Shown piece by piece: positions 1 to 64,000 of a DNA stretch of 64,000 bases (within the stretch, counting starts at the first letter, position 1; the number at the start of each line of letters is the position of its first letter). Source of the stretch: an uncultured Klebsiella sp. (lineage in GTDB: Bacteria; Verrucomicrobiota; Verrucomicrobiia; Limisphaerales; SXTU01); NCBI GenBank assembly GCA_964578245.1, contig CAZOCL010000002.1:1730-65729 (forward strand), written 5' to 3'. A program made the position numbers and the translations under genes. The notes under the pieces were generated by a model. It was not told the DNA's origin. It searched no databases and saw only the letters and a list, made by a program, of their open reading frames with translations.

Positions 1-1
1 C

Positions 2-796
2 CGGCACGAGCGGAACATCGGCGCTTACGAAAACTTCATCCATTGCTCCACGCTCGGCCGGGGTGATTTCCTCGTGCTCCATCAGGACGATGACCTGCTG
101 CACGAAGACTTCCTGAACCGCTGCCACCAGGTGTCCGCAACGCGCCCGGAGGTGACGGTGTATGGTTGCGTGGCGCTGGCCGGAAGCGCGGCCGGCGGCT
201 ACACGGCGAGCGTCCTGCCGGACCTGCTGCAAGGACGCTTCGACTGGCCGCTCCGGGATGAGCCGATGGTGGTGGATGGCCGGCGCATGGCGGTGCGGTT
301 CCTGTTTTCGCATTGCATGAACCACCCGGCCATCGCCCTGCGCCGCTCGGCGCTGGTCCGCGTCGGTGGCTATGGTCCAGCTCCGGACTGCTATTGCGAC
401 CTGGTGACGATCCCGCGCGTGATGGCCCAGGGCATGGTGGCCTATGACCCGCGCGTGGGCGGCCTGGGCCGGCTGCATGTGGCGCAGTATTCCTCGCAGA
501 CCACCAAGGCCAAGCGCGAGCTGCTGACCCACCACACCTTCCGCTATCAGATTGACTCACTCCGCGAACTTGTGCCTGATTGGCCGCATATCCTGCGGCG
601 CGAACTGGCCGCGCACTCGGCGAAAAATCTCATGCCCATGCTCAAAGATCTGGTTGGTTTCCGTGCGCCGGGCGAGTGGACTTCCATAGTCTGGGAGCGC
701 TGCCAGCAGGCGGAGCCGCGCCGTGCCAAACTGACCAAAACCCTGCTCTCCCGCATCGGCGCCAAGAACACCCTGCGGCTCATGGCCGGTGGGTGA
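2..796 (+). CDS. Glycosyltransferase family 2 (GT-A), C-terminal part; the 5' end lies outside the window
   Basis: The frame of ORF 74..796 stays open back to the window edge (RHERNIGAYENFIHCSTLGRGDFLVLHQDDD...). It carries an acidic DxD-type motif as in GT2 enzymes. It sits at the head of the sugar operon. Confidence 0.55.
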   Translation, partial: RHERNIGAYENFIHCSTLGRGDFLVLHQDDDLLHEDFLNRCHQVSATRPEVTVYGCVALAGSAAGGYTASVLPDLLQGRFDWPLRDEPMVVDGRRMAVRFLFSHCMNHPAIALRRSALVRVGGYGPAPDCYCDLVTIPRVMAQGMVAYDPRVGGLGRLHVAQYSSQTTKAKRELLTHHTFRYQIDSLRELVPDWPHILRRELAAHSAKNLMPMLKDLVGFRAPGEWTSIVWERCQQAEPRRAKLTKTLLSRIGAKNTLRLMAGG

Positions 797-871
797 TCAG
801 AAGGCGCTGCCGGACGCAGTCACCTCGGGCGGCCCGGCAAACATGGTTCTTATGCATCAAAACTACCAAGC

Positions 872-1645
872 ATGAAGGTTGTAATCCTGTGCGGCGGGCT
901 AGGCACGCGGCTGCGTGAGGAGACGGAGTTCCGCCCCAAGCCGATGGTGCCGGTGGGCGGGCGGCCCATCCTCTGGCACATCATGAAGTATTACGCCCAC
1001 TTTGGGCACAAGGAGTTCATCCTCTGCCTTGGCTACAAGGGCGAGTTCATCAAGGACTACTTCCGCAACTACCATTGGAACACGAGCGATGTGACGCTCA
1101 AGCTGGGACGCAATCCGCAGATCCGTTACCACAACACCCATGACGAGGAGGACTGGACGGTCACCCTGCTCGACACCGGGGCGGAGACGCAGACCGGTGG
1201 CCGCCTGCGCCGCGCACTCGCGCACGTCGAGGACGACACCTTTCTCTTCACCTACGGCGACGGCCTGACGAACAGCGACATCAACGCCTCCGTTGCGTTC
1301 CATCAGCGGCACGGGGCCATCGGCACGGTCACCGCGGTCAAACCCGGCGGACGCTTTGGCGAACTGGCGATGGATGGCGAGACCATCAAGTCCTTTCAGG
1401 AAAAGCCGGAGAAGGAAGCGGGCTTCATCAGTGGCGGCTTCTTCGTGCTCAACAAGGGAATCGGCAACTACCTGACTGGTGATGACTGCGTGCTGGAGAA
1501 GCAGCCGCTCACGAGCCTGGCGGCGGAAGGCCAGCTCAAGGCGTGGCGGCACGATGGATTCTGGCAGTGCATGGACACGCTGCGCGAGATGGAACACCTG
1601 AACAAGCTCTGGGCCACCGGCAGCGCGCCTTGGAAAATCTGGTGA
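872..1645 (+). CDS. rfbF: Glucose-1-phosphate cytidylyltransferase
   Basis: ATG start. N-terminus MKVVILCGGLGTRLREETEFRPKPMVPVGGRPILWHIMKYY, and the full-length pattern is typical of RfbF/DdhA. Confidence 0.92.
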   Translation: MKVVILCGGLGTRLREETEFRPKPMVPVGGRPILWHIMKYYAHFGHKEFILCLGYKGEFIKDYFRNYHWNTSDVTLKLGRNPQIRYHNTHDEEDWTVTLLDTGAETQTGGRLRRALAHVEDDTFLFTYGDGLTNSDINASVAFHQRHGAIGTVTAVKPGGRFGELAMDGETIKSFQEKPEKEAGFISGGFFVLNKGIGNYLTGDDCVLEKQPLTSLAAEGQLKAWRHDGFWQCMDTLREMEHLNKLWATGSAPWKIW

Positions 1646-1647
1646 CC

Positions 1648-2760
1648 ATGTTCGGCGGCTACTACCACGGCAAACGGGTCCTGGTCACCGGGCACACCGG
1701 CTTCAAAGGGGCCTGGCTCTCGCTCTGGCTGAAGCAGCTCGGGGCGGAGGTCTGCGGCGTTGCCCTGCCAGCGGAAGGCTCGCCCAGCCTTCACCAGATC
1801 ATCGCGCCTGAGACCTTTGACTCCGAGGCCCTCGTGGACATCCGGGATTCCGCCGCCGTGGCCAAGGCCGTCCGTGCCGCCCAGCCGGACCTCATATTTC
1901 ATCTCGCTGCCCAGGCTCTCGTGCGGCGTTCCTACGTGGAACCCGTCGCGACGATGGAAACCAACGTGCTGGGCACGGTTCACCTGCTCGAAGCGGTCCG
2001 CCAGCTCGGCCGCCCCGTGCCCGTGCTCATTGTCACCACGGACAAGTGCTACGAAAACCACGCTTGGGACCATGGCTATCGCGAGACGGACGCGCTCGGC
2101 GGGCATGATGTTTATTCCGCGAGCAAGGCCGCCTGTGAACTCGTCGTGGCCGCCTGGCGGCGCTCTTTCTTCCAGCCCGATGCGCAACTCGGCAACGTCG
2201 CCACCGCCCGCGCCGGCAACGTGATCGGCGGCGGGGACTTCGCCATGGATCGCATCGTCCCCGACTGCATCCGGGCGCTCGCATCCAAAGCCCCTGTCCA
2301 GGTCCGCAACCCGCACGCCACCCGTCCGTGGCAGCATGTGCTGGACTGCCTCAGCGGCTATCTCTGGCTCGGTGCGCGCCTCGCCACCGCGCCGAAGAAC
2401 TCACCCCTGGCCAGTGCGTTCAACTTCGGCCCCGCCTTGCAGGCGAACCGCACCGTCCGCGTGCTCGTCGAGGAACTGCTGCGACACTGGCCGGGGAACT
2501 GGGTGGATGGTTCCGATCCCAAGGCCCCGCACGAAGCCGGTCGCCTGCACCTCGCGATTGACAAATCCGCCGCCCAGCTAGGCTGGCAGCCCACTTGGGA
2601 TTTCGCAGACACCGTGAAGCAGACCGCGCTCTGGTATCGCCGTCACCACGGCGATAGCACTCGTGGCCTGCGCACCTTCACCGTGAAGCAGATTGCGGAC
2701 TTCACCCGGGCGGCCAAGGCGCAAGGCCAGGCGTGGGCCGTCGCCGGGAAACTCAAATGA
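1648..2760 (+). CDS. rfbG: CDP-glucose 4,6-dehydratase
   Basis: Internal ATG at 1648, three nt after the rfbF stop. GKRVLVTGHTGFKGAWLSLWL Rossmann motif and an SDR-type body. The 1543 start in the track overlaps rfbF and is unlikely. Confidence 0.88.
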   Translation: MFGGYYHGKRVLVTGHTGFKGAWLSLWLKQLGAEVCGVALPAEGSPSLHQIIAPETFDSEALVDIRDSAAVAKAVRAAQPDLIFHLAAQALVRRSYVEPVATMETNVLGTVHLLEAVRQLGRPVPVLIVTTDKCYENHAWDHGYRETDALGGHDVYSASKAACELVVAAWRRSFFQPDAQLGNVATARAGNVIGGGDFAMDRIVPDCIRALASKAPVQVRNPHATRPWQHVLDCLSGYLWLGARLATAPKNSPLASAFNFGPALQANRTVRVLVEELLRHWPGNWVDGSDPKAPHEAGRLHLAIDKSAAQLGWQPTWDFADTVKQTALWYRRHHGDSTRGLRTFTVKQIADFTRAAKAQGQAWAVAGKLK

Positions 2761-3989
2761 GCGCGGCCACCTTCACCTGCCGCTCCTGCGGCAATGCAGC
2801 GGGACAGCTCGTCCTGAATCTCGGCCTTCAGCCGCTGGCCAACAACCTCCTCCGGCCCGAAGACCTCGCGAAGCCCGAGCCGCGCTTTCCGTTGCGCGTC
2901 TTTGTCTGCCCGCAGTGCTGGCTGCTGCAGATCACCGATCTCGTCCCCCCGGTCGAGCTGTTCAGCGAATACCTCTACTTCTCGTCGTTCTCCGACACGA
3001 TGCTGCGCCACGCCCGCGAGGCTGCGCAGCGTTACCTGCGCGACTTCTCGCTGGGCACCGCCAGCCAGGTCATCGAAATCGCCAGCAACGACGGCTACTT
3101 GCTCGAGAACTTCCGCGACGCCCGCGTGCCCTGCCTCGGCATCGAGCCGGCGGCGAACATCGCGAAGGTTGCGCGGGAAAAGGGCATTGAGACGCGCGTC
3201 GAGTTCTTCAGCGCCAAGCTGGCGGCCGCACTCGCGCAGGAAGGCCGTCAGGCAGATTTGATTTTGGGCAACAACGTCTTCGCCCACGCGCCGGACACGA
3301 ATGATTTCGTGGCCGGCCTGCAGCGGCTGCTCAAGCCGGGTGGGCGCGTGGTGCTGGAGTTTCCGCACGGGCTGGAACTGCTGGAGAAGACCGAATTCGA
3401 CACGATCTACCACGAGCACGTCTTCTACTTCACGCTCACCGCGCTGCTGCCGCTCCTCACGCGGCACGGACTGGAGATTATCCGCGTCGAGCGGCTGCCC
3501 ATTCATGGCGGCTCGCTCCGCGTGCTGGCCGGTCATACGGGTGAGCAGCCGGTGGACGAGACGGTCGCTGCGCTGCTCGCCGAGGAGCACGCGCATGGCG
3601 TGGCTTCCCCGGCCCGCTACACGGCCTTTGGCGGACAAGTCACGGCAATTCGCACCGCACTCGTCGAACTGGTCACCCGCCTGCGGCAGCAGGGCAAAAG
3701 CATCGCGGCCTATGGCGCCTCGGCGAAAGGCAGCACGCTGCTGAACTACTGCGGGCTGGACGACCGGCAGCTCGACTTCGTGGCGGACCGCAGCACTTAC
3801 AAGCAGGGCCGGCTGACGCCGGGGACGCACCTGCCGATTGTCGCAGCGGAGGAGCTGGCCCGCCGTCAGCCCGACTACACGCTCCTGCTCACCTGGAACT
3901 TCGCGGAGGAAATCCTGCGCCAGCAGCAGGGGTATCGCGAGGCCGGCGGACAGTTCATCGTGCCGATCCCCGAGGTGCGCGTCGTATGA
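2757..3989 (+). CDS. NDP-hexose C-methyltransferase-type enzyme (Zn-ribbon, SAM methyltransferase and C-methyltransferase C-terminal domains)
   Basis: ATGA overlap with the rfbG stop. CRSCGN...CPQCWLLQ cysteine pairs, LGLQPLANNL, a methyltransferase core and AAYGASAKGSTLLNYCG, as in TylCIII-like sugar C-methyltransferases. Confidence 0.75.
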   Translation: MSAATFTCRSCGNAAGQLVLNLGLQPLANNLLRPEDLAKPEPRFPLRVFVCPQCWLLQITDLVPPVELFSEYLYFSSFSDTMLRHAREAAQRYLRDFSLGTASQVIEIASNDGYLLENFRDARVPCLGIEPAANIAKVAREKGIETRVEFFSAKLAAALAQEGRQADLILGNNVFAHAPDTNDFVAGLQRLLKPGGRVVLEFPHGLELLEKTEFDTIYHEHVFYFTLTALLPLLTRHGLEIIRVERLPIHGGSLRVLAGHTGEQPVDETVAALLAEEHAHGVASPARYTAFGGQVTAIRTALVELVTRLRQQGKSIAAYGASAKGSTLLNYCGLDDRQLDFVADRSTYKQGRLTPGTHLPIVAAEELARRQPDYTLLLTWNFAEEILRQQQGYREAGGQFIVPIPEVRVV

Positions 3990-4525
3990 ACTTCTCCCCG
4001 ACCCAACTGGCCGGCGTGTGGCTCGTGGACCAGGACCGGCGCGGCGATGACCGCGGCTGGTTCGCGCGGACGTGGTGCGCAGAGGAGTTCGCCAAGCACG
4101 GCCTCAACCCGAAGCTCACCCAGTGCAGCGCCAGCTTCAATGCCCGGCGCGGCACGCTGCGCGGGATGCACTACCAGATCGCGCCGTATGAGGAGGCCAA
4201 ACTCGTGCGCTGCGTGCGCGGGGCCATGTTCGACGTGGCGCTCGACCTGCGGCCCACGTCGCCGACCTTCCGCCAGTGGGTGGGGGTGGAACTGACACCG
4301 GACAACGGCCGCGCGCTCTATGTCCCGGAAGGCTGCGCCCATGGTTTTCAAACCCTGGCCGACGACACGGAAATCCTCTACCAGATCAGCGACCCTTGGC
4401 AGCCCGGCAGCGCCCGTGGGGTGCGCTGGAACGACCCGGCGTTCGGCATCGCGTGGCCGCTGGCCGACGAGGCGATCCTCAACGACCGCGACCGCACGTT
4501 GCCGGACTTCCCGCCCACGCCGTGA
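3986..4525 (+). CDS. NDP-4-dehydro-6-deoxyhexose 3,5-epimerase (RmlC/RfbC cupin family)
   Basis: ATGA overlap with the upstream gene. DDRGWFARTW...RGMHYQ...KLVRCVRGAMFDVALDLR...YVPEGCAHGFQTL are typical RmlC-fold motifs. Confidence 0.85.
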   Translation: MNFSPTQLAGVWLVDQDRRGDDRGWFARTWCAEEFAKHGLNPKLTQCSASFNARRGTLRGMHYQIAPYEEAKLVRCVRGAMFDVALDLRPTSPTFRQWVGVELTPDNGRALYVPEGCAHGFQTLADDTEILYQISDPWQPGSARGVRWNDPAFGIAWPLADEAILNDRDRTLPDFPPTP

Positions 4526-5418
4526 AGCTGCTCCTCACTGGTGCCACCGGGTTCATCGGGTCCGCCTTTCTCACCCTGGCGGCGAGCCGGGGCCATGAAG
4601 TGGCCGCGCTGGTGCGCCCCGGCAAGGAATTGCCGCCCGCGTGGGGCCGGCTGCCCGGCGTGCGCGCCGTGCCAGGCACGCTCGATGACGCGCCTTGGGA
4701 TGCAGTCACGGCCTTCCGGCCTGAAGTTTGCGTCCACTCGGCGTGGATCGCGACGCCCGGGGTCTATCTCGAATCGCCGGAGAACTACCAGTATCAGGCG
4801 TCGAGCCTCGCGTTCCTGCGCCGGGCCAGAGAATGCGGGGCGGCACAAAGTGTCGTGCTCGGCACGTGCATCGAGTATCAGACCGGGACAAGTCCGTTCT
4901 CCGAAATGCACACGCCCCTCGCGCCCGCCACCACCTACGCTCGCTGCAAAAACGCGCTCCGCGTCGCATGGCAGGAGGACTGCCGGATCAATGGCGGCTC
5001 GTTCGCCTGGGCGCGCGTTTTCTATCCCTACGGTCCCGGCGAGCACCCCGCGCGGCTGTGCAGCACGGCCATCCGCAATCTTCGTTCCGGCCAGAAGGTC
5101 ACGGTGAAGTCGCCCAATTGTCCCAAGGACTACCTCTACATTGATGACCTCGCCGAGGCCGTGCTGGCCGTGGTGGAACAGCAGTTCAGCGGAGCCATCA
5201 ATCTCGGGACGGGCACAGGCACGACCGTCGGTGAAGTGGCCCGCACCATCGGCGACCTGCTGCACCGCCCGGACCTGATCGAACTGGCCAGTCCGCCCGC
5301 GCCCGATCCGCTCGGTGAGGTGGTCGCCGACGCCAGCCGTCTCCATGCCCTGGGCTGGCGGGCCAAAGTCACCTTGCGCGAGGGACTGGCGCGGCTGCTT
5401 CAATCCACGGCGTCATGA
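4522..5418 (+). CDS. NAD(P)-dependent sugar epimerase/4-ketoreductase (extended SDR)
   Basis: GTG start overlapping the epimerase stop (GTGA). LLLTGATGFIGSAF glycine-rich motif and YARCK (YxxxK) catalytic motif. Confidence 0.72.
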   Translation: MKLLLTGATGFIGSAFLTLAASRGHEVAALVRPGKELPPAWGRLPGVRAVPGTLDDAPWDAVTAFRPEVCVHSAWIATPGVYLESPENYQYQASSLAFLRRARECGAAQSVVLGTCIEYQTGTSPFSEMHTPLAPATTYARCKNALRVAWQEDCRINGGSFAWARVFYPYGPGEHPARLCSTAIRNLRSGQKVTVKSPNCPKDYLYIDDLAEAVLAVVEQQFSGAINLGTGTGTTVGEVARTIGDLLHRPDLIELASPPAPDPLGEVVADASRLHALGWRAKVTLREGLARLLQSTAS

Positions 5419-6575
5419 GCATCGCCCCCGGCAAACCCTGTCCCGGCTGCGGCGGCGGCCGACTTTCCGCCCCCTACCGCATCGCGCGCCAGCCGGTGGT
5501 GATGAACTACCGCTTCGCCACCGCGGCGGAAGCCCGACGCGTGCCGCGCCGTGACCTGCTCCTGCGGCAATGCCTCGCGTGCGGCTTGATCTTCAACGCC
5601 GCCTTCGACGTCTCCCTGATTCCCTACGACGAACGCTACGAAAACCGCCAGTGCTTCTCCCCCGCGTTCCATGATCATCTGTCCACCCTGGCGGATGACC
5701 TGACCACCCGCCATGCCCTGCAACATGCGCGGGTGCTCGAAGTCGGCTGTGGCAAGGGAGATTTCCTGCAGCTGCTGTGCGAGCGCGCGGGCGCGCGGGG
5801 CGTCGGCTACGACACATCCTACGAAGGCCCGCCCGGCTCGGCGCGCTCGAAGCTCAGGTTCTTCAAGCAGTATGTGGCGGCGCGGGACATTCACTCTCCC
5901 TTTGATGCCATCATCTGCCGGCATGTGGTCGAACACATCGGGCCGATTGGCGAATTCCTGCGCGAGTTGTGCGCCATCGCCACCGCGGCCGGCGATCCCG
6001 TGACCGTGATCGAGACCCCGACGTTTGAGTGGATTGCCCGGCACCTGTGCTTCTGGGACATCTTCAACGAACATTGCAACTACTACACCCTGCCCTGCCT
6101 CGCCCGCCTCTGCGAGCAGGCCGGGTTTGAGATCGTGGATCAGCGCCTGGCCTTTGGCGGCCAGTATCAGGTCATCGAATTGAAGGTCCGGCGAGAAGCC
6201 AGGCCGACGCTCGCTCGCGCTCGCATTCCGGTCCGGCTCGGCACCTTCGCGCGCCAGTCCGAAGCGCAGATTGGCCGGCTGGAGCGGCAGGTCGCCCGTG
6301 CCACCAAAGGCAGCGCATGGGCGATCTGGGGGGCCGGAGCCAAAGGCGTGGCCCTGGTCAACCGCCTCGGTCGGGTGAGCCCAAGCTTCGTCATTGACTC
6401 GAACCCCGCCAAGCAAGGCTGCTTCATCCCCGGCACCCGCGTGCCGGTGATCGCCCCGGATGACCCGCGCATCGCGGGCCTGGGCCTCGTGCTCATTGCC
6501 AACCCGAACTACTGGCGCGAGATCACTTCGACCTTGCGGCAGCACGGCTTTGCTCCAACCATCCTGACCACCTGA
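5415..6575 (+). CDS. Second methyltransferase with NDP-hexose C-methyltransferase architecture
   Basis: ATGA overlap. N-terminal CPGCGG...CLACGLIF zinc-ribbon pairs, VLEVGCGKGDFL SAM motif and a C-terminal AIWGAGAKGVALVN Rossmann-like tail. Confidence 0.68.
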   Translation: MSIAPGKPCPGCGGGRLSAPYRIARQPVVMNYRFATAAEARRVPRRDLLLRQCLACGLIFNAAFDVSLIPYDERYENRQCFSPAFHDHLSTLADDLTTRHALQHARVLEVGCGKGDFLQLLCERAGARGVGYDTSYEGPPGSARSKLRFFKQYVAARDIHSPFDAIICRHVVEHIGPIGEFLRELCAIATAAGDPVTVIETPTFEWIARHLCFWDIFNEHCNYYTLPCLARLCEQAGFEIVDQRLAFGGQYQVIELKVRREARPTLARARIPVRLGTFARQSEAQIGRLERQVARATKGSAWAIWGAGAKGVALVNRLGRVSPSFVIDSNPAKQGCFIPGTRVPVIAPDDPRIAGLGLVLIANPNYWREITSTLRQHGFAPTILTT

Positions 6576-7339
6576 TGCGCATCACCATTGACACCGAGCA
6601 GCGGACCCTGGCCTGTGAAAGCGCCGCCGGCCGCGAGGAACTGCCCCTCTATTCGGACCGGGCGTTTGAGATCCTGTCCGACGAATGGGTCAAGGTCGGC
6701 TGGAACCAGCGCTACTCCTACACGTTCAGTTGGATGGGCCGGCCCATGATCCAGTTGCCGGAGGACGTCATCCGGATCCAGGAGGTCATCTGGCGCGTGC
6801 AGCCGGACGTGATCCTGGAGACCGGCGTGGCCCACGGCGGCTCGCTCGTCTTCTACGCCAGCCTGTGCAAGGCCATCGGTCGCGGCCGCGTCATCGGCAT
6901 TGATATTGAAATCCGGCCGCACAACCGCGCGGCCATCGAGGCGCATCCCCTGGCTTCCTACATCACGCTGATCGAGGGCAGTTCCACCGCGCCCGAAGTC
7001 GTGGCCCGGGCCAAGTCGCTGGTGAAGCCGGGCGAGCGCGTGCTGATCCTGCTGGACTCCTGCCACACCAAGGCCCATGTCCGCGCGGAACTTGAGGCGT
7101 ATGCCTCCCTCGTCAGCCCCGGCTCCTACATCGTGGCCACCGACGGCAGCATGAAGGACCTGCACGACACCCCGCGCGGCCAGCCCGAGTGGACCTGGGA
7201 TCATCCCGTGGCCGCCGCGCAGGAATTTGCCGCCGCGCACCCGGAATTCGTGCCCGAGCAGCCGCAATGGCCGTTCAACGAAAGCCGACTTTCCAAGAAC
7301 ATCACGCACTGGCCGGAAGCCTACTTGCGCCGTGTGTGA
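6575..7339 (+). CDS. CmcI/cephalosporin-hydroxylase-family methyltransferase (sugar O-methyltransferase-like)
   Basis: TGATG overlap. FSWMGRPMIQLPEDVIRIQEVIW...VILETGVAHGGSLVFYA is characteristic of the CmcI family. Confidence 0.72.
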   Translation: MRITIDTEQRTLACESAAGREELPLYSDRAFEILSDEWVKVGWNQRYSYTFSWMGRPMIQLPEDVIRIQEVIWRVQPDVILETGVAHGGSLVFYASLCKAIGRGRVIGIDIEIRPHNRAAIEAHPLASYITLIEGSSTAPEVVARAKSLVKPGERVLILLDSCHTKAHVRAELEAYASLVSPGSYIVATDGSMKDLHDTPRGQPEWTWDHPVAAAQEFAAAHPEFVPEQPQWPFNESRLSKNITHWPEAYLRRV

Positions 7340-7363
7340 CGTGCAGAAGCGTGGCCGGTGCCC

Positions 7364-8191
7364 CTACTTGCCATCCCCTGGCAGCACCCCGGCGAAGTGC
7401 TCCCGCACGAACGGGTCCTCCAAAAACCGCTTCCGCTTCGTCTCGTAGGATTTTCTCAGTCGTGGATCATCCATCTGGCCGGTCAGCAGGCTCGTGATGT
7501 TGCTGGTGTGCCAGAGGAAGCCGCTCATCTCGCGCAGGCTCAGCACCTCCACCCCGTTGCGCACGCCGGTCAAGTGACGGCTCACCAGGTCCCGGTCGCG
7601 CAGGAAGTTGAAGCCCGCCTCGGCCAGCGTGGACCGGCGGGTCAGGACAAAGTGCAGCACCAGCTTGCCCACGCGCTCCGGCCCGGCCTTGCGCTGGTGG
7701 AACTGGTGCTTGAACACGTCCTCCACGCGCTTGCGCCACGGACGGAACGGATTGGCCTCCCGCTCAAACGTGCCCAGCGCGGCAAGATTCTTCGCCTCCA
7801 GATAGCGAAACCATTCCTCATCCCAGCCGGAACGCATGAAGATCGTGTCGCTGTGCACCAGCCCGAGCAGATCGTTCGACGCGGCGGCGATGCCGATGTC
7901 CAGCGCCTCGAAGTTAGCATCCGAGCCGGTGCGCGCCGTGGCATTGTCCAACCGGCGAATGCGCGGAAACTCATCCAGCATCTTCGACTCGGGGCGGCCC
8001 GGCGCATTGTCCACCACGATGACCTCCGGCTCCCCCGTGCTGAAGTGGTAGATGGAATGCAGCGCCATCCGGGTGATCTCCGGCGTCCGGTAGTAGGGGA
8101 TGATGAGCGTGTATTTCACAGGCTGACCGGCTCGTTCGTGACGGCGCAATATGCCGCCCTCGCCGCCGCGACGGCAATCTTTCCGTCGCAC
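7364..8191 (-). CDS. Glycosyltransferase family 2
   Basis: YTLIIPYYRTPEITRMALHSI...VIVVDNAPG is a GT-A N-terminal signature. The true start may be the GTG at 8119 (VKYTLIIPYY). Confidence 0.68.
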   Translation of the reverse strand: MRRKDCRRGGEGGILRRHERAGQPVKYTLIIPYYRTPEITRMALHSIYHFSTGEPEVIVVDNAPGRPESKMLDEFPRIRRLDNATARTGSDANFEALDIGIAAASNDLLGLVHSDTIFMRSGWDEEWFRYLEAKNLAALGTFEREANPFRPWRKRVEDVFKHQFHQRKAGPERVGKLVLHFVLTRRSTLAEAGFNFLRDRDLVSRHLTGVRNGVEVLSLREMSGFLWHTSNITSLLTGQMDDPRLRKSYETKRKRFLEDPFVREHFAGVLPGDGK

Positions 8192-8228
8192 GCCAAAGCC
8201 GAGCCGGCGCGCGGTGACTAGTCATCGC

Positions 8229-8363
8229 TTTCCGCAGGCGACTTGTCGCCGTCATTCAGCCGTGCCGGACTTGCGCCAAGCGGCCCGCCGCGCTCACGCG
8301 AGTGCGAAAGCCGCCCTCCCCCATCCGCACCCCCCCTCGACGGCGACAAGACGCCTGCGGAAA
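8229..8363. repeat. 25-nt inverted repeat pair (one mismatch) separated by 85 nt
   Basis: tttccgcaggcgacttgtcgccgtc (8229-8253) against gacggcgacaagacgcctgcggaaa (8339-8363). It lies in the divergent intergenic region. Confidence 0.8.
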
Positions 8364-8597
8364 GCAGCGAGAACTCGCCGCACACCATAGCTGTGCGCCA
8401 ATCCGTTTTGTGCGTCCGCAACGCGGATGTTGAACATCCTGCCCCCCTTTCATTTGGTTGCGGCTGCGCATCCGTTCCGCCTCTGCGTTGAATTGCAACG
8501 GTCCGGCCAGCCGCATCCCTCAAGCCCGGAAAACGGAAGGAGGTTGCGCAAACTCCACTTGCCTTTGCGGTTTCTTCCGCAACACTCGCCGCGCGTT

Positions 8598-9770
8598 ATG
8601 AGCAAAAACTCCGGGCCCAAAGTATCCAAGAAGTTCGCCAACTATCCGCGCCTGAATCCCCTCGGCGTGGGCAAGGACATCTCCGCCGCTGACCTGATCG
8701 ACCAGGTCATGCTCGCCTACAACGGCGGGCGGCTGCGCGAGGCGAGCCAGCTCCTCGCCAAGAAGATGCTGCCGGCGGATGGCTTCATCGGCATGAGCCT
8801 CACGGGCGCGCTCACGCCTGCCGGCCTCGGCAAGTCCTGCCTCATCCCACTGATGAAGGCCGGTTTCGTCGACTGGATCGTCTCCACGGGCGCAAACCTC
8901 TATCACGACCTGCACTTCGGCCTGGACATGAAGCTGCACAGCGGCTCGCCGTTCCTCGACGACGTCGAGCTGCACCAGGAGGGTGTCATCCGCATCTACG
9001 ACGTGCTCTTTGATTACAACGTGCTGCTGGATACCGATGCCTTTGTGCGCGAAGTCATCCAAGGGCCCGAGTTCCAGCGGCCGATGGGCACGGATGAATT
9101 CCATTACCTCCTGGGCAAATACGTCGCCGCGCGCGGCAAGAAGCTGGGGCTGAAGGACTCTTCCGTCCTGGCCACCGCCTACGAGTGCGGCATCCCGATC
9201 TTCACTAGCAGCCCGGGCGATTCCAGCATTGGCATGAACGTGGCCGCGATGGCCTTGCGCGATTCGAAGCTGCTCCCGGACGTGAACCGCGATGTGAACC
9301 AGACCGCCGCCATCGTCTATCACGCGAAGTCCACCGGGCACACGAGCAGCGTGTGGATTCTCGGCGGCGGCAGCCCAAAGAACTTCATGCTCCAGACCGA
9401 GCCGCAAATCCAGGAGGTCATGGGCATCCAGGAAAAGGGCCACGATTACTTCCTCCAAGTCACCGACGCGCGGCCTGACACCGGCGGCCTGAGCGGCGCG
9501 ACGCCCGCCGAGGCCGTGAGCTGGGGCAAGGTGGACCCGGACAAGCTCCCCGACTCCGTAGTCTGTTACACGGACTCGACCATCGCCCTGCCGCTGCTGA
9601 GCGCCTACGTGCTCACCCGCGTGAAGCCGCGCAAACTCAAGCGCCTGTATGGCCATCGCGATGCGATCCTCGACAAGGTCCGCTCGCTCTACCTGGCCCG
9701 AGGCACGGTGACGAAGGTGCTGACCAGCCGGAAGATTGCCAAGCGCGCCAGCAGCGTGGGGCTGAAGTAA
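8598..9770 (+). CDS. Deoxyhypusine synthase family protein (bacterial DHS/homospermidine-synthase-like)
   Basis: ATG at 8598 (MSKNSGPK...). [14 protein letters not shown]...[14 protein letters not shown]...[10 protein letters not shown] are motifs typical of the DHS fold. Confidence 0.82.
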
Positions 9771-9896
9771 CCCCGTGCCGGCGGCTCGCCGCCGCCGTGT
9801 TGTAGCTTGGAACTTTTTCAGGCTGCTGTGGCCAACGGTCGGCGGCTGCAAGCCGCCGGCACGGGGCCTGGGGCTGCGCAAGCTCGGGCGGTTTGC

Positions 9897-10011
9897 CCCG
9901 GTTCGGAGTCCCGCCTTTAGGCGGCGTGTCGTGAGTGGCACCAAAACACGCGCGGATAGCCCACTGGCAATCGGGCGCCTCGCAGCCTAAAGGCGGGACT
10001 CCGAACCGGGG
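9897..10011. repeat. Perfect 27-bp inverted repeat (REP-like element, 'ggcgggactccgaac' family)
   Basis: ccccggttcggagtcccgcctttaggc (9897-9923) is the exact reverse complement of gcctaaaggcgggactccgaaccgggg (9985-10011). A third copy lies inside mfd at 13812-13835. Confidence 0.9.
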
Positions 10012-10140
10012 ACGGCTCCAAGCCGCGCGCATGCAGGTTGGACAGGGCTATCGGTCGAGAGAGCTTCCAGCCACCGCGACGCTTTTAGGCCGGCGGTTTT
10101 TCCCCTTTCAAGATTCCGGTTGCCAACCGCCGAATCCTGA

Positions 10141-10185
10141 GTTACTGCTATTTCAGTAGTAACAGAAATTACTGATACTGAAATC
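10141..10185. promoter_or_regulatory. AT-rich nested palindrome directly upstream of the 10200 gene (candidate operator)
   Basis: atttcagta (10150-10158) pairs with tactgaaat (10176-10184). gttact (10141-10146) pairs with agtaac (10158-10163). It is a strongly AT-rich island in a GC-rich context, 15 nt before the ATG. Confidence 0.35.
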
Positions 10186-10199
10186 GAGAAAGGCCTCCT

Positions 10200-10631
10200 A
10201 TGAACCCCGCTGAACCAAACCCCGCTGCCATGAACCTCATCGTCTGGACCTACGTCGTTTACCTGCTGGCGAGCGTGGCGCTCACCGTGTGGGTGGCGAA
10301 GACCCTGCACAAGAACGGCCGCATCTTCCTGGTGGACAGCTTTGGCGGGAACGAGCCGCTGGCGGACTCGGTGAACCACCTGCTCGTCGTGGGCTTCTAC
10401 CTGATGAACATCGGCTACGTGACCCTCGCCTTGAAATACGGCGTGGAGATCGCCAACACCCGTGAGGCCATCGAGACCTTCAGCACCAAGATCGGCATGG
10501 TGCTCATGGTCCTGGGCGTAATGCACTTCTTCAACCTGCTCGTCTTCACGCGGATGCGCCGCCGGGCGCTGCTGCACAAGGTCCCGCCGCCGGTCCCGCC
10601 CACAGGCAACCTGCGCCCCGTCAACCTCTGA
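10200..10631 (+). CDS. Small integral membrane protein, unknown function
   Basis: Three or four hydrophobic segments (LIVWTYVVYLLASVALTVWV, LLVVGFYLMNIGYVTL, IGMVLMVLGVMHFFNLLVF) and a Pro-rich tail. Confidence 0.55.
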   Translation: MNPAEPNPAAMNLIVWTYVVYLLASVALTVWVAKTLHKNGRIFLVDSFGGNEPLADSVNHLLVVGFYLMNIGYVTLALKYGVEIANTREAIETFSTKIGMVLMVLGVMHFFNLLVFTRMRRRALLHKVPPPVPPTGNLRPVNL

Positions 10632-10674
10632 AACCTCACGCCCGGCGCGGGCCGACCGCGCCGGGCCTCCTGCC

Positions 10675-11142
10675 ATGAAAACTCTCTACATTCTCTACGA
10701 CGACGGCTGCGCTTTTTGCCGCCGCTGCCGAGACTGGCTGGCCCAGCAGGAGTGCTTGGTGCAACTGCACCCGCTGGCACATCAGGCACCGGAGGTTTTG
10801 TGCCGCTTCCCGGAAGTTCAGTCCTACCTTCACCCCCGCGAACTGACCGTGATCAGTGACACCGGCGAGGTCTGGCATGGGCCGGCGGCGATGGTGGTCT
10901 GCCTGCACGCCATTGAGGAACACCGTAAGATCGCGGCCCGCCTGGCGGAACCAGGGCTGCTGCCGTATGCGCAGAAGGCCTTCGAGTTCCTGATGGACCA
11001 CCCTGAACAGCTCACCCCCTGGCTGCTCTACACCCCGCAGGCCACGGTGGAACAGGCCCTCCGCCACTACACCCTAACCGAGGGCCAGATGAAGCCTGGC
11101 CAAAGCGCGCGGGCAAGGCCGCCGGCCTTCCCCGTGGCGTGA
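10675..11142 (+). CDS. DCC-family thiol-disulfide oxidoreductase (DUF393-like)
   Basis: N-terminal LYILYDDGCAFCRRC, the CxxC motif characteristic of the DCC family. Confidence 0.68.
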   Translation: MKTLYILYDDGCAFCRRCRDWLAQQECLVQLHPLAHQAPEVLCRFPEVQSYLHPRELTVISDTGEVWHGPAAMVVCLHAIEEHRKIAARLAEPGLLPYAQKAFEFLMDHPEQLTPWLLYTPQATVEQALRHYTLTEGQMKPGQSARARPPAFPVA

Positions 11143-11148
11143 ATGACA

Positions 11149-11251
11149 CGTGGCGCGCGGCGTTCACGCCGCTTCACGCTGGGGCGCTTAGGCGTGAGCG
11201 GAAGCGCTGTGGTGTCTGAACGGTGAAGCGGCCTGAAGGCCGCGCGCCACG
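11149..11251. terminator. Inverted pair of 'gcggcc-tgaa-ggccgc' elements between the convergent DCC gene and mfd (bidirectional-terminator-like)
   Basis: Perfect hairpin gcggcc/tgaa/ggccgc at 11228-11243 within cggtgaagcggcctgaaggccgcgcgccacg (11221-11251). A degenerate inverted copy lies at 11149-11179. Confidence 0.4.
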
Positions 11252-11254
11252 GGC

Positions 11255-14200
11255 TCAGAGCGACAGCAGCAGTTTCTTGATCTCCTTCAGGATCGCCAGC
11301 GGCTCGGTCTTCATCAGGCGGGGGAACTTGCCGCCGAGCTGAATGAAGTCGCCGCGGCGGTGGAGCATGAGCTTGTCGCCCTTCGTCTCCACCGCATCCA
11401 GGCCGCGCTCGCCCGCCAGCAGCTTCAGCTCCGTGGCTTGCAACAGCAGTTCCACCGGCTTGGGCCACTTGCCATAGCGGTCCCGGAGTTCCCGGCCGAG
11501 CGCGTCCACGTCCGCCTTCGTCGCCGCCTGGGCAAGCTTGCGGTAGGCTTCGATGCGATGCTGCGGCTCGGGCACGTAGGCGGGGGGCAGGAAGGCGCCA
11601 GCGAGCGGCGTTTTGAGTTTCGCGTTTTGGGTTTCGAGTTCGGAGTGGTCGGGGCGGTCGGGTTGCACCCAGACGTCCGTATCTCGTGGGACTGATATGG
11701 AAGGCGTGGTGCGTGGTGCGTGGTGCGTGGTGCGTGACGGCGTTCGATGCCCTTTGGCGTCGGGCACGGAACACGGAACACGCAACACGTCCGGTTTCTC
11801 CTCCACCGGGTTCATGGCCAGGAAGTCCAGGCGCAGCACCACGTCGGTCCGCTTCGCCAGCTTCTCGCCCTTCAGCGCGGCGACGCTTTGCTTGAGCAAA
11901 TTACAGTAAAGCTCGAAGCCCACGGCGGTGATGTGGCCGCTCTGCTGGGAGCCGAGGAGGTTGCCCGCACCGCGGATTTCGAGGTCGCGCATGGCGATCT
12001 TGAAGCCGCTGCCGAGCTGCGCGTATTGCTTGATGGCGCTCATGCGCTTGCGCACGTCGGTAAGCATGCGCGCATGCCGGGGCAGCAGCAGGTAGGCGAA
12101 GGCTTGGTGCTTGTAGCGGCCCACACGCCCGCGCAACTGATACAACTGGCTCAACCCAAAGCGATCGGCGCGGTCAATGATCAGCGTGTTCGCGTTCGGG
12201 ATGTCCAGGCCGCTCTCGATGATGGTCGTGGAGATGAGCACGTCCGCCTCGCCGTTCACGAACTTGGTCATCACTTCCTCCAGTTCGTCGCCGCTCATCT
12301 GCCCGTGGCCGACGAGGATGCGGGCGTTGGGCACGAGAAGCTGCACACGGGACCGCATCACCTCGATGGTCGTCACGCGGTTGTGCAGGAAAAACACCTG
12401 GCCGCCCCGCTCCAGCTCGCGCCGGATGGCGTCGCGGATGAGCCGCTCATCGTAGTGCTCCACGATGGTCTCGACCGGCAGCCGATCCTGCGGTGGCGTC
12501 TGGATGGTGCTCATGTCCCGCGCGCCGGTGAGCGCGAGATACAGGGTGCGCGGGATGGGCGTGGCGCTGAGGGTGAGCACGTCCACATGCGTGCGCATGA
12601 GCTTGAACTTCTCCTTGTGCATCACGCCGAAGCGCTGCTCTTCGTCAATGACCACGAGGCCGAGGTCCTTGAACGTCACGTCGCTCTGCACGAGGCGGTG
12701 TGTGCCGATCACGATGTCCACCGCGCCGGCGGCGAGCTGCTCCACGACCTTGAGCTGCTCCTTGCGCGTGCGGAAGCGAGAGAGCAGCTCGACGCGCACT
12801 GGGTAGTCCGCCATGCGGTCGCGGAAGGTGTTGTAATGCTGCTGCGCCAGCACGGTGGTGGGCACGAGGATGGCCACCTGCTTGCCGCCCATCACGGCCT
12901 TGAACGCGGCGCGGATGGCCACCTCGGTCTTGCCGAAGCCCACGTCGCCGCAGATGAGGCGGTCCATGGGCTTGGGGATTTCGAGGTCGTGCTTGGCGTC
13001 CTCGATCGCGCGGTGCTGGTCGGGCGTCTCCTCGAAGAGGAAGGACGCCTCGAACTCGCGCTGCCACGGCGTGTCGGGGCCGAAGGCGTAGCCGGGCTGC
13101 GTGGCGCGCTTGGCCTGGATGGCGAGCAGCTCGGAGGCGAGGTCGCGCACGGCGCGTTCGGCCTGCTGCTTGGTCTTCTCCCAACGCTTGCCGCCGAGCG
13201 TGTTCAGCGGCGGACGCGCCTTGCCTGCGCCGACGTATTTGCCGACCAGGTGCGCCTCGGTGATGGGCACGTAGAGCTTCGGCGGCTCGCGGTCGGTGTC
13301 GGACGGCGCGTATTCGATGACGAGGCATTCCTGGCCGGACTCGGTCGCAGCAGGCTGGTCCGGTTCGAGCAGGGTGCGGTCCTTGCGACCGCCCACGGGC
13401 AGCACTTTCAGGCCACGGAAACGCCCGATGCCGTGCTGGAGGTGGACCACGTAATCGCCTTCCTCAAGTTCGCTGAAATCAATGTCCAGGGCGGAACGCG
13501 CCGCGATGGCGTGCGCCGACTTCATGCGGCGGGGGCGCTGGACTTTGTAACGGCCGAAGATCTCGGCGTCGGTCACCACGACGAACTTCGCGGCCTCGCA
13601 GAGGAAGCCGCGGGCGAGCGTGCCGAGGTGGACGGAGGGGAATGGGAGCGGGGATGGGGTCTGGCGTTTGGGGTCTGGGGCGGAGGCGGCCGACTTACGT
13701 AAGCGTGGCCGTCCTCCCTCACCCCGGCCCTCTCCCGCTGGGAGAGGGGGGACATCGTCCGCGCTAGAGCTTGCTGGCCGCGCTTGTGACTCAGCGGCGA
13801 TTGGCGCGCTCGCCGCCTGAAGGCGGGACTCCGAACTAGGGATGGTGCCCAAGCCCATTTCCTGCCACAGCTCGCCGAACCGCTGGGCCTCCCCATCGTT
13901 GTTGCACAACACATGGACCGCGAAGCCCGTGCGCAGCCAGCGCTGGAGCTGGAGGAAGAATTCCCGGCGCTGGGCCTCGGCGACTTCCGGCGCGGAGGGG
14001 CGGTCGGCGATGGGGCGGAAGGCTTCGAGGGAGGAGAGGGAGAGGGAGGAGTGATTAGTAATTAGTGAAGAGTGGGGGCCACGGGGCGAGGGATGCGCGG
14101 ACTGCGACAGCGCCCTGCTTTCTCCCTCGCCCCCATCGGGGGAGAGGGCTGGGGTGAGGGGGCGGGCATCAGCAGCAAGAAGATCGTCAGGATTATCCGA

Positions 14201-15391
14201 ACCCTCCAACTCAGTCTCCGCTGCCAACACTTCATCCTCCAGCATGGCCAGCACGGTCAGCTTGCGGCGGAGCAGTTCCTCGCGCAGCTCTGCCCACGTT
14301 GCGAAGAACGGATCGTTCTCGGGCACCATCTCGCCGTAATCCTCGGCGTGACGCTCGATGGCGGCGGGGTCGCAGAGGAGGACGATGGCGTCGTCGGGGA
14401 GATAATCGAGCAGCGTCGCCAGTGGCGCGTGGCCTTCAGGCCGCTTCGACGTGGTGGCTTCGGGCGTTTCCGAGGCTGCTGGAGCCGACTGGACTCCGTC
14501 CGGTGAAGCGGCCTGAAGGCCGCGCGCCACGCCTACCTCGCGCTTGAGCACTCCGAGTTCCCCAGCGGGTGGTAGGGTGATCTGGTCCAGCTCCCCGCCG
14601 TCGCGCGAGATTTGGGTGACGGGATCGAAGGTGCGCAGGGATTCAAGTTCATCGCCGAAGAATTCCAACCGCACTGGCCAGGGGCTGGTGAGCGGAAAGA
14701 CGTCCACGATGCCGCCGCGCAGGGCGATGTCGCCCTTCGCCGAGACCTGCGCCTCGGAGTCGTAGCCGTTGTCCTCCAGCCACTCGATGAGGTCCATGGG
14801 CTCGATGCGGTCGCCGCGGCGCAGGGTGCGCATGCGGTCGGCCAGCATGGCGGGCGGGAAGGTGCGCTGGAGGAGGGCGGTGATGCTGGTGGTGAGCAAT
14901 GCGGAACGCGGAGTGCGGAATGCGGAATCAAGGCCGGGCGCTTGCGGGCTCGGATTCCGCACTCCGCCTTCCGCACTCCGCATTAACTCCACCAACGTTT
15001 CGAGGCGTTCACTGATGACGTCCGCGTGAGGCAGCTTGTCCTGATGCGGCAGGATTTCCCAGGCGGGGAAGAAGAGGGGGCGCGGATGCTGGATGCTGGA
15101 TGCTGGATGCTGGATGGCCGAGGAGTTCCGCGGTCCGCTGTGGCCGAGCCAGGTTTCCAGGTCTTGCTGGAGGACTTCCTGTGCCTTGAGATTCTCCGCT
15201 ACGAGCACTACTGGACGGGCGGGAAGTTCCTGATGCAGCCAGGCAGCGAGAAAGGCATGAGCGGAGCCGGTGATCCCCTCACACGTCAATGCGCCGCCCG
15301 ACTCCACACGCCGCAGCAGGGCCTGCGCGGCGGGAGCTTGGCGGAGCCGCGTGAACAGATGGTCGAACATACGGGCCGAAGCCCGTTTCAA
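11255..15391 (-). CDS. mfd: Transcription-repair coupling factor Mfd, expanded by in-frame repeat insertions
   Basis: [11 protein letters not shown] Walker [11 protein letters not shown] box, helicase C-terminal motifs (LRGRVGR) and the CarD-like region [12 protein letters not shown]. It is 1378 codons; the start may instead be MFDHLF at 15370. Confidence 0.95.
11704..11789. repeat. Heptamer arrays inside mfd: (gcgtggt)x4, a spacer, then (cacggaa/cacgcaa)x3
   Basis: 11704-11736 is gcgtggt repeated. 11765-11789 is cacggaa cacggaa cacgcaa cacg. They are translated in Mfd as ...[16 protein letters not shown]... Confidence 0.85.
13714..13751. repeat. 'ccctcacccc...ccctctccc-gct-gggagaggg' hairpin element inside mfd
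   Basis: Read directly from the sequence. It encodes ...[13 protein letters not shown]... in Mfd. An inverted copy lies at 14118-14163. Confidence 0.8.
13812..13835. repeat. Copy of the 'ccgcc-tgaa-ggcgggactccgaac' element inside mfd
   Basis: ccgcctgaaggcgggactccgaac belongs to the same family as the 9897-10011 arms. It is translated as SESRLQAAS. Confidence 0.85.
14118..14163. repeat. Inverted copy of the 'gggagaggg...ggggtgaggg' element inside mfd
   Basis: ctttctccctcgcccccatcgggggagagggctggggtgaggg, translated as [15 protein letters not shown]. Confidence 0.8.
14501..14533. repeat. Second copy of the 11221-11251 hairpin element, this one inside mfd
   Basis: cggtgaagcggcctgaaggccgcgcgccacg is identical over 31 nt to 11221-11251. 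It is translated as [11 protein letters not shown]. Confidence 0.9.
14901..14983. repeat. Long imperfect hairpin of 'gcggaat/gcggagt' heptamers inside mfd
   Basis: The arm gcggaacgcggagtgcggaatgcggaatc (14901-14929) faces gattccgcactccgccttccgcactccgcat (14952-14983). It is translated as [21 protein letters not shown]. Confidence 0.85.
15084..15115. repeat. Tandem heptanucleotide array (ggatgct) of about 4.5 units inside mfd
   Basis: ggatgctggatgctggatgctggatgctggat, translated on the minus strand as [14 protein letters not shown]. Confidence 0.9.
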
Positions 15392-15435
15392 CCGCAGGCT
15401 GGCATTCGCGTGGTGAAAGCGTCAAGGGGTGGTTA

Positions 15436-15592
15436 AATTCCAAGTTTCAAATCCCAAATTCCAAAGAAGTTCCAAACTCCAAGCTCCAAGTGGGCTTGCC
15501 GTTCGATCAGGTCGGTGAGCTTCCCGGACGCCTGGCAGATTGGAATTTGAAACTTGGAGCTTGTTTGGATTTTGGAACTTGGAATTTGGACT
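15436..15592. repeat. Foldback element built from 'ccaaa(t/c)tccaa' units in the mfd/hisA divergent intergenic region
   Basis: The left arm (15436-15490) and right arm (15539-15592) are imperfect reverse complements flanking a unique spacer of about 48 nt. Related units occur at 11610-11645, 19997-20024 and 24735-24767. Confidence 0.8.
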
Positions 15593-15646
15593 TTCCCCCC
15601 GCGATTGCCACTCGACACCCGCCCTGCCCCGCTGAAAACTTCCCGC

Positions 15647-16411
15647 GTGTTCCGTCCCTGCATTGACCTGCACGAAGGCAAGGTAAAGCAAATCGTCGGC
15701 GGCTCGCTGCAAGACAGCGGGGCTGGCCTGCGCACCAATTTCGTGAGCGAGCGGCCTGCGTCGTGGTTCGCCGAACTGTATCGGCGCGATGGGCTGACAG
15801 GAGGGCATGTCATTCAGCTTGGGGCGGGCAATGAGACGGCAGCCCGTGAGGCGCTCGCGGCCTTTCCCGGCGGGCTGCACCTCGGTGGCGGGGTGAACCT
15901 CGACAATGCGCGCGGCTGGCTGGATGCGGGGGCGTCGCACGTCATTGTGACGTCCTGGGTCTTCCGGGATGGGCAGCTCGATTTCGACCGCGTGCGTGCA
16001 CTGGTGAAGGCGATTGGCAAGGAGCGGCTGGTGCTGGACCTGAGTTGCCGACTCCGCGGCGACAAGTATTGGGTGGTGACGGACCGCTGGCAGAAGTTCA
16101 CCGAGTTCACGGTGAGCGAGGACGCGCTGACGCGGCTGGCGGTGCACTGCGCGGAGTTCCTCGTGCACGCCGTGGATGTGGAGGGTTTGTGCCAGGGCGT
16201 GGACCTGCGGCTGGTGGAGAAGCTAGCCCACTGGTCGCCCATCCCGGTGACATATGCGGGCGGGGCGCGAGCGATGACCGATCTGGAGGAAGTCACCTGG
16301 GCCGGGCGCGGGCGGGTGCATCTGACCATCGGATCGGCGCTGGATATCTTTGGTGGCACGGGTGTGCGGTATGAGGATGCGGTGGCGTTTAATCGGATGG
16401 CGTCCAGTTAG
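15647..16411 (+). CDS. hisA: ProFAR isomerase, eukaryote/His6-type HisA
   Basis: FRPCIDLHEGKVKQIVGGSL...VIVTSWVF...LVLDLSCR...FLVHAVDVEGLCQGVD...TYAGGA...GSALDIFGG is colinear with yeast His6. The probable start is the GTG at 15647. Confidence 0.85.
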   Translation: MFRPCIDLHEGKVKQIVGGSLQDSGAGLRTNFVSERPASWFAELYRRDGLTGGHVIQLGAGNETAAREALAAFPGGLHLGGGVNLDNARGWLDAGASHVIVTSWVFRDGQLDFDRVRALVKAIGKERLVLDLSCRLRGDKYWVVTDRWQKFTEFTVSEDALTRLAVHCAEFLVHAVDVEGLCQGVDLRLVEKLAHWSPIPVTYAGGARAMTDLEEVTWAGRGRVHLTIGSALDIFGGTGVRYEDAVAFNRMASS

Positions 16412-16414
16412 GTT

Positions 16415-16458
16415 GTCCACCCTTGAGGGTGCCTGCGCCGACACGCTGAAGCGTGGAC
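16415..16458 (+). terminator. Double hairpin after hisA (caccc-ttga-gggtg and cacgc-tgaa-gcgtg) enclosed by gtccac/gtggac
   Basis: Read directly: gtccacccttgagggtgcctgcgccgacacgctgaagcgtggac. There is no T-tract, so its role as a terminator is uncertain. Confidence 0.3.
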
Positions 16459-16526
16459 ACCAAGCAAAGCTCCCCGGTGGATAACTACCAGTTGTCGCTT
16501 GTCCTTTACCCCGTTAGCTTCCGGCC

Positions 16527-16661
16527 ATGAAGTGGCTCACGCGGCAGGAGCAGACGGTGCTGTTCACCGTCCTGGCGCTCGTGTTGCTCGGTCTGGCGGT
16601 GAAGACGTATCGAACGTCCACGCTGGTGCCGCAGTCCAACCCGCCGGCAGCCGCTCGCTGA
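16527..16661 (+). CDS. Possible 44-aa single-pass membrane peptide
   Basis: MKWLTRQEQTVLFTVLALVLLGLAVKTYRTSTLVPQSNPPAAAR. Its stop lies 1 nt before the ATG of the next gene. It is below the ORF-track length cutoff. Confidence 0.3.
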   Translation: MKWLTRQEQTVLFTVLALVLLGLAVKTYRTSTLVPQSNPPAAAR

Positions 16662-16662
16662 C

Positions 16663-17037
16663 ATGCAAAAATCACTCAACATCGAGGAGGTCCTCGAATT
16701 CATTCTCAGCTACGATAAACGATATGACATTGAGGCCTATTATTTCGTCCGCGAGGCGTTGGGACTGGCGCAGAAGCGACTCAGCAGAGCAGCATCCCAA
16801 GGGCCACAGCATGTGACCGGGAAGCAATTGCTTGAAGTGATCCGCACCCATGCCTTGGAGCGGTTTGGACCAGCAACTCTGGAGGTGCTGCGGGGATGGG
16901 GTGTGCGCCGCTGCGAGGACTTCGGCGAAATCGTTTTTAACATGGCGGAAACTTCGTTGCTCGGGACGACGGAGAACGACAGTCGTGAAGACTTCAAAGA
17001 CGGTTATGACTTCCGTGAGGCTTTCGGCAAGCCGTAG
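16663..17037 (+). CDS. Minf_1886-family protein (Verrucomicrobia/Planctomycetes-restricted), paralog 1
   Basis: MQKSLNIEEVLEFIL...AYYFVREAL...WGVRRCEDFGEIVFNM...DSREDFKDGYDF. Its GC content is visibly lower than that of its neighbour. Confidence 0.7.
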   Translation: MQKSLNIEEVLEFILSYDKRYDIEAYYFVREALGLAQKRLSRAASQGPQHVTGKQLLEVIRTHALERFGPATLEVLRGWGVRRCEDFGEIVFNMAETSLLGTTENDSREDFKDGYDFREAFGKP

Positions 17038-17054
17038 TCTGCAATACAGCATCC

Positions 17055-17507
17055 ATGCAAAAATCACTCAACATCGAGGAAGTCCTCGAAACCATCGTCG
17101 CCAAGGACACCCGCTATCCGCGCGAGGCCTACTACTTCGTCCGCGAGGCACTGGATGTGGCGCAGAAGAAGTTCACCCGGGCCGGAGGCAAGGCAGCGAT
17201 CAAGGCGGACAAGGACAAGCCCGCCCAGCATGTCAGCGGCCAGCAGTTGCTCGAAGGCATCCGGGAGCACGCGCTGGAGCAGTTCGGCCCGCTCACGCTG
17301 ATGGTGCTGGAGGAATGGGGCGTGCGGCGCTGCGAGGACTTCGGCGAGATCGTCTTCAACATGGTGGAAAGCTCGCTGCTCGGAAAGACCGACAACGACA
17401 GCCGCGAGGATTTCAAGGGCGGGTATGAATTCTTCGAGGCGTTCCGTAAGCCGTATCTGCCGAAGGGGAAGCAGACGGTAAGGGTCGCTACCGAGTCAGC
17501 AACTTGA
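17055..17507 (+). CDS. Minf_1886-family protein, paralog 2
   Basis: It has the same architecture as 16663..17037 plus a 26-aa longer internal loop and a C-terminal tail. The first 26 nt of the two CDSs are identical. Confidence 0.75.
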   Translation: MQKSLNIEEVLETIVAKDTRYPREAYYFVREALDVAQKKFTRAGGKAAIKADKDKPAQHVSGQQLLEGIREHALEQFGPLTLMVLEEWGVRRCEDFGEIVFNMVESSLLGKTDNDSREDFKGGYEFFEAFRKPYLPKGKQTVRVATESAT

Positions 17508-17551
17508 GGCAGCGGCGGCGGCGCACATCACCTGTGGACGGACCAGACCGA

Positions 17552-17923
17552 ATGAAGGCTGACTTTCTTTCTTCCGGTTCGGCGGACTGCCCGCTTCTAC
17601 GCTTGTTCGATTTTACTTTTGCGGAAGTGGCGGCGCTCCGCGACACGTTTTTAGAGTTGGCCGCTGGTAAGATTCGCCACCGACAGCTCAAGGAATTCGT
17701 GTCGTTGGAAGCAAACACCGCCATCCAACTTACTTTTGAAGCAGGCAGCACAGACGCAGGCGTCGTGCCGGGGACAAACGCGAGTTTTGCGGTAATCCTC
17801 ACCCCGACTGGCTGGGAGCAAGTGGCCGGATTGGTGGAGCCTTTTCTTGACGGCGATTACGGGTATCAATGGCTCGTCGAAGGCCGTGTGCGACTGCTGC
17901 TGTCGAAGGATGGATCTTGGTAG
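17552..17923 (+). CDS. Hypothetical protein
   Basis: ATG at 17552 (MKADFLSSGSADCPLLRLFDF...). The composition looks coding, no motif was recognised, and GC is lower than the surroundings. Confidence 0.45.
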   Translation: MKADFLSSGSADCPLLRLFDFTFAEVAALRDTFLELAAGKIRHRQLKEFVSLEANTAIQLTFEAGSTDAGVVPGTNASFAVILTPTGWEQVAGLVEPFLDGDYGYQWLVEGRVRLLLSKDGSW

Positions 17924-17946
17924 AGCATTCACTTGTGCTTCACTAG

Positions 17947-20583
17947 TTGCCGCCAACCCTCCGGCTGGCTACCTTCCGCCCCCTGACTATGGCTGTTGCC
18001 CGCGCAAATCATCATCGCTCGACGAGTTCCTCCACTTCGCTGCCCGCCATCCCGCCTGGCACCACCGTCACCACGCTGGACAACGGCCTGACCGTCATCC
18101 TGCGGGAGGACCGCTCCGCGCCGGTCGTGTCCGCCCAGGCGTGGGCGCAGACGGGGAGCGTGCATGAGGGGCGCTGGCTCGGCGCAGGCCTGAGCCATGT
18201 GCTGGAGCACATGCTCTTCAAGGGCACGGCCACGCGGCCGCCGGGGAAGATTGACCAGGAGGTGCAGGACGCCGGCGGCTACATGAACGCCTACACCAGC
18301 TTTGACCGGACGGTGTATCACATTGACGCCCCGAACACCGGGGCGCGCATCGCCGTGGATGTGCTCTGCGACATCATGCAGAACGCGACGCTGCCGGAGG
18401 ACGAGCTGAAGAAGGAACTCGACGTCATCCGCCGTGAGATGGACATGGGCCATGACGACCCCGGCCGCCGCACGGGCCGCCGGCTCTTCGAGACGGCCTA
18501 CACGCGCAGCCCGTATCGCTTCACAGTGATCGGCTATCGCGACATCTTCGACACGCTCAAGCGCGAGGACATCGTGAGCTACTACCGCGAGCGTTACGCG
18601 GCGAACAATCTGTTCTTTGTCGTCGTGGGTGACATCGTGGCCGCGGACGTCCTGGCGCAGATCAAGGCGGCCTGGGCGAAGTCCCCTTCCCGCGCGATCC
18701 CGCCGATGGTGCTGCCGGAAGAGCCCTCGCAGGCGGCCTCGCGCGAGGTCATCGAGGAAGCGCCCATCGAACTCGGCCACTTTCACTTTTCCTGGCACAT
18801 CCCCGGCGTGCGGCACGCGGACATTCCCGCGCTCGACGTGCTGGCCACCCTGCTGGGCAGCGGGCGCAGTTCGCGGCTCTTCCAGAGCGTCCGCGAGAAG
18901 CAGGCGCTCGCGCACTCCGCCGACGCGTGGACCTACAACCCCGGGCTCCCGGGACTCTTCGGCATGAGCGGCGTGGTGGATGCGGACAAGTTCACCGCCG
19001 CGCGCGACGCGATGCTCGCCGAGGTGGAGAAGATGAAGGCCAAGCCCGTGGCGAAAGCCGAGCTGGCCAAGGCCGTGAAGCAATTCACTGCGGGCACGCT
19101 GGCCACGCGCAAGACGATGGCCGGACAGGCGCAGGACCTCGGCGGCAACTGGCTGGCCGCGAGCGACCTGAACTTCTCCCAGCGCTTCCTCGACGGCGTG
19201 CGACGGCTCACGCCCGCGGACCTCCAGCGCGTCGCCCGCACCTATCTCACGGCGGAGAACCGCACCCTCTTCGCGCTGCTGCCCGAGGGTGCCACCCCGA
19301 AGCGCGAGTTGAGCGTCGAGGTCAGCAGCCGCAGCGACATCCGCAAGTTCGCTTTGCCGAGCGGCCTGCGCCTGCTGGTGAAGGAAGAGCACCGCCTGCC
19401 GTTCGTTTACTTCCGCGCTGGCTTGCGCGGCGGCGTGCTGGCCGAGACGGCGGCGAACTGCGGCGCGAGTTCCATGCTCACGCGGCTGATGATGAAGGGC
19501 ACCAAGACCCGCACCGCCGAAGCGCAGGCGACCGAGATCGAGAGCCTCGGCGGCAGCCTGGACACCTACAGCGGCAACAACAGCATCGGCGTGACGGCGG
19601 AAGTCTTGCGCGAGGATTTCGCCACCGGGCTTGAGCTGGTCGTGGACCTGCTGCTCAGCCCGGCCTTTCCGAAGGCCGAGCTAGAGCGCGAGCGCGAGAT
19701 CCAGCTCGGCAACATCCGTCACCAGCGCGACGAGCTGCTCACGAGCTGCTTCAAGCTGATGCGCCGCTCCCTCTTCGGCGACACGAGCTACGGTCTCGAT
19801 TCCCTCGGCACCGAGGCGACGGTCAAGGCGATGCAAGTCGCCGGGCTCGCTGCGATGCACAAGCAGCTCGTCACACCGGACAACTGCGTGCTGGCCATCT
19901 ACGGTGCGGTGGAGACAAAGAAGGTGGAGGCGGCGGTGAAACGCGCCTTCGCCAAATGGAAGGCCGTTCCATCCAGCCCGTCCGTCGTCGCAAACCCCAA
20001 ACTCCAAACTCCAAACTCCAAACTTGCCCCTCGCCGTGCCTCCGACACGCGCGACAAGAAACAGGCCGTGCTCGCCATCGGCTTCCCGGGCACGACGATG
20101 CAGCATGAGGACCGCTACGCGCTGGACCTGATCCAGGAGGCGTGCAGCGACATGGGTTCGCGGTTGTTCACGCGCATTCGTGAGCGGCTCGGTCTGGCCT
20201 ACTATGTCGGGGCGCAGCATCTGGCGGGATTGGTGCCGGGCTACTTCGCGTTCTATTGCGGCACGTCGCCGGAGAAGGCGGCGCTCGTCGAGAAGGAGTT
20301 GCTGGCGGAGGCTGATTTGCTGCGCACGGAAGGCTTGAGCGAGGAAGAACTCAAGCGAGCGAAGGCCAAGATCATTGGGCAGAAGAAGATCTCCCGGCAG
20401 GACCTCGGTGGCCAGGCGATGCTGCACGCGCTCGATGAACTCTATGGACTCGGCTACGCGCATCACGAGCAGGACGACGCGCATTACGAGGCGGTGACGC
20501 TGGCGCAGGTGAAGACCGTCGCGGCGCGGTATTTCATCCCTGAGGCAAGTGCGGTGGCGGTGATCAGCGGGCCGGTGGCGTAA
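17947..20583 (+). CDS. Two-module M16 (pitrilysin/insulinase) family zinc peptidase
   Basis: HVLEHMLFKGT (HxxEH) zinc motif in the N-terminal half and a second M16-like half without it. An alternative start is MAVARA at 17989. Confidence 0.9.
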   Translation: MPPTLRLATFRPLTMAVARANHHRSTSSSTSLPAIPPGTTVTTLDNGLTVILREDRSAPVVSAQAWAQTGSVHEGRWLGAGLSHVLEHMLFKGTATRPPGKIDQEVQDAGGYMNAYTSFDRTVYHIDAPNTGARIAVDVLCDIMQNATLPEDELKKELDVIRREMDMGHDDPGRRTGRRLFETAYTRSPYRFTVIGYRDIFDTLKREDIVSYYRERYAANNLFFVVVGDIVAADVLAQIKAAWAKSPSRAIPPMVLPEEPSQAASREVIEEAPIELGHFHFSWHIPGVRHADIPALDVLATLLGSGRSSRLFQSVREKQALAHSADAWTYNPGLPGLFGMSGVVDADKFTAARDAMLAEVEKMKAKPVAKAELAKAVKQFTAGTLATRKTMAGQAQDLGGNWLAASDLNFSQRFLDGVRRLTPADLQRVARTYLTAENRTLFALLPEGATPKRELSVEVSSRSDIRKFALPSGLRLLVKEEHRLPFVYFRAGLRGGVLAETAANCGASSMLTRLMMKGTKTRTAEAQATEIESLGGSLDTYSGNNSIGVTAEVLREDFATGLELVVDLLLSPAFPKAELEREREIQLGNIRHQRDELLTSCFKLMRRSLFGDTSYGLDSLGTEATVKAMQVAGLAAMHKQLVTPDNCVLAIYGAVETKKVEAAVKRAFAKWKAVPSSPSVVANPKLQTPNSKLAPRRASDTRDKKQAVLAIGFPGTTMQHEDRYALDLIQEACSDMGSRLFTRIRERLGLAYYVGAQHLAGLVPGYFAFYCGTSPEKAALVEKELLAEADLLRTEGLSEEELKRAKAKIIGQKKISRQDLGGQAMLHALDELYGLGYAHHEQDDAHYEAVTLAQVKTVAARYFIPEASAVAVISGPVA
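19997..20024. repeat. Tandem heptamer (ccaaact)x4 inside the M16 peptidase gene
   Basis: ccaaactccaaactccaaactccaaact, translated as PKLQTPNSKL in the linker between the two M16 modules. Confidence 0.9.
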
Positions 20584-20683
20584 CGCCGCCAAGAGTTGAG
20601 CCCGCTAAACACGCGAAACAGACGAAAAGCCTAAACCGCGAAGGTTGCTGTGTTCGCGTCTTTTAGCGTGTTTGGCGGGGAAC

Positions 20684-22084
20684 CTACTTCACCTCGAGCA
20701 AACGCTTGATCGCGCCCATCAACACCGCCTCGACTTCAGGGGCGACGTTGCTGGAGCGGGGGGCAGTTTCGTAGCCGCCTTCCTCGTAGGCGCGAGCGGT
20801 GCCGATGTAGGCCGGGCCGTAGTCGCCATAGGCGGCCATCGCCACATTGAGGTCGGGGCGCATGGCCTTCGCGGAGAGTTGATACTCGACGAAGAGTTCA
20901 CCCGGCAGGTGAAGCAGGCGGACGTCGCCGAGGGTAAGGCAGGGAATCTCCGTTTGATGGCCTGCCTTGGCGCGGAGCAGGAACGCCAGCACATCGGCTG
21001 GTCCGAGGAAAGGCACGCTCTTGGCTTTGGGCAGTTCGTCGCGGAGTTTCGCCTCGTCGAGATGCTGGCCGGGCGGCAGGGCAACGCGTTCCACGCGCCA
21101 GTTCACATCCGCGGCGGACAACGGGGTTTTCTGCGTGGCTTCCCAGGCGCGCTTCATGCCGTCGGCGAGACGCAGCGCGAGGGCCATGCGGTTCTCACGG
21201 CTGCCGTCGTTGTATTTGCCCGCGCCGACATTGCCGCCCGCACCGTTGAAGTGGACATGCAGCGCCTCCGGAACCGCCTGCCCGCGCACGAACCGCGCGA
21301 TGCCGGGAAAGTCAGGACTCGGGATGCCCATGCGGTAGTAACTCTGCGGATGGCAGGCGTAATAGCTCAACACAGCAACGGGCCGGTTCGTGCTCCAGAA
21401 ACTCACGAGGTTCACGTCCGGGTCAATCACGCCTTCCGGCTCGGCGCGCAACGCGGGGTCTTTCGTGGCGGTGTAGCGCACGGCGCGGATGCGGCCATCG
21501 GGACTGGGGATTCGGCGGTTGGAAGCCACCTCCAGGACTTTCGCGGTGCCCCAGCCAACGTGCGTGACGGGGTGGGCGCTCGTCAGGCTGGTGCGCAGGG
21601 CCTCGGCAGCGCAGGCCATGGCGGAGCGGGCGAAGGTGCTGTCCCAGCGACCGGGCGGCAGATTCGCCTCCTTGAGGTTGCGCTCGGCACCGAGGTCGAA
21701 GGCGGGCGCGTCGTGCTGATGCAAGGTGTGGACGGCCACGCGGCTGCGTGTGGTGCCGGCGGCCTGCGCGAGCGCATCGCGGAAGGCGTCGTTGGCTTCG
21801 TTGGCAATGCCGATCCAATCCACGGCGCACAGCACGATGGGTTCACCTGCGCCCAGCAGGACAATGCCCCGGCAGCGGAGAGTCAGTTCATCCAGCCGCA
21901 CCACCGGATCGTAGGCCATGACGTTTCCTACCGGCGGCGTGGCGTCCACGTCGAAGGTGGCGAGGCGAAGAGGTTCGGCGGCCCATGCCACGCTGACCGA
22001 CCCGGCCAGCGCGAACGACAAAAGTCGCCACAGGATAAAGCGCATGATGAAAGCGCGGACGAAGGCACAGGCAGGAAAGTTCAT
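20684..22084 (-). CDS. Secreted conserved hypothetical protein (possibly a neutral-ceramidase-like hydrolase fold)
   Basis: Signal peptide [22 protein letters not shown] (alternative start 22045) and coding-like composition. The ceramidase-like call is a weak impression only. Confidence 0.5.
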
Positions 22085-22301
22085 CTTCCTCGGCCAGCAA
22101 GGAACGGCGCAGCTTGCTGGCTCGGAGCGCGGGTCTGCGACCCGCAGAAACGTCCGGTAGTCGTTGCCTTTGGTTCATGCCAGCGGGATTGGTAGTCGGG
22201 AGTTGTTGCGGGTCACAGACCCGTGCTCCGCTGCGTGGCCTTGCGTGCGACCGGTTGATGCGCCACCTTGCCCAAGTCCTCAACGCCAACCCACGCTTGC
22301 C

Positions 22302-23816
22302 ATGAACCCGCCCGTTTCCCGTCGTGGTTTCCTTCACGCTTCCACTGCGACCGCCGCGCTCGGCCTGGGCGGACTTGGTTTCCTGGACCGGCTCGCGCCC
22401 GTGTCCGCCGCCGAGGCGAAGCTGCCCACGGACCGCGTGCGCCTGCATGCGGACATCGAGCCGCTGGTGCGATTGCTCGAGGAAACTCCGCGCGAGCGCG
22501 TGCTGGAGGAATTCGCCGGGCGGGTCCGGCGCGGGACGAGCTATCGCGAGGTGCTGGCGGCACTCCAACTTGCCGGGGTGCGCAGGATCCAGCCGCGCCC
22601 GGTTGGCTTCAAGTTTCACGCGGTGCTGGTGGTGAACTCGGCGCATCTCGCGAGTCTCAACGCACCCGACTCGGATCGCTGGCTGCCTATTTTCTGGGCG
22701 CTGGATCAGTTCAAAAGCTCGCAGGCGCGCAACGTCCAGGAGGGCAACTGGAGCATGTCCCCCGTGGCGGAAACCTCGGTGCCGCCCGCGCATCGGGCAA
22801 AAGTGGCGTTCATCGAGGCGATGGACAACTGGGACCCGGTGGCGGCAGACGTGGCTGTGGCGGGGCTGGCCCGCAGCGCCGGGGCGCAGGAGGTCTTCGA
22901 GCTATTCACCCGTTACGGGGCGCGCGACTTCCGCGACATCGGTCACAAGGCGATCTACGTGGCCAACAGCTGGCGCACGCTTCAGAACATTGGCTGGCAG
23001 CACGCCGAACCTGTCTTGCGCTCGCTCGCTTACGCGCTGTTGGAACACGAGGAGAGCAACCCTGCGAAGCGGGATGGCGCGCCGGACCGGGCGGGGCGGC
23101 GCAATCGCGAACTCGCCGGGAAACTGCGCCCGGACTGGCTTGCGGGCCAGCCGGATGCCGACGCCGCGACGGAACTGCTGCGTGCCTTCCGTCAGGCCAG
23201 CGATGCCGAGGCGGCGGACTTGGTGGTAACGCTGGTCAATCGCGGCGTCTCGCCGACCACGATGTGGGACGGCATCTTTCAGGCGGCTGGGGAGCTGCTC
23301 ATGCGGCAGCCCGCGATCATCTCATTGCACTCGGTGACGAGCGCCAATGCGTTGCACTATGCCTTTCGACAGAGCGCTGACGACGCGACGCGACGCTGGC
23401 TGCTGCTGCAGACGGCTTCGTTCCTCCCCATGTTCCGGGACCGGATGAAGGGAGCCAGACCCGCGCCGCTCGACGAACTGGTGGCGGTGGAACCCAAGGC
23501 GAAGGGGGCTGATGCCATCGCGGAGATCTTCGCCGAGGTGAGCCGGGACAAACCGGCCGCCGCGGCCAAGGTGCTGGGCTATCTGCAAGCCGGCGGGGAC
23601 GCGCAGGCCTATATCGCCACGGCCCGGCGGCTGATTTATCTCAAAGGCACGGACGCCCATGACTACAAGTTCAGCGAGGCGGTGCTGGAGGATTATTCCC
23701 ATGCCTCGCCGAAGCTACGTGACCGCTGCCTGGCCGCCAGTGTAGGCTGGCTCAAGGGTTCCAGCGGCGCGGACAGCCCGTTGGTGGGACGCACGCGCGA
23801 GGCCTTCAAGGCCTGA
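22302..23816 (+). CDS. Tat-signal exported protein of unknown function
   Basis: ATG at 22302: MNPPVSRRGFLHASTATAALGLGGLG is a twin-arginine motif (SRRGFL). No catalytic motif was recognised. Confidence 0.6.
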   Translation: MNPPVSRRGFLHASTATAALGLGGLGFLDRLAPVSAAEAKLPTDRVRLHADIEPLVRLLEETPRERVLEEFAGRVRRGTSYREVLAALQLAGVRRIQPRPVGFKFHAVLVVNSAHLASLNAPDSDRWLPIFWALDQFKSSQARNVQEGNWSMSPVAETSVPPAHRAKVAFIEAMDNWDPVAADVAVAGLARSAGAQEVFELFTRYGARDFRDIGHKAIYVANSWRTLQNIGWQHAEPVLRSLAYALLEHEESNPAKRDGAPDRAGRRNRELAGKLRPDWLAGQPDADAATELLRAFRQASDAEAADLVVTLVNRGVSPTTMWDGIFQAAGELLMRQPAIISLHSVTSANALHYAFRQSADDATRRWLLLQTASFLPMFRDRMKGARPAPLDELVAVEPKAKGADAIAEIFAEVSRDKPAAAAKVLGYLQAGGDAQAYIATARRLIYLKGTDAHDYKFSEAVLEDYSHASPKLRDRCLAASVGWLKGSSGADSPLVGRTREAFKA

Positions 23817-23866
23817 GAATTGCGCCCGAATCCGGGGCGAAGGCATCAGCAAGGATGGCGCGGCGC

Positions 23867-23894
23867 TTGACACGACCCCTTCCTCCGCTACCCT
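23867..23894 (+). promoter_or_regulatory. Candidate sigma70-type promoter of the rpmH operon
   Basis: TTGACA (23867-23872), a 16-nt spacer, then TACCCT (23889-23894), about 70 nt upstream of rpmH. Confidence 0.3.
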
Positions 23895-23966
23895 GCGCGT
23901 TCCGCTTAGGGCGGGAACGCGGCGGTGCGCCGTATTACGAACCGATTTTAGACCAGCTTTTAGCCT

Positions 23967-24104
23967 ATGAAACGCCAGTATCAGCCCTCGAAGATCCGCC
24001 GTCAGCGCCAGCACGGCTTCCGCGCCCGCATGGCCACCCGTGGTGGCCGCAAGGTTCTCGCCAACCGCCGCAAGGTCGGCCGCAAGAAGCTGACCCCGGT
24101 GTGA
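23967..24104 (+). CDS. rpmH: 50S ribosomal protein L34
   Basis: [45 protein letters not shown] (45 aa). It is too short for the ORF track. Confidence 0.95.
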
Positions 24105-24108
24105 TCCC

Positions 24109-24480
24109 ATGTCCGCCAGCCCGTCCACGCGGCTGACGCTCGGGGCCGATCAACGCCTCAAACAGACGCGCGACTTCGCGCGCCTCAAGAAGCAGGGGCG
24201 ACGGCTCGCGCGCGGTTGTGTGCTGATGAACTGGGCGGAACTCCCCGTCACTGGCCGGTCACGCCTCGGCGTGGTGGCCGCCAAACGCATCGGCAATGCC
24301 GTGGTCCGCAGCCGGGCCAAACGGCTGATGCGCCAGGTCTTCCGGCTGCACCAGCATGACCTGCGCGTGCCGGCCGAAGTGGTGCTGGTGGCACGGGACT
24401 CCATTGCGGACAAGGCTTTTGCGGAAGTGGAACGCGATTATCTCGCGGCGCTCCGAGCTGCGGGACTGCTCAAGACTTGA
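24109..24480 (+). CDS. rnpA: Ribonuclease P protein component
   Basis: It sits immediately after rpmH. It is basic and shows the pattern LKQTRDFARLKKQGRR...RLGVVAAKRIGNAVVRSRAKRLMR. Confidence 0.9.
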   Translation: MSASPSTRLTLGADQRLKQTRDFARLKKQGRRLARGCVLMNWAELPVTGRSRLGVVAAKRIGNAVVRSRAKRLMRQVFRLHQHDLRVPAEVVLVARDSIADKAFAEVERDYLAALRAAGLLKT

Positions 24481-24848
24481 ACCACCGGCCAGCCGGCGGC
24501 CAATCAGTGAATCTCGCCCAACATATCCTGCTCGCCGCGCTCCGGCTCTACCGGTGGTTCGTCTCGCCGGCGATCACCCTGCTCTTCGGGGCGGCGTGCC
24601 GCTACGAGCCGAGCTGCTCGGTGTATGCCATGGAGGCGGTGCAGCGCCATGGGGCGATGCGCGGTGGCTGGCTCGCAGCCAGGCGCCTGGCCCGCTGCCA
24701 GCCGTGGGCCGGCTGCGGCTGGGACCCTGTCCCCGTTTCGAGTTTTGAGTTGAGAGTTCCGAGTTCGCGTCCGGAGGCCGTTGCTTCCGGGGACGCCGAC
24801 ACGCACCACGCGGCACGCAACCCATCCGTTTCCATTGCTGCTCACTAG
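24477..24848 (+). CDS. yidD: Membrane protein insertion efficiency factor YidD with a repeat-derived C-terminal extension
   Basis: LRLYRWFVSPA...CRYEPSCSVYAMEAVQRHG...RRLARCQPW..GCGWDPVP is the YidD core. The TTG start overlaps the rnpA stop (an alternative is the GTG at 24507). About 45 extra residues follow. Confidence 0.85.
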   Translation: MNHRPAGGQSVNLAQHILLAALRLYRWFVSPAITLLFGAACRYEPSCSVYAMEAVQRHGAMRGGWLAARRLARCQPWAGCGWDPVPVSSFELRVPSSRPEAVASGDADTHHAARNPSVSIAAH

Positions 24849-24857
24849 CTTTCTTTC

Positions 24858-26639
24858 ATGGACCGCAAATCCGTCGTCATCCTGCTTGTTTCGTTCCTGC
24901 TCATTTTCGGCTGGTTCGAGCTGGTGAAGGTCATGTATCCGCCCCCGCCGCCGCGACCGGCCGGGAGCACCAATACCGTGGCGGGCGCGGCCAGCCCGGG
25001 CACTGGCGGGACCAACCACGCCACGTCGACCCTGTCGGCTCCTGCCCCCGGCGCCACGCAGTGGACGGCCCCGAAAGCTGAGGAGCAACTGCTCACGCTG
25101 GAAACGGCGGACGTCCGCTACACCTTCACGTCCCATGGCGGCGGTCTGAAGCTGGCGGAGCTGATGCATTTCCCCAAGATTGTAGGCAACCGCAAGGTCA
25201 GCGAGTCCGCGCGCGTGGTGACCTTGAACACCAAGGCCCCGGTCGCCGCCATGACCGTGCTCGGCGGCGAGGCCGTGCAGGGTGACGGCCTGTTCACCCT
25301 GGCCAAATCCGAGAAGGGCATGCGGGCGGAGAAGCTGCTGCCCAACGGCCTGCGCATCGTGAAGGAGTTCACCCCCGGCACCAACTATCTGATGCAGGTG
25401 GATGTCTGGCTCGAGAACACCAAGGGCGAATCCATCGCCGTGCCGCCGCAGGAGTGGGTGATCGGCACCGCCACGCCCATCAACCCGCTGGACAAGGGGA
25501 CGTTGATGAAAGTGACCTGGTTCGAGAACGGCAAGAGCAGCAGCGTGGGCGAGCCGTATTTCGAGAACTCGACGCTGATGTGCCTCCCCGGCACGAGGCG
25601 CACCGAGCACAAGGTCGAGGGGAAGTTCGCCTGGGTGGCGGTGCAAAACCAGTTCTTCACGATGGCCGCCGTTCCGAAAGCCCCGGCCGACCAGCTCATC
25701 ACCCACCACGTCACCCTGCCGGCCCACGACTTGGCTGACGTTCCGGACGGCGACAAGGCGGTCACCAATCCGTTCGGTTTCCAGAGCGCGTTTGTGTATC
25801 CGGGACAGACGCTATTCCCGGGCGGGACCAATGCGATCCACCGGGAGTTCACACTCTATGTCGGGCCCAAGGAATACCAGTTGCTGGCGCGGCTCGGGAA
25901 GCAGATGAGCAACGACCTCGATTCCATCATGGACTATGGCAGCTTCTTCGGCTTCTTCGCCAAAGCGCTGCTGCTCTCAATGAACGGCCTGCACGCGCTC
26001 GGGTTGAAATATGCGTGGTGCATCATCGCCATCACCGTGATCATCAAGCTGCTCTTCTGGCCGCTCACGGCCATCAGCACGCGCTCGATGAAGCGGATGT
26101 CTGAACTGCAGCCGCAGATGAAGGCCATCCAGGAGAAATACAAGGATGACCCGACGAAGATGAACCAGAAGACGATGGAGTTCATGCGGGACAACAAGAT
26201 GAACCCCATGGCCGGCTGCCTGCCGATGGTGGTGCAGTTCCCCGTCTTCATCGGCTTTTACACGATGCTCCAGAGCTGCATTGAGCTGCGTGGCGAGGAG
26301 TTCCTGTGGGCGCATGATCTGTCCCAGGAGGACACGGTCGCCTACCTGGCAGGCTTCCCCGTCAACCCGCTGCCCATCGTCATGGCCGTGACCATGTTCT
26401 ATCAGGCCCGGCTCACGCCCCCGTCCCCCGGCATGGACCCGATGCAGCAGAAGATCATGAAGTATATGCCCATGATGTTCGTGGCCATCCTCTACCGCTT
26501 CAGTGCCGCGCTCACGCTCTACTGGACCGTGCAGAACCTGCTGACCATCCTGCAGACCAAGCTCACCAAGATTCACGACCAGAAGAAGGCCGCCGCTGGC
26601 ACCACGGTGCCGGCGAAGGTGGAGCCCAGGAAGAAATAG
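24858..26639 (+). CDS. yidC: Membrane protein insertase YidC
   Basis: N-terminal transmembrane segment, a large periplasmic domain, and the C-terminal 60-kDa insertase core (IIAITVIIKLLFWPLT...GCLPMVVQFPVFIGFY...LTLYWTVQNLLTILQ). Confidence 0.95.
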   Translation: MDRKSVVILLVSFLLIFGWFELVKVMYPPPPPRPAGSTNTVAGAASPGTGGTNHATSTLSAPAPGATQWTAPKAEEQLLTLETADVRYTFTSHGGGLKLAELMHFPKIVGNRKVSESARVVTLNTKAPVAAMTVLGGEAVQGDGLFTLAKSEKGMRAEKLLPNGLRIVKEFTPGTNYLMQVDVWLENTKGESIAVPPQEWVIGTATPINPLDKGTLMKVTWFENGKSSSVGEPYFENSTLMCLPGTRRTEHKVEGKFAWVAVQNQFFTMAAVPKAPADQLITHHVTLPAHDLADVPDGDKAVTNPFGFQSAFVYPGQTLFPGGTNAIHREFTLYVGPKEYQLLARLGKQMSNDLDSIMDYGSFFGFFAKALLLSMNGLHALGLKYAWCIIAITVIIKLLFWPLTAISTRSMKRMSELQPQMKAIQEKYKDDPTKMNQKTMEFMRDNKMNPMAGCLPMVVQFPVFIGFYTMLQSCIELRGEEFLWAHDLSQEDTVAYLAGFPVNPLPIVMAVTMFYQARLTPPSPGMDPMQQKIMKYMPMMFVAILYRFSAALTLYWTVQNLLTILQTKLTKIHDQKKAAAGTTVPAKVEPRKK

Positions 26640-26684
26640 CCGGAGGGTTTTGCCTTTTTCAACGCACCTGCATAATTTCCCGCC

Positions 26685-27143
26685 ATGCCCACCGAACCCA
26701 AGACCATCCTCGCCGACCTCCTGCGCCACCTGAGCTTTGAAGCCACCATCGAAGAGCAGAAGCTCGACGATGGCGGACTCTTCCTCGATGTGAAGACGGC
26801 CGACTCGAACCGGCTGATTGGCCGGCACGGCCAGACGCTGGGCGACCTGCAATACCTCACCAACCGGATCGCCTTCAACCAGGACCCCGAAGCCCCGCGC
26901 ATTACCGTGGACGTCGGGGGCTACCGGGCCGCGGCGCGTGAAGTGCTTATCAAGAAGGCCAAGGATGCCGCCGACAAGGTCCGCAAATGGGGCGACATCG
27001 TCGAGCTGGAGCCGATGAACGCCTACGACCGCCGCGTGGTGCACCAGGCGCTGCGCGAAGACCCGGACATCGAGACGCAGAGTGTGGAAGTCGAAGGCAC
27101 GGACAAGAAGGCGATGCTGCTGCGGCCCAAGCGGAAGGCGTGA
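26685..27143 (+). CDS. jag: Jag/KhpB-like RNA-binding protein (KH and R3H domains)
   Basis: LIGRHGQTLGDLQYL (KH GxxG) and MNAYDRRVVHQAL (R3H). It occupies the canonical position after yidC. Confidence 0.85.
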   Translation: MPTEPKTILADLLRHLSFEATIEEQKLDDGGLFLDVKTADSNRLIGRHGQTLGDLQYLTNRIAFNQDPEAPRITVDVGGYRAAAREVLIKKAKDAADKVRKWGDIVELEPMNAYDRRVVHQALREDPDIETQSVEVEGTDKKAMLLRPKRKA

Positions 27144-27219
27144 GCAGGAAGAGGGGATTACGATCACCAGGCGCACGACCTACTCCTACTCTTAATCCTG
27201 ATCTTCTGTGCCGATCACC

Positions 27220-27447
27220 ATGGAACTCCCCCGCATCTTCGAGCTGCCGGATGAAGTCTCCGAGTGGGACGACAAACTCTACTTCACCTTTTTGCAGGAC
27301 CACCAGTTCGGCTACCAGACACTCCTCGACGACCTGAAGGCGCGCGGCCAGGAGCAATCGGCGGAATACCAGCACTGGCTGGAACAGTTCAAGACGGTGG
27401 AGCACTACCTCGCGCGGGATTTCAACCGGCGCTATCACCAAGGATAG
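27220..27447 (+). CDS. Small acidic hypothetical protein
   Basis: MELPRIFELPDEVSEWDDKLYFTFLQDHQF... The codon usage looks coding. No family was recognised. Confidence 0.45.
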   Translation: MELPRIFELPDEVSEWDDKLYFTFLQDHQFGYQTLLDDLKARGQEQSAEYQHWLEQFKTVEHYLARDFNRRYHQG

Positions 27448-27491
27448 GGTTTCGCGTTTCCAAAGCCGCGCCCCGGCGGCAGTCTGGCGCC

Positions 27492-28526
27492 GTGCGCACC
27501 CTCTGGCTCCATCTGAAATCCCGGCGCTGGCTGCTACGGCTGCTGCTGCTCGGAGTTTCCACGGTGGTTTCGCTGCTCCTGCTGGAGATGGCCGTCCGGG
27601 TGCTGCTGCCGTATTACCACCCCCGTGCGCAACTGGTGTTTGAAACCCGCCCCAGCGGAGTGCGGACCGGCCCGCCGGGAGCGACCCGGCGGCTGTTCAA
27701 CTCCAAGAGCGACTTCGATGTGGCGGTGACGTTCAACCAGCTCGGGCTGGTGGACCGCAAGGATCTCCGGACGGCCAAGACCAACGCGCTCTACGCCATC
27801 GGCGACTCCTACACGATGGGCTGGGGCCTGCCGGAGGACGAGCGGTTCAGCAACCTGCTGGAGCATCGCCTGGGCGAGCCGGTGTATAACGTCGCCATCC
27901 CCACGGACCTCCGGGGCTACCAGCAACTGGCGGCCTATGCCGAGGAGCACGGGCCCCGGATCAGCCGGCTGGTGCTGGCCATCTGCATGGAGAATGACCT
28001 GCATGATTACCGGGCCGACCAGCCGCCCCGCGCTCCGCGCAAGCCCCCTTCCCTGCTGGTCCGGACGGAACGCTGGGTGCGGACGCACAGCGCGCTCTTC
28101 CTCGCCACCACGCATAATCTCCAGAAGATCATGTTCATCCGCCGGTCGCTGGAACGCCTCGGACTGGTCGCGGACGGCGAACAACCATTGCGGCTCCGGA
28201 CGTTCGACGAACCCGCGCTGCGCTCCTGCCGGGATCAAGTGCTCCCGCTTGCGCAAGGCCGCGAACTGGTGGTGCTGCTGATCCCGGAACGCAGCCTCTG
28301 GCTCCGTGGCGAAGGGGACACTGGCCGCACCCTGCACGATCGATTCGCCGCCCTGCTCCGCGAGGCCGGGCTGAAAGTGGTGGACCCGTTGCCGAGGTTT
28401 GACCGCGAGGGCAACCCGCTGCAGTTCTATTTCAAGGCCGATCCACACTGGAACGCGCGCGGGCACCAGATTGCGGCGGAAGAACTCCTGGCGGCGATGA
28501 AGCCAGCGGGAACCAACGCGCCCTGA
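27492..28526 (+). CDS. SGNH/GDSL-family hydrolase with an N-terminal membrane anchor
   Basis: GTG at 27492. Transmembrane segment WLLRLLLLGVSTVVSLLLL, and YAIGDSYTMGWG (the GDS block I). The longer 27264 start overlaps the previous gene. Confidence 0.65.
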   Translation: MRTLWLHLKSRRWLLRLLLLGVSTVVSLLLLEMAVRVLLPYYHPRAQLVFETRPSGVRTGPPGATRRLFNSKSDFDVAVTFNQLGLVDRKDLRTAKTNALYAIGDSYTMGWGLPEDERFSNLLEHRLGEPVYNVAIPTDLRGYQQLAAYAEEHGPRISRLVLAICMENDLHDYRADQPPRAPRKPPSLLVRTERWVRTHSALFLATTHNLQKIMFIRRSLERLGLVADGEQPLRLRTFDEPALRSCRDQVLPLAQGRELVVLLIPERSLWLRGEGDTGRTLHDRFAALLREAGLKVVDPLPRFDREGNPLQFYFKADPHWNARGHQIAAEELLAAMKPAGTNAP

Positions 28527-28527
28527 A

Positions 28528-29118
28528 TCACCGCCCGAACTGCTTCAGAAACGCCGCCGCGTCGAAACCGTCCGGCTTGAAGACCAGTTCCGGGTTCAAC
28601 GGCGGTTCATAGCCCGCGTCCACCCCGGTCATCTCCCGCAGGGCACCGGTGGCCGCCCGACGGTAAAGCCCCTTGGGATCGCGTTGCTGGCAGACCACCA
28701 GCGGCGTGTCGGCGAACACCTCGATGAACTGGCCGGGGGCAAAGGTCCGGCGGAGGGCGTCCCGCTGCGCGCGGAAGGGCGAGATGCAGGCCACCACCAC
28801 GGTGAAGGACTGCGCCACCAGCACGCGCGCCATCTCGCCGATGCGCCGGACGTTCTCATGCCGGGCAGCCTCCGAGTATCCCAGGTCCGCGTTGACGGTC
28901 CGACGCAGGTCGTCCCCATCCAGCACCACGACCGGGAGGTTCTGTGACTGCAGCGCGGCCTGAATGCGCTGGGCGAGTGTGGTCTTGCCAGCGGCGGGCA
29001 GGCCGGTGATCCAGATCACGGCGGGCAACTCAAGGGTGGCGGTGGGTGCGCTCAACGGCAGAAAGCAGGCGGCAATTGCACGGGAAAGGCAAGCCGAAGC
29101 CAGCCTCTCCGGGGACAA
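28528..29118 (-). CDS. cysC: Adenylylsulfate (APS) kinase
   Basis: VIWITGLPAAGKTTLA P-loop, LDGDDLR, ACISPFR and PKGLYRRA are canonical APS-kinase blocks. The start is TTG. Confidence 0.88.
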   Translation of the reverse strand: MSPERLASACLSRAIAACFLPLSAPTATLELPAVIWITGLPAAGKTTLAQRIQAALQSQNLPVVVLDGDDLRRTVNADLGYSEAARHENVRRIGEMARVLVAQSFTVVVACISPFRAQRDALRRTFAPGQFIEVFADTPLVVCQQRDPKGLYRRAATGALREMTGVDAGYEPPLNPELVFKPDGFDAAAFLKQFGR

Positions 29119-29161
29119 TCACCTTGAAGGCGGCGCAGGCGGTCCTAGACTTTGACCCAGC

Positions 29162-29920
29162 GTGTTCGCCCAGCTCAAAGCCAGCCTCAAGAACTGGCAG
29201 CACTCTCGCTCGGCCCCGGCCCGCGTGGTTTATCAAGTTTCCCGGCTGGGCTGGTTGGGCTGCCGTCTGCTCGTGGATGCCCGCCTGCGGGCGGAGACCC
29301 TCGGCCACTGGCGGCACCGCGCCGCCTATCTTCAGCCAGCCACGGAAACCTACCTCAATCGTTATCCCGGGCTGTTCAGGCAATGCCGACTGCGGTTCGC
29401 CGAACATCCTAATCCCCGGATCCTCTCGTTTGGCTGCTCGACCGGAGAGGAGGTCCGCTCCCTGGCCAAACACCTGCCGCAGGCGGTCATTGTAGGGGTG
29501 GACATCAATGACTGGTGCCTGTCCGAGTGCTGGCGCAAGGACCCGCACCACCGGCACACCTTCCTTCATCGGCTATCTGCGGAGTTTGAACGAGAGCCGG
29601 CTTTCGATGCCATCTTCTGCATGGCCGTCCTGCAGCATACGCTGAACCGCGCCAGCGCCGACAATGCCGTGGCCCAAGGCATCACCTTCGAGGAATTCGC
29701 GCGCGAAGTGGCCGTGCTGGATGCCAAGCTGAAAACCGGCGGCCTGCTCTTTCTGGATCATGTGGACTTCCGTTTTGGGGACACGCCCTGCGCCAGCCGC
29801 TACACCCCGCTGGACTTTCCAAGAAATCGCGCCCCGCGCCCGCGGCCCATCTACGGGCCGGATCACCGCAAGCTGGCTGACGTGCAGGACACGCCAAGGG
29901 TGTTCGTCAAGCAGCGCTGA
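29162..29920 (+). CDS. Class I SAM-dependent methyltransferase (lasso-cluster associated)
   Basis: ILSFGCSTGEEVRSLA (motif I) and VGVDIND. GTG start, divergent from cysC with a 43-nt gap. Confidence 0.6.
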   Translation: MFAQLKASLKNWQHSRSAPARVVYQVSRLGWLGCRLLVDARLRAETLGHWRHRAAYLQPATETYLNRYPGLFRQCRLRFAEHPNPRILSFGCSTGEEVRSLAKHLPQAVIVGVDINDWCLSECWRKDPHHRHTFLHRLSAEFEREPAFDAIFCMAVLQHTLNRASADNAVAQGITFEEFAREVAVLDAKLKTGGLLFLDHVDFRFGDTPCASRYTPLDFPRNRAPRPRPIYGPDHRKLADVQDTPRVFVKQR

Positions 29921-30034
29921 ACCGGCAGCCTCCGCGCCGGCCCTGACCACAACCGGCCAGCCAGAGAACCCCGGCCCAGACCGGGAGATTTCAACTTGTT
30001 CCAATCGCCGGACCGCAGGTAGGATTTCGCACTC

Positions 30035-30967
30035 GTGGCTCCGACACTGGACCCTCTTCCGCCGCACCGACACCGCGTCTATGGCCTGACCATCGCGGCA
30101 TGGATTCCCTTTCCCCAGTTGCCAACGGCACCGGCAGACGCCCCTGTGGACGCTGTCTTCCGCCTCGGCGAGGTGCCGGCGGAGCTGCCGGATTTCAAGA
30201 GCCGGGGTGCCCGCTTCCGGGTTGCGCCGGGCAGATTGCTGGTCTGGATTAACGGCGTGGCGCGCTATCTGGTGGTGGACGGCCGGGAGATCATCGTCCA
30301 GCCGGCCCCGGACGCGGAGGAGAACGACCTGCGCGAGCTGCTCCTCTGCTCGCCGATGGGTGCCCTGCTGCATCAACGCGGCGTGCTGCCGCTGCATGCC
30401 AGCGTCATCGCCACCCCGCGCGGGGCGGTCGCGTTCATGGCCCACTCCGGGCATGGCAAGTCCACCCTCGCCGCGCACTTCCGCCAGCGCGGCTTCAAGA
30501 TTCTCGCCGATGACATCGCAGCGGTGTCCTTTGATGCGGGGGGGAGGCCGATGGTCGCGCCGGGCTACCCCCAGTTCAAACTCTGGCCGGACTCCGTCAA
30601 CGAACTGGGCCACAGCACGACGGATCTGCGTCAGTTCCGGACGAATGTGGAGAAGTTCTTCCTCACGTTCCCAGACGCCTTCCACTCCGAGCCGCTGCCG
30701 CTCACGCAACTGTATGTGGTGGAGGGACGGAATGACGCTGACGGGGTGACATTGGAGCCCTTGAGCGTGCCGGACAAGCTGCGCTACCTCCTCACCCACA
30801 CTTACCGCGCCCAGTATGTGCCTGGGCTCGGCCGGGAGAAGGCCCACTTCCAGACCGTGGGGCGGCTGGCGGCCACAGTTTCCGCCAAGCGCGTGCGGCG
30901 GCCCACCGATGGCACCTTCCGCCTCGAACAACTGGCCGACGCCTTGACGGCCGATTTTGCGCGATGA
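30035..30967 (+). CDS. HPr-kinase-like serine kinase (lasso peptide kinase type)
   Basis: LHASVIATPRGAVAFMAHSGHGKSTLAA P-loop, as in the HprK C-terminal domain. GTG start, followed by cluster genes. Confidence 0.75.
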   Translation: MAPTLDPLPPHRHRVYGLTIAAWIPFPQLPTAPADAPVDAVFRLGEVPAELPDFKSRGARFRVAPGRLLVWINGVARYLVVDGREIIVQPAPDAEENDLRELLLCSPMGALLHQRGVLPLHASVIATPRGAVAFMAHSGHGKSTLAAHFRQRGFKILADDIAAVSFDAGGRPMVAPGYPQFKLWPDSVNELGHSTTDLRQFRTNVEKFFLTFPDAFHSEPLPLTQLYVVEGRNDADGVTLEPLSVPDKLRYLLTHTYRAQYVPGLGREKAHFQTVGRLAATVSAKRVRRPTDGTFRLEQLADALTADFAR

Positions 30968-31809
30968 AAGGCATCGTCTGGCTGGCGAGTTATCCGAAGT
31001 CCGGTAACACTTGGTTCCGGATTTTCCTCGCCAACCTGCTGGCCGACCAGCCGACGCCGGTGGACATTAACGCCATTGAAACCGAGAACTTCGCCGCTCG
31101 AACCACTTATGACCGGGCGCTGGGCTGGGAGACCTCCGACCTGACGCTGGCGGAAGCGTCCCAAGCCCGCCTCGATGTGCAGGAAGCCCTCGCACTGGAG
31201 GACAATGTCTTCTTCAAGGTCCACGAGTCCTTCCGTGATCCAGTCAGCCACGCGCTGCTGTTCTCCCGGGTCGCGACCCGAGCTGTGTTCTACTTTCTCC
31301 GCAACCCGCTGGATGTGGCAGTCTCCTTCAGCCATCATCGGGGCAGGGACCTCGACAACACCATTGTCCGGATGAACAATCCAAACGCCACCATTGCGCC
31401 AGGCCAGGACGGACTGGGACCGCAATTACCCCAGCCCACGGGCGACTGGAGCTGGCATGTGCGGAGCTGGGCCGACGAACCGGGGCTGCCCGTGCTGGTC
31501 CTGCGCTACGAGGACATGCTGGCGCGCCCGCAGGAGGTGTTTCAAGCAGCCTGTGAGTTCGCTGGCCTGCCCAGCGAGCCAGCCCGGGTGGCCCGCGCAC
31601 TGAACCATGCCCGGTTTGAGAATGTCCGCGCGCAGGAGCAGGCAAAAGGCTTCCGTGAGGCGATGGACCGGCGCCCCTTTTTCCGGCATGGCAAGGCTGG
31701 CGGCTGGCGTGAAACCTTGTCGCCAGCGCAGGTTGCCGCTATCGTCTCCCAACATGGCGATGTCATGCGGCGCTTCGGATACCTGAACGCCGATGGTTCG
31801 CCGGTGTAA
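30964..31809 (+). CDS. PAPS-dependent sulfotransferase
   Basis: SYPKSGNTWFR (5'-phosphosulfate binding loop) and FLRNPLDVAVSFSHH (3'-phosphate binding). ATGA overlap with the kinase gene. Confidence 0.82.
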   Translation: MKGIVWLASYPKSGNTWFRIFLANLLADQPTPVDINAIETENFAARTTYDRALGWETSDLTLAEASQARLDVQEALALEDNVFFKVHESFRDPVSHALLFSRVATRAVFYFLRNPLDVAVSFSHHRGRDLDNTIVRMNNPNATIAPGQDGLGPQLPQPTGDWSWHVRSWADEPGLPVLVLRYEDMLARPQEVFQAACEFAGLPSEPARVARALNHARFENVRAQEQAKGFREAMDRRPFFRHGKAGGWRETLSPAQVAAIVSQHGDVMRRFGYLNADGSPV

Positions 31810-31814
31810 GTTTT

Positions 31815-31913
31815 CACACCACGAATGAACACGAATGAACACGAAGATGGCCATGCAGGGCAGAAGCGCCATTCTCCCGGCTTGAATTCGTGTGCGTTGG
31901 TGTGCATTCGTAG
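31815..31913. repeat. Foldback of 'acgaatgaac' units between the sulfotransferase and B1 genes
   Basis: cacaccacgaatgaacacgaatgaacacgaag (31815-31846) faces cttgaattcgtgtgcgttggtgtgcattcgtag (31881-31913); the pairing is imperfect. Confidence 0.75.
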
Positions 31914-31929
31914 TTTCTGATTTTTGCCT

Positions 31930-32217
31930 ATGACCAAGACCGCCCTCACCCTCCAGTCTGTCGTCGCCCAGTCGCCTGATCTGGTCGGGACGAACATCGA
32001 GGACCACACCGCGCTCCTGAGCATCACCAACGGTGCGTATTACAGCCTGGACCCCGTGGCCAGCCGCGTCTGGCAGCTCATTGAGCAGCCGCGCCCGGTG
32101 ACGGCGGTCGTGGACCATTTGCTCACCGAATACACCGTGGAGCGGGCCACTTGCGAGGCGCACACGCTCGCCTTCCTCCAGCAGCTCGCCGACGCCGATC
32201 TGCTGGCCAAGCAGTAA
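31930..32217 (+). CDS. Lasso peptide biosynthesis B1 protein (PqqD-family RRE)
   Basis: LLSITNGAYYSLDPVASRVWQLIEQPRPVTAVVDHLLTEYTV...AFLQQLADADLL is a PqqD-like winged helix. Confidence 0.82.
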   Translation: MTKTALTLQSVVAQSPDLVGTNIEDHTALLSITNGAYYSLDPVASRVWQLIEQPRPVTAVVDHLLTEYTVERATCEAHTLAFLQQLADADLLAKQ

Positions 32218-32663
32218 TGTCCCGCCTCGCCAAGTTTCTCCGGCATGACTGGGCCGGACGCGGCCTGCTGCTGGAGGCGCTGGCCTGGCTGGTCTGGGCC
32301 AAGCTGCTCCTGCTGGTCGTCCCGTTTCGCTGGATTGCGCCGCGCCTGGGCAGGCCAATGACGGAGAGCGCCGCCAGCCTGACCGAGCCCGGAAGCCTGC
32401 TTGCCTCCCGAATTTCCTGGGCCGTGCAATCCGTGGCGGCAAACGTGCCGCTAGGGCTGGTCTGCCTGCCGCAAGCCATGGCGGCCAAATGGATGCTCCG
32501 CCGCAGGCACCTCGCCAGCACGCTTTACCTCGGCGTGGCCCGGCCGGATGAGGCGAAGTTCACCGCGCACGCCTGGCTCCGCGCCGGCAACAAGATCCTG
32601 ACCGGCCGCGCCGAGAGCCGCACCCACACCACGCTCGCCTCCTTTGCTGAGGAATGGCCGTGA
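32217..32663 (+). CDS. Lasso peptide biosynthesis B2 protein (transglutaminase-like leader protease)
   Basis: TAATG overlap with B1. CLPQAMAAKWML (catalytic Cys) and FTAHAWL (His), with the size and N-terminal hydrophobic helix typical of B2. Confidence 0.82.
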   Translation: MSRLAKFLRHDWAGRGLLLEALAWLVWAKLLLLVVPFRWIAPRLGRPMTESAASLTEPGSLLASRISWAVQSVAANVPLGLVCLPQAMAAKWMLRRRHLASTLYLGVARPDEAKFTAHAWLRAGNKILTGRAESRTHTTLASFAEEWP

Positions 32664-32688
32664 ATTCCATCCCGCCTGCCGCGTTCCG

Positions 32689-34605
32689 ATGAGCGCTCTC
32701 TGCGGCTTCCTCAACCTCGACGCCGCTCCGGCTGACTCCCAGCTCGTCGCGGCGCAGGTGGCCCGATTGCAGCATCGCGGGCCGGACGGTTCCGGCACGT
32801 TCACGGAGGGTCCCTGCGCGCTGGGCCATCTGCTCCTGCGCATCACGCCGGAGGCGGACGGGGAAACGTCTCCCTTTCACAGCCCGGACGACCAGCTCGT
32901 GATCGCCTTCGACGGCCGGCTGGATCACCGCGAGGACCTGCTGGCCGCGCTCGGCGTCCCGCCCTCGGAGCGTGGCCTGCCCGATCCCGCGCTCATCCTC
33001 CGCGCGTATGCGCAGTGGGGTGCCGATTGCGTGACCAGGCTCGACGGCGAGTTTGCCTTCGCCGTCTGGGACCGGCGGCGGCAGGAGTTGTTCTGCGCGA
33101 GTGACGCTTTTGGCAGCCGCCCGTTTTACTTTTACCAGGACGCGCGGCGGCTGGTGTTTGCCAGCGCCATCCGCGGCGTGCTGGCCGTGCCCGGGGTGCC
33201 GCGCGAACTCGACGAGCTGTCCCTCGCCTGCTCGCTCGGAGGCGCGCCCCAACCGCCGGGCCAGACGCTCTACGCCCGCATTTCCTTTCTGCCCGGTGGT
33301 CGCACGCTGACCGTGCCGCGCGGTGGCCGGCCGGTGATCCGGACCTGGTGGCAGTTGACGATGGAACCGGAAATCCAGCTCCGCTCCACCGAAGACTATA
33401 CCGAGGCCTTGCGTGAACTGCTGGAGCGGGCCACGCGCTCAGCCATGCGCACGCGGCATCCGGTGGGTGCCATGCTCAGCGGCGGGCTGGACTCCAGCGG
33501 CGTAGCCTGCCTCGCTGCGCGCGACCTCGCCTCGCGCGGCCAGCGGCTCGTCACGGTGTCCACGGTGTTGCCCGAGGATTTCCAAGGCGTGGAATGGGAG
33601 AAGGAGGAAAGCGCGTTCATCCGCAGCGCCCTGGAGCGCTACCCGAACATGGCCCCGCACTGGGCGCGGGGCCTGGCTTTTCCAGTCATCACCTTCAATG
33701 ACGCGGCCTACCAGTTGCACGACGAGCCTGACAACGATCCAAAATCTTTCCGGACAGCGGAGCTGTTCCGGCTTGCGGAGCAGGCGGGGACGCGCGTCCT
33801 GCTCGGCGGCATGGGGGGCGACATGGCCGCTTCGTTCAAGGGCACCGGTTACCTGCAGCAGCTCGCCCTGGGCGCGCGCTGGGGGGAACTGGTCCGTCAC
33901 CTCCAGTTGCTGGCGCGCGTCCGGGGCGAGACGGTGCCCGGCATCTTCCGGCGCGAAGTGCTCCGGCCGCTGGCCCCCGAATGGCTGCGCCGTTGGAACG
34001 ACACGTTCCGGCACGATGCCGCAGCAACTCGGGATGAGTTCAGCATCCAGCCCGAGTTCGCCGCGCGGATGCAGATGGCCGAACGCCGCCGGGCCGCCGG
34101 ACGGGACATCGAAAGGCCGGCGGATTTCCGACGCCTGCAGGTTTCGCTGGCGAACGCCGGCCTCCTCGGCGGCGGCTCAGGCTGGGCGAGCCGCCACACC
34201 CCGCACATGGAAAGCCCCCAGCCGCTCATGAACCGCCGGCTTTGGGAGTGGTGCCACCGGGTGCCGCTGGGAGAGTTCACGCGGGATGGCATGTCCCGCG
34301 GGCTCTACCGCCGTGCGCTGCACGATGTGCTGCCGGAGCGCATTCTGCGCCGCCACTCCAAAGGCTGGTTCGCGCCGGACTACGTGCAGCGCCTCGCTGC
34401 CTGCCGCCCGGCGATGGAACGCTTCCTCGCGGAGCATCCCGCGCAGGACGCGGTTTGGAATTACGTGAGCCGCCCTCAAGTGGAGGCGACCTTACAGCGT
34501 CTGGCCGCCGCTGGCACTCAGGCCAGATGGGACAATCGTTACCAAATCATCCTGTGTCAGGGCCTCCGGCTAGCACACTTTGTCACTTGGATGCGGGGGC
34601 GGTGA
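32689..34605 (+). CDS. Lasso peptide cyclase (asparagine-synthetase-like, C protein)
   Basis: MSALCGFL N-terminus, MLSGGLDSSGVA PP-loop, and about 640 aa in length. It follows B2. Confidence 0.85.
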   Translation: MSALCGFLNLDAAPADSQLVAAQVARLQHRGPDGSGTFTEGPCALGHLLLRITPEADGETSPFHSPDDQLVIAFDGRLDHREDLLAALGVPPSERGLPDPALILRAYAQWGADCVTRLDGEFAFAVWDRRRQELFCASDAFGSRPFYFYQDARRLVFASAIRGVLAVPGVPRELDELSLACSLGGAPQPPGQTLYARISFLPGGRTLTVPRGGRPVIRTWWQLTMEPEIQLRSTEDYTEALRELLERATRSAMRTRHPVGAMLSGGLDSSGVACLAARDLASRGQRLVTVSTVLPEDFQGVEWEKEESAFIRSALERYPNMAPHWARGLAFPVITFNDAAYQLHDEPDNDPKSFRTAELFRLAEQAGTRVLLGGMGGDMAASFKGTGYLQQLALGARWGELVRHLQLLARVRGETVPGIFRREVLRPLAPEWLRRWNDTFRHDAAATRDEFSIQPEFAARMQMAERRRAAGRDIERPADFRRLQVSLANAGLLGGGSGWASRHTPHMESPQPLMNRRLWEWCHRVPLGEFTRDGMSRGLYRRALHDVLPERILRRHSKGWFAPDYVQRLAACRPAMERFLAEHPAQDAVWNYVSRPQVEATLQRLAAAGTQARWDNRYQIILCQGLRLAHFVTWMRGR

Positions 34606-34689
34606 ATTCGCCCACGGCTCGGTCGCGGCTGCCAGGCAGGGATTCCGAACGGAGCCGCACTCCAAGCGGTGCGCCTTGGCCGCAACCGT

Positions 34690-34987
34690 CTGCCTCAGGG
34701 GCGCATCTCAGTTTCTTGCAAGGCGTCTCCGGTCGAGCCGAGAAACCCGGAGGGTTTCAAGGTGAATAGCCGTGGGTGAAATCCACGAGGGGGGCGGTTT
34801 TCCGTCTCCACCCTGAAAGGGTCGAACGCGCGCGTATCAGAGGTGTTGCATTCAACCCCTCCCGGGGTTGTGGCCCATGACGCGCTCACCGTGGGTTTCA
34901 CCCACGGCTATTCACATGACACCCTCCAAGGTGTTTGAAGACTGTGCCAGCACGCCTGCAAGAAATCGAGTTGCGCCCCTGCCTCAG
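34690..34987. mobile_element. Foldback (MITE-like) element of about 300 bp with imperfect terminal inverted repeats of about 100 bp
   Basis: The inner arms are perfect: gtgaatagccgtgggtgaaa (34762-34781) against tttcacccacggctattcac (34896-34915). The outer arms caggggcgcatctcagtttcttgca and tgcaagaaatcgagttgcgcccctg are imperfect. No transposase is present. Confidence 0.7.
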
Positions 34988-35004
34988 TTGGCAGAAAAAA
35001 AGAC

Positions 35005-35034
35005 TTGTCGGCTTGCTAAAAATGTGAGCATACT
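35005..35034 (+). promoter_or_regulatory. Candidate promoter of precursor gene A1
   Basis: TTGTCG (35005-35010), an 18-nt spacer, then CATACT (35029-35034), in an AT-enriched patch 17 nt before the ATG. The match is weak. Confidence 0.25.
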
Positions 35035-35050
35035 TCGCGCGGATTTGAAA

Positions 35051-35221
35051 ATGAGCCTTATGAACACGACCACCGCCTCCGCCTCAGTCGAAAACACCGA
35101 GTCCAAGCAGGTTTGGACCGCCCCCACTTTGACGACGCTTTCGCTCCCGCTGGGAACGCTTTCCAATGCTGCCACCGGTGCGGATGGCATGTCGTCGAAA
35201 GCGGCGGGAAGCCTAAGCTAA
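35051..35221 (+). CDS. Lasso peptide precursor A1 (56 aa)
   Basis: MSLMNTTTASASVENTESKQVWTAPTLTTLSLPLGTL|SNAATGADGMSSKAAGSLS. It has a WxxPxL leader motif, Thr at -2 and Asp at core position 8. Its paralog is at 36727. Confidence 0.8.
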   Translation: MSLMNTTTASASVENTESKQVWTAPTLTTLSLPLGTLSNAATGADGMSSKAAGSLS

Positions 35222-35248
35222 GACCATCTTTTTCGTCGGTTCCAATTT

Positions 35249-35285
35249 GCCAAAAGTCCTCCTCGCGAGTGCTTTTGGCTTTTTT
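35249..35285 (+). terminator. Rho-independent terminator after precursor A1
   Basis: Stem gccaaaag (35249-35256) paired with cttttggc (35272-35279), followed by tttttt (35280-35285). Confidence 0.65.
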
Positions 35286-35343
35286 GTGATCCGATCCGTC
35301 AGCCATTTTTCACGTTCACGTTCACGTCTCTCGCCTTCCCCAC

Positions 35344-36495
35344 ATGTATAGCTTGCGCGGTTATGGAGAAATGATCGCGGATGAAGGCCGGGCCACCGCC
35401 TTCGAGCAATCGATCCGTGCCGCCGTCAAGCCACAGTCTGTGGTGCTCGAGCTGGGCACGGCCACCGGGCTGATGGCCCTCTGGGCTGCGCAGGCCGGTG
35501 CGCGCCATGTCCATGCCGTCGAGCCAGATAAATCCATCGTCCTCGCCCGACAAAGTGCGAGAGACAATGGGTTTGCCAGCCGCATTACCTGTCATCAGAA
35601 GCTGTCCACCCAGCTCACGCTGTCGGAGCGGGCGGACGTGTTCATAGAGGATTTGCGCGGGTCCATGCCGTGCTGCAGGACTCGGTTGCTGGACATCATG
35701 GACGCGCGGGCGCGGCTGCTCACGCCGGATGCGACTTTGATCTGCCAGCGGGATACGTGCTTCGTCACGGTGGCCGAGGCCGAGAAGCCGTCGCGTCACA
35801 TGCACGCAGTGTGGGACGGAAGCCGCTGGGGGCTGGACTTGAGGGCGGTGCAACGGCTGGCACCCAATTGCATGACCCATCATCGCTGCGCCCCCGAGGA
35901 ACTGCTAGCGGAACCGCGCGCCTGGGCGGAGATTCACTACCCGACCGTCAGTTCGCCCCATGTGCGGGGCGCGGCGGAGCTCACTGTCCTTCGTCCTGCC
36001 ACCGCGCACGGGCTGGCGCTCTGGTTCGACGCGGAACTGTTCGGCGGCATCCGTTTCTCGAATGCCCCAAGCGAGCCGAAGCACGTTTACAACAATGCCT
36101 TCCTGCCATGGCCAGCACCCACGCCCCTGCAGGCGGGCGACCGGGTGGTGGTGAAGCTGGACGCGGTCTTTACTGGCGGAGAATATGAGTGGAACTGGGC
36201 GAGCACCGTCTGGCGCGAAGGCGCGGCGGAACCCGTCGCGCGGTTCAGCCAGTCCACGTTACAAGGCCGGCCGGTTTCCGCGCCGGCACTGGCCCTTCGC
36301 ACCGGCAGCTTCCGCCCGCACCGCAATGACGCCGCCGAAGTGGAGCGCTTCCTGCTCGAACGCATGGATGGCCAGGCCACCAACGACCAACTGGCCGCCG
36401 CGCTCCGCACCCAGTTTCCCAATGCCTTCCCCACCGACACCGCCGCGCTCGCCCGCGTGGTGGACACCGTGGAGAAGTTCAGCGCTACGAGTTGA
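35344..36495 (+). CDS. PRMT-like class I methyltransferase with a PqqD/RRE-like C-terminal domain
   Basis: VLELGTATGLMALWAAQAGARHVHAVE (PRMT-type motif I) and a beta-barrel-like middle region. The C-terminal FLLERMDGQATNDQLAAALRTQFP...ALARVVDTVEKF resembles PqqD. Confidence 0.65.
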   Translation: MYSLRGYGEMIADEGRATAFEQSIRAAVKPQSVVLELGTATGLMALWAAQAGARHVHAVEPDKSIVLARQSARDNGFASRITCHQKLSTQLTLSERADVFIEDLRGSMPCCRTRLLDIMDARARLLTPDATLICQRDTCFVTVAEAEKPSRHMHAVWDGSRWGLDLRAVQRLAPNCMTHHRCAPEELLAEPRAWAEIHYPTVSSPHVRGAAELTVLRPATAHGLALWFDAELFGGIRFSNAPSEPKHVYNNAFLPWPAPTPLQAGDRVVVKLDAVFTGGEYEWNWASTVWREGAAEPVARFSQSTLQGRPVSAPALALRTGSFRPHRNDAAEVERFLLERMDGQATNDQLAAALRTQFPNAFPTDTAALARVVDTVEKFSATS

Positions 36496-36506
36496 ACCGC
36501 GAGCGC

Positions 36507-36626
36507 TCACCATCCCAGCCACGCGCGCAGGCCGCCGCTGATGAACAGCACCGCTGGATCGCAGGCCAGACATGCCCAGATGCAGGAGAATGACTCCGGC
36601 CATGAACACCGCCGCCGTCAGCCCGC
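36507..36626 (-). pseudogene. Truncated, frame-disrupted copy of the 3' end of membrane-protein gene 37908..38747
   Basis: Minus-strand reading gives GLTAAVFMAGVILLHLG, then a deletion of about 37 nt, then WACLACDPAVLFISGGLRAWLGW*. The intact gene reads AAVFVAGVFLLHLG...WAFLACYPAVLFTSGGLRTWLGW*. Confidence 0.75.
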
Positions 36627-36726
36627 GCGAATGCGTTCGTCACTGCCAGTTGAAGAATGAAAGACTTGCAGGTTCGCGGGCAATACGACTATCCTCCACA
36701 AGGTTTTACCGCAGGGATTTGTGAAC

Positions 36727-36876
36727 ATGAACACCGCCACCGTCGAAAACACTGATGGGTCCAAGCAGGTTTGGACCGCCCCCACTTTGACAACGCTTTC
36801 GCTCCCGCTGGGAACGCTGGCCACCGGTAACAATGGTTCGGATGGTGGCGTCATGGCCAGCACCACCAGGAGTTAG
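36727..36876 (+). CDS. Lasso peptide precursor A2 (49 aa)
   Basis: MNTATVENTDGSKQVWTAPTLTTLSLPLGTL|ATGNNGSDGGVMASTTRS. About 60 nt of the leader are near-identical to A1. It is below the ORF-track cutoff. Confidence 0.8.
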   Translation: MNTATVENTDGSKQVWTAPTLTTLSLPLGTLATGNNGSDGGVMASTTRS

Positions 36877-37041
36877 CTGGTTGTTGTCAAATGGCAGCCT
36901 GACCATGCACTGCCCGCACCGTGGAGAAGTCCAACCCCACGGGCTCGGAGGCACGGAACGTGGCCGTGAGGCCGCCGAAACGTGAGCAGGCCACGGTGGA
37001 TGCGAACGCACTACTCCAGTCAGGGTTCTGCGGCGTTCCAT

Positions 37042-37815
37042 TCAAAACAAGCCCGTGTCGTAGTGTTTCAGCCACCGGAACAGTCCACGGTGCTCCTCCG
37101 GAATGGCAGCCAGACGCTCTGGTGAAATCTTCATAAATGGCTGCTGGCGGTAGTTCTGGTAGTCCTTGAACCACGGGCGGTGATACACGCAGTAGAGCAT
37201 GGGCCGAGGCTGGTCGGAAAGGTTCGCGGTGCCGTGATGGAACAGCCGGTAGTCCACCAGCAGGCCGCAGCCCAGCGGCACGGTGGGATCCAGCCCGGGA
37301 GTTGCCTTGCCCTCCTCGTCCGGTTTCAAGTGCGAGCCGGGCATCAGGCGGGTGGTGCCGTTGGTTGCGTTGAACTCGCGGAGCGGGATGAAGAGATTGA
37401 CCGCGTGGGGCGGGAGAAAACGGTTTAGCACGGGACCGAACAGCAGCGGGTTGTCCCGATGAAGGTGCTGGTCCTTGGCTCCCGGCAAGGATGTGACTGA
37501 GGCAAAGCTGCCCAGCACCAAGTCCGACCCGAGCAACTGCTGGAGCACCGGCAGGACGAGCGGGTTGGCGTAAAGCGCCGCATCAAGAAAGGGCATCTCC
37601 ATCTCCAAAGTAACCATGAACCGGCGGCTGCCCACCTTGAGCGCATCCCCTGGCCGGTCTTCGTCGAAATACCGGGCGTAACGCTCGCAATACACTTCAC
37701 CGAGCTGGCTGACGAGTTCACGGGGCAGCAGGTCACGAACGAGCAGGCATCCATGACGGCGAAATTGCTCGGCGCAGCTTTCCGGAGTCGAGGCGGCGGT
37801 GAGTTCGGGAACCAT
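37042..37815 (-). CDS. PhyH-family Fe(II)/2-oxoglutarate dioxygenase
   Basis: DQHLHRD (HxD) and LFHHGTAN (distal His). The length and pattern are those of phytanoyl-CoA-dioxygenase-like hydroxylases. Confidence 0.75.
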   Translation of the reverse strand: MVPELTAASTPESCAEQFRRHGCLLVRDLLPRELVSQLGEVYCERYARYFDEDRPGDALKVGSRRFMVTLEMEMPFLDAALYANPLVLPVLQQLLGSDLVLGSFASVTSLPGAKDQHLHRDNPLLFGPVLNRFLPPHAVNLFIPLREFNATNGTTRLMPGSHLKPDEEGKATPGLDPTVPLGCGLLVDYRLFHHGTANLSDQPRPMLYCVYHRPWFKDYQNYRQQPFMKISPERLAAIPEEHRGLFRWLKHYDTGLF

Positions 37816-37907
37816 GGGCGCAATTGAACAACCGGGGATTTACGACTGCAAGCGTGGGCTGCCACCCCCAGCCGCAGATGGCCTGCCGTTCGGTGCGATG
37901 GCGAAAC

Positions 37908-38747
37908 TCACCACCCCAGCCACGTGCGCAGCCCGCCGCTGGTGAACAGCACCGCTGGATAGCAGGCGAGGAAGGCCCATAGAAACGGCGCGAGGCCCAT
38001 GAAGTGGCCGATGCCGAGGTGCAAGAGGAAGACCCCGGCCACAAACACCGCCGCCACCGGCCCGCCCGTCAGCCAGGCCAGCGGGAAGCCGATCTCCAAC
38101 ACGAGCGCGCCCCAGGTCGCCGTCCGATTCACTGCGGGGTGCGCGGCCAGCCACGCCGCCAGCCGGCGGTCTCCCATCAGGTCCTGCCGCAGCAGGCAGC
38201 CGATGGCTTCTCCCGAGCGCCAGGCCCCGGTCGTGAGGGCCTTGAGCACACCGCTCGTGAAGTAGGCCAGCGCGCACTGACCGGCGATGAACCACAGGAC
38301 CGCCTGCGCCACGGATGCGCTCGCCGGCGCGAGTTCCCGCAGCACGAGCGCGCCCAGCACGGCAAGCCGCATCCGGTCCGCCCCGAGCACGCCCAGACCG
38401 AATTGCCGCACATTGATCAGCACGGCGGCCACCACGCCCAGCCACAAGGCGAGGGGACGCACCACGGGGTCGGCCGGCACCAGCACCAGCACCAGCCCGG
38501 CGAGCAGTCGGGCCACCTGGAGGGCAGCAAACCCGGTGGCGCGGAACAGGCAACCCAGCGCCACCGGACCTTCGCCCCGCAGGCGCGAGCGCTGGCGCAG
38601 CAGTGGCCAGCCCAGCACCGCGTCATCCGCCCAGGCGTTGCGGGCGGCCAGCCATTCGGCCGCCGAAACCGCGAGACTGACGCCAGCAAGCCGTGTGACC
38701 AGTGTCACGCACGCGAAGGGATCCTGCAGCCAGACGGCGTCAATCAC
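37908..38747 (-). CDS. Polytopic membrane protein, unknown function
   Basis: About 8 hydrophobic segments. The GTG start overlaps the upstream stop (GTGA). No family was recognised with confidence. Confidence 0.6.
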   Translation of the reverse strand: MIDAVWLQDPFACVTLVTRLAGVSLAVSAAEWLAARNAWADDAVLGWPLLRQRSRLRGEGPVALGCLFRATGFAALQVARLLAGLVLVLVPADPVVRPLALWLGVVAAVLINVRQFGLGVLGADRMRLAVLGALVLRELAPASASVAQAVLWFIAGQCALAYFTSGVLKALTTGAWRSGEAIGCLLRQDLMGDRRLAAWLAAHPAVNRTATWGALVLEIGFPLAWLTGGPVAAVFVAGVFLLHLGIGHFMGLAPFLWAFLACYPAVLFTSGGLRTWLGW

Positions 38748-39280
38748 ACGGCCTCCCCTCCCGTTGCCAGCGGCAGAAACTCGGAGGTGTAGAGGCGCTG
38801 CTCGGGGGCGTCCGCCGTGATCAGCAGTTGCTCGCGCAGTTCAAACTGCCGCGCGGTCGTTCCCGGCGGGCCGGCCACGCCCGCCACGCAGTGCCATAAA
38901 GCCCGCCAGGCTGGAGTGCTGGCCAGGCGTTCCGCCGGCAGCGCGGCGCGCACGCGGTCGGCCAGCAGCTCCGCGAGCGAATACTGCGCGTCGGCTGCGA
39001 ACAGCTCCGGATTGAAGAACGCGCGCCAGGGCCGCTGGCTGCGCTCGGCAGGCAACCACCGCCATTCGCCGACGCTCCCAGCGGCATCCCGGTCGCGATA
39101 ATAGAGCCGCACATTCGTCGGGAGCCCGGTGTAAAGCCGCCAGCTCGGCACGAGCCGTAAGAAGTCGAATCGCGCCATGACTGCGGTCAGGCGGGTGAAG
39201 CACAGTTGGTAGGCCACGGAGACGGCGAACCATGCTGCCAGCAGCAGGAGGGCGAGCCATTCCATGACGGCGAGATTCAT
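38744..39280 (-). CDS. Membrane-anchored hypothetical protein
   Basis: ATG at 39280 (MNLAVMEWLALLLLAAWFAVSVAY...) in an ATGA overlap with the upstream gene. The longer 39460 start overlaps that gene and is unlikely. Confidence 0.5.
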   Translation of the reverse strand: MNLAVMEWLALLLLAAWFAVSVAYQLCFTRLTAVMARFDFLRLVPSWRLYTGLPTNVRLYYRDRDAAGSVGEWRWLPAERSQRPWRAFFNPELFAADAQYSLAELLADRVRAALPAERLASTPAWRALWHCVAGVAGPPGTTARQFELREQLLITADAPEQRLYTSEFLPLATGGEAV

Positions 39281-40464
39281 GATTGGGCAGCGAGCCGCCG
39301 CTTCACCCACAGCAGCGGCCAGAGCACGTAGTAGAGGGCGAACCACCGGTCCGGGAGGGGCAGCGTCTGCCAGTCCGCCGGGTTCACCACGCGCGGACGC
39401 AACATGCGGAGGCGCACGCGCCAGCTTGGCTGCAGCCGCCAGGCGTAGCCAACCATCCACCAGTGCGCCGAGCCGGTCTTGATTTCATCCGGCGTCAGCT
39501 CCATGTGGCGGCAGGCGTCGTCCACGAGCTGGGTGAGCACGGGAGTTTCCGGCGGAGCCGGCAGCCCGGCCGGCAGCGGCACGGCGAGGAGTTCACGCGC
39601 GAGCAGGACGCTCTGCCAGAAGACGCGCTCCAGTTTCGTCGCCTCCGCCCGGGCGAGCAGGCGCGGCCAGTCGAGTGTGCCAGCCTGCATCAGCAGCGCG
39701 ATGTCCAGGAGCCAGAAGAGCCGGAACCAGCCGTGGTCCGCGCCGTGCAGGAGCAGGTGCAGCGCGGCCGTCTCCGCCGGCAGCACGGCGATGCGCTGGC
39801 CCGCAATGGTCGCCGTGCCCGGAGCTTCCCCCAGCGTGCTGCGGTGGAAGTGCTCGTGGTTCACCAGCCGCCACATGATCTCCAATCGCAGCGCGCCGTC
39901 CGCGCTGAAATACTCAAACTCATGACGCACGCTGAAGTATTTCTGCTGCTGGAGCGGCGTGAGCGGAAAGTCCGGCTGGGTGCGACGGAACCCGGCGTCT
40001 TGCAGCAGCCGGTCCGCGCGTTCGGCGTCCGCCTGGCGGATCAGCAGGTCCAGGTCGCCCGAGTGGCGCAGGCCCAGATCGCCATACAAGTCGCGAGCCA
40101 GCAGCGGCCCTTTCACGCTCGTGACGGGGATGCCGGCTTGTTCGAGCAGCTTCACGAGGCGCGTCAGTTCGCCGGTGCGCTGCATGGCGCGGAGGGCGGT
40201 GTCCCGGGCACTGCTGGCGAGCCGCTGGCGCACTGCCTCCGGCAGCGCGGCCAAAGCCTCGCGGGGCAGCCGTTGTTGCAGGAACGCACCCACGCGATGC
40301 CGCTCGACGAGGGCCAGGAACGTGCCGGCGTCCGTGCCCTCCGGCCAGGGCAACTCCGGCGGCGCAGTGCGCAGCGCGACCCGCAAGGCGTGGAGGAGGA
40401 GGCGTATTTCCGCCGGCCAGTGGCGGGCGCGGCCGGGGAGTTCCAGGGGTGGCACGGGGTTCAT
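39277..40464 (-). CDS. NTP_transf_5-type uncharacterised nucleotidyltransferase
   Basis: ATG at 40464 (MNPVPPLELPG...). VKGPLLARDLYGDLGLRHSGDLDLLI (G..hS.DlDlL motif) and HGADHGW are typical of this family. Confidence 0.65.
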   Translation of the reverse strand: MNPVPPLELPGRARHWPAEIRLLLHALRVALRTAPPELPWPEGTDAGTFLALVERHRVGAFLQQRLPREALAALPEAVRQRLASSARDTALRAMQRTGELTRLVKLLEQAGIPVTSVKGPLLARDLYGDLGLRHSGDLDLLIRQADAERADRLLQDAGFRRTQPDFPLTPLQQQKYFSVRHEFEYFSADGALRLEIMWRLVNHEHFHRSTLGEAPGTATIAGQRIAVLPAETAALHLLLHGADHGWFRLFWLLDIALLMQAGTLDWPRLLARAEATKLERVFWQSVLLARELLAVPLPAGLPAPPETPVLTQLVDDACRHMELTPDEIKTGSAHWWMVGYAWRLQPSWRVRLRMLRPRVVNPADWQTLPLPDRWFALYYVLWPLLWVKRRLAAQS

Positions 40465-40761
40465 GGCGCACACCGTGGGGGGCAGGACGCGCTCACTCCG
40501 AGCGCCGAAGCGGGCGGACACCGCCGGCCCGGAGCGCGGCCTGCAGGCCGCAGAAACGTGCGCCGGCCCGGGGTGGTTCGAACGCACTTCTCGCGTCGGA
40601 GCTTTCTGCGGCCTGAAGGCCGCGCTGCACGGGCGCGAAGTTCCGCCGGCTCGTGGAGGCCCATACCAGCGTGGGTCGAAATTCTTGTGTTCGCGAGTGT
40701 CATCCTGACCAGATGCGGAAAAGCAGGCGCAGACCGGAGTAAAATGGCAAAGCAAAACCAC

Positions 40762-40791
40762 AAAAAAGGGCGGCTCCTCGCGGAGCCGCCC
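40762..40791 (-). terminator. Rho-independent terminator of the MFS gene
   Basis: On the minus strand, gggcggctcc-gcga-ggagccgccc followed by tttttt (plus-strand aaaaaa at 40762-40767). Confidence 0.7.
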
Positions 40792-40815
40792 TCTGGAGCG
40801 CTACCAGCAGCGCCA

Positions 40816-42399
40816 TTACTTGCCGTCGGCACCACCGCCTTCAAGGTGCACGGCCTTGTAACCGCCGATGGACTTGAAGTAGAGCAGGATGCCCAGATAA
40901 ATCAGCGCCATCATGGCGGGGATGGCGGAATCGGCCACGAGCGTGCGGCGATCACCGGCAATGGAGGCTTCCGCCGCAGCCTTCTGCTCCGGCGTGCGCT
41001 TGGCCGCCTCTGCCTTCTGAGCATCGGCGAGTTTGGTGCCATCGAGGCCGTTCACTTCGCTGAAGAAGAGGAAGGAACTGGACTTGTCCGCCTTGAACTG
41101 TTTGTAGGCTTCCGGGTTTGCCTTCTGCAATTCCTCGCCAGCGAAGCGGTCCTTGGCGTAGCCAAGACCGGGGGAGCCGAGCATGCCCGCCGACATCATG
41201 CCGATGCCACCCATGATGGAGATGGCGATGGCACCCGTGCGCGGGAAACGATCTGAGGCCACGGCCAGCATGGTCGGCCAGAAGAAGGTCTTGCCGATGC
41301 CGTAAACCGTGAGGGCGAGTAGCGCCCCGCCGAAGCTGGAGATGCCGCTGACGAGGTTGAGGCCGACGCACGCGAGCACCGCGCAGGTGAGCAGGATGGC
41401 CACCGGGGTAAGGCCGATTTTGCGCTCGATGAAGTCCGCGCAGAAGCGCAGTGCAAACATCGTGGCCGAGGTGAAGACGAAGAGAATCTTGCCTTCGCTG
41501 GAGCTGAGGATGTTGCCGGTGATGTTCTGAATCCATCCGTCCGTGCCGAGTTCGACTGCGCCAACCAGCGCATGGGCCAGGAAAAGGACGAACAGGAGCA
41601 CCGAGCCCATGGAGAACTTGGTCATCACCGCGACCACCACGAGCAACGCGCCGCCGATGCCATAGGAAATCCCGGCGGAAAGACCGAGCGTGTCCTTGCA
41701 GAAGAGCGCCAGCAGGCTGCACACAACGAGGCCGCCAAGGATGCCGACATCCTTGAGCATTTCGCCGAGGCTCAGCCCTTTCTTGGAAGCCTCCGATTTG
41801 GGGAAGCTCTGGCCGAAGAACATGATGCCGTAGGCGACGGTGGGGATCAGGTAGAGGCCGAGCTGGATCTTCCAGTTGACCTTCATCTGGTCGTCCAGCA
41901 CCCAGCCCAGCACGCCACCGATGATGAGGCCGGCGGGCCAGGAGGCATGGAGGATGTTCAGGTAGTGCGTGCGGTTGTGCGGGAAAAGTGTGGCCACGAG
42001 CGGATTGGCGACGGCTTCAAGCGTTCCGTTGGCGAAGGCGAAGATGAACATGCCCCACTTGAGCATGTCGAAGGCGTTCTCCTTGCTCGTGGCCCCGAAG
42101 GTCACGAAGGCGGACAGCACATGCAGCGCGAAGGCGACAATCACCAGCTTGCCGTAGCCGATCTTGTCGCAGACCACGCCACCGATGATGATGCCGAAGC
42201 AGAAGCCGGTGAAGCCAGCGCCGCCGATCGCCCCAAGCTGGGCACCCGTAAAGCCAAACTCCTCGCCCCAGTTGTCAAAGATGCCGCCGCGGATGGCGAA
42301 GCCGACACCGGCAGCGAGAATGGCCATGAAGCCGGCCCACAGCAGCCGTTTGGCATTGGGCGCGATGGCCTCGTTGGAGATCGTTTTGTCTTCTATCAT
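40816..42399 (-). CDS. MFS transporter
   Basis: About 12 transmembrane segments. [12 protein letters not shown] loop 2-3 motif and a long hydrophilic C-terminal tail. Confidence 0.8.
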
Positions 42400-42445
42400 A
42401 GGTGTGCTGGCTTGATGGTTTCGTTACGGACTGCTGACTGGCTGA

Positions 42446-43567
42446 CTACAGGGTGAATGCCGGGAGCTTGACGATCTTGCCGCCCTTGGTCGCGGACTCG
42501 TGTGAGCAGAGGCCCACACAGGTCCAGTTCGCGGACTGCTTTGCATTCGGGAAGGGGTCGCGGTTCTCGACGAGGGCCATGGCGAGCTCGTGCGCGAGGT
42601 GCGGGTGGCTGCCGCCGTGGCCGCTGCCCTGCGTGAAGCTCAGGTGGGTCTTCTTGCTGGAATCGTAAACCCCTTGCGTCGTGTATTTCGCAATGCTCCT
42701 GGGCAGGCGCTTCGCGAAGTCCGGGCACTTGACCGGCTTGGGAATCTTCGGCTCGGGCTTCTTGGCGGTGTGGAGGATCAACGGATCGTGCTCGACCAGC
42801 GGCCACTCGACCGAGGCCTTGTCGCCATAGACATCAATGCTCTCGCGATACTGGCGCGCAGTATCAAAGAGGGAGCGGATGATGCGGGCGTTGACGTCGG
42901 TATTCGCAAACTTGATGTGGGCGGTCTCGACGGCGAAGGGGGAGCCGTATTTCTCGATGAGTTCCTGGCGGATGGTGCCGGAGCCGAAGCAGCTCACGTA
43001 TTCCGCCGGCTGGCCGATGAGTCCGGCGACCGGGCCGACGCAGTGGGTGGCATACCACATGGGCGGGAGGCCGGGCCAGTAGTTGGGCCAGCCGTCCATG
43101 TCCTGCTGGTGCGAGGCCTGGACGAACTGGAGCTTGCCGAGCTTGCCGTCGTCGAGCAGCTCCTTCATGAAGAGATACTCGCGGGCATACACGACGGTCT
43201 CCATCATCATGTATTTGAGGCCGGTCTGCTTGACGAGGTCCACGATCTTCTTGCAGTCGGCGATATTCGTGGCCATCGGGACGGTGCAGGCGACGTGCTT
43301 GCCGGCCTTGAGCGCCGCAATGGACATCCATGCGTGGTCAGGGATGGGAGAGTTGATGTGGACGACGTCCACAGCCGGGTCCTTGAGCAGTGCGGCGAAG
43401 TCCTGATAGCGCTGCTCGACGCCGAAGTAGTCACCGATGGACTTGAGTTTGTCCTCGTTGCGCTGGCAGATGGCGTAGCAGGTGGTGTGCGGATGCTTCT
43501 GCCAGAGGGGAATGAATTCCGCTCCGAAACCGAGTCCGACGACGGCGACGTTGATCTTTTTGCTCAT
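42446..43567 (-). CDS. Gfo/Idh/MocA-family NAD(P)-dependent oxidoreductase
   Basis: ATG at 43567: MSKKINVAVVGLGFGAEFIPLW Rossmann N-terminus and GKHVACTVPMA. Confidence 0.82.
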   Translation of the reverse strand: MSKKINVAVVGLGFGAEFIPLWQKHPHTTCYAICQRNEDKLKSIGDYFGVEQRYQDFAALLKDPAVDVVHINSPIPDHAWMSIAALKAGKHVACTVPMATNIADCKKIVDLVKQTGLKYMMMETVVYAREYLFMKELLDDGKLGKLQFVQASHQQDMDGWPNYWPGLPPMWYATHCVGPVAGLIGQPAEYVSCFGSGTIRQELIEKYGSPFAVETAHIKFANTDVNARIIRSLFDTARQYRESIDVYGDKASVEWPLVEHDPLILHTAKKPEPKIPKPVKCPDFAKRLPRSIAKYTTQGVYDSSKKTHLSFTQGSGHGGSHPHLAHELAMALVENRDPFPNAKQSANWTCVGLCSHESATKGGKIVKLPAFTL

Positions 43568-44006
43568 GGTATATGGCTGGTTAACGATTGGCAGCGCGCA
43601 CCATGCCCGCTCCGCCGACGTCCAGCCATGAGTTCCTGCGCATTCGATTTGAACAATTTCCCGCCGGTCGTGGACGCGAAAAAGCGCTTCCACGAATGAG
43701 TTTGACCGGCGGCAACGCGGCGAATCAAACCGCTCCGCCATTCGACCGTCAACGCGAAACTGGAAAACGTGCAACGAGGACGGGCGGAACTTATCTCACC
43801 ACTCGTCGGCCGGGTCCGGAAATCCGAAGGGGAGGCCGGTGCGAAGGAGCGGAAGCATTTCCCAATTCGCGACCTTGCGCGCCGTTCGCGTCTGCGTTCC
43901 GTTCCTTTCACATGGCCGCGAGTCAACCCAGCTTGGTGGTTTGGCTCGCGGGGCTCCTGACTTTGCGGCTTGCCACGCCCGGGCCTTTTCGCTTAGAAGT
44001 CGGGGG

Positions 44007-45080
44007 ATGCCGTTGCCGTTTTTCAGCAGCTTCGAAAAGAAGCGGGACCAGGTAATGGTCATCGACCTGGGAGCCAAGGTCACGAAAGCGGTCCATATTT
44101 CCCGCAAGTCCAACGGCTTCACCCTGAACAATTTCGCGCTGGTGGACGCACCGGTGTATGACAAGGGCTTGAACGTCGTGCCGATGGCCAACCACCTCCG
44201 CGCGGTGGCCCAGGTGCTGAATGCACGGCTCAAACCCGTCAGCCTGGCCGTGGGCGTGGAAAGCTCCCTGCTGCGCCATGCGGACATGCCCCTGGTCACG
44301 GCGCATGACATGCGGCAGATGCTCAAATTCAGCAGCAAGAACTACTTGCAGCAGGATCTCTCGGACTGTGTCTTCGACGTGCATATCCTGCCTCCGAAGG
44401 TGGACTCCGCGCCCAAGGGTGCCGACGCGCCCAAGGCCGCCACACCGAAGACTCGAGTGCTGGTCGGCGCGGCCAAGAAGCAGGTGGTGGAGGACCTCAA
44501 GGAAGCCGCCGAGCAGGCAGGCTTGCAGGCGGATCAGATCATCCCGAGCTTCATCGGCCCGGCCAATGCGTTTGAGCAGGCGCAGCCGGATGCGTTCGGG
44601 AAGGAAGTGGTCGCCCTGGTGGACGTGGGCTACAAGAACACGACCATCTGCATCCTTTATAATGGCGAGCTGACCTTGAGCCGCGTGGTGGCCTTTGGCT
44701 CTGGCAAGCTCACGCAGGGCATTTCCGAGGCGCTGGGCATGAGCATGGACGAGGCGGAGGGCGCGAAACTGACCATGCCGCCTGAGGTGGAGTCCGTGGC
44801 GCAGTCGCTGCTCTCCCCCCTGGGCCGGGAACTGCGGGCCTCGATCGATTTCCACGACCACCAGCGGGACCGCGCCGTGAGCCAGGTGTTTTTCTCTGGC
44901 GGGGCCTCGCGGAGCGCACAGATCGTGCAGGCGCTCCAGGTGGAACTGATGGTGCCGTGCCAGACTTGGAACCCGACCAGCTTCATGACGTTGAACCTGC
45001 CGCCGCAACTGCTGGGCGAGATCGAATCCATCGCGCCGCAGTTGACCGTGGCCGTGGGCGCGGCAATGGCCGCCTTTTAG
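44007..45080 (+). CDS. pilM: Type IV pilus assembly ATPase-fold protein PilM
   Basis: ATG at 44007. It has an actin-like fold pattern (VIDLGAKVTK...VDVGYKNTTI...FSGGASR) and is followed by pilN/O/Q-like genes. Confidence 0.8.
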   Translation: MPLPFFSSFEKKRDQVMVIDLGAKVTKAVHISRKSNGFTLNNFALVDAPVYDKGLNVVPMANHLRAVAQVLNARLKPVSLAVGVESSLLRHADMPLVTAHDMRQMLKFSSKNYLQQDLSDCVFDVHILPPKVDSAPKGADAPKAATPKTRVLVGAAKKQVVEDLKEAAEQAGLQADQIIPSFIGPANAFEQAQPDAFGKEVVALVDVGYKNTTICILYNGELTLSRVVAFGSGKLTQGISEALGMSMDEAEGAKLTMPPEVESVAQSLLSPLGRELRASIDFHDHQRDRAVSQVFFSGGASRSAQIVQALQVELMVPCQTWNPTSFMTLNLPPQLLGEIESIAPQLTVAVGAAMAAF

Positions 45081-45086
45081 ACTGAC

Positions 45087-45755
45087 ATGCCGATTCGCAT
45101 CAATCTGCTGTCCGAAGAGCAATACATGGCCGAGGTGCGCCGACGCGATCCGGTCAAGCGGGCGGCGTATCTGGGCGGTTTGCTGGTGGTATTGTCCCTC
45201 TGCTGGTGGGGCTGGCTGCTGTTTGCCAAGAGCGTGGCGAGCCATTCACTGGAAGGTCAGAACTCCGCGTTTACCAAGCTCGAGAAGGGGGCGAAGGAGG
45301 TGGCCGACCACCAGAAACGCACGGCGGAGATCGAGCGGAACATTCACGGGCTGCACCGCATGGTCACCAACCGGGTGCTCTGGTCAGCCTGCCTCAACGC
45401 GTTGCAGGAGAGCACGCAGGAGTCCATCCAGGCCACGCGTATCCGGGTGGAGCAGAGCTACAAGGTGGAGCCGGCCGTGGTGTCACGCGAGCGCGGCAAG
45501 AGCAAGGCCGCCAGTTCCACGGAGACCATCGTGGTCACCATCACCGGGCGGGATTATGGCCGCCAGGAGGACCAGAACTACATCAAGTTCAAGGAAAAGC
45601 TCGAGGCGCATCCGTGGTTCAAGCAGCACCTGGCCAAGGACAGCCCGATCACCTTCAAGGGTTTCTCCAATCCCACGGCGGACAAGGATGATCCCACGCG
45701 CAGCTATGTGACTTTCACCATGCAGTGCGCGTTCACCGAACAATTCCGGAACTGA
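45087..45755 (+). CDS. pilN: PilN-like pilus assembly protein
   Basis: MPIRINLLSEE N-terminal INLL motif, a single transmembrane segment, and a coiled coil. Confidence 0.7.
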   Translation: MPIRINLLSEEQYMAEVRRRDPVKRAAYLGGLLVVLSLCWWGWLLFAKSVASHSLEGQNSAFTKLEKGAKEVADHQKRTAEIERNIHGLHRMVTNRVLWSACLNALQESTQESIQATRIRVEQSYKVEPAVVSRERGKSKAASSTETIVVTITGRDYGRQEDQNYIKFKEKLEAHPWFKQHLAKDSPITFKGFSNPTADKDDPTRSYVTFTMQCAFTEQFRN

Positions 45756-45756
45756 A

Positions 45757-46368
45757 ATGATCAGCGAGATCAAACAGCTTTCGAACGAGAAGAAACAGCA
45801 CCTGTTTGCGGTGGTGATGGGGACGCTGATGGTGCTGGCGCTGGTGTATTTCTTTGTCATCAGCTCGGCCAAGGCCAGCCTGGCGAAGATCCACACGGAC
45901 ATCACTGAGGCGGAAAAGAAATACTCCGAGGCGTCCAAGCTCGTCCGCAGTTCCGAGGCGGAGGACGAAAAGCTGACCCGGCGCGAGGAGCAGCTTGCCG
46001 CCATCGAGTCGGGCATGGTCACGGGTGACCCCAACCTCTGGATCCGGCTCACGTTCGACAAATTCCGTGCGCAGGCACCCTACAAGGTGGAGATCCCGAA
46101 CTTCCCGACGCCCGCCATTGGGGACATGGCGATGATCCCCGATTTCCCTTACAAAGCGGCGACTTACCGGGTCGCGGGCTCGGCGTATTACCATGACCTC
46201 GGCAAGTTTCTCTCCGAGTTCGAGAACTTCTTCCCCTACATCCGGGTGCTCAATCTGGACCTGTCTCCGGAGGACGCCGCCACCAGTGTCGCCTCGGGAG
46301 ATGATCGGGAGAAGCTGACTTTCTCCTTTGAAATTGTCGTGCTGGTCAAACCGCCCAAAAAGAACTGA
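45757..46368 (+). CDS. pilO: PilO-like pilus assembly protein
   Basis: Single N-terminal transmembrane segment, a coiled coil and a C-terminal ferredoxin-like region. The call also rests on its position between pilN and pilQ. Confidence 0.6.
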   Translation: MISEIKQLSNEKKQHLFAVVMGTLMVLALVYFFVISSAKASLAKIHTDITEAEKKYSEASKLVRSSEAEDEKLTRREEQLAAIESGMVTGDPNLWIRLTFDKFRAQAPYKVEIPNFPTPAIGDMAMIPDFPYKAATYRVAGSAYYHDLGKFLSEFENFFPYIRVLNLDLSPEDAATSVASGDDREKLTFSFEIVVLVKPPKKN

Positions 46369-46371
46369 CCG

Positions 46372-47046
46372 ATGAAGCCCGCCCTGCAACGACTCCGCAC
46401 ACGCGCCACCTGGCTGGCGCTGGCGGCCGCGTTGTGCCTGGCCTCGCTGGGCGCGGCACCGGCAGACGAGAAGAAAGACAAAGCCCCGGAGAAGAAGGCC
46501 GTTGATCCGAAAAAAGATCCCAAAGCGGCCGCGAAGGAAGCGGCCCCCGCGGTCACCAACACGCCGCCGATTCTGATTTCGTTCCCGAAGTCGGTGTTCA
46601 ATACCGCGCTGGAGGCGGGCAAGGATCCGTTCTTCCCGAACAGCAAACGGCGCTTCCCGAAGGCCGTGGTCGAGCCGGTCAAACCGCCGCCCGTGCCCGT
46701 GCCGACCAATCCGACCGTCGTGGTAACGGTGGGCACTACCAATGCTACGCCGCCCATCGCTACCACCAACACAAACACTCTGCCCGTGATCCCGCCGCCC
46801 ACCCTGATCGGCAGCGCCAATCTCCGGCTGCTCGGCATCGTGGGCAGCAAGCTCCGCCCGCGCGCGTCCATTCACACCGGCGTGAAGAGCTATGACTTCC
46901 TGAAAGGCGAGGAGATGCTCATCCGCCTGCCCAATGACAAGGTGCTGAAGGTGCGCTGCGTGGACATCAAGGACCGCTCTGCCACCTTTCAGGCCGAAGG
47001 TGAACCTGACATCAAAGAAATCTTTTTACGTGAGGGAGCCTTCTGA
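46372..47046 (+). CDS. PilP-like secreted protein (Pro/Thr-rich linker)
   Basis: Signal peptide and a C-terminal beta domain (LRLLGIVGS...ASIHTGVKSYDFLKGEEM...). It sits just before the secretin gene. Confidence 0.5.
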   Translation: MKPALQRLRTRATWLALAAALCLASLGAAPADEKKDKAPEKKAVDPKKDPKAAAKEAAPAVTNTPPILISFPKSVFNTALEAGKDPFFPNSKRRFPKAVVEPVKPPPVPVPTNPTVVVTVGTTNATPPIATTNTNTLPVIPPPTLIGSANLRLLGIVGSKLRPRASIHTGVKSYDFLKGEEMLIRLPNDKVLKVRCVDIKDRSATFQAEGEPDIKEIFLREGAF

Positions 47047-47082
47047 GACCGCTCGGCGGCGCGAGCCGCCGGCCAACCGACC

Positions 47083-48792
47083 ATGCGCATGAAAACGACG
47101 TCTGTCCTCCTGCTGGTAGCGGGACTCCTGCTGCCCGCCGCCCTGCTCGTGGCGCAAGCCCCGCCGCCCGCCCAGCCGGCCCCGGCCAATCCGCGCCCGG
47201 TGCAGCCGGTCCCCAGCCCGGAGAGCAAGGCCAAGGCCGCCGCGGACGCGAAAGAAGCCGTCAAGGCGGCCTTCGAGAACGAGGTCATTCTTGAACTCAA
47301 GTATGACGACATGGACTTGGTGGATCTGATCAAGAGCCTGGCCTTGCAGGCGGAAATCAACGTCTTGTTCGATCCCAAGCTGACTCAGGTCACCCGCGCT
47401 CCGGACGGCACGCCGCTGCCTTCGCCGAAAGTTCCCGCGTTCCGCATGACGAATGTCACCGCCCGGCAGGCACTGGAAGCCATCCTGGCCAACAACAACC
47501 TGCTGATGGCTCATGATCCCAAGACCAACACCTACCGCGTGAGCCCCAAGGGCGCTGCAGTGGAGGAGCCGCTCATCACCAAGATCATCGAGCTGAGATA
47601 CACCAGCCCGACCAACCTCGCCACCGTGCTGGCTCCCGGCACCGGGGTGCTCTCGTCCCGCTCCAAGGTGATCCCCGATCCCCGCACACAGCGCATGATC
47701 ATCTCCGCCACCGAGCGCGAGTGGGACTTCTTGAACGAAGTGCTCGAGAAGCTCGACACGCCGACGATGCAGGTGCTCATCGAAGCGCGCATTTTGGAAA
47801 CCTCCCGCAACCCCCAGACCCTCCGCGGCGTGGACTGGAGCGGCACCCTGCAGAACCAGCAGATCGGCTTCGGCAACGGCAACATCTCCGGCTCTGTGGG
47901 CAACGTCCGGCCCGGCGCGACCACCACGACCACGACCACCCTCCCGGGCGGACGCGTCATCACAAGTCAAAGCACTGCCCCGTCCAGCACCACGGAGACG
48001 CTTACCACGACCGTCGGCGGACTGGTGCCGGGCTTCAACATCAACACGCGGGACGGCATGAACCCGGCCGTTGGCTTCCTCAATGCCGACGGCCTCCGCG
48101 CCACGCTCTCCTTCCTGAACACGGACACCGAGACCGAGGTCATCTCCACGCCGCGCTCGGTGATGATGGACGGCCAGACTGCGCGCCTCGCTGTCACGCG
48201 CGCCTTCCCGATCTTCCAGGTCACGCCTGGTTCGGCCAACACGCCGGCTGCCGCGAGCGTCACCTACACGAACCTCGGCACCATTCTCGAGGTCAGCCCG
48301 CGCATCGCCGCCAACAGCAACATCGCGCTCAAGGTCATTCCCGAGGTGTCGAACATCGACTCGAAAGACCGCCAGACCATCAACGGCCAGGTCAACGAGG
48401 CGAACGTCTATGCCATCCGCCGGATTGAGACACAGGTGATGATCCCCAGCGGCCACACGCTGGTCATGGGCGGCCTGATCACGGACAACATCAACAAGGG
48501 CTATACGAAGGTGCCGTTCCTCGGCGATCTGCCAGGCATCGGCTGGGGCTTCCGCAAGGAGTCCAAAATCCGCACCAAGGCCAACCTCCTGATCTTCGTC
48601 ACGCCCACGATCATCGAGAGCAATCATTTCCAGACGCCCAGCACTGATTTCCTGCAAGGCAAGTCGAACCCGACGGCCACGGACTTCCTCCTGCAGCGCG
48701 CCCCGGTGATGCAGGATAAACCCGATTCCTTTTTGGACTCAGGCAAGCCGATACTGCCAGGGTCAAAACCGGTGAATCCGGAAAAATTCTGA
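47083..48792 (+). CDS. pilQ: Secretin (PilQ/GspD family)
   Basis: IIELRYTSPTNLATVL N-domain, QVLIEARILE, and the C-terminal VPFLGDLPGIGWGFR...ANLLIFVTPTII secretin signature. Confidence 0.88.
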   Translation: MRMKTTSVLLLVAGLLLPAALLVAQAPPPAQPAPANPRPVQPVPSPESKAKAAADAKEAVKAAFENEVILELKYDDMDLVDLIKSLALQAEINVLFDPKLTQVTRAPDGTPLPSPKVPAFRMTNVTARQALEAILANNNLLMAHDPKTNTYRVSPKGAAVEEPLITKIIELRYTSPTNLATVLAPGTGVLSSRSKVIPDPRTQRMIISATEREWDFLNEVLEKLDTPTMQVLIEARILETSRNPQTLRGVDWSGTLQNQQIGFGNGNISGSVGNVRPGATTTTTTTLPGGRVITSQSTAPSSTTETLTTTVGGLVPGFNINTRDGMNPAVGFLNADGLRATLSFLNTDTETEVISTPRSVMMDGQTARLAVTRAFPIFQVTPGSANTPAAASVTYTNLGTILEVSPRIAANSNIALKVIPEVSNIDSKDRQTINGQVNEANVYAIRRIETQVMIPSGHTLVMGGLITDNINKGYTKVPFLGDLPGIGWGFRKESKIRTKANLLIFVTPTIIESNHFQTPSTDFLQGKSNPTATDFLLQRAPVMQDKPDSFLDSGKPILPGSKPVNPEKF

Positions 48793-48814
48793 GCAGTCGC
48801 GAATTTCTAGTTCC

Positions 48815-51800
48815 ATGAGTGCCATCCGCACAGCAGGTGAGACGCCCGGCGCAAGCCGGGTGACGCGCTGGGCCATCGCGCTCCTGCTGGGCGCGCTGGC
48901 GCACACGGCCGCCTTGGCGCAGACCACGGTCACGACGCTCAGCGGCGGGCCAAGCTCCACGCGGCCGGGCTTTGCCGGTTCTGATGACGGGGATCTGACG
49001 TCCGTGGCCCAGTTCAATCTGCCGGGTGGCGTGGTGTTCGAACCCTCGGGCAGCATCCTCTGGCTGGCGGATACCGGTAACAACACGATCCGTCGGCTGG
49101 ATCTCACCGCCGGGACCGCGTCCACCCTCAGCACGAATTCCGTGGGTGGCATCCTCCTCTTCAACGCGCCGGTGGACGTGGCGGTGGACGGCAACACGAA
49201 CCTTTACATCCTGACGCGGGACGATGGCCGCATCCATCAACTCGACCTGCGTAACATTGCTTTCGGGGCCACCGTGACGCCGATCACTCCCGCCGGCACC
49301 TTCACCGCGCCCAACGCGCTGGCGTTCGATGGCGTCGGCAACCTGTATGTCGTCGAGGAGGCCGGCGCGCTGCGGCGGGTGGCACTTTCCAATTTCACGG
49401 TCAGCGCCAGCCTCTTGCCCGTCGGCAGCTTCGTCACGCCGCGGGGCGTGGAGGTGCTCGACAGTGGCAAGATCGCCGTGAGCGATGCCAGCCGGCACAC
49501 CATCCACCTGGTGGATCCGAACACGCTCACCGTCACTTTCCTGGCCGGCGGCACGAACACTCCCGGCACGGCCCTGGGCACCGGCGCAGCCGCCCGCTTC
49601 AATTCGCCGCATCATCTGGCGAAGGCCGGAAACAACACGCTCGTGGTGGCGGACCGGGGCAACCATCAGGTGCGTTTGGTGGACACCACGGGTGCCACGA
49701 GCGTGCTTTACGGCGTGCTGTCCAATTTCTGGGTGAACTTCCCTGATCCCTCCATCTACCCGGGCTGGGCGGATGGCTCGGCGCAGTTCGCGGAATCCCG
49801 CCTGCCGACCGGTGTGGTGGTGGATGGCAGCGGCACCACCTACGTGACCGAGCAGTATTATCACCTCATCCGCAAGGTGACCGGTTCCGGGCTGACCGGC
49901 CCCACCGGCGTGGGCAGCGGCTCGGGCGGCTCCAGTGCGTTGAACCCGCCTTCGCTGGCCTTCACCCCGAACTCCGGTTATTTCCCGCTGGGCACCACGG
50001 TCACGGTGACCAGTTCCAGCACGAACGTGTTCTACACGGCGGATGGCACCGAGCCGACCACCAACAGCACGCGGGTCATCATCACCGGCGGCACCGGCAC
50101 CATCTTGTGGCAGAATTCCACCAACGACCTCACCGGCCTGCGCGTGGCGGCGTTTGCGACCAGCGGCACGAACAGTGCGAGCACGAACATCACTGGCATC
50201 GCGTCCACCGCCACGACCCTGGGCGTGCCCGCTGGCCTGAACACCAACCTGTTCGCGGGCGTGGGGGCGCGCATCGTGGTGCCGCTCGTGCTGAACCTCC
50301 GCACCAACGATTCGCTGCGCACGCTCCAGTTCCGGGTCGAAGTCACCCCTAACGGCGCGGCCCCGATGATCGGAGCGACGTTCGGTGCGCAGGCCATCGG
50401 CACGAATGATTTCATCACGGTCACCACTGGGGGCGCGGCCAGCTTCAGTTCGCTGGCCTATACCCTGGGCACCACGCGCGGGCTGGTAGTTTCCTTCCTG
50501 GGCACCAACGCAAACTTGCTGGTGAACCGCTTCGCGGTCGCTGCATTGCTTACGGTGCCCATTCCCGCCGGTGCCGCGCAGGGCAGCACCTACAACATCG
50601 ACATCCTCCAGCCCTCCGGCACGGTCGATGGCCAGCAGAATGTGGTCGCCATCGCGCCCGCCGGCACCCGGGTCATCACCGTCACGAACCTGGCTTACCG
50701 CGTCGGCGACACCTCGCCGGGTGGCTGGTATAACGCGGGCGACTTCGGCAACGGCAATCTCGACAACGCGGACGTCAACAACGCCTTCAACGCCGCCGCC
50801 GGCATCCGCCTGCCGTTCGCGTTCAGTGATGCGTTCGACGCGATGGACGCCTTCCCGGAGGACACTGCTGGCACGGTGGGCGGCGACGGCCAGATCCGGT
50901 TCCTGGACTGGCAGATCATCCTCCTGCGCGCGCTGCGCCTGAACACCAACCCGGCGATCGGCGTGAGCACCACGAACTGGTCGCGCATGTGGTCCGGCGG
51001 TGTGCGGGTGACCACGGTGACCAATCTCCTTTCCCCGGCTGGCCGGCGTCCCACTGCCCTCCCGCCGCCGGGCGATGTCTGGAACCGGCAGGCCGCCATC
51101 GGGGCCGTGCCACTGGAGAATATCCCGCCCGGAACGACCGTGAACGTGCCGGTCTTTGCGCGGGTGGCTCCCGGTGCAGCCATCTCCGGCCTCCAGTTTC
51201 GCGCGCTGGTGAACCCGTCGGAGGGGGCGCCCGCACTCGCCCAGCCACCACAGTTCATCGCGTTCAGCCTGCCGTTCCAGCCCGCCTTCCTCTCGGGCCA
51301 GACCAACGCCATCGCCGCCGCGTGGAATGTCGGCCAGCTTGCCTTGCCGGCACTGAGCAGCAACCTGCTCGGCTTCGTGCGCTTCACGGTCCCAGTCGCC
51401 GCTCCAGCAGGTTCGAGTTACGCGGTAAGTTTTGCGAACGCGGACGGCTCGCCGGACTTCTTCACCCAATACAGCTTCGAGACGCGCGGGGCGTCGGTGT
51501 GGGTGTCACGGTCTGCGCCGGGGCCGCTCTCCATCATTTCGGATGAGTGGAAGATCGCCTTCTTCGGAAGCGCGACGAATCCCGACGCCGCCGATCTGGC
51601 CGACCCCGACGGCGACGGAGTGCCGAACGCGCTGGAATACCTCGCGGGCACCGATCCGACCAGCGCCACCTCCCGCGTGCAGCTCGCCCCGGGCGGCTTC
51701 CGCAATGGCGGCAGTGATCTGGCGCTCCAGCTTCTGAGCGCCCCAGGCAAACTCTACGTGCTGGAAAGCGCGACCACTCTTGGGAATCCCGTCTGGTCGC

Positions 51801-51898
51801 CGGTGCTCACCAATCTCGGCGACGGCAATTTGAAGGAATTTATCCAGGCGGTGACCCCGGGCGGGCCACGCTACTACCGGCTGAAGGTGCTGCCGTGA
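48815..51898 (+). CDS. Giant secreted NHL-repeat protein with cohesin-/dockerin-like modules and a TSP3-like C-terminus
   Basis: Signal peptide and six NHL-like blades (e.g. FNSPHHLAKAGNNTLVVADRGNHQVRLVD). Also FYTADGTEPT, GDFGNGNLDNADV/GGDGQIRFLD Ca-loop pairs, DPDGDGVPNALEY, and the ending PRYYRLKVLP. Confidence 0.8.
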   Translation: MSAIRTAGETPGASRVTRWAIALLLGALAHTAALAQTTVTTLSGGPSSTRPGFAGSDDGDLTSVAQFNLPGGVVFEPSGSILWLADTGNNTIRRLDLTAGTASTLSTNSVGGILLFNAPVDVAVDGNTNLYILTRDDGRIHQLDLRNIAFGATVTPITPAGTFTAPNALAFDGVGNLYVVEEAGALRRVALSNFTVSASLLPVGSFVTPRGVEVLDSGKIAVSDASRHTIHLVDPNTLTVTFLAGGTNTPGTALGTGAAARFNSPHHLAKAGNNTLVVADRGNHQVRLVDTTGATSVLYGVLSNFWVNFPDPSIYPGWADGSAQFAESRLPTGVVVDGSGTTYVTEQYYHLIRKVTGSGLTGPTGVGSGSGGSSALNPPSLAFTPNSGYFPLGTTVTVTSSSTNVFYTADGTEPTTNSTRVIITGGTGTILWQNSTNDLTGLRVAAFATSGTNSASTNITGIASTATTLGVPAGLNTNLFAGVGARIVVPLVLNLRTNDSLRTLQFRVEVTPNGAAPMIGATFGAQAIGTNDFITVTTGGAASFSSLAYTLGTTRGLVVSFLGTNANLLVNRFAVAALLTVPIPAGAAQGSTYNIDILQPSGTVDGQQNVVAIAPAGTRVITVTNLAYRVGDTSPGGWYNAGDFGNGNLDNADVNNAFNAAAGIRLPFAFSDAFDAMDAFPEDTAGTVGGDGQIRFLDWQIILLRALRLNTNPAIGVSTTNWSRMWSGGVRVTTVTNLLSPAGRRPTALPPPGDVWNRQAAIGAVPLENIPPGTTVNVPVFARVAPGAAISGLQFRALVNPSEGAPALAQPPQFIAFSLPFQPAFLSGQTNAIAAAWNVGQLALPALSSNLLGFVRFTVPVAAPAGSSYAVSFANADGSPDFFTQYSFETRGASVWVSRSAPGPLSIISDEWKIAFFGSATNPDAADLADPDGDGVPNALEYLAGTDPTSATSRVQLAPGGFRNGGSDLALQLLSAPGKLYVLESATTLGNPVWSPVLTNLGDGNLKEFIQAVTPGGPRYYRLKVLP

Positions 51899-51911
51899 AA
51901 TTGCGAATTGC

Positions 51912-54900
51912 ATGAGAACTGCTCCTGCCCATCGCGCCATGACTTTTGCACGCCGGTTCCGTCCCGCCCTCGCGGCCCTCGTCGCGGGCTGGGCGGTCGT
52001 CGCGGGCGCACAGTCGGTGGACGTCGTCATCACGAACGGGCTGGTGGAGCCGCACAGCCTGACCGTGGACCCGGCGGGGACGCTGTATATCACCGACCAG
52101 GGTGGAATTTCCTTTTTCGGCCAGCCGTCGGCCAACCGCATCCTCAAGTTCATCCCCACCACTTCCACGTTCACGGTGCTGGCAGGTGACCGGGACGGGA
52201 GCAACGGCACGAACGACAATCCCACCGCCAACGCCGGCTTCAACGCGCGCTTTTACAACCCGGCGGGCATCGTCACTGCCCGCGGGGGGCTGGTGGTGGC
52301 CGATTCCGCGAACCACACCATCCGCTACGTTGGCTTCGACGGCGTAGTCTCGAACATCGCCGGTGCGCCGACGATTGCGGGGCTGGCGGATGCCACTGGC
52401 GGGGCCGCTCGCTTCAACACTCCGATTGGCCTGGCCGTGGATGCCGGCGGCAACATCTACGTCGCCGATTCGAAGAACAATGTCATCCGGAAGATCGACC
52501 CGGCCAACGCCGTCACCACCTACGCGGTCGGCTTCAACCAGCCCAATGGCGTCACCGTGGGTGACAACGGCGATCTCTGGGTAGCGGACACGCTCAATCA
52601 CCAGATCAAGTCCGTTGCCACCGGCGGTGCCGTCACCGTGCGTGCGGGCACCGGCATCGCGGGCAGTGCGGACACTTTCCCCATTGCCGCCTCGGCGCAG
52701 CTCTCCTTCCCGCGCGGCGTGGTGTGGATGGGGGCGGCGGGACTGCTCATCACCGATTCCGGCAACCACACCGTCCGCCGACTCTACACGAACACCTCGG
52801 TCAGCACCTACACGATTGAAACCTCGGCCGGTGCGGCCGGGCAGGCCGGCTTCGTGAATGGCGGGACGAATGTGGCGCGCTTGAATTCCCCCGTCGGCCT
52901 CGTGGCGGATGTATTGAACGGCGCGTTTCTGGTGGCTGACCAGGGGAACAAGGCCATCCGCCGGATCCAGCAGACCGCCGCCCAGCCGCCCATCGGCAAC
53001 CCCACCATCGGCATCGTCGAGTTGAAGACCGATCCCACCACCGGGCAGACCGGCACCGTGCTCACGAGCATCACCTCGTCCGTCTTTAACAACGACGTGG
53101 TCATCGCCATCCTCGCCGATGCGGGGGTGAACACCTATTTCAACTACGGCGTCACGCCGACGAACGCCTTCGTGGACACCATTGCTCCGCCCGGCCCCGG
53201 CACCGGCAGCGCGCCCGCCTACGCGAACGGGGCCGCCTCGCTGCCCTCCACGATCATCAACCCGGTGCTGCCTGACCTGACCATCAAGGCGCAAAGCTCC
53301 CAGAATGGCCGCATCGCCAGCGGCGTGGTCAGCGCCCGCTTCCAGTTCCAGACCGCCAACCCGACCGTCGTCGGCAACAACGCCGCCTCGTTCCTGGTCA
53401 ACAATATCAGCAGTGGCGCACAGATGTATTACACCGTTGACGGCACGGAGCCCACCAACGGCGCGCCGAGCCTGGGCCCGATCACCTCCGGCACGACGCT
53501 GTCCTTCAATCTCAACAACAGCAACCTGGTGTTTCAGATCAAGGCGTTCAAGGCCAACTACGCGGCCAGCACGACCATCTCGAATGTCTTTTCGCCTTCG
53601 AACTTTGTCGCCAACCGGATCTCCTTTGGTTTTGACGGCGGCGAGGCCTCGAGCGGCTTCATCGCGGCGGCCGGCCAGACCTTTTACGCCCCGGTCACGC
53701 TGGGCCTGCTGGCCGCCCAGCAGATGAACTCGCTTCAGTTCTCCATCTCCGCCACCAACGGCACCGGCCCGTCGCTGGCCGCCGGGGGCATCGGCTTCGC
53801 GTCGCGCCTGTTGAAGCCTGACCCCAATAATCCGGGCGTTTACCTCATCATCCCGCCGCAGTTCTTCACCGGCTTCACCACCAACATCGTCGGCACGACG
53901 ACGAACATCGTCCAGAACTTCACGAACATGGTCACCACGAACAGCGTGTTGAACCTGCTCTCCGTGGGCTGGATCGAGCGCGAGGGCGCAACGAATCTTT
54001 ACGACACGACCGCGCAGGACCTGCTGAAGTTCTCCTCCGCACATGACACGCTCTTCGACGGGGGCAACGGCAAGGTGGTGGTCGGTGCATTTGCGGTGAA
54101 GGTGCCGACCACGGCCACCAACGGGCACACTTACACGATCCAGATCCGCCGGCCTTCCGGCACGGTGGACGGCATCAACCAGGACGTTTTCATCGACGCG
54201 CCCACCAATGGCAGTCTCACCGCCCCCAGCCCGATCAACGCCATCCGGACGCTCACCGTCGGCTCACCCGTCTATCTCGTCGGCGACGCCGTGCCCTTCC
54301 GCTGGTTCAACGCGGGTGACTTTGGCGACACCAACCTGCTGGCGAACGACATTGCCCAGATTTTCCAGGCGGCGGTCTATGGTGTCAACAGCCCGGCGGG
54401 CGGCAGTGACTTCGAGGATGCGATGGATTCCTGCTGCGGCTCCATCATTCCGGCCGGTGGTGGTCTCTTCCTGCAAGGGCCGAACGTGGGCGGTTCGCTC
54501 GCTTCCGGTGATGATACGGTCATCAATACCATCGGCTTCGGGGACGGCACGCTGGATGTGGCGGACATCTTCGTGACTTTCCGCCGCTCGCTGGATGCTT
54601 CGCTCACCAATTTCTTCCGGTTCCGTTCGAACGGCTTCCATTACGCCTTCGCAGGATCAAATTCGTTCCGCGGGGTTTCTGGCCAGTCGCTGACGTCAGG
54701 GGGCAAGACCGGGTCACGCGGCGGTCCGGTGGCACAGTCCCTCCTCACGCCGGGTGATGTGCCCTCCGTCACCTTCAGTGCCGGGGAGAGCATCGGTGGA
54801 GCCGGTCAGACGCTGAACATCCCCATTTCGGCGACCATTTCCGGCTCCTTGCCGCTGCGCGTGCTCATGCTGAATCTCAGCGTGGTTCCGCTGGAAGGTT

Positions 54901-55571
54901 CCCCGGCGATCACCACCCCGGTGCAATTCCTGCCCAGCGGCCTGCTGGGTTCGCCCGGGCTGACACAGTCGCGCGGCGCGGGCAATTACTCGGCGGCCTG
55001 GCTCAACAATACCATTGGCGGCCTGAGCGGTGATGCGACGGTGGGCACGCTGGTCATGACGCTGCCCGCGGGAGCCGGCCCGAACGCCGCGTATGCCGTG
55101 CGGTTCGACCATGCCTCCGCCTCCCCGACGGGCCTCGGCACGGTGCCTGCCCGCCGCGAGGCCGGGCTCATCACGACGCGGGTTCGCAGCACGTCTTCAT
55201 GGGGAGACGCCATTCCGGATGCGTGGCGCTTGAAGCACTTTGGCGCGTTGAACAATCTGCTGTCCGCCGCGGATGCGGATGCGGATGGCGATGGCATTCC
55301 GAACTGGGCGGAATTCCGCGCCGGCACGGACCCGAATGACGCCTCCTCCGGGCTGCAGCTCCGCACCCCTGGCCTGCTGAGCAGTGGTCCGCGCTTGCGC
55401 TGGCCCACGACATCGGGGAAGAGCTACGTGCTGGAGGTCTCCGGCTCCATCGCCGGCACCAACTGGACCGCGATCGCCACCAATGTGCCTGGCACCGGCC
55501 GGGACATCGAGTTCCAGACGCCACCGCCCGCCGGGCCGCAATTCTATCGCGTGCGTTTGGTGGAGCCCTGA
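51912..55571 (+). CDS. Giant secreted NHL-repeat protein, paralogous architecture
   Basis: It has NHL blades (FNTPIGLAVDAGGNIYVADSKNNVIRKID and others). Also YYTVDGTEPT, GDFGDTNLLANDI/FGDGTLDVADIF, DADGDGIPNWAEF, and the ending PQFYRVRLVEP. Confidence 0.8.
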   Translation: MRTAPAHRAMTFARRFRPALAALVAGWAVVAGAQSVDVVITNGLVEPHSLTVDPAGTLYITDQGGISFFGQPSANRILKFIPTTSTFTVLAGDRDGSNGTNDNPTANAGFNARFYNPAGIVTARGGLVVADSANHTIRYVGFDGVVSNIAGAPTIAGLADATGGAARFNTPIGLAVDAGGNIYVADSKNNVIRKIDPANAVTTYAVGFNQPNGVTVGDNGDLWVADTLNHQIKSVATGGAVTVRAGTGIAGSADTFPIAASAQLSFPRGVVWMGAAGLLITDSGNHTVRRLYTNTSVSTYTIETSAGAAGQAGFVNGGTNVARLNSPVGLVADVLNGAFLVADQGNKAIRRIQQTAAQPPIGNPTIGIVELKTDPTTGQTGTVLTSITSSVFNNDVVIAILADAGVNTYFNYGVTPTNAFVDTIAPPGPGTGSAPAYANGAASLPSTIINPVLPDLTIKAQSSQNGRIASGVVSARFQFQTANPTVVGNNAASFLVNNISSGAQMYYTVDGTEPTNGAPSLGPITSGTTLSFNLNNSNLVFQIKAFKANYAASTTISNVFSPSNFVANRISFGFDGGEASSGFIAAAGQTFYAPVTLGLLAAQQMNSLQFSISATNGTGPSLAAGGIGFASRLLKPDPNNPGVYLIIPPQFFTGFTTNIVGTTTNIVQNFTNMVTTNSVLNLLSVGWIEREGATNLYDTTAQDLLKFSSAHDTLFDGGNGKVVVGAFAVKVPTTATNGHTYTIQIRRPSGTVDGINQDVFIDAPTNGSLTAPSPINAIRTLTVGSPVYLVGDAVPFRWFNAGDFGDTNLLANDIAQIFQAAVYGVNSPAGGSDFEDAMDSCCGSIIPAGGGLFLQGPNVGGSLASGDDTVINTIGFGDGTLDVADIFVTFRRSLDASLTNFFRFRSNGFHYAFAGSNSFRGVSGQSLTSGGKTGSRGGPVAQSLLTPGDVPSVTFSAGESIGGAGQTLNIPISATISGSLPLRVLMLNLSVVPLEGSPAITTPVQFLPSGLLGSPGLTQSRGAGNYSAAWLNNTIGGLSGDATVGTLVMTLPAGAGPNAAYAVRFDHASASPTGLGTVPARREAGLITTRVRSTSSWGDAIPDAWRLKHFGALNNLLSAADADADGDGIPNWAEFRAGTDPNDASSGLQLRTPGLLSSGPRLRWPTTSGKSYVLEVSGSIAGTNWTAIATNVPGTGRDIEFQTPPPAGPQFYRVRLVEP

Positions 55572-55636
55572 AGCTGCCGAAGCGCAGCGGCGAGTGGCCC
55601 GGCCAGGCTTGAACTTTGTTTGACGCAGCCCGAAAC

Positions 55637-58150
55637 ATGAAGCGCCGCTTACGTTTCCTGCCGGTTGTGATGGGTCTGTGGCTGGCCGTCTCCCTCGCGG
55701 CCTTCGCCCAGTCCTCCATCACGAATTTCGCCGGTGCCGCCGGCAATTCTGGCAGCGCGGATGGTTCGGCCACGACCGCGCGCTTCACCTCGCCGGCCGC
55801 CGTGGCGGTGGATGGCTCGGGCAACGTGTATGTCGTCGAGAGTGTCAACAACACCCTGCGCCTCATCACCCCGCTGGGAGATGTGAGCACCTTGGCTGGC
55901 ACGGCGGGCGTCTCCGGCAGCACGGACAGCACGAACAGCGCGGCCAGCTTTAAGACACCCAGTGGCGTGGCGGTGGACAGCGCGGGGAACATCTACATCG
56001 CCGACTACGGCAATCACACCATCCGCATGGTCACTTCCGCCGGGGTGGTGACCACCCTGGCCGGTCTCGCCGGTTCCGCTGGCAGTGCGGACGGCACAGG
56101 GGCAAGCGCCCGGTTCAGCAACCCGGCGGGCGTGGCGGTGGATTCCTCCGGCAATGTGTATGTCGCCGATACCGCCAACAGCACAATCCGCAAGATTACT
56201 TCGGGCGGCGTCGTGACCACGCTGGCGGGCACGGCGGGGAGCTTCGGCTCAACGGATGGCACCGGCGCGGCGGCCCGGTTCTTCCTGCCTTTCGGCGTGG
56301 CGGTGGATTCCGGAGGCACGGTATACGTGGCGGACACCTACAACCAGACGATCCGCGTGGTGACCGCCGGGGGCGTGGTGACGACCCTCGCCGGCATGAA
56401 AGGCTCGCCCGGCAGCGCGGACGGCGCGGGGACGGCGGCGCAATTCCGCTCGCCGCGCAGCGTGGCGGTGGATGCGACGGGCAGCCTCTACGTGGCCGAC
56501 TATGACAATGACGTGATCCGCAAGCTCAGTTCCGGCGGTGTGGTGACCACCCTCGCCGGCATGGCGGGCAGCAAAGGCAGCACGGACGCGGATGGGACCA
56601 GCGCGCGGTTTCGCGGACCCTCCGGCATCGCGGTGGACATCGCGGGCAACATCTACATCGCCGACAGTGGGAACCACACCATCCGCCGCGGCCTCAAGCC
56701 TTCCGCGCCCGCCATCAGCACGCAGCCCGTCAGCCAGACCATCGTCACCAACGGCAACGTCTCCTTTGTGGTCAGCGCCACGGGGGGCGGGACGCTCTAT
56801 TATCAGTGGCGCAAAGACGGCACGAACCTGAACGGCCAGGTCAATGCCACGCTGACGCTCTTCAACGCCCAGATCAGCCAGGCCGGGGCCTACTCCGTTG
56901 TCGTCTCGAACACCACCGCCAGCATCGTCAGCCAGGCCGCGCAACTGGCCTTCTACACGAACTACACCAATACCGTCCTGGGCGGCGTGGTGGTGGACGC
57001 GCTGACCGGCAATCCCAGCCCGAATGTGGTGGTCACCATCGCGGGCACGAATGTCACCTCCGGCGTGAACGGCAGTTTTCATTTCAATGCCGTGCCGGCC
57101 TTGCCAGTGACCCTCCTGGCCACGCTCTCGGGCTACGCGCCCTTCTCGGACACGCTCAATCTGCAGGTGGGCATCAGCAACCACTATGAGTTTGCCATCT
57201 CGCCGCAGCTCACGGACCCCAACAGCTTCCGGCTGGTGCTCAACTGGGGGGCGCTGCCAACGGATCTGGACTCGCACCTCACCACCCCGCTGATCGGCGG
57301 GCAGAACTACCACGTTTTCTATGCGAGCCGCGGCAGCGTGCAGGGGCCGCCGTTTGCGAACCTTGATGTGGACGACGTCACGAGCTACGGCCCGGAAACG
57401 ATCACCATCACGAATTTCTCGCCGGGCACCTACACCTACTACATCCACCAGTATAGCAGCAGCGGCTCGTTGCCCACCTCGGGCGCCATCGCACGCATCT
57501 ACACCTCCGCCGGCCTGTTCACCACGCTGCCGGTGCCCACCACCGGCTCGGGCATCTACTGGTATGTCTGCCAGATTGACGGGCAGACGAAGGCGGTGAA
57601 CGTGCTGAACTACATTTCCAATTCGCCGCCGGCCACGCCCAGCGGTCCCGCCCGCATCAGCACGCAGCCGCTCAGCGTGACCGCCACCGCCGGGGGCAGC
57701 GCCAGCTTCGCGGTCATCGCCACCGGGGCCGGCCCGGTCGCGTTCCAGTGGCGGCGGGACGGCACGAACATCACGGATGCAACCAACTCTTCCCTGTCGC
57801 TGCCCTTCGTTTCCCGTGCGAGCGCCGGGGTGCTCTCCGTGCTGGTCACCAACGCCACTGGTGGCGAGATCAGCGCCAACGCCCTCCTCCGCGTGCTGGG
57901 CCCGACGCGGTTTGACCCGCTGGAGCCGCAGCCCGGCGGCGCGGCGCGGCTCCGCTTTGCCGATCTCGGCGGCTTCCCATTGACCACGCAGAATTTCGCG
58001 GGCTTCCAGGTGCAGGTGAACACCAATCTCGCCACCACCAACTGGGTGTCGCTCACCAATGCCTTCCAGGTCATCAACGGCAAGATCGAAGTGGACGATC
58101 CCGGCGCGCTCCAGCAGCCGCGCCGCTTCTACCGCGTGATTGAACGATAA
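55637..58150 (+). CDS. Secreted NHL-repeat protein with Ig-like domains
   Basis: ATG at 55637 (MKRRLRFLPVVMGLWLAV). It has at least seven tandem NHL blades (FxxPxGVAVDxxGNxYVAD) and two Ig-like modules (YYQWRKDGTNL, FQWRRDGTNI). It ends RRFYRVIER. Confidence 0.8.
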   Translation: MKRRLRFLPVVMGLWLAVSLAAFAQSSITNFAGAAGNSGSADGSATTARFTSPAAVAVDGSGNVYVVESVNNTLRLITPLGDVSTLAGTAGVSGSTDSTNSAASFKTPSGVAVDSAGNIYIADYGNHTIRMVTSAGVVTTLAGLAGSAGSADGTGASARFSNPAGVAVDSSGNVYVADTANSTIRKITSGGVVTTLAGTAGSFGSTDGTGAAARFFLPFGVAVDSGGTVYVADTYNQTIRVVTAGGVVTTLAGMKGSPGSADGAGTAAQFRSPRSVAVDATGSLYVADYDNDVIRKLSSGGVVTTLAGMAGSKGSTDADGTSARFRGPSGIAVDIAGNIYIADSGNHTIRRGLKPSAPAISTQPVSQTIVTNGNVSFVVSATGGGTLYYQWRKDGTNLNGQVNATLTLFNAQISQAGAYSVVVSNTTASIVSQAAQLAFYTNYTNTVLGGVVVDALTGNPSPNVVVTIAGTNVTSGVNGSFHFNAVPALPVTLLATLSGYAPFSDTLNLQVGISNHYEFAISPQLTDPNSFRLVLNWGALPTDLDSHLTTPLIGGQNYHVFYASRGSVQGPPFANLDVDDVTSYGPETITITNFSPGTYTYYIHQYSSSGSLPTSGAIARIYTSAGLFTTLPVPTTGSGIYWYVCQIDGQTKAVNVLNYISNSPPATPSGPARISTQPLSVTATAGGSASFAVIATGAGPVAFQWRRDGTNITDATNSSLSLPFVSRASAGVLSVLVTNATGGEISANALLRVLGPTRFDPLEPQPGGAARLRFADLGGFPLTTQNFAGFQVQVNTNLATTNWVSLTNAFQVINGKIEVDDPGALQQPRRFYRVIER

Positions 58151-58327
58151 GGAACCCTGCCGGAGTTCCCGCTCCGGCGACGTTTCTGGTTTTGACGGAC
58201 CTCTTCTGCGCCGCTCTGCCTTTCTCCGCAGGCTTCTGTCGGCAACCCGTTCACTAGGGCCGTTCAACCCCTGCCATCTACCTGCTTGAGGCTGGCAGTG
58301 GGCGTGCTGACTGTGACGTGTCAGAGC

Positions 58328-58840
58328 ATGCACCTGCGTCCCGCCATTCCGTCCGCCGCCACCAACGGTGCCCGCGCGTTCAGCCTGATCGAAGCCATGG
58401 TCTCGGCCTGTGTCGTGGGCGTGCTCTTCACCTCCCTCTACGCAGGCATCACCGCCGGCTTCGGGGCGCTCAACTCCGCCCGGGAGAACCTGCGGGCCAC
58501 GCAGGTGATGATCGACAAGATGGAGACGCTCCGGCTCTACAGCTGGACCCAGCTCTCCACCTTTGGCTCCTCCACTTCCTACATTCCCACGACCTTTGTT
58601 GAGTCTTTCTATCCCACCTCGACCAACTACAGCGTGAGCACCGTCACCACCACGAATGCCACCGGCAGCGGGTTTGTTTATTACGGATCTGTGGCGGTCG
58701 CCAGCGCGGGCTTCAGCCAGAACTACTCGAACAGCATGAAGCTGGTGACCATCACGCTGCGCTGGACCAACGGCGTGCCCCGCTCGCAAAGCATGTCCAC
58801 CTACGTCGGCCAGTATGGAATTCAAAACTACATCTACTAG
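58328..58840 (+). CDS. Prepilin-type minor pseudopilin
   Basis: ATG at 58328. ARAFSLIEAMVSACVVGVLF is a prepilin N-terminal cleavage/methylation helix. Confidence 0.7.
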   Translation: MHLRPAIPSAATNGARAFSLIEAMVSACVVGVLFTSLYAGITAGFGALNSARENLRATQVMIDKMETLRLYSWTQLSTFGSSTSYIPTTFVESFYPTSTNYSVSTVTTTNATGSGFVYYGSVAVASAGFSQNYSNSMKLVTITLRWTNGVPRSQSMSTYVGQYGIQNYIY

Positions 58841-59363
58841 GCGCCGGCAGCTCGCCATGACGCTCGTCGAGGTGATGATTGCCACGGGCATCGGGACCAT
58901 GATCCTGGCCGCCGCCGGCTCGCTGATGGTTTACAACGTCCGCAGCCTGGCGGCGTTGACCAATTACGCCGACCTCGACCGCTACAGCCGCACGGCGGTG
59001 GACAAGCTCTCGCAGGACATCCGGCAGTCCACGGATTTGATTTCCTTCTCCACGACGGAACTTGAGTTCAACTCCTCGCGCGGCCGGAGCAACATCACCT
59101 ACACTTACTATCCGGACAGCCGGACCCTCGTGCGGCGGCAGGGTTCCAATCGCGAAACCCTGCTGAAGGAATGCGACTCGCTCGTTTTCACGGTTTACGG
59201 CCGGAACAACGTCTCCAACACCTGGGACCAGTTCGTCGTGACGACCGCTTCCGGGGCCAAGCTGATCAAGCTCAACTGGACCTGCTCCCGCACCATCCTC
59301 GGCCAGGCGGTCAACACGGAAAGCGTGCAGACGGCCAAGATTGTCATGCGGAAACAAGACTGA
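58815..59363 (+). CDS. Prepilin-type minor pseudopilin
   Basis: RRRQLAMTLVEVMIATGIGTMILAAAG N-terminal helix. It overlaps the upstream gene by 26 nt. Confidence 0.65.
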   Translation: MEFKTTSTRRRQLAMTLVEVMIATGIGTMILAAAGSLMVYNVRSLAALTNYADLDRYSRTAVDKLSQDIRQSTDLISFSTTELEFNSSRGRSNITYTYYPDSRTLVRRQGSNRETLLKECDSLVFTVYGRNNVSNTWDQFVVTTASGAKLIKLNWTCSRTILGQAVNTESVQTAKIVMRKQD

Positions 59364-59370
59364 CTGGCCT

Positions 59371-60921
59371 ATGAAACTCCTCCTCCGTCCCGCCCGTCCC
59401 GCTGGCAGCGTGCTCGTGGTCACGCTGGTGATCGCCATGATCATCGGCATCACGCTCGCCGCCTTCATGGACCTCAGCAGCGCCGCCCATCGCTCAGTGA
59501 TCCGCTCCGGCGTATGGAACGCCTGCATTCCGGTCGCCGAGGCTGGCGTGGAAGAGGCGCTCACGCACGTTTACCTGAACAGCACCAACCTCGCGGCTCA
59601 AGGCTGGAGCATGAGTTCCTCGGGCCTGACCATGAGCAACGGCGTCGCCCTCACCGGCACGGTTTACTACAAGTCCCGCAGCCTCAACGGTGGCAACTAC
59701 ATTGCTGCCATCCAGGGTGGGACCACCCCCACCATCACCGTGCAAGGCAACCTGCCCAAACCGCTTTCGACCACGGAAATGATCTCCCGCACCGTGCAGT
59801 TGAAGACGGTCGGCGGTGCGCTCTTTGCCCGCGGCATGGTGGCTCGAGGCACCATCAACTGGAATGGCAGCATTCTCTCCGACAGCTTCGACTCGCAAGA
59901 TCCTCGCTTCAGCAATGGCGGCCGTTACGACCCGGCGCTGCGCAACGACAACGGCTCCATCGGGTCGGTCGAAGGCAGCATTGATGTCGGGGCCAACGGC
60001 ATCATCTACGGCACCGCCGGCACCGGCCCCACCGGCCTCATCACCACCGGTTCGCACGGCGCGGTGGGGGACGCGGCCTTCGTCTCCGGAGGGGGCACGG
60101 GCATCCAGGCCGGGCATTCTCAAAACGACCTCAATGTATCCTTTCCCGATGCTACGGTTCCCTTCACGACGGGCTACAGCATTCCGGGAGGCGGTTACGT
60201 CACGAACTACACGACGGTTACCAGCGGTGCCAGCGTCACCTCCCTGATCTATCCTTCCCCCGCGCCAAGCCAGGTCACCACCAATTCGGTGACCAGCACG
60301 GCCTATCCCTCTGGCACGCCCTACTCCGTGACCACCAACGTCCTGGCCACACGGCGTGGCCGGACGACCACGTTTTCCACCAACTACACCTTCACCCAGT
60401 TCAGCTATTCCACCAACCTGGTGACGACGAACACCACCGTCACTTATTACGACCACATCCTCGACACGGGTGACTACTTTTTGAGCGGCATCAACAACGA
60501 GAATGTCCTCGTCCGCGGTAACGCCCGCCTCTATGTGCAGGGCAGTGTTTCCGAGTCGGGCGGCGCGGCCATCAGTGTGGCCAGTTCGGGCACGCTCCAG
60601 ATGTGGGTGTCCGGCAGCATCAGCCTGTCGGGCCGGGCCGCGGTCAACAACACGGGCGACGCGCTGCGCATGTCGGTCTATGGCCTGCCTACTTGCACCA
60701 GCGCGACCTTCAGCGGCAACGCTGAGTTCACCGGCACCCTTTACGCCCCGTCGGCCACCATGACCTACAATGGCGGCGGCTCGGATACGGCAGACTTCAT
60801 GGGCGGGGCAATCGTCGGCTCGGCGCAATTGAACGGTCACTTTTCCTTTCACTATGACGAGAACCTCGGCCGCAATGGTCCCAGCAGTTCCTTCGTGATC
60901 GATTCCTGGGTGGAACTTTGA
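59371..60921 (+). CDS. Large PilX/GspK-like minor pilin with a beta-helix-like C-terminal domain
   Basis: ATG at 59371. GSVLVVTLVIAMIIGITLAAF N-terminal helix, and Gly/Ser/Thr-rich repeats (GNARLYVQGSVS..., GNAEFTGTLYAPSATMTYNGG). Confidence 0.65.
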   Translation: MKLLLRPARPAGSVLVVTLVIAMIIGITLAAFMDLSSAAHRSVIRSGVWNACIPVAEAGVEEALTHVYLNSTNLAAQGWSMSSSGLTMSNGVALTGTVYYKSRSLNGGNYIAAIQGGTTPTITVQGNLPKPLSTTEMISRTVQLKTVGGALFARGMVARGTINWNGSILSDSFDSQDPRFSNGGRYDPALRNDNGSIGSVEGSIDVGANGIIYGTAGTGPTGLITTGSHGAVGDAAFVSGGGTGIQAGHSQNDLNVSFPDATVPFTTGYSIPGGGYVTNYTTVTSGASVTSLIYPSPAPSQVTTNSVTSTAYPSGTPYSVTTNVLATRRGRTTTFSTNYTFTQFSYSTNLVTTNTTVTYYDHILDTGDYFLSGINNENVLVRGNARLYVQGSVSESGGAAISVASSGTLQMWVSGSISLSGRAAVNNTGDALRMSVYGLPTCTSATFSGNAEFTGTLYAPSATMTYNGGGSDTADFMGGAIVGSAQLNGHFSFHYDENLGRNGPSSSFVIDSWVEL

Positions 60922-61284
60922 CTCAGCCGGCGGGGATGGTTCGTGGGAGGTTCGCTCGTGCCCGGGTGCCTTCGGCGGAGCCGAAATCTCAAGTTGAAGA
61001 TTTCACAGTTGAGGACCGCCGCATCCCGCTCGTCCCGTCCTTGGCTACTCGCCGGCCGCGCTCCAAACCCTGTGTGTCAGGCGAAGTTCATTTCGGGACC
61101 GCTTCGCTCCACGTATGGCTTGGGCCATCCGTCACCGTGCGCAGAGCCATAATACACCGTCGTCGGCCCTGCTGCGCGGCCCGACACTAGCTATGATTCG
61201 CATGTCGGTGCCGGTCATGGCCACCGCAATCATTCATAACCAACGCGGCGATCTTCCGCTGCATTTCACTAATCCTCGTTCCTC

Positions 61285-61641
61285 ATGAAAACCTCCCGCT
61301 CCCGCTCCGCTGGCTTCACCCTTGTCGAAATCATGATCGTCGTCGCGATCATTGGCCTCCTGGCCGCCATCGCGATTCCGAACTTCGTGAAGGCGCGCGC
61401 CACCGCCCAGAAGAACGCCTGCATCGCCAACCTCAAGCAGATTGATGGCGCAGTCCAGCAATGGGCCTTGGAAAACAAGAAGGCCGCGACGGACACCTAC
61501 GCCCTCACCGACACCACGTTTCTCGCCTACCTCAAAGGTTCACTCCTGCCCGCCTGCCCCGGCGGAGGCGCCTACAGTGCGGCCACCACCGTTTCCGGCT
61601 CGCCCACCTGCAGCCTCTCTGCAGACGGGCACACGCTCTAG
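61285..61641 (+). CDS. Major prepilin-type pseudopilin (T2SS GspG / type IV pilin-like)
   Basis: MKTSRSRSAGFTLVEIMIVVAIIGLLAAIAIPNF is a canonical G|FTLVE processing site and methylation motif. Confidence 0.85.
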   Translation: MKTSRSRSAGFTLVEIMIVVAIIGLLAAIAIPNFVKARATAQKNACIANLKQIDGAVQQWALENKKAATDTYALTDTTFLAYLKGSLLPACPGGGAYSAATTVSGSPTCSLSADGHTL

Positions 61642-61905
61642 GCCCGTTCCGCTGGTTCGCGACTTAGCGACTTTACCCGGCGGACGTCGAGAAAAGGGTG
61701 CTGCCTGCACGGCAGAGAACCGACGTCAACGACGCAATTGTTCGGGGGGAACCTTCAGAAAGGAAGATCCGGGCGGCAGACGCCAAGGAGGTGGGGCTGG
61801 GGAAGCCCGCTGAAGAAACGTGCTGCCACCCGGATCGAAAAACCAACTGGGAGAGTAATATCGCACTTCTGGTCAGAGTCAAGTGGCCGGGCTCCCGGCC
61901 GAGTT

Positions 61906-62352
61906 TCAGGCGGCAAGGGCAGGCCGCTGCCATGCCCCGCTCACCTGGCTGACCAGTTCCACCATGGCATGAAAGTCGAATGGTTTTGCCCGGTAGAACA
62001 GGTTGGCCTGGGGCTCATCCTTGGGCCGCTTCTCCGGCGACCATTGGGCGCTCATCACCACGCAGGGGAAGCCCGGCTGGCGTAGCTGGATGTGCGTGAC
62101 CAGATCCAGTCCCGTCTGCCCCTCAGGAAAAGAATAGTCCGTCAGCACGGCATTGATGTGCTGATGATTCGCCGTGAAGAGCTTGATCCCGTCGGCGACC
62201 GACTTGGCTTCCAGGATATGCCACCCGTGCCGTTGGAAGAACATCCGCAAGGCGAGGAGCAGGTGCGTGTCATCATCCACCAGCAACAGGGTGCGGTTGT
62301 TTTCGACGGCCCGGGTGGAGAACGGCGAGGCGTTGGCGCGTTTGATGATCAT
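61906..62352 (-). CDS. Stand-alone response regulator receiver protein
   Basis: LLLVDDD, VLTDYSFPEG (phospho-acceptor Asp) and the conserved Lys in YRAKPFD. ATG at 62352. Confidence 0.78.
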   Translation of the reverse strand: MIIKRANASPFSTRAVENNRTLLLVDDDTHLLLALRMFFQRHGWHILEAKSVADGIKLFTANHQHINAVLTDYSFPEGQTGLDLVTHIQLRQPGFPCVVMSAQWSPEKRPKDEPQANLFYRAKPFDFHAMVELVSQVSGAWQRPALAA

Positions 62353-62875
62353 GCTTGCAGGCAAGTCCTTGCCCGGCGACTGCGGCTGGTCTTGCCAACT
62401 CGTTCTTGTAACCCAGCCGTCCTCCGGCGCGAAATGGTTTTACCATTCGTTTACAATCTTGCGGACCGTCTGGGAGACAAGCGGAGCAGGCGCAGCGCAC
62501 GATTGGCAGCGGCTCCGTTTCCCCATCGCGTCCGCCGATGGGTGCTGCGGCTCGCTCGGGCACTGCGCCCGGCCTGTCTTCGCATCCCTGCGATACGCCC
62601 GGTCACGCTCTCAGCCCTGCGGATTCGCGGGAGGGTGGCTTTGCCTCGCCCGCGCTTCGGGGATTCCCCTAGCCGTCCCCTCATTTCCCGCGCCAGTCGC
62701 TGGCTTTACGGGGGTTTCGGTTGAAAAGCAGCTTTTTGTCGCTCACTGTCTTGAACCAGCGAATGATTTGTTGCTGCTGGACGGCCCTAATTCAGGGACC
62801 AGCCTTCCAACGGTGGCATACGGATTGCGTGAGTCACCTGTTGTGAGCGGGAGTGCCCGCCGCGCGAAGTGGCCG

Positions 62876-63418
62876 ATGAAACTGAATCTTAACAAACTAG
62901 TCGCCAGTCTGCTGGCTGCCGCCGGGCTGCTGGCGCTGGCGGCGGACGCTTCCGCGCAAGCCAAGGGCAAGGACAACAACGGGAACAGCCTCAACAACAG
63001 CAACGCCAAAGGCCAGGACAAGCCCACGATTGACCAGCGCCCGACGGTCATCCCCCGTGACCCGGCGGCTGATCCCGCGACCGCCCCTGATCAGAAGGGC
63101 AAGCCAGCCACCCCCGGCCGGCCAGACAAGACCCCGCCTCCAGCCGATGTCCAGACACTCGTCCGGGATTTCCAAACCGCGCGCGAAAAGTTCCTCGCGG
63201 ATCAGAAGGCCCTGGCCCGCCAATACAGCCAGGCCTCTGAAGAGGAGCGCAAGGCCATCCGCGAGCGGATGAAGGACATGATCGAGCAGTTGCGGGAGCA
63301 GCAAAAGGCCCTCCAGCAGGACATGCGCGATCGCGCGAAGGAACTCAAACAGCAGTTGCATCCCGACCTCAACCGCCTGATCGACAGCGGCTCCACCGAG
63401 GGAGGGCGTGGCCGATGA
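62876..63418 (+). CDS. Secreted low-complexity/coiled-coil protein (Spy/CpxP-like impression)
   Basis: ATG at 62876. Signal peptide MKLNLNKLVASLLAAAGLLALAADASA and a C-terminal charged helical repeat region. The long N-terminal extension of ORF 62174 looks non-coding. Confidence 0.5.
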   Translation: MKLNLNKLVASLLAAAGLLALAADASAQAKGKDNNGNSLNNSNAKGQDKPTIDQRPTVIPRDPAADPATAPDQKGKPATPGRPDKTPPPADVQTLVRDFQTAREKFLADQKALARQYSQASEEERKAIRERMKDMIEQLREQQKALQQDMRDRAKELKQQLHPDLNRLIDSGSTEGGRGR

Positions 63419-63495
63419 ACCCACGCCCCACTCCCCGGGCGGTGCCGGACGCAGCGCGTCCCGTCGTCGTCGCGAACAGCACCTGACCCTGTGTC

Positions 63496-64000
63496 GTGAT
63501 CCACCCACCCGTCACAGCCACCACCGAACCGGAGCGCCCCTGGCTCCGCTCGCGGCATTTGCCCGCGCTGGTCATCGGCGCGACGCTGGGCATTTTCGCG
63601 CTCGGCATCCTCGCCGTCACCCTGCACCTGCGCCTGGAGATCCGGGAGGACATCGCGCGGCGGGAAGGGGAAATCCTGCACTCCGTCGCCATGATGCTCC
63701 AGGCGGAAGAGGACCGGACCTTGCTAGACGAACCCAGCGTCCAGTTGAATGTCCTGCTCAAGACTTCCCGTTTGAAGGGCGTCGTGGCCGCGCGGCTTTT
63801 TGACGCGCGGGGACAGTTTGTCTCCGCCTTCCCCGCGTATGTCAGCGATGGGGCGCTGGCGGCCGCGGACCTCGCAGGCCTGCAGAAGTTGCAGACCGTG
63901 GCGCGTCCGCGCGAACGCGTGTCGCAGGGCGCGTTCTTCACCTCGACCGCGCCGGAAAAGCTGCCCTTGGAACTCTACGAAATCATCGTGCCGCTCCATA
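63496..64000 (+). CDS. Membrane sensor protein N-terminus (probable histidine kinase), 3' end outside the window
   Basis: The frame is open from the GTG at 63496 to the window edge. Transmembrane segment LPALVIGATLGIFALGILAVTL is followed by a periplasmic-looking domain. The kinase assignment is an inference from the neighbouring regulator. Confidence 0.4.
   Translation, partial: MIHPPVTATTEPERPWLRSRHLPALVIGATLGIFALGILAVTLHLRLEIREDIARREGEILHSVAMMLQAEEDRTLLDEPSVQLNVLLKTSRLKGVVAARLFDARGQFVSAFPAYVSDGALAAADLAGLQKLQTVARPRERVSQGAFFTSTAPEKLPLELYEIIVPLH

Follow-up and report, generated by a model that had tools for sequence, protein, structure and literature searches.

The closest described counterparts of the locus reported here are the Rickettsia palindromic elements (RPEs; Ogata et al. 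2000), which have been summarized as selfish palindromic DNA residing in frame in protein-coding genes (PMC10969869), and the REPINs, or REP doublets, and BIMEs treated by Bertels and Rainey 2011 (PMC3116915). Heptanucleotide repeats are represented by the STRR sequences of cyanobacteria and by other bacterial heptanucleotide SSRs (PMC2670836, PMC4692102, PMC4679880). For Mfd itself, lineage-specific insertions have been described, with a non-conserved D3 module and flexible linkers (PMC7864632, PMC7385628).

We analyzed a 64,000-nucleotide stretch of DNA (the window, 64 kb) from a soil or freshwater bacterium of the Verrucomicrobiota, order Limisphaerales. Its mfd gene, coding for the transcription-repair coupling factor, is one intact ORF (Table 1), as an earlier note on this DNA had stated; the public gene call on the same sequence starts at an ATG at 15370, seven codons in, and yields 1371 aa. 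The deduced protein exhibits the Pfam domains UvrB_inter (residues 190-277), CarD_TRCF_RID (642-720), DEAD (789-949), Helicase_C (988-1093) and TRCF (1266-1343), all in the order expected for an Mfd/TRCF protein. Solved Mfd structures matched it with E values of 1e-201 to 1e-209, and residues 586-1175 formed an unbroken alignment. Compared with the 1148 aa of E. coli Mfd, the 1378-aa protein is longer only at seven discrete sites (S1 to S7), which add up to 248 aa and leave a core of approx. 1130 aa. The seven sites fall between or outside Pfam domains and the helicase core is free of inserts. Ortholog alignment agreed with the earlier proposal that the inserted patches are located between conserved blocks. 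That proposal had counted at least nine insertions of repeats or hairpins. Each of the nine patches proved to be a genuine repeat or palindrome, but independent insertions are fewer, since elements had in several cases been counted by halves: six sites are occupied (S1-S5 and S7), in addition to the small S6.

Table 1. Location of mfd, its insert sites and related extragenic elements in the window, with calculated folds (kcal/mol; z score).
Feature	Position	Strand	Description	Fold
mfd	11255..15391	(-)	transcription-repair coupling factor; 1378 codons from TTG start, ORF intact	
S1 (aa 88-103)	15084..15130	(-)	heptamer array (ATCCAGC) x4.7; after E. coli residue ~64	RNA unstructured
S2 (aa 138-164)	14899..14984	(-)	hairpin with inverted heptamer-array arms, 25-nt loop; after E. 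coli residue ~100	-61.8; z -8.1 (14898-14984)
S3 (aa 288-318)	14418..14533	(-)	family-A REP doublet, two inverted arms, 57-nt spacer	-74.8; z -6.5
S4 (aa 391-455)	14027..14221	(-)	family-C element, decayed ACTAATY heptamer, CT-rich tract; between D1b and D3-like unit	
S5 (aa 517-581)	13649..13845	(-)	one family-B REP arm, spacer, family-C element; D3-RID linker region	
S6 (aa 672-681)	13349..13378	(-)	small 10-aa loop within RNAP-interacting domain	
S7 (aa 1203-1261)	11608..11790	(-)	linker between helicase module and C-terminal TRCF domain	z -2.3
Family-A REP doublet, extragenic	11149..11251		inverted repeat I11; directly after mfd stop, between convergent genes	-67.9; z -8.05
Family-B REP doublet, extragenic	9896..10011		inverted repeat I4; 36-nt arms, 92% complementary	-84; z -9.7
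Family-A-like REP doublet, extragenic	40506..40653		inverted repeat I1; upstream of real nucleotidyltransferase start	-95.7
Heptamer-armed hairpin, extragenic	15435..15594		(AAATTCC)n ... (TTTGGAA)n (TRF); between mfd and hisA-like gene	-50.6; z -3.1

The mfd core displayed GC contents of 0.70, 0.41 and 0.875 at codon positions 1, 2 and 3, which is a coding signature. The profile of the inserts was flat (0.73, 0.65 and 0.65) and S, P and A are over-represented among the residues encoded by them. An AlphaFold model of the N-terminal part covering S1-S5 (pTM 0.80) placed low-pLDDT coil blocks only at these five sites (pLDDT 49-66 at S1, 39-61 at S4 and 41-52 at S5), in line with the low-complexity loops described earlier. 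According to this prediction, S1-S5 occupy loop or linker positions that appear compatible with the fold. Relative to an ortholog of 93% identity, all indels in mfd are multiples of three and lie within the repeat patches, and the inserts are free of stop codons. Such a constraint would not be expected if the inserts were not translated, suggesting that DNA of non-coding appearance is read in frame as disordered loops. A single intact mfd ORF was present in 77 of 80 orthologs, and the remaining three are broken in the helicase core, not at the arrays. A phase-variable contingency locus, in which repeat numbers would vary between strains by non-triplet steps and thereby switch the frame on and off, was also considered and is not borne out, as none of the 80 orthologs carried a frameshift allele at an array.

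The explanation that we favor, at a probability of roughly 0.72, is that in this Limisphaerales lineage the seven loop or linker positions of Mfd have come to collect non-coding repeat DNA from the same genome. Mfd consists of folded modules chained via flexible linkers, and these linkers and loops would take up repeat DNA. REPIN-like REP doublets of at least three families may have entered by transposition or gene conversion from extragenic copies, and the heptanucleotide arrays, often inverted hairpin pairs, would belong to the same class as the intergenic heptamer hairpins of many environmental bacteria. Selection would retain only stop-free inserts in multiples of three, so that they are translated as Ser/Pro/Ala-rich disordered loops and leave the domains and the motor undisturbed. 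After entry, arrays may slip and become homogenized, arms may change in a compensatory manner, and elements may be converted by outside copies or replaced by new palindromes. Owing to this turnover at the DNA level, occupancy of a site is long-lived, while its sequence changes quickly. Since slippage loss of 7 nt shifts the frame, arrays trapped in mfd would outlast intergenic arrays. The inserts themselves would be without function.

Two groups of inserts were distinguished, 7-nt tandem arrays, some of them paired as hairpins, and three families of REP-doublet palindromes. The family-A doublet at S3 (arms with the core GCGGCCTGAAGGCCGC; inverted repeats I21 and I6) is translated as ARGLQAAS...KRPEGHAP. 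The arm at 14501-14533 is identical to 11221-11251 over 31/31 positions (E 9.5e-13) at a distance of 3.2 kb, exactly as first reported, and a second arm overlooked at that time was located at 14422-14447. The extragenic family-A doublet behind the mfd stop is matched by a copy in the corresponding position of the 93%-identical ortholog. Membership of 13812-13835 in the family of 9897-10011 was likewise borne out: the family-B arm (TTCGGAGTCCCGCCTTCAGGCGGC) of S5 (repeats D14 and I9) matches both arms of the extragenic doublet (23/24 at 9902-9925 and 20/21 at 9985-10005). Family C is represented by TCACCCCAGCCCTCTCCCCC-GAT-GGGGGCGAGGGAG at S4 and, in the opposite orientation, by CCTCTCCC-AGC-GGGAGAGG GCCGGGGTGAGGG at S5; patches 14118-14163 and 13714-13751 are inverted copies of this one element (20/21). 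Copies of families A and B also lie outside genes in the window, and a census of family C in mfd and related loci gave 12 copies in mfd, nine in intergenic regions, often as inverted pairs, and one in another CDS. Family copies are used in several reading frames and both orientations, so that no family corresponds to one conserved peptide. Inverted repeats I4, I11 and I21 exhibit the REPIN architecture of inverted REP pairs with folds of -68 to -96 kcal/mol (z -5 to -10); the copies at 14418-14533 and 13649-13845 are not extragenic and lie within the mfd CDS. A Y1 transposase (RAYT) was not found among the approx. 40 ORFs scanned in the 64-kb window, and mobility is for this reason deduced from the dispersed copies. 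The nucleotidyltransferase ORF near the doublet at 40506-40653 has a Pfam domain that starts only at aa 143.

The earlier statement that the patches match intergenic DNA of the window holds at the sequence level for only about five of them. Strong matches were obtained for 14501-14533 and 13812-13835 and for 13714-13751 and 14118-14163, the last two matching each other only, and weak ones for 11610-11645 and 11704-11789 (E 0.11 and 1e-4, respectively, to 24735-24819; repeat I24). For 14027-14075, 14901-14983 and 15084-15115 the window contained no sequence match, and these patches are like intergenic arrays by type only.

The S1 array detected by TRF (15084-15116) has a period of 7 with 100% matches, and S1 varies from 0 to 51 aa among 70 orthologs. 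At S2, arms composed of GCGGAGT/GCGGAAG/... lie opposite ATTCCGC/ACTCCGC/... (TRF and inverted repeat I3), with units that vary from ortholog to ortholog. S7 comprises a heptamer-armed hairpin (CGTGTTC x3 ... CACCACG x4.7), a clade-conserved stretch and a 7/14-nt array (CGAAACC CAAAACG ...); TRF reported heptamer arrays GCGTGGT x4.7 and CACGGAA x3.6 at 11704-11789 and a 14-nt array at 11608-11640. Patch 14027-14075 of S4 is low-complexity sequence with the decayed heptamer. Tandem 7-nt units found by TRF, inverted pairs and hairpin folds place the arrays with heptanucleotide SSR- or STRR-like sequences. The 64-kb window contains 11 period-7 arrays of three or more copies, and six of them are located in the 4.1-kb mfd gene, which exceeds chance. 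The heptamer elements form a general class: a metagenome scan with (CAATCGG)x3 matched more than 120 contigs; many of the 80 examined carried an inverted partner array, and in none of these 80 was the match in mfd.

No sequence-identical copies of the mfd heptamer arrays were found outside the gene, so that for them insertion is indistinguishable from growth in place. Growth in place could be extended to all inserts: the linkers would have arisen from heptamer-seed slippage and local inverted duplication within the gene, no mobile DNA would have entered, and likeness to intergenic elements would reflect the same mutational process acting everywhere. We regard this as unlikely. The heptamer units, which differ at nearly every site and ortholog, are consistent with it, as are the four right-arm units at S7, which have all switched together from CAACACG in relatives to CACCACG, and the over-representation of heptameric SSRs in large GC-rich genomes, which has been ascribed to polymerase slippage (PMC4692102). 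However, it leaves the REP doublets unexplained, namely the identical arm 3.2 kb away, family B at 9896-10011 and the intergenic inverted pairs of family C elsewhere. Neither does it account for the unrelated palindromes that occupy S3 in sister lineages, nor for the 93%-identical ortholog, which at 13700-13760 of S5 carries a whole different element, the second family-B arm, instead of the family-C part. Part of the heptamer material probably did grow in place, and to this extent the process is included in the uptake of repeat DNA by Mfd linkers. With regard to the earlier view that repeat elements colonize mfd, only the REP-doublet families are related to DNA outside mfd at the sequence level; the heptamer arrays share with it no more than their class and may have expanded or turned over where they are by slippage, without having arrived as mobile insertions.

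Across 70 Limisphaerales orthologs, the seven sites range from 0 to 229 aa. Period-7 repeats amounted to 53.6 nt/kb in the variable segments versus 2.0 nt/kb in the core, and period 14, the second harmonic of 7, to 43.5 versus 1.49 nt/kb; other periods gave about 0-1 nt/kb, demonstrating that the excess is specific. We counted 124 arrays over 268 kb of mfd sequence, compared with 20 over 132 kb of intergenic DNA and 13 over 848 kb of other CDS. Per kb, mfd has approx. 40 times as many arrays as the 753 genes used for comparison, which are neighbors of mfd only and do not represent whole genomes. For hairpins with a stem of at least 11 bp, mfd had a density of 0.67/kb, compared with 0.10/kb for other CDS and 1.03/kb for intergenic DNA, and 0/753 neighboring genes had more than two of them. 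At the 70 loci, variable segments gave 0.77 hits/kb to DNA of their own locus outside mfd, compared with 0.029/kb for the core (26 times), and each mfd site was occupied more frequently than the average intergenic spacer.

The family-A doublet is present at S3 in orthologs of only 60% identity from both major clades, and the contents of S4 and S7 are common to orthologs of 72-77% identity. Judged from these alignments, the inserts at S3, S4 and S7 are old, ancestral within the family and not recent colonizations, although Mfd proteins of other phyla lack them, as do some members of the clade. Other parts of the inserts differ from the 93%-identical ortholog and have turned over very recently; at S4, this ortholog has an additional 33-nt hairpin near 14153. 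S5 reaches its length only in the window and in the same ortholog. S6 is without repeat in the genome of the window and extends up to 86 aa in orthologs.

Tolerance alone does not readily account for the high site occupancy and the covariation of the S2 arms, which leaves room for a function at the nucleic-acid level. Hairpins and arrays might be retained in mfd for effects on its DNA or mRNA, such as pausing of ribosomes or RNA polymerase where two domains meet, a feedback on mfd transcription, as Mfd removes stalled polymerases, or frameshift-prone switching of Mfd as an evolvability factor. We consider this slightly less probable still than growth in place. The S2 arms covary in eight orthologs, with 84% of cells paired compared with 71.5% after shuffling and a covariation of 0.333 versus 0.157 (0/500 shuffles as high; slid controls ≤0.09), although selfish palindromes likewise predict covariation of arms. 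The very stable hairpins (-62 and -75 kcal/mol), the order-wide occupancy of the sites despite changing sequence and the position of mfd as an outlier among the 753 neighboring genes also point in this direction. In contrast, half of the S2 hairpin is gone in the 93%-identical ortholog, which lacks 45 nt comprising the left arm and loop and has AATCGGC as right-arm unit, with nothing else changed, sites are empty in some clade members (e.g. S3 in L005), and type, orientation and reading frame of the elements vary among lineages. Array frameshifts in 0/80 orthologs and an Rfam search that returned no family match argue in the same sense.

Decay of mfd to a pseudogene, or inserts that are introns, inteins or bypassed segments, has nothing in its favor but the unusual length and the fact that bypass might, in principle, be favored by stable hairpins, is highly improbable and is already refuted as far as sequence alone allows, given the intact ORFs, the strong coding signature and high conservation of the core, the multiples of three, the stop-free inserts and the lack of intein or intron signatures in mfd. 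Overall, the first observation at this locus was confirmed and its interpretation is partly supported. In model bacteria mfd is conserved, yet not essential, so that its designation as an essential gene does not strictly apply.

Repeat DNA taken up at the linkers of Mfd resembles the RPEs in that dispersed palindromes occur both in intergenic regions and in conserved genes, are read in frame and occupy fold-compatible positions with host proteins left intact (PMC10969869). The mfd inserts likewise belong to families dispersed inside and outside ORFs, keep the frame under selection and are predicted to lie in loops. RPE hosts have reduced intracellular genomes and RPEs are ~150-bp elements with one conserved peptide each (PMC10969869), whereas the present case concerns another phylum with large free-living genomes, and mfd contains at least three REP-doublet families together with heptamer arrays. 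The inserts are concentrated in seven sites of a single gene and are encountered again throughout an order.

The REPIN likeness is based on inverted REP units with their own short palindrome (GCGGCC-TGAA-GGCCGC), separated by a 45-57 nt spacer and forming one long hairpin, on near-identical copies dispersed within the genome and on compensatory variants (GGCC/GGCC vs GGCG/CGCC). In contrast to REPs, which are extragenic by definition (PMC3116915), the mfd copies are located in a CDS and are apparently translated. REPINs occur in hundreds of copies per genome with a REP-flanked cognate RAYT; here, the view is that of 64 kb, and no RAYT was found among the window ORFs scanned. With STRR and SSR sequences the arrays share 7-bp units in ~3-5 copies, the capacity to form hairpins, abundance in large genomes and a length and sequence highly variable among close relatives. 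The described ones are intergenic and under-represented in ORFs, with few genome-wide units, whereas the arrays of mfd, in another phylum, are in frame in a conserved gene in spite of a unit length that is not divisible by 3, and consist of many, site-specific units. As in known Mfd insertions, linkers and loops that are flexible or poorly conserved are affected, and motor core and RNAP-interacting domain are conserved. Here, however, repeat DNA of non-coding composition has been inserted instead of a folded domain, and it is unlike even between 93%-identical orthologs. Taken together, the phenomenon in mfd of this lineage is similar to that of the Rickettsia RPEs, and it concerns a phylum and an element class that are both new.

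The Mfd-encoding ORF on the minus strand (11255-15391) is intact and comprises 1378 codons from a TTG start; in a public gene call on the identical sequence, translation starts at an ATG seven codons later and yields 1371 aa. The complete set of Mfd domains was detected by Pfam in the correct order, and residues 586-1175 aligned without interruption to Mfd structures solved for M. smegmatis, M. tuberculosis and E. coli. By its named homologs, the organism belongs to the Limisphaerales, an order of Verrucomicrobiota, and is Pedosphaera-like. The claim of an earlier note that mfd remains one intact ORF is thus upheld. A pseudogene, the possibility raised there against this claim, is countered by comparison with an ortholog of 93% identity (the 93% ortholog, loci L001/L003), from which the window gene differs by eight indels in the coding sequence, all multiples of 3 (3, 45, 3, 3, 33, 3, 3 and 3 nt), and by the single intact ORF found in 77 of 80 orthologs. 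Indels and local divergence relative to the 93% ortholog were clustered in the repeat patches, while the remaining gene was 93-100% identical. A constraint on frame and stop codons would have no meaning for inserts that ribosomes do not translate, which argues against a pseudogene, an intron, an intein or bypass. The idea that broken mfd genes break at the arrays was rejected: the frameshifts of the three broken orthologs (L053, L061 and L070) are located within the helicase core, none at the repeats, and their source assemblies contain likely indel errors or Ns.

To map the inserts, alignments of the protein were made to E. coli Mfd (NC_000913), to compact orthologs and to a set of 70 orthologs of full length taken from GTDB genomes. 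An alignment of all 117 orthologs masked the insertions by pairing unrelated inserts, and compact orthologs and occupancy-based blocks were used instead. These alignments placed the extra length at discrete positions, as had been proposed, but resolved seven variable sites, S1 to S7, instead of the nine reported patches. The sites sum up to 248 aa and leave a core of about 1130 aa, compared with 1148 aa for E. coli Mfd. An AlphaFold model of residues 1-640, based on 94 sequences, had a pTM of 0.80. Its only low-confidence blocks (81-100, 141-160, 291-320, 391-450 and 521-580) correspond to S1-S5 and are predicted as coil. This prediction fits the published view of Mfd, whose modules are connected by linkers that are long and flexible and whose D3 is lineage-specific (PMC7864632, PMC7385628).

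Variable sites of Mfd and repeat elements of the window. Sites are given as Mfd residues and all other positions as nucleotides; domain borders are those of Pfam.
Feature	Position	Setting	Length or description	Folding energy (kcal/mol)
S1	88-99	N-terminal to UvrB-interaction domain	12 aa	
S2	138-159	N-terminal to UvrB-interaction domain	22 aa	
S3	288-318	C-terminal to UvrB-interaction domain	31 aa	
S4	391-443	flanks small folded unit 456-516	53 aa	
S5	517-581	flanks small folded unit 456-516	65 aa	
S6	672-681	loop within RNAP-interacting domain	10 aa	
S7	1203-1257	between helicase module and C-terminal TRCF domain	55 aa	
Family A	14418-14533	S3, in mfd		-74.8
Family A	11149-11251	directly past mfd stop		-67.9
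Family A	40506-40653			
Family B	9896-10011		CCGCCTGAAGGCGGGACTCCGAAC	-84
Family B		S5	single arm	
Family C		S4; inverted copy in S5	TCACCCCRGCCCTCTCCC - loop - GGGAGAGGG	
Inverted copies	13714-13751 and 14118-14163	mfd	one element	
Inverted array pair	14898-14984	mfd	heptamer arrays	
Array	15084-15116	mfd	(ATCCAGC) x4.7	
Arrays	11704-11789	mfd	two heptamer arrays	
Array	11608-11640	mfd	14-nt array	
Heptamer-armed hairpin	15435-15594	between mfd and divergent hisA-like gene	(AAATTCC)n ... (TTTGGAA)n	-50.6
Array	19991-20024	M16 peptidase ORF 17947-20583 (+), 878 aa	(CAAACTC) x4.9, in frame as NPKLQTPNSKL	
Array with inverted relative	24735-24819	tail of yidD-like ORF 24477-24848 (+), directly upstream of yidC	heptamer array and inverted relative of the S7 GCGTGGT array	
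Palindrome	9771-9866	adjoins family B at 9896-10011	27-nt arms, 93% complementary	
Inverted repeat	8206-8386	apparently intergenic	48-nt arms, 79% complementary	
Inverted repeat	34762-34915	apparently intergenic	35-nt arms, 86% complementary	
165-nt (55-aa) unit	55799-56724 (also 49159-49357, 52299-52778)	very large ORFs 48815-58150	six tandem copies, 61-77% identity	
Tandem duplication	16662-17455	two small paralogous ORFs (124 and 150 aa)	about 390 nt, 76-77% identity	
Dispersed duplicates	35101-35187/36759-36845 and 36506-36629/37907-38068	ORFs without Pfam match	87-88% identical, about 1.4-1.7 kb apart	

All nine patches (9/9) listed in the earlier note proved to be true repeats or palindromes, which together with the intact ORF confirms the presence of repeats in mfd; its interpretation was largely right and required corrections concerning the sites, the intergenic matches and one overlooked arm. 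Positions 14501-14531 and 11221-11251 agree in every nucleotide (31/31, E 9.5e-13), and 13812-13835 has a match in each arm of the intergenic palindrome at 9896-10011. The more general statement that the patches match intergenic DNA of the window does not apply to 14027-14075, 14901-14983 and 15084-15115, which have no sequence relative elsewhere in the window and are like intergenic arrays by type only. The second arm of the element at 14418-14533 had escaped notice.

The inserts belong to two DNA classes, REP/REPIN-type palindromic doublets and heptanucleotide arrays. Three doublet families were distinguished; arms of family A share the core GCGGCC-TGAA-GGCCGC, and in related genomes family C forms inverted pairs between genes, spaced by about 110 nt. 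Single 7-nt arrays make up S1 and part of S7, while S2, S7 and the intergenic region 15435-15594 contain inverted heptamer-array pairs forming hairpins, the fold of S2 having -61.8 kcal/mol (z -8.1). GC content at the three codon positions is flat in the inserts (0.73/0.65/0.65) as compared with the strong coding profile of the core (0.70/0.41/0.875), and their translation shows an excess of Ser, Pro and Ala and a deficit of hydrophobic residues, indicating DNA of a non-coding type that is merely read. No Rfam family was matched apart from sub-threshold miRNA-hairpin look-alikes. The elements are used in different frames and orientations, and coding adaptation is not visible. A design for coding, with many open frames, was rejected, as one to five of the six frames are open, not clearly above GC expectation.

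Comparison of the orthologs revealed conserved occupancy with changing contents, so that the sites have long been occupied while what they contain is young. Between the window and the 93% ortholog, a 45-nt block comprising the left arm and loop of S2 is present or absent, and every copy of the right-arm unit reads ATTCCGC in the window and AATCGGC in the ortholog. S4 of the 93% ortholog harbors an additional 33-nt hairpin, and the family-C element of S5 is replaced there by a second family-B arm. Right-arm units of S7 are all CACCACG in the window and CAACACG-like in relatives. The family-A doublet of S3 is found in the window, in the ortholog loci L004 and L040 and in many orthologs of just 60% identity, and a neighbour-joining tree shows it in each of the two major clades. 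In sister lineages S3 is filled by another doublet (VAGFSLR...RNLKVATT), by heptamer hairpins or by a family-C palindrome of -179 kcal/mol; in a few of them the site is empty. In most orthologs S2 holds a short heptamer array of highly diverse unit sequence. In the eight orthologs with a full S2 hairpin, 84% of cells were paired versus 71.5% in shuffles, and the arms covary (score 0.333 versus 0.157, reached by 0/500 shuffles, with slid controls at or below 0.09).

Some orthologs are exceptionally loaded. The extreme case at S3 is locus L049 (mfd 10001-14152), where the -179 kcal/mol palindrome consists of family-C copies inside mfd. The S5 insert of locus L043 (mfd 10001-14728) measures 229 aa, includes several element copies and brings Mfd to 1576 aa, and the longest orthologs in protein databases reach up to 1686 aa (P0031). 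Several MAGs with a clearly verrucomicrobial mfd (L003, L031, L049, L054, L076 and others) are titled Klebsiella, Akkermansia muciniphila, Chitinophaga pinensis or Bifidobacteriaceae and are probably mislabelled submissions.

Across 70 orthologs, period-7 repeats amounted to 53.6 nt/kb in the variable segments versus 2.0 nt/kb in the core; other periods from 3 to 15 reached about 0-1 nt/kb, except for the harmonic at 14. The load was compared only with that of mfd neighbours, in ortholog loci that extend up to 10 kb to either side. There, mfd (268 kb) contained 124 period-7 arrays, many of them inherited and thus not separate events, and 0.67 hairpins per kb with a stem of at least 11 bp. The corresponding values were 20 arrays and 1.03 hairpins per kb for intergenic DNA (132 kb) and 13 arrays and 0.10 hairpins per kb for other coding sequences (848 kb), five arrays counted as non-mfd actually lying within frameshifted mfd genes. 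None of 753 neighbouring genes, 49 of which encode at least 800 aa, had more than two interior hairpins; the mean for mfd was 2.5.

A specificity of heptamer arrays for mfd was rejected by a metagenome scan for (CAATCGG)x3. More than 120 contigs matched, and in the 80 retrieved and examined (GC 40-72%) none of the arrays (0/80) was located in mfd. Many of these contigs contained an inverted partner array and thus the same heptamer-armed hairpin design, and a few arrays were in frame in other proteins. Stop-to-stop ORFs are too long by chance in GC-rich DNA, and few array-bearing genes in the metagenomes are convincing, one example being RibD-like. Heptamer arrays thus represent a class of general occurrence in genomes, and for mfd only density per gene is claimed: mfd is their preferred coding host, not their main home. 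In the RibD-like example, two independent metagenome contigs (L101, 1160-1180; L156, 4957-4977) carry the same array, identically placed and in frame, in a protein whose C-terminus is RibD-like (...VAPV(Y/S)K-SAIGNRQSAI-DLR(R/W)LLKKLGA...). On three further metagenome loci (L099, 4161-4181; L106, 629-649; L134, 1368-1388), a larger conserved palindrome, GTAGCAGCCGACGTGAGGAGGCTC ... GAGCCTCCTCACGTCGGCTGCTAC, encloses (AATCGGC)n arrays in its loop, and its translation gives frequent 'SRREEA ... SLLTSAAT' peptides. Several Mfd orthologs have the SLLTSAAT motif in their S6 insert as well, which suggests composite mobile palindromes carrying heptamer arrays.

Only two other genes of the window contain repeat material. 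The M16 peptidase array is the sole other clear array within a coding sequence. The yidD-like ORF (Pfam YidD at aa 16-85) ends in a hairpin-derived 38-aa C-terminal tail, VSSFELRVPSS...DTHHAARNPSVSIAAH, the element extending the ORF rather than interrupting it. As the mechanical start of the hisA-like ORF (15554) lies inside the array next to mfd, its annotated N-terminus is probably repeat-derived. Downstream of a deoxyhypusine-synthase-like gene, two different adjoining palindromes, the second being the family-B doublet, form a BIME-like cluster. The two long inverted repeats belong to other families. The 165-nt unit looks like a protein repeat domain array, not a DNA element, and the paralogous ORFs of the tandem duplication have no Pfam match.

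We propose that repeat DNA enters or grows at a few positions of the multi-module Mfd where added disordered residues would be harmless, and that selection keeps in-frame, stop-free versions. The inserted DNA would then change through slippage, correction of one arm by the other, conversion against copies outside the gene, and replacement. An identical family-A copy is located only 3.2 kb away, past the mfd stop codon, in the window and in L003. Loss of a single 7-nt unit would shift the frame, so that arrays in coding sequences could shrink only by 21-nt steps. Some insertion sequences target REP hairpins, and resident palindromes may likewise attract new ones. Such a frame lock and palindrome attraction may account for the persistent occupancy of the sites. 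Alternatively, hairpins and arrays could be retained for an action on mfd expression. One possibility is that intragenic pauses expose polymerase to removal by Mfd itself, resulting in negative feedback on mfd; another is that slippage in the tracts turns the mutation-modulating Mfd off in a fraction of the population. Occupancy of the same sites across the order, covariation of the S2 arms and the outlier position of mfd among its neighbours are compatible with such a role. Nevertheless, we regard a regulatory function of the intragenic hairpins as very improbable.

Under the proposed insertion and turnover at tolerant sites, palindromic and simple-repeat DNA colonises conserved genes in frame in large free-living Verrucomicrobiota, beyond the reduced intracellular genomes of Rickettsia, and a repeat unit that is not a multiple of 3 can persist for long within a coding sequence. 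The seven insertion-tolerant positions could help with tag placement and deletion design in Mfd, which currently attracts interest as an evolvability factor. Annotation calls for caution: in these phyla, the numerous low-complexity segments rich in Ser and Pro and the numerous short 'hypothetical proteins' are repeat DNA in translation. Should the concentration in mfd be borne out genome-wide, it would raise the question of a special tie between a stalled-polymerase gene and structure-forming DNA, possibly a new regulatory principle.

A literature search for such elements in Verrucomicrobia retrieved nothing relevant. The mfd doublets share the anatomy of REPINs (PMC3116915) but lie within a coding sequence, REPINs being extragenic, and no RAYT-type transposase gene was seen among the window ORFs scanned. 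The arrays have their counterpart in cyanobacterial STRR sequences and in the heptameric SSRs reported as over-represented in large GC-rich genomes; STRR and SSR arrays are described as intergenic and avoided in ORFs (PMC2670836, PMC4692102). By behaviour, the closest parallel are the Rickettsia palindromic elements (RPEs), which insert in frame into many conserved genes (PMC10969869); the mfd elements are unlikely to be homologous members of that group. The mfd case is RPE-like in-frame repeat DNA in a new phylum. It is distinguished from the known cases by a repeat period of 7 nt incompatible with the codon period, by a load focused on seven sites of a single conserved repair gene, and by the order-wide recurrence of this pattern.

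Follow-up and report, generated by a model that had tools for sequence, protein, structure and literature searches.

A probable kinase-type lasso-peptide gene cluster with many candidate decorating enzymes in an uncultured, Verrucomicrobiota-like bacterium

Lasso-peptide clusters combining a kinase, a sulfotransferase and a nucleotidyltransferase are known from genome mining in 2014–2016 (PMC4289311; PMC8498205), and two of these steps have been characterised: the paeninodin-type kinase acts on the linear precursor, placing phosphate on its C-terminal Ser, and the nucleotidyltransferase of a paeninodin-like cluster glycosylates the phosphate of the phosphorylated lasso peptide pseudomycoidin (PMC8498205). 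HprK kinases and NTP transferases typify paeninodin-like clusters, the leader motif for the RiPP recognition element (RRE) follows the rule [Y/W]xxPx[L/V/I/F/A], and related clusters lie within polysaccharide loci, so that borders are hard to define (PMC13381572). The LPP family of linear phosphorylated peptides, described in 2026, likewise combines an HprK-like kinase and an NTP transferase with a discrete RRE and the leader motif [Y/W]xxP (PMC13381572).

The cluster described here, at approximately 27492–40464 of a 64,000-nucleotide stretch of DNA (the window), is of the same kinase type as paeninodin and, like the pseudomycoidin cluster, includes a nucleotidyltransferase gene; judged from its sequence, it is very probably an intact and functional split-B lasso-peptide cluster directing two peptides. 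A complete set comprising RRE/B1, B2 protease, lactam synthetase C and two paralogous precursors lies within 27.5–40.5 kb, surrounded by genes for a kinase, a sulfotransferase, an APS kinase, two methyltransferases, a PhyH dioxygenase, an NTP_transf_5 protein, an SGNH/AlgX-like protein and a pair of membrane proteins (Table 1), with overlapping stop and start codons at four junctions (K/ST, B1/B2, NTP_transf_5/partner and partner/membrane protein). The initial annotation of a complete kinase-type cluster with many candidate tailoring genes was upheld gene by gene, each listed gene being recovered in place or within a few codons, with profile-search scores far beyond chance. Its attribution to a Verrucomicrobia-like genome also stands: an uncultured, Verrucomicrobiota-like host is supported by the credibly labelled close relatives of the cyclase and membrane protein, all of which are Verrucomicrobiota, Limisphaerales or Opitutaceae MAGs.

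Table 1. Features of the cluster and its right border (positions in the window; K, kinase; ST, sulfotransferase).
Feature	Position	Strand	Basis
SGNH/GDSL hydrolase-like protein, AlgX-type domain	27492..28526	+	Pfam ALGX E 1.9e-11; Lipase_GDSL_2 E 6e-8
APS kinase (CysC-type), PAPS supplier	28528..29019	-	TIGR00455 193 bits (cut-off 139); Pfam APS_kinase E 3e-53; maximal ORF to 29118
Class I SAM-dependent methyltransferase	29162..29920	+	Methyltransf_12/23/25/11, E about 1e-8
HPr-kinase-like peptide kinase (K)	30035..30967	+	TIGR04352 E 2.5e-8; family profile vs HPr kinase structures E 4e-9
PAPS-dependent sulfotransferase (ST)	30964..31809	+	Sulfotransfer_1 E 2e-25; ATGA overlap with kinase stop codon
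B1, PqqD-type RRE	31930..32217	+	Pfam PqqD 65 bits (cut-off 23.4), E 7.5e-18
B2, transglutaminase-like leader peptidase	32217..32663	+	Transglut_core3 E 8e-24; NCBIfam lasso_biosyn_B2 (NF033537) 88 bits (cut-off 33)
C, ATP-dependent macrolactam (isopeptide) synthetase	32689..34605	+	Asn_synthase and GATase domains
Promoter-like block, conserved	34994..35059	+	Upstream of A1; ends at invariant ATG 35060
Precursor A1, 53 aa	35060..35221	+	ORF translation; leader MNTTTASASVENTESKQVWTAPTLTTLSLPLGTL, core SNAATGADGMSSKAAGSLS
Hairpin and U-run, terminator/attenuator candidate	35249..35285	+	Directly 3' of A1
PRMT-fold methyltransferase	35344..36495	+	Family profile vs PRMT2, PRMT6, PRMT1 E 4e-57, residues 8-269
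Precursor A2, 49 aa (51 aa if start is GTG at 36721)	36727..36876	+	ORF translation; core ATGNNGSDGGVMASTTRS
PhyH-family Fe(II)/2-oxoglutarate dioxygenase	37042..37815	-	PhyH E 1.9e-16
Polytopic all-helical membrane protein, 279 aa	37908..38747	-	TIGR04033 E 7e-6; faint SdpB/HTTM resemblance
178-aa partner protein, one N-terminal transmembrane helix	38744..39280	-	Start overlaps NTP_transf_5 stop (ATGA); stop overlaps next gene's start (GTGA)
NTP_transf_5 nucleotidyltransferase	39277..40464	-	PF14907 E 6.6e-57; start codon uncertain
Terminator-like hairpin, strong (right border)	40765..40794	-	13-bp stem, 9 G-C pairs, then T-run; between MFS gene and cluster

The core enzymes are contiguous, as first proposed, and are identified by PqqD, Transglut_core3 and Asn_synthase matches; the lasso-specific models for B1 and C score under their curated cut-offs (lasso_PqqD_Bac, 72 bits for a cut-off of 80; lasso cyclase NF033535, the best NCBIfam model for C, 394 bits for a cut-off of 525), that for B2 lies well above its own, and the catalytic Cys in CLPQAM and His in HAWL predicted for B2 are both present. 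The cyclase falls in a tight clade from Verrucomicrobiota MAGs across which the SGGLDS PP-loop shows no variation, and its glutaminase nucleophile is missing, since no Cys follows the initiator Met. Both expected short paralogous precursor genes were found, with leader DNA near-identical over about 110 nt and an 87-nt repeat that is 87% identical; each encodes a leader with the WxxPxL RRE motif and Thr at -2, and a core that has Asp at position 8 and ends in Ser, the A1 core beginning with Ser1. Orthologues of A1 occur in related loci L002, L003, L005 and L084, and all six clade precursors share Thr at -2, Ser/Ala at core position 1, Asp at position 8 and Ser/Thr at the C-terminus, a terminal Ser or Thr also being found in 20 of 26 candidate cores from kinase-containing loci. 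The hairpin following A1 has a fold energy of -26 kcal/mol (z -5.6; 0 of 200 shuffles folded equally well).

Single-sequence comparison of the kinase gives only the weak TIGR04352 match, over 56 residues and far under the model cut-off, with no match in the Pfam scan; its identity as HPr-kinase-like is borne out by a profile of 33 homologues, which matches the solved HPr kinases 1jb1, 2qmh and 1ko7 across the H-x-S...GxSGxGKS...DD segment, with G141, K142, S143 and D159 invariant in the homologue alignment. Kinase homologues are present in 55 of 80 related loci. The PAPS sulfotransferase, as which this protein had been annotated together with a dedicated APS kinase, has the glycopeptide sulfotransferases Teg12, Teg14 and StaL as its nearest solved structures and carries the motifs YPKSGNTW and RNPLD; its gene is the immediate 3' neighbour of the kinase gene in all 15 other loci having a sulfotransferase, in several phyla, and the kinase–sulfotransferase pair is a recurrent cassette across phyla. 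In L002, L005 and L084, too, the APS kinase gene adjoins that of the kinase.

The remaining tailoring assignments likewise hold for the class I methyltransferase, PhyH and NTP_transf_5 proteins, class I homologues (31–89% identity) being present in a further four lasso loci (L002, L037, L064 and L073). The PRMT-like methyltransferase, weakly matched by single sequence and very strongly by profile, has a genuine PRMT fold; homologues occur in seven of the 80 lasso loci and in L084, often adjoining a precursor gene, and the searchable literature yielded no report of lasso clusters with PRMT-fold enzymes. The protein ends in an extension of about 80 aa, possibly a winged-helix or RRE-like domain, with sub-threshold PqqD and winged-helix matches (best E 0.0014 and 0.0034). 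The SGNH/AlgX-like protein is a candidate O-acyl transferase or esterase, and its gene is called at the same position on an identical Logan contig. The maximal NTP_transf_5 ORF extends to 40761, overlapping the terminator, and the L002 orthologue has 393 aa. Of two uncharacterised membrane proteins listed initially, the polytopic one stands (no match in the Pfam scan; AF2 model pLDDT 85.5, best PDB match TM 0.30; retained in L002, L003, L084 and L088), whereas the second is the 178-aa protein with a single helix rather than a 238-aa maximal ORF, which was rejected; its model (pLDDT 72.6) has no fold match, and its database homologues fall in six clusters only.

In the proposed pathway, A1 and A2 would be expressed from their own promoter region, the hairpin and U-run after A1 limiting read-through, and the WTAPTL leader motif would be bound by B1, as expected from the RRE rule. 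By analogy with paeninodin and proteobacterial kinases, the linear precursor may be phosphorylated by the HPr-kinase-like enzyme, perhaps more than once, at the side-chain hydroxyl of its C-terminal Ser. Family chemistry suggests that B2 would cleave after Thr(-2)-Leu(-1), and that C would link the new N-terminus (Ser1 or Ala1) to Asp8, yielding an eight-residue ring and a threaded tail of 10–11 residues. Sulfate would be added by the sulfotransferase, supplied by the clustered APS kinase, at an acceptor with an apparent functional link to the kinase step; the phosphate probably receives a nucleotide-derived or sugar group from NTP_transf_5, following the pseudomycoidin precedent; and further decorations may come from the two methyltransferases, the SGNH/AlgX-like protein and the PhyH dioxygenase, the last probably linked to A2.

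The lasso peptide could be made and tailored by plus-strand genes only (methyltransferase, kinase, sulfotransferase, B1, B2, C, A1, PRMT-fold methyltransferase and A2), the minus-strand operon of NTP_transf_5, partner, membrane protein and PhyH, perhaps with the SGNH/AlgX-like gene, forming a separate envelope or glycan module that does not act on the peptide. Locus L088 is consistent with this division, as NTP_transf_5, partner, membrane protein and an ABC exporter there lie among glycosyltransferases (GT4 and GT2), a carbamoyltransferase, acyltransferase_3 and a GDSL protein, and a lasso core is absent within 10 kb; none of 31 larger metagenome loci with distant membrane-protein relatives holds a lasso gene (12 keep the partner), PhyH has as its closest solved relative the kanamycin B dioxygenase KanJ (E 2e-16), whose substrate is an aminoglycoside sugar, Pfam names AlgX-type proteins for polysaccharide acetylation, and related clusters sit in polysaccharide loci. 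The module is, however, joined to a lasso core in three differently flanked loci (the window, L002 and L084), the membrane pair adjoins the precursor in L003, NTP_transf_5 homologues occur in 18 of the 80 related lasso loci across many phyla, and the pseudomycoidin precedent shows such an enzyme modifying a phosphorylated lasso peptide. Although PhyH has no orthologue in the 80 related loci, an oxygenase follows the second precursor in both the window and L084, and the L084 enzyme, a non-orthologous 2OG oxygenase, is fused to PqqD, which points to a peptide substrate. A separate module is therefore considered unlikely.

The single decorated cluster is delimited by comparison with L002/L082 (cyclase 92% identical), where the order runs SGNH, APS kinase, methyltransferase, kinase, sulfotransferase, B1, B2, C, A, PRMT-fold methyltransferase, membrane pair and NTP_transf_5, and where the flanking genes are unrelated: sulfite-reductase genes and an ATP-synthase operon, compared with yidC-jag on one side and an MFS gene on the other in the window. 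Of the borders first drawn (28528–40464), the right end stands and the left does not, as the SGNH/AlgX-like gene, retained in the L002/L082 syntenic block and inside the cluster in L084, also belongs. L084 (cyclase 68% identical) retains nearly the whole decorated layout, plus an ABC exporter.

That exporter gene overlaps the NTP_transf_5 gene in L084 and L088 and is absent from the window cluster and L002; in agreement with the initial annotation, a scan of 37 window ORFs, a set that excludes a few ORFs at 74-4525, 7364-8191, 10200-11142 and 61285-62364, turned up neither an ABC exporter nor an isopeptidase-like gene. A 290-nt palindromic element, missing from relatives, is moreover inserted in the interval from C to the A1 promoter block. 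The cluster could be intact in sequence while its pathway is silent or incomplete in the host, for example through exporter loss, with no mature lasso peptide exported. This appears improbable, as all cluster ORFs are full length and strongly biased to G+C at third positions, as coding sequence should be, catalytic motifs are intact, L002 likewise lacks an exporter and yet maintains 86–97% identity across the K, ST, B1, B2, C, PRMT-fold methyltransferase, membrane and NTP_transf_5 proteins, and the insertion leaves untouched the promoter-like block, the sole conserved part of the C-to-A intergenic region in the window, L002, L084 and L005; an exporter could also lie elsewhere in the genome. 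That the peptides remain linear and phosphorylated is hardly credible, since LPP clusters, for all the features shared with the window (PMC13381572), use an SpI-type signal peptidase without cyclase or B2, whereas here B2 and C are adjacent and conserved, both cores carry the Thr(-2) and Asp8 lasso pattern, and no signal-peptidase match was found among the cluster ORFs scanned.

As a kinase-type lasso cluster, the locus exceeds every studied example in its number of candidate decorating enzymes, yet the principle is not new. Novelty can be maintained in the narrow form, the searchable literature having yielded neither a characterised lasso peptide that is sulfated nor one from Verrucomicrobiota, but not in the broad form: 'unusually decorated' was an overstatement, given the enzyme combination noted in 2014–2016, the recurrent cassette and a full decorated layout common to at least two related loci. 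The cluster is a good target for expression; steric locking of the thread is uncertain, as the tails are rich in small residues, and the predicted masses of the undecorated lasso peptides are 1663.747 Da for A1 and 1663.722 Da for A2.

The cluster is a richly tailored member of the known kinase-type lasso family and gives no sign of a new kind of system; the observation and gene assignments of the initial annotation were confirmed, and its interpretation is supported. At ∼65% G+C the window yields raw lists of open reading frames (ORFs) crowded with spurious frames; ORFs with high third-position G+C were kept and then searched against Pfam and NCBIfam. The three core genes named at the outset, encoding B1, the transglutaminase-like Cys protease B2 and the cyclase C, are real, as judged by matches to PqqD, to the lasso B2 model NF033537 and to GATase and Asn_synthase domains, respectively. 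B1 falls below the cut-off of the lineage-specific NCBIfam lasso model (72 bits, cut-off 80). Against lasso-specific profiles the outcome was divided: B2, in which the catalytic Cys (CLPQAM) and His (HAWL) motifs are both found, scores far above its threshold, whereas C has the lasso cyclase NF033535 as its top NCBIfam model at 394 bits, under the 525-bit cut-off. The SGGLDS PP-loop of C is invariant across 22 relatives, and its initiator Met is not followed by Cys, which fits a lactam synthetase and not a glutamine-using asparagine synthetase. From the core genes and the precursor pattern, the predicted product is a threaded macrolactam. An Rfam scan of the whole window returned no family at threshold.

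Features of the lasso cluster and its surroundings, with the number of loci carrying a homologue among 80 cyclase-related loci (the kept set includes the window's own contig)
Feature	Position	Strand	Match	Loci (of 80)
APS kinase			193 bits, cut-off 139	3
Class I methyltransferase			clear match	5
K, HPr-kinase-like kinase	30035-30967			55
ST, sulfotransferase	30964-31809		Sulfotransfer_1, E 2e-25; PAPS-binding motifs intact	16
B1	31930-32217		PqqD (Pfam), 65 bits, cut-off 23.4	
B2	32217-32663		NF033537, 88 bits, cut-off 33	
C, cyclase	32689-34605		GATase and Asn_synthase domains	
Nested inverted repeat	34696-34981			
A1, precursor	35060-35221			
PRMT-fold methyltransferase	35344-36495		nine-homologue profile to PRMT2, PRMT6, PRMT1, CARM1, E 4e-57 to 4e-47	7
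25-nt stretch, first copy	36465-36489			
A2, precursor	36727-36876			
25-nt stretch, second copy	36917-36941			
PhyH oxygenase	37042-37815	minus	clear match; KanJ nearest solved relative	0
Polytopic membrane protein	37908-38747	minus		
178-aa partner	38744-39280	minus		
NTP_transf_5	39277-40464	minus	clear match	18
MFS gene	40816-42399			

The precursor A1 reads MNTTTASASVENTESKQVWTAPTLTTLSLPLGTL (leader) followed by SNAATGADGMSSKAAGSLS (core), and A2 reads MNTATVENTDGSKQVWTAPTLTTLSLPLGTL followed by ATGNNGSDGGVMASTTRS, with leader/core junctions of ...LGTL/SNAATGAD... and ...LGTL/ATGNNGSD..., respectively. Both leaders contain WTAPTL, fitting the [Y/W]xxPx[L/V/I/F/A] motif bound by discrete lasso RREs (PMC13381572, section 6), and in both precursors position -2 is Thr, the core opens with a small residue and has Asp at position 8, and the last residue is Ser (...GSLS in A1, ...TTRS in A2). 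The two short precursors are paralogous, as first proposed, and have a common repeat of 87 nt at 87% identity. Precursor orthologues at the related loci L002, L003, L004, L005 and L084 show the same features throughout, with Ser or Thr as the last residue; across kinase-containing loci, candidate cores end in Ser or Thr in 20 of 26 cases. The predicted dehydrated cores are near-isobaric though their sequences differ (A1, 1663.747 Da; A2, 1663.722 Da), so that low-resolution mass spectrometry would be unable to separate them. In a four-locus alignment the A1 ATG at 35060 is invariant, and a ∼60-nt block 5′ of it is the sole conserved part of the intergenic region; a strong hairpin with a U-run lies 3′ of A1 (z -5.6).

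Two repeats were observed around the precursor genes. Located 3′ of the cyclase stop codon and 5′ of the conserved promoter-like block of the precursor, a ∼290-nt nested inverted repeat (arms of 35 nt and 25 nt) folds as a single long hairpin (-175 kcal/mol, z -11); L002, L084 and L005 have no such repeat in the same intergenic region, and it therefore resembles an inserted palindromic (MITE-like) element. The searched arm motif has no further copy within the window, and an exact 26-mer search of metagenome contigs with the insert gave no match. Separately, a 25-nt stretch at the 3′ end of the PRMT-fold gene recurs just past A2 at 84% identity, which may be a scar of the duplication giving rise to A2, or chance.

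Comparison of loci defines the extent of the cluster. In L002/L082, with a cyclase 92% identical to that of the window, the order is SGNH, APS kinase, methyltransferase, kinase, sulfotransferase, B1, B2, C, A, PRMT-fold methyltransferase, membrane protein, 178-aa partner and NTP_transf_5, flanked by sulfite-reductase genes and an ATP-synthase operon; the window block is flanked by rnpA-yidD-yidC-jag and MFS/GFO/pilus genes. The same block between different flanks marks the cluster as a discrete unit of ∼27492-40464, with the SGNH/AlgX-like gene inside and the MFS gene outside; hence, of the borders originally drawn at 28528-40464, the right one holds and the left one excluded a gene that belongs. 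The more distant L084 (68% identical cyclase) keeps nearly all parts, including a second precursor followed by an oxygenase, here a different 2OG enzyme fused to PqqD, and adds an ABC exporter. Since neither the second precursor nor the oxygenase is present in L002, and L084 and the window have both, the two appear to be gained and lost together.

Sequence identical to the window was found in only one metagenome contig and one NCBI MAG contig. The cyclase has ∼40 database relatives at ≥49% identity, the next matches being at ≤38%, and its close relatives in one-genome-per-species contigs belong to Limisphaerales, Opitutaceae and other Verrucomicrobiota MAGs, with one relative MAG labelled ‘Klebsiella’ (clearly mislabelled) and one labelled ‘Proteobacteria’. 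A Verrucomicrobiota-like placement of the window is supported, drawn from these relatives only. MAG CAZCBE01, labelled ‘uncultured Klebsiella sp.’, is the one with the closest relative and carries two clusters of this Verrucomicrobiota-type clade, L002 (92%) and L008 (54% cyclase identity), and this label is almost certainly wrong.

The tailoring genes originally listed, for the kinase, sulfotransferase, APS kinase, class I methyltransferase, PhyH and NTP_transf_5 proteins, all found matching families or homologues, and the nearest known systems are of paeninodin type. Paeninodin itself (Paenibacillus dendritiformis) and the polyphosphorylated lasso peptides of Proteobacteria, for example that of Sphingobium yanoikuyae, share with the window split B1/B2, C, an HPr-kinase-like kinase and a Ser-ending core, and some clusters of this type also include sulfotransferase and nucleotidyltransferase genes (PMC8498205, section 8; PMC4289311). 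HprK kinases as well as NTP transferases are described as ‘typical secondary modification enzymes’ of paeninodin-like clusters in a 2026 paper (PMC13381572). The window differs in being Verrucomicrobiota-like and, by gene content, in lacking an ABC exporter, in the overlap of the kinase and sulfotransferase genes, in a dedicated APS kinase and in its two paralogous precursors, and adds PRMT-fold and class I methyltransferases, PhyH, an SGNH/AlgX-like protein and a membrane-protein pair. The cluster of pseudomycoidin (Bacillus pseudomycoides) also combines a kinase with a nucleotidyltransferase, a pair acting on the C-terminal Ser with hexoses added to the phosphate to give a phospho-glycosylated product (PMC8498205, section 8); in contrast to the window it derives from Bacillota and has an exporter, with no sulfotransferase role demonstrated. 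Linear polyphosphorylated peptide (LPP) clusters of Bacillota, too, encode an HprK-like kinase and an NTP transferase, together with a discrete RRE, and share the [Y/W]xxP leader motif, but use an SpI-type leader peptidase, lack cyclase and B2 and yield linear products, whereas the window has B2 and C (PMC13381572).

In the paeninodin pathway the kinase acts on the linear precursor, phosphorylating its C-terminal Ser; kinases from Proteobacteria attach several phosphates (PMC8498205, section 8). The window kinase K had no Pfam match in the Pfam copy searched, and its match to TIGR04352 is weak (E 2.5e-8, far under cut-off). A single-sequence search of the PDB gave noise (best E 0.045, an unrelated hydrolase), so that a profile was needed; one built from 33 homologues matches HPr kinase structures at E 4e-9 over the P-loop segment, and K conserves the P-loop GKS and a DD motif. 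These matches support K as an HPr-kinase homologue within the cluster; it is the predicted kinase of the linear precursor.

A sulfotransferase occurs in some lasso clusters and is uncharacterised (PMC8498205, section 8). The stop codon of the K gene overlaps the start codon of the gene for the window enzyme ST, and each of the 15 other loci with an ST gene has it immediately 3′ of the kinase gene (locus labels include Desulfobacterales, Chloroflexi, Acidobacteriota, Caulobacter and Sphingomonas); NTP_transf_5 is also present in only four of the 16. From this arrangement ST seems linked to the kinase step and not to the nucleotidyltransferase. The nearest solved structures are Teg12, Teg14 and StaL (E 3e-13 to 3e-9), which share the YPK(S/A)GNTW and RNPxD motifs with ST and act on peptide natural products, in their case in glycopeptide-antibiotic pathways. 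Because Tyr and any other aromatic hydroxyl are absent from the window cores, the ST acceptor must differ from theirs; on a speculative reading, the reaction could be O-sulfation of Ser/Thr, or sulfate placed on the C-terminal phosphoserine or its glycosyl extension. No core feature distinguishing kinase-plus-ST clusters from kinase-only clusters was seen.

The ‘PRMT-like’ label given at first holds for the fold, with a profile match (E 4e-57) to the catalytic core and beta-barrel of type I PRMTs spanning residues 8-269. Arginine binding by PRMTs is marked by both Glu residues of the double-E loop and by the THW loop. In the window enzyme the first acidic residue of the double-E loop is kept as Asp, Arg replaces the second Glu (L002 has Cys there, L084 Lys, and other homologues vary), and the THWKQT of PRMT2 aligns with VYNNAF; Arg is, moreover, missing from the cores of L002 and L084. 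On these signatures and cores the enzyme is classed as PRMT-fold and not as an arginine methyltransferase. Its C-terminal 80 residues give sub-threshold Pfam matches to PqqD and winged-helix families and a PDB PqqD match at E 0.53. The gene often lies directly 3′ of a precursor gene, and a core Met is present in five of six clusters with the enzyme versus four of 20 without it (Fisher p 0.01, uncorrected for kinship). The observation involves the window and loci L002, L023, L062, L066 and L084; for the sixth cluster, L058, the only precursor candidate was spurious. The enzyme recurs in lasso clusters of several phyla, in a role that seems to be undescribed.

Hydroxylation by Fe(II)/2-oxoglutarate oxygenases encoded within lasso clusters has precedents in CanE (canucin) and the hydroxylation of RES-701 (cited in PMC13352647 and PMC8498205). 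The window oxygenase is likened to these by enzyme class; it is of PhyH type, closest to KanJ, and has no orthologue in the 80 related loci. In the literature searched, which was largely open-access so that absence is no proof, neither a sulfated lasso peptide with a characterised product nor a PRMT-type enzyme in a lasso cluster was mentioned, and, in line with the initial annotation, no characterised lasso peptide from Verrucomicrobia was found.

The minus-strand genes for the polytopic protein, its 178-aa partner and NTP_transf_5 overlap one another at their stop and start codons. Even at E 10, Pfam gave no match for the polytopic protein, which matches TIGR04033 at E 7e-6 (25.8 bits, cut-off 178); its AF2 model is confident, with a best Foldseek TM of 0.30 against the PDB, and one distant homologue carries PF05090. 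Kinship with SdpB/HTTM proteins is thus a faint, unconfirmed hint. The partner has only six homologue clusters, and its model (pLDDT 72.6) has no fold match. The membrane pair has distant relatives in 31 larger metagenome loci, which contain no lasso genes and no consistent neighbours, so guilt by association yields no function for the pair. The absence of lasso genes around these relatives also keeps in play a less likely alternative in which the minus-strand operon is a separate module that does not act on the peptide, as does L088, where the same module and an exporter sit in a locus of glycan type and no lasso core is found within 10 kb. In this Limisphaerales-type metagenome contig (positions 1-10846), NTP_transf_5, a 179-aa partner, the polytopic protein and an ABC exporter run in one direction, accompanied by GT4 and GT2 glycosyltransferases, a methyltransferase, a carbamoyltransferase, acyltransferase_3, an SxtJ-like protein and DUF5989. 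The carbamoyltransferase, SxtJ-sized and DUF5989 genes recur in L084 beyond its exporter.

A dedicated ABC exporter, carried by L084 and L088, was absent from the cluster and from the 37 scanned window ORFs, as the initial annotation had reported; an exporter is an accessory part and not a chemical definition of the type. The neighbouring MFS gene was rejected as exporter or cluster member: a strong terminator with a 13-bp stem separates it, and no homologue is present among the 80 related loci or the called genes of L002.

These elements can be joined in a reading that we consider speculative and rather unlikely, in which the K-ST cassette, fed by the APS kinase, would install a modification undescribed for lasso peptides and, with NTP_transf_5, the PRMT-fold enzyme without arginine signatures (possibly with a recognition domain of its own) and an oxygenase paired with the second precursor, would give a poly-anionic lasso peptide bearing several decorations, which would be the first from Verrucomicrobiota. 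As scaffolds, lasso peptides combine small size and high stability with antibiotic and receptor-binding activities, and every further tailoring reaction extends the range of structures that can be built on them. To our knowledge, very few natural products have been characterised from Verrucomicrobiota. Sulfotransferase genes have been noted beside lasso kinases for ∼10 years, with no published product found; the overlap of K and ST and the cluster's own PAPS supply make the clade a clean system for ST function. The cluster is a worthwhile target for learning the roles of ST and the PRMT-fold enzyme: if the pathway is expressible, it would give the first lasso peptide from Verrucomicrobiota, and if expression fails, the finding is an ordinary genome-mining annotation.

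Several observations concern the wider clade and the remainder of the window. The cyclase of L086 (P0020), from the same clade, has an aminotransferase, a phosphodiesterase and an aldehyde dehydrogenase as neighbours, with no B1, B2 or kinase in that neighbourhood, and in L085 (P0014), from the same sample as the window, another cyclase of the clade has a JmjC-type oxygenase and a PqqD protein beside it, along with a 61-aa ORF; both contexts are unusual. The region 3′ of the cluster (43839-60921) holds a pilM-like gene, three unassigned ORFs and a secretin gene, then genes for three very large proteins with NHL repeats (1027, 1219 and 844 aa) and one with DUF7305. Far upstream, at 5415-7339, are two sugar-type methyltransferase genes, one for a C-methyltransferase with a Methyltransf_14 C-terminal domain and one for a rhamnosyl O-methyltransferase/CmcI-family protein (E 2e-74).

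Follow-up and report, generated by a model that had tools for sequence, protein, structure and literature searches.

A kinase-type lasso-peptide cluster with a coupled kinase–sulfotransferase pair and its own APS kinase: a probable source of a sulfated lasso peptide

Results

The stretch of DNA analysed here (the window, 64,000 nucleotides) carries a region whose gene content marks it as belonging to a biosynthetic cluster for lasso peptides of the kinase type, at about 28.5–42.4 kb. The lasso machinery lies on the plus strand and begins with B1, a PqqD-type RRE (31930..32217; Pfam PqqD, 7.5e-18), which scores just under the cut-off of the 'exception' model NF033536 lasso_PqqD_Bac (72 bits versus 80). 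The transglutaminase-like leader peptidase B2 follows (32217..32663, +; Pfam Transglut_core3, 8.3e-24) and clears the cut-off of NF033537 lasso_biosyn_B2 (89 bits, where 33 are required). The Asn-synthetase-like cyclase C (32689..34605, +; Pfam Asn_synthase, GATase_6 and GATase_7) matches the NF033535 lasso cyclase at 8.5e-118, its 395 bits again lying just under the cut-off of an 'exception' model (525).

Two precursor genes are found downstream on the same strand. Precursor A1 (35051..35221) has a leader ending in KQVWTAPTLTTLSLPLGTL and the predicted core SNAATGADGMSSKAAGSLS; precursor A2 (36721..36876, with ATG at 36727) has the same leader and the predicted core ATGNNGSDGGVMASTTRS. The predicted cleavage site lies after G-T-L in both, so that a Ser1–Asp8 ring is predicted for A1 and an Ala1–Asp8 ring for A2, and both peptides end in Ser. 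Each has the Thr at −2, small first core residue and Asp at position 8 that are expected of lasso precursors. The cores had been described as rich in Ser/Thr acceptors, and indeed 6/19 residues in the A1 core and 6/18 in the A2 core are Ser or Thr; Tyr, the type of acceptor used in RaxX/RaxST, is absent from both.

For comparison we assembled 161 related loci, 107 of them at least 8 kb long, which span at least 13 phyla and consist entirely of MAGs and metagenome contigs. Lasso B1, B2 or C was present in 91 of the 107 longer loci and the kinase in 97. A1 has in common with the precursors of related loci the leader motif W-x-x-P-x-L-x-x-L, a Thr at −2 and Ser or Thr as the last residue. A C-terminal Ser was found in 72/104 candidate precursors versus a background of 9.4%, and all ten precursors from verrucomicrobial-clade relatives end in Ser or Thr, seven of them as [ST]-x-[ST]-COOH, which offers a second hydroxyl. 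No other hydroxyl position was conserved among the candidate precursors of related loci.

Several of the remaining genes of the region would provide tailoring and export. A class I SAM-dependent methyltransferase, MT1 (29162..29920, +; Pfam Methyltransf_12/23/25/11), also precedes the kinase in loci L084 and L166, is missing from L001 and L167, and gives way to a GT4 glycosyltransferase in L168. The second methyltransferase, MT2 (35344..36495, +), is weakly PRMT/PrmA-like (Pfam PRMT_C 5e-5, PrmA 1e-4) and recurs in seven related loci, also in L167 and L168. On the minus strand are a PhyH-family Fe(II)/2-oxoglutarate dioxygenase, a candidate hydroxylase (37042..37815; Pfam PhyH 1.9e-16), with a homologue in L036 and none in L084; a polytopic membrane protein that is weakly SdpB-family-like (37908..38747; TIGR04033 7e-6, far under cut-off), with an 86% identical counterpart in L084 and counterparts of 281–282 aa in L166 and L168–L170; and a conserved 178-aa protein without assigned function (38744..39280), 73% identical to the L084 gene at the same position, which is held by genes of 173–183 aa in L166 and L168–L170. 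These are followed by a PsmN-like NTP_transf_5 nucleotidyltransferase (39277..40761, −, given as the longest ORF, homologues being of about 393–401 aa; Pfam NTP_transf_5 6.6e-57), which is present in 50/107 of the longer loci, and by an MFS transporter that is a probable exporter (40816..42399, −; Pfam MFS_1 6.5e-18), the equivalent position in L167–L170 being occupied by an ABC exporter. At the other end, an AlgX-like SGNH/GDSL-type hydrolase (27492..28526, +; Pfam ALGX 1.9e-11, Lipase_GDSL_2 6.4e-8; start taken from the gene caller on the identical contig L081) is convergent with cysC. It is kept as a neighbour of cysC only in L084 (79% identity), and its membership of the cluster is uncertain.

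The kinase gene (30035..30967, +) was assigned from its motif spacing and AF2 fold to the HPr-kinase-like lasso-peptide kinases, which have a P-loop and a PEPCK/HprK fold. Its motif, H121..A136-x-S-G139-x-G141-K142-S143..D159-D160, has the H..GxxGxGKS..DD spacing of BsfK and the characterised lasso kinases (PMC10368454), with Ala136 in place of the first Gly; this Gly mattered for BsfK activity, which counts against the reading proposed below. The AF2 model (pLDDT 95) has PEPCK-like folds as its top matches. The protein matches NCBIfam HprK_rel_A at 2.5e-8, under the cut-off, and falls outside the curated HprK-related HMM families (TIGR04352, 33 bits versus 200; TIGR04355, 23 versus 200); scores so far under these cut-offs led us to take it as a separate subfamily. 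A local Pfam search gave no match at E ≤0.01; in precomputed annotation PF27840 appears only weakly, and homologues of the kinase carry PF07475 and PF27840.

The next gene encodes a PAPS-dependent sulfotransferase (30964..31809, +; 281 aa) that matches Pfam Sulfotransfer_1 (PF00685) at E 2e-25, scoring 90.1 bits (cut-off 22) over aa 5–263. Its start at ATG 30964 is secure, since the alignment with the Teg12 N-terminus begins at residue 1. Both PAPS-binding loops reported in the initial annotation are present, PKSGNTW at aa 11–17 and RNPLDVAVSFSHH at aa 113–125. The former, the 5'-phosphosulfate loop, is invariant or nearly so in 44 homologues and aligns with PKSGTTW in a comparison sequence that we take to be SULT1A1, its SULT identity being confirmed by the match at E 1e-12. 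K12, S13, G14, T16, K85, H87, R113, S121, R241 and G243 are likewise (near-)invariant in these homologues. The 3'-phosphate-binding motif R-x-x-x-D-x-x-x-S (R113..D117..S121) and the C-terminal R-x-G-x-x-G, within F239-F-R241-H-G243-K-A-G246, are invariant and aligned to SULT1A1. The K-x-H pair K85/H87, which would contain the catalytic His, is invariant in the family and is located, as expected, in the strand that follows the first helix block; the BLASTP alignment with SULT1A1 has a gap at this point, owing to which its presumed counterparts there, K106/H108, are unaligned. The best Foldseek match of the AF2 model (pLDDT 92.8) was the Teg12 ternary complex, which contains PAP and aglycone (E 3e-12, TM 0.69), followed by SULT1A1, SULT2A1 and StaL, and a sequence search of the PDB ranked Teg12, Teg14 and StaL top. 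Judged from its sequence, the sulfotransferase is an intact enzyme of the PAPS type.

The sulfotransferase ATG at 30964 overlaps the kinase TGA that ends at 30967 (gcgcgATGAaa), as the initial annotation had it, and this coupling extends well beyond the window. A kinase gene was found in 129 of the 161 related loci, and in 120 of them it sits immediately upstream of the sulfotransferase gene in the same orientation. The kinase stop codon overlaps the sulfotransferase start in 80 of the 120 adjacent pairs and 113 lie within 20 nt, the arrangement being kept across at least 13 phyla. This conservation could partly reflect inheritance as a module rather than biochemical dependence.

The stand-alone APS kinase gene, cysC (28528..29118, −), matches Pfam APS_kinase (PF01583) at E 3.4e-53 (180 bits versus a cut-off of 21) and TIGR00455 with 193.4 bits versus 138.7, and has the P-loop GLPAAGKTT. 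These coordinates are those of the longest ORF, from TTG 29118; the gene caller on an identical contig starts at window position 29019 (163 aa), and conservation with L084 and L001 extends to about TTG 29055 (175 aa), so that the true start is probably 29055 or 29019. The divergence of cysC from MT1 described previously therefore stands, whereas the spacing of 43 nt holds only for the longest ORF: the gap to the MT1 start at 29162 is 43–142 nt according to which of the three starts is used. Pfam scans of some 55 ORFs spanning the window detected no PAPS_reduct (CysD/CysH), CysN-type GTPase or ATP-sulfurylase domain, in agreement with the earlier statement that cysC is its only sulfate-activation or -reduction gene and that cysD, cysN and cysH are absent.

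The closest clade, defined by a sulfotransferase identity of at least 69%, comprises six clusters (the window, L084, L001, L167, L168 and L166). In the first five of these cysC lies divergently upstream of the kinase; only L166 (78% identity) is without it. The interval between cysC and the kinase holds MT1, no gene or GT4 depending on the cluster, and the outer flanks beyond cysC differ in each. The initial annotation had named a lack of conserved cysC adjacency in syntenic clusters as grounds for rejecting its reading, and this comparison went the other way. Across the wider set, PAPS-synthesis genes, counted as cysC alone or cysD with cysN/cysC, occur in 10/161 loci; for CysC the observed 10 compare with about 0.5–1.3 loci expected, and ten control genes were found in 0–1 loci each. 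They recur in unrelated kinase–sulfotransferase clusters, as cysD-cysN/C sets or a lone cysC in or beside L027, L048, L060, L073, L096, L130 and L148, and in L027, L073 and L148 are flanked on both sides by cluster genes. The association is facultative, since only about 6–8% of related loci have PAPS genes, and most of the distant kinase–sulfotransferase clusters lack their own. Direct observation covers what the genes are, the catalytic motifs, which appear intact, the stop/start overlap, and how far the module and the PAPS genes are conserved.

Discussion

The cluster resembles those of paeninodin (PadeK), ThcoK, SyanK and pseudomycoidin (PsmK/PsmN) in its split B1/B2 with C, HPr-kinase-like kinase, precursors with a C-terminal Ser, NTP_transf_5 (PsmN-like) gene and exporter; the role of PsmN has been described (PMC6993621). 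It differs from the characterised kinase-type lasso clusters in having a sulfotransferase translationally coupled to the kinase, an APS kinase of its own, two methyltransferases and a PhyH dioxygenase, and in a host that is Verrucomicrobiota-like, whereas theirs are Firmicutes or Proteobacteria. Sulfation has been demonstrated for none of the characterised members. Sulfotransferase genes in kinase-type lasso clusters were noted bioinformatically in papers of 2014–2021, among them ones of 2014 and 2016 (PMC4289311, PMC8498205), and our literature searches turned up no sulfated lasso peptide. The initial annotation had passed over both this literature and the membership of the kinase-type lasso family, whose precursors have a C-terminal Ser; its interpretation was otherwise borne out wherever computation could test it.

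We consider it likely that this is a kinase-type lasso cluster in which a coupled kinase and sulfotransferase act on the peptide, the sulfotransferase sulfating it with PAPS supplied by the cluster's own APS kinase. We infer the following chemistry. Two precursors with a common leader and a C-terminal Ser would be produced, and the kinase, by analogy with characterised homologues, would phosphorylate that Ser on the linear precursor. Translational coupling would yield the sulfotransferase in fixed proportion to the kinase, and it would transfer sulfate from PAPS to the same peptide, most likely to a hydroxyl in the C-terminal tail or close to it. The APS kinase would convert cellular APS, made by an ATP sulfurylase encoded elsewhere, to PAPS; an own cysC would secure the donor for a sulfation that otherwise competes with primary sulfur metabolism or finds no donor there. 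B1, B2 and C would then remove the leader and close the Ser1/Ala1–Asp8 macrolactam, after which the methyltransferases, dioxygenase and nucleotidyltransferase may attach further groups and the MFS pump export the product.

The sulfate may also be accepted by a group other than the side chain of a core Ser or Thr. A possible, if rather unlikely, alternative is that a single site is modified in sequence: the kinase phosphorylates the C-terminal Ser/Thr and the sulfotransferase then sulfonates the phosphate, giving a peptidyl phosphosulfate, or a sugar attached by the nucleotidyltransferase, and no amino-acid hydroxyl is sulfated directly. The C-terminal phosphate serves as a handle for polyphosphate and for PsmN-added hexoses in characterised systems (PMC8498205, PMC6993621). 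The kinase-then-sulfotransferase order and the coupling are near-obligate across phyla, even in loci in which all other genes are rearranged, the C-terminal Ser/Thr is the only conserved hydroxyl position of the precursors, and NTP_transf_5 is encoded in the window as well as in nearly half of the longer loci. Against this, we know of no sulfotransferase that takes a phosphate oxygen as acceptor, the coupling may merely equalise the amounts of two enzymes, and the [ST]-x-[ST]-COOH tails supply most clade precursors with another hydroxyl. A sugar acceptor cannot be general because about half of the loci lack the nucleotidyltransferase.

As to the donor, the initial annotation proposed that cysC supplies PAPS to the cluster, and this reading of a private supply is well supported by the conserved divergent position in the closest clade together with the counts over 161 loci. 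The gene could instead be the housekeeping APS kinase of assimilatory sulfate reduction, standing beside the cluster by chance; the sequence at hand is that of the window, which shows cysC alone, and L166 and most of the distant clusters have no PAPS gene. We regard this as improbable, because cysC is in no operon with cysD, cysN, cysH or sat, occupies the same divergent position by the kinase in four further clusters, each with different outer flanks, and belongs to a gene class enriched over controls and bracketed by cluster genes in three loci. A dedicated cysC, co-inherited with the cluster and independent of assimilation genes, is therefore the well-supported reading of these comparisons.

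It is likewise improbable that sulfation is transient, with the sulfotransferase turning a hydroxyl into a leaving group for elimination or substitution and the mature peptide carrying no sulfate. Relatives of the enzyme do include sulfation-assisted elimination enzymes (retinol dehydratase and LGS1 by structure, the CurM sulfotransferase by sequence), but Teg12 and the SULTs match better, the sulfotransferase has no conserved lyase-like neighbour, and the phosphate added by the adjacent kinase would by itself serve as a leaving group. It is also improbable that the sulfotransferase acts on something other than a peptide, for instance a glycolipid or small phenol, and stands in the lasso cluster incidentally, to which point the automatic annotation of homologues as 'aryl sulfotransferase' and a few homologues without kinase or lasso genes (e.g. 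L051, with three tandem copies, L065 and L077), but against which stand the 120 adjacent kinase–sulfotransferase loci, the lasso genes in 91/107 long loci across at least 13 phyla, the stop/start overlap with a peptide kinase, and closest solved relatives that are peptide-antibiotic tailoring enzymes.

Peptide sulfation supported by a private PAPS source has partial parallels. Teg12, Teg14 and StaL, the best sequence and fold matches, are PAPS-dependent, tailor a peptide natural product and share the N-terminal M-x-G-I-x-W-[IL]-A-S-Y-P-K-x-G-N-T-W loop. Identity is only 22–24%, however, they have no kinase partner, and they sulfate phenolic hydroxyls on non-ribosomal aglycones; an aromatic hydroxyl is lacking in the present cores. 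Substrate class cannot be carried over from the nearest characterised sulfotransferases, since the hydroxyls that these modify, phenolic or alcoholic, belong to molecules of non-ribosomal origin. The sole sulfated bacterial ribosomal peptide found in the literature searched was RaxX of Xanthomonas (RaxST, with RaxP/RaxQ), whose sulfation is backed by a dedicated ATP sulfurylase/APS kinase; RaxST, however, sulfates Tyr and has no kinase partner, and RaxX is linear, secreted and not a lasso. NodPQ duplicates CysDN/C for Nod-factor sulfation with NodH. A precedent for the cysC described here is Sam35, a lone CysC homologue in the saccharomicin cluster, without CysD/N, that boosts PAPS for the cluster sulfotransferase (PMC13291958). 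In the Sam35 and NodPQ/NodH systems the sulfate goes to sugar residues, those of an oligosaccharide or a lipochitooligosaccharide, rather than to a ribosomal peptide.

A sulfated lasso peptide has been predicted for a decade and, in the literature searched, never demonstrated. Since the kinase and sulfotransferase form a coupled pair and the cluster has its own PAPS-making enzyme, the product encoded here is probably such a sulfated (and phosphorylated) lasso peptide.

Organization of the cluster

The window, with a G+C content of about 65%, has one gene cluster at about 28.5–42.4 kb; genes were called from third-position GC and profile searches. The cluster lies between housekeeping genes upstream (rnpA, yidC and jag) and a pilM-to-secretin operon downstream. 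At its upstream edge is an APS kinase gene, cysC (28528–29118, minus strand; Pfam APS_kinase, 3.4e-53; TIGR00455, 193 bits against a cut-off of 138.7). On the plus strand there follow a SAM methyltransferase (MT1, 29162–29920), a P-loop kinase (30035–30967), a sulfotransferase (ST, 30964–31809; Pfam Sulfotransfer_1, 2e-25), the lasso maturation genes B1 (31930–32217), B2 (32217–32663) and C (32689–34605), all three identified by profile searches, precursor A1 (35051–35221), a second methyltransferase (MT2, 35344–36495) and precursor A2 (36721–36876). The minus strand then carries a PhyH dioxygenase (37042–37815), two conserved unknowns (37908–38747 and 38744–39280), an NTP_transf_5 nucleotidyltransferase (39277–40761; 6.6e-57) and an MFS transporter (40816–42399).

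Part of this content varies among relatives. The segment 36721–37815, with A2 and the dioxygenase, is extra relative to the 89%-identical cluster L084, and an ABC exporter takes the place of the MFS exporter in several relatives (L167–L170). The minus-strand block at 37908–40761 and the exporter form a conserved sub-block, which accompanies the cluster in a Verrucomicrobial clade (L084, L166 and L168–L170) and is made up of a polytopic membrane protein of 281 aa with a weak SdpB-family match, a 178-aa protein without a family match, the nucleotidyltransferase and the exporter.

Beyond the cluster, the region 43839–58150 comprises the pilM-to-secretin operon and, after it, three very large proteins with NHL repeats (1027, 1219 and 844 aa); proteins with prepilin-type N-methylation motifs lie further on. 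A deoxysugar-type set at 872–9770 comprises a nucleotidyltransferase, 4,6-dehydratase-like epimerases, a dTDP-4-dehydrorhamnose 3,5-epimerase, two C-methyltransferases, a CmcI-type O-methyltransferase and a GT2 glycosyltransferase, and a deoxyhypusine synthase homologue comes after it. A small acidic ORF of 79 aa without a family match (27208–27447) lies between jag and an SGNH hydrolase; the identical contig L081 has it as a called gene too, and it is missing at the matching place in L084.

Properties of the sulfotransferase and kinase

The conserved residues, the alignment with human SULT1A1, a Teg12-like structural model and the sequence search together indicate that ST is an intact PAPS-dependent O-sulfotransferase, whose nearest characterized relatives decorate peptide antibiotics. 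Both PAPS-binding motifs are at the positions reported in the initial annotation, and the start of the gene is secure, as its product aligns with the N-terminus of Teg12 from the first residue onward. Among 44 aligned homologues (48–89% identity), the PAPS-binding residues and the K85/H87 pair were invariant or nearly so. The conserved residues align with K48, R130, S138, Y193 and R257–G259 of SULT1A1; the alignment E-value of 1e-12 shows the SULT1A1 sequence used to be a genuine SULT. For the ST model (pLDDT 92.8), the best solved fold match was the complex of Teg12 with PAP and teicoplanin aglycone, followed by cytosolic SULTs and StaL, and the sequence search was concordant with this ranking. 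Three tandem ST paralogues occur in a Rhodovibrionaceae MAG (L051:758–3342) that has neither kinase nor lasso genes in their vicinity, so the family functions outside lasso clusters as well.

The kinase has no strong curated family match (TIGR04352, 33 bits; cut-off 200), and a sequence search of the PDB returned only noise. Its motif, H121...x-S-G139-x-G141-K142-S143...D159-D160, has a spacing equal to that of the BsfK motif, which is common to earlier lasso kinases and whose importance has been shown by mutagenesis (PMC10368454), and its homologues bear Hpr_kinase_C and ScmC Pfam matches. The model (pLDDT 95) adopts a PEPCK/HprK-type fold, and a fold search returned PEPCK-type kinases, with HPr kinase itself not among the top 50. 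We accept a predicted shared PEPCK/HprK P-loop fold, which falls short of proof of HprK membership. In place of the motif's first Gly stands Ala136 (30440–30445), as in three close relatives, while Gly is present in 36 of 40 homologues; the equivalent residue of BsfK, G163, is important for activity (PMC10368454).

Conservation of the kinase–sulfotransferase module

An alignment-based scan of species-representative genomes found at least 594 stretches encoding ST relatives, of which the best 80 were kept. A metagenome scan with the alignment as query contributed 80 further loci (the same scan with the single ST protein returned nothing), and exact-protein look-ups added close relatives. The resulting 161 loci (the best 80 of at least 594 genome matches plus metagenome loci) were scored by tblastn with the proteins of the window. 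The kinase was detected in 129 of the 161 loci and in 97 of the 107 that are at least 8 kb long, and lasso B1, B2 or C in 119/161 and 91/107, respectively; NTP_transf_5 was found in 54/161 and 50/107.

In 120 of the 161 loci, kinase and ST shared a strand, with the kinase directly upstream. Its stop overlapped the ST start in 80 of these 120, by four bases in 51, and the gap was at most 20 nt in 113; in the window the overlap reads ATGA, as originally described. By record titles, the loci listed come from at least 13 phyla: Verrucomicrobiota, Bacteroidota, Chloroflexota, Acidobacteriota, Pseudomonadota, Desulfobacterota, Myxococcota, Gemmatimonadota, Actinomycetota, Bacillota, Spirochaetota, Cyanobacteriota and Binatota. 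B1, B2 and C take varying positions relative to the pair, and the kinase–ST junction is the conserved part. The pair is a conserved, translationally coupled module in at least 13 phyla. Five loci (L006, L043, L060, L072 and L073) have two tandem kinase paralogues upstream of a single ST, and L072 also has four precursor genes. L068 belongs to an isolate, Petrachloros mirabilis ULC683, and combines a kinase-ST-B1 run with B2 and C.

Recruitment of PAPS-synthesis genes

The initial annotation treated cysC as a private source of PAPS, lying 43 nt divergent from MT1. The divergent orientation holds, and the distance is true of the longest ORF only: the gene caller places the start at 29019 and conservation with two relatives reaches about 29055, so that the gap is 43–142 nt, depending on where between the longest ORF and 29019 the gene begins. 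The 5' end of cysC (29020–29100, minus strand) is near-identical DNA in L084 (about 7890–7970) and L001 (about 8930–9010), and the L001 CysC is only 64% identical overall despite this. This stretch may encode a conserved extension of the protein's N-terminus (ASACLS..VAACF.PLSAP), or it may be a regulatory element in the divergent promoter region; within it we found no Rfam match, no significant fold (z −0.78) and no sigma-70-like promoter.

Conservation of the cysC position was checked in the closest relatives. A cysC divergent upstream of the kinase is present in L084 (ST identity 89%; MT1 in between), L001 (72%; nothing in between), L167 (71%; nothing in between) and L168 (69%; a GT4 glycosyltransferase in between); no such cysC is found in L166 (78%), L169 (67%), L170 (65%) or L002 (64%). 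Outside cysC, each cluster has different genes: the window has rnpA-yidC-jag-SGNH, L084 has NIR_SIR/CysJ-like genes together with SGNH, and L167 has a methionine sulfoxide reductase. As the outer flanks differ in every case, it is the cluster, rather than the surrounding DNA, that cysC accompanies. L002 (CAZCBE010000001) and L084 (CAZCBE010000006) belong to one MAG (GCA_964496695.1), which has two kinase–ST lasso clusters and cysC in one only; its label, ‘uncultured Klebsiella sp.’, looks wrong because its high-GC genes have Verrucomicrobiota-like closest relatives.

PAPS-synthesis genes reappear in more distant, unrelated clusters of the kinase–ST type. A Bacillota MAG (L048) has the order kinase-ST-cysD-cysNC, a Rectinemataceae MAG (L060) has cysD-cysNC after the cyclase, and a Gemmatimonadaceae MAG (L027) carries cysNC and cysD; in a Geobacteraceae MAG (L073), a lone cysC is placed between an ABC exporter and the nucleotidyltransferase. 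Further arrangements are cysC just upstream of the kinase (L096), ST-cysD-cysN-cysC (L130) and cysD-cysN-cysC between the cyclase and the nucleotidyltransferase (L148). An APS kinase was present in 10 of the 161 loci (2.0 Mb) against about 0.5–1.3 expected by chance, and ten other window genes used as controls, including the universal yidC, mfd and rnpA, were each found in 0–1 of 161 loci. The alternative that cysC is part of an assimilation operon was rejected: as the initial annotation had stated, the window has no such genes (about 55 ORFs spread over the 64 kb, when scanned with Pfam, gave no CysD/CysH (PAPS_reduct), CysN or ATP-sulfurylase domain), and none adjoin cysC in the lone-cysC relatives. 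Repeated recruitment of PAPS-synthesis genes is the strongest available sign, albeit indirect, that ST may be active and consume PAPS on the cluster's product.

Precursors and possible sulfate acceptors

A1 and A2 have a common leader ...KQVWTAPTLTTLSLPLGTL, with Thr at −2, and predicted cores with Ser or Ala at the start, Asp at position 8 and Ser at the C-terminus; the cores proved to be Ser/Thr-rich, as first noted (6/19 and 6/18). C-terminal Ser is phosphorylated in paeninodin, in the substrates of ThcoK and SyanK and in pseudomycoidin (PMC8498205, PMC6993621). It ends 72 of 104 candidate precursors of related loci against 9.4% of all short reading frames, and all ten precursors from close-clade relatives end in Ser or Thr.

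The sulfate acceptor could be the phosphate on the last residue, since in known systems the C-terminal phosphate is a handle for more phosphates or hexoses (PMC8498205, PMC6993621). A Ser or Thr side chain in the tail is another candidate: [ST]-x-[ST]-COOH occurs as a weak tendency in the close clade only (7/10 clade precursors), whereas no second conserved hydroxyl marks a sulfation site in precursors across all loci. A sugar attached by the nucleotidyltransferase would be a third acceptor, against which stands the absence of this gene from about half of the loci. RaxST-like Tyr sulfation was rejected, as neither core contains Tyr.

Proposed pathway and implications

The kinase, by homology, would phosphorylate the linear precursor at its C-terminal Ser; ST would transfer sulfate from PAPS to this same peptide, and the cluster's CysC would turn cellular APS into PAPS. 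Where bacteria reduce APS itself, sulfation is the only process that requires PAPS, and a host of this kind would explain why the cluster carries its own APS kinase. The APS/PAPS branch point has been described for Mycobacterium (PMC4373884). A cluster-borne CysC that serves a sulfotransferase is found in the saccharomicin cluster, where Sam35, a lone CysC, has been shown experimentally to raise PAPS for the cluster's sulfotransferase (PMC13291958). The earlier proposal of a possible sulfated RiPP is supported up to the limit of sequence analysis.

The tails of both cores are without large plug residues. For pseudomycoidin, bulky C-terminal groups have been suggested to keep the tail threaded (PMC6993621), and because of these tails the same may apply, by analogy, to the A1 and A2 products. 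We consider it improbable that kinase and ST act in series on the C-terminal Ser/Thr to produce a peptidyl phosphosulfate or other composite anionic group. A peptidyl phosphosulfate is a P-O-S mixed anhydride, as in APS and PAPS. If formed, such a group would be a new, unprecedented type of post-translational modification and a bulky, charged lock for a lasso without a large plug residue, and it would be widespread, because the module occurs in at least 13 phyla.

Genome mining in 2014 had already revealed genes for HPr kinases and sulfotransferases in lasso clusters (PMC4289311), and they appear again in a passage of a 2021 review citing 2016 work, in which the sulfotransferase is termed putative (PMC8498205); that a cluster of this type contains an ST is thus no novelty. 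In the literature searched, we found nothing relevant on sulfated or sulfonated lasso peptides, on RiPP sulfotransferases or on a link of lasso peptides to APS kinase or PAPS, and RaxX was the only sulfated bacterial ribosomal peptide; it is sulfated on Tyr, a residue missing from both cores. As far as can be told, the novel aspects are the breadth and tightness of the kinase–ST coupling, the repeated recruitment of PAPS-synthesis genes and the particular layout, which combines cysC with two methyltransferases, a dioxygenase and two precursors.

As a scaffold for drug design, lasso peptides have been studied extensively, and each new tailoring reaction widens the accessible products. Sulfate and phosphate differ in mass by only 9.5 mDa, and past mass assignments in the kinase-type lasso family may therefore merit a re-check. 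Finally, absence of the sulfate donor could be one reason for the lack of reported sulfated products, and the lesson for heterologous expression is to provide CysC or CysDN/C together with the cluster.
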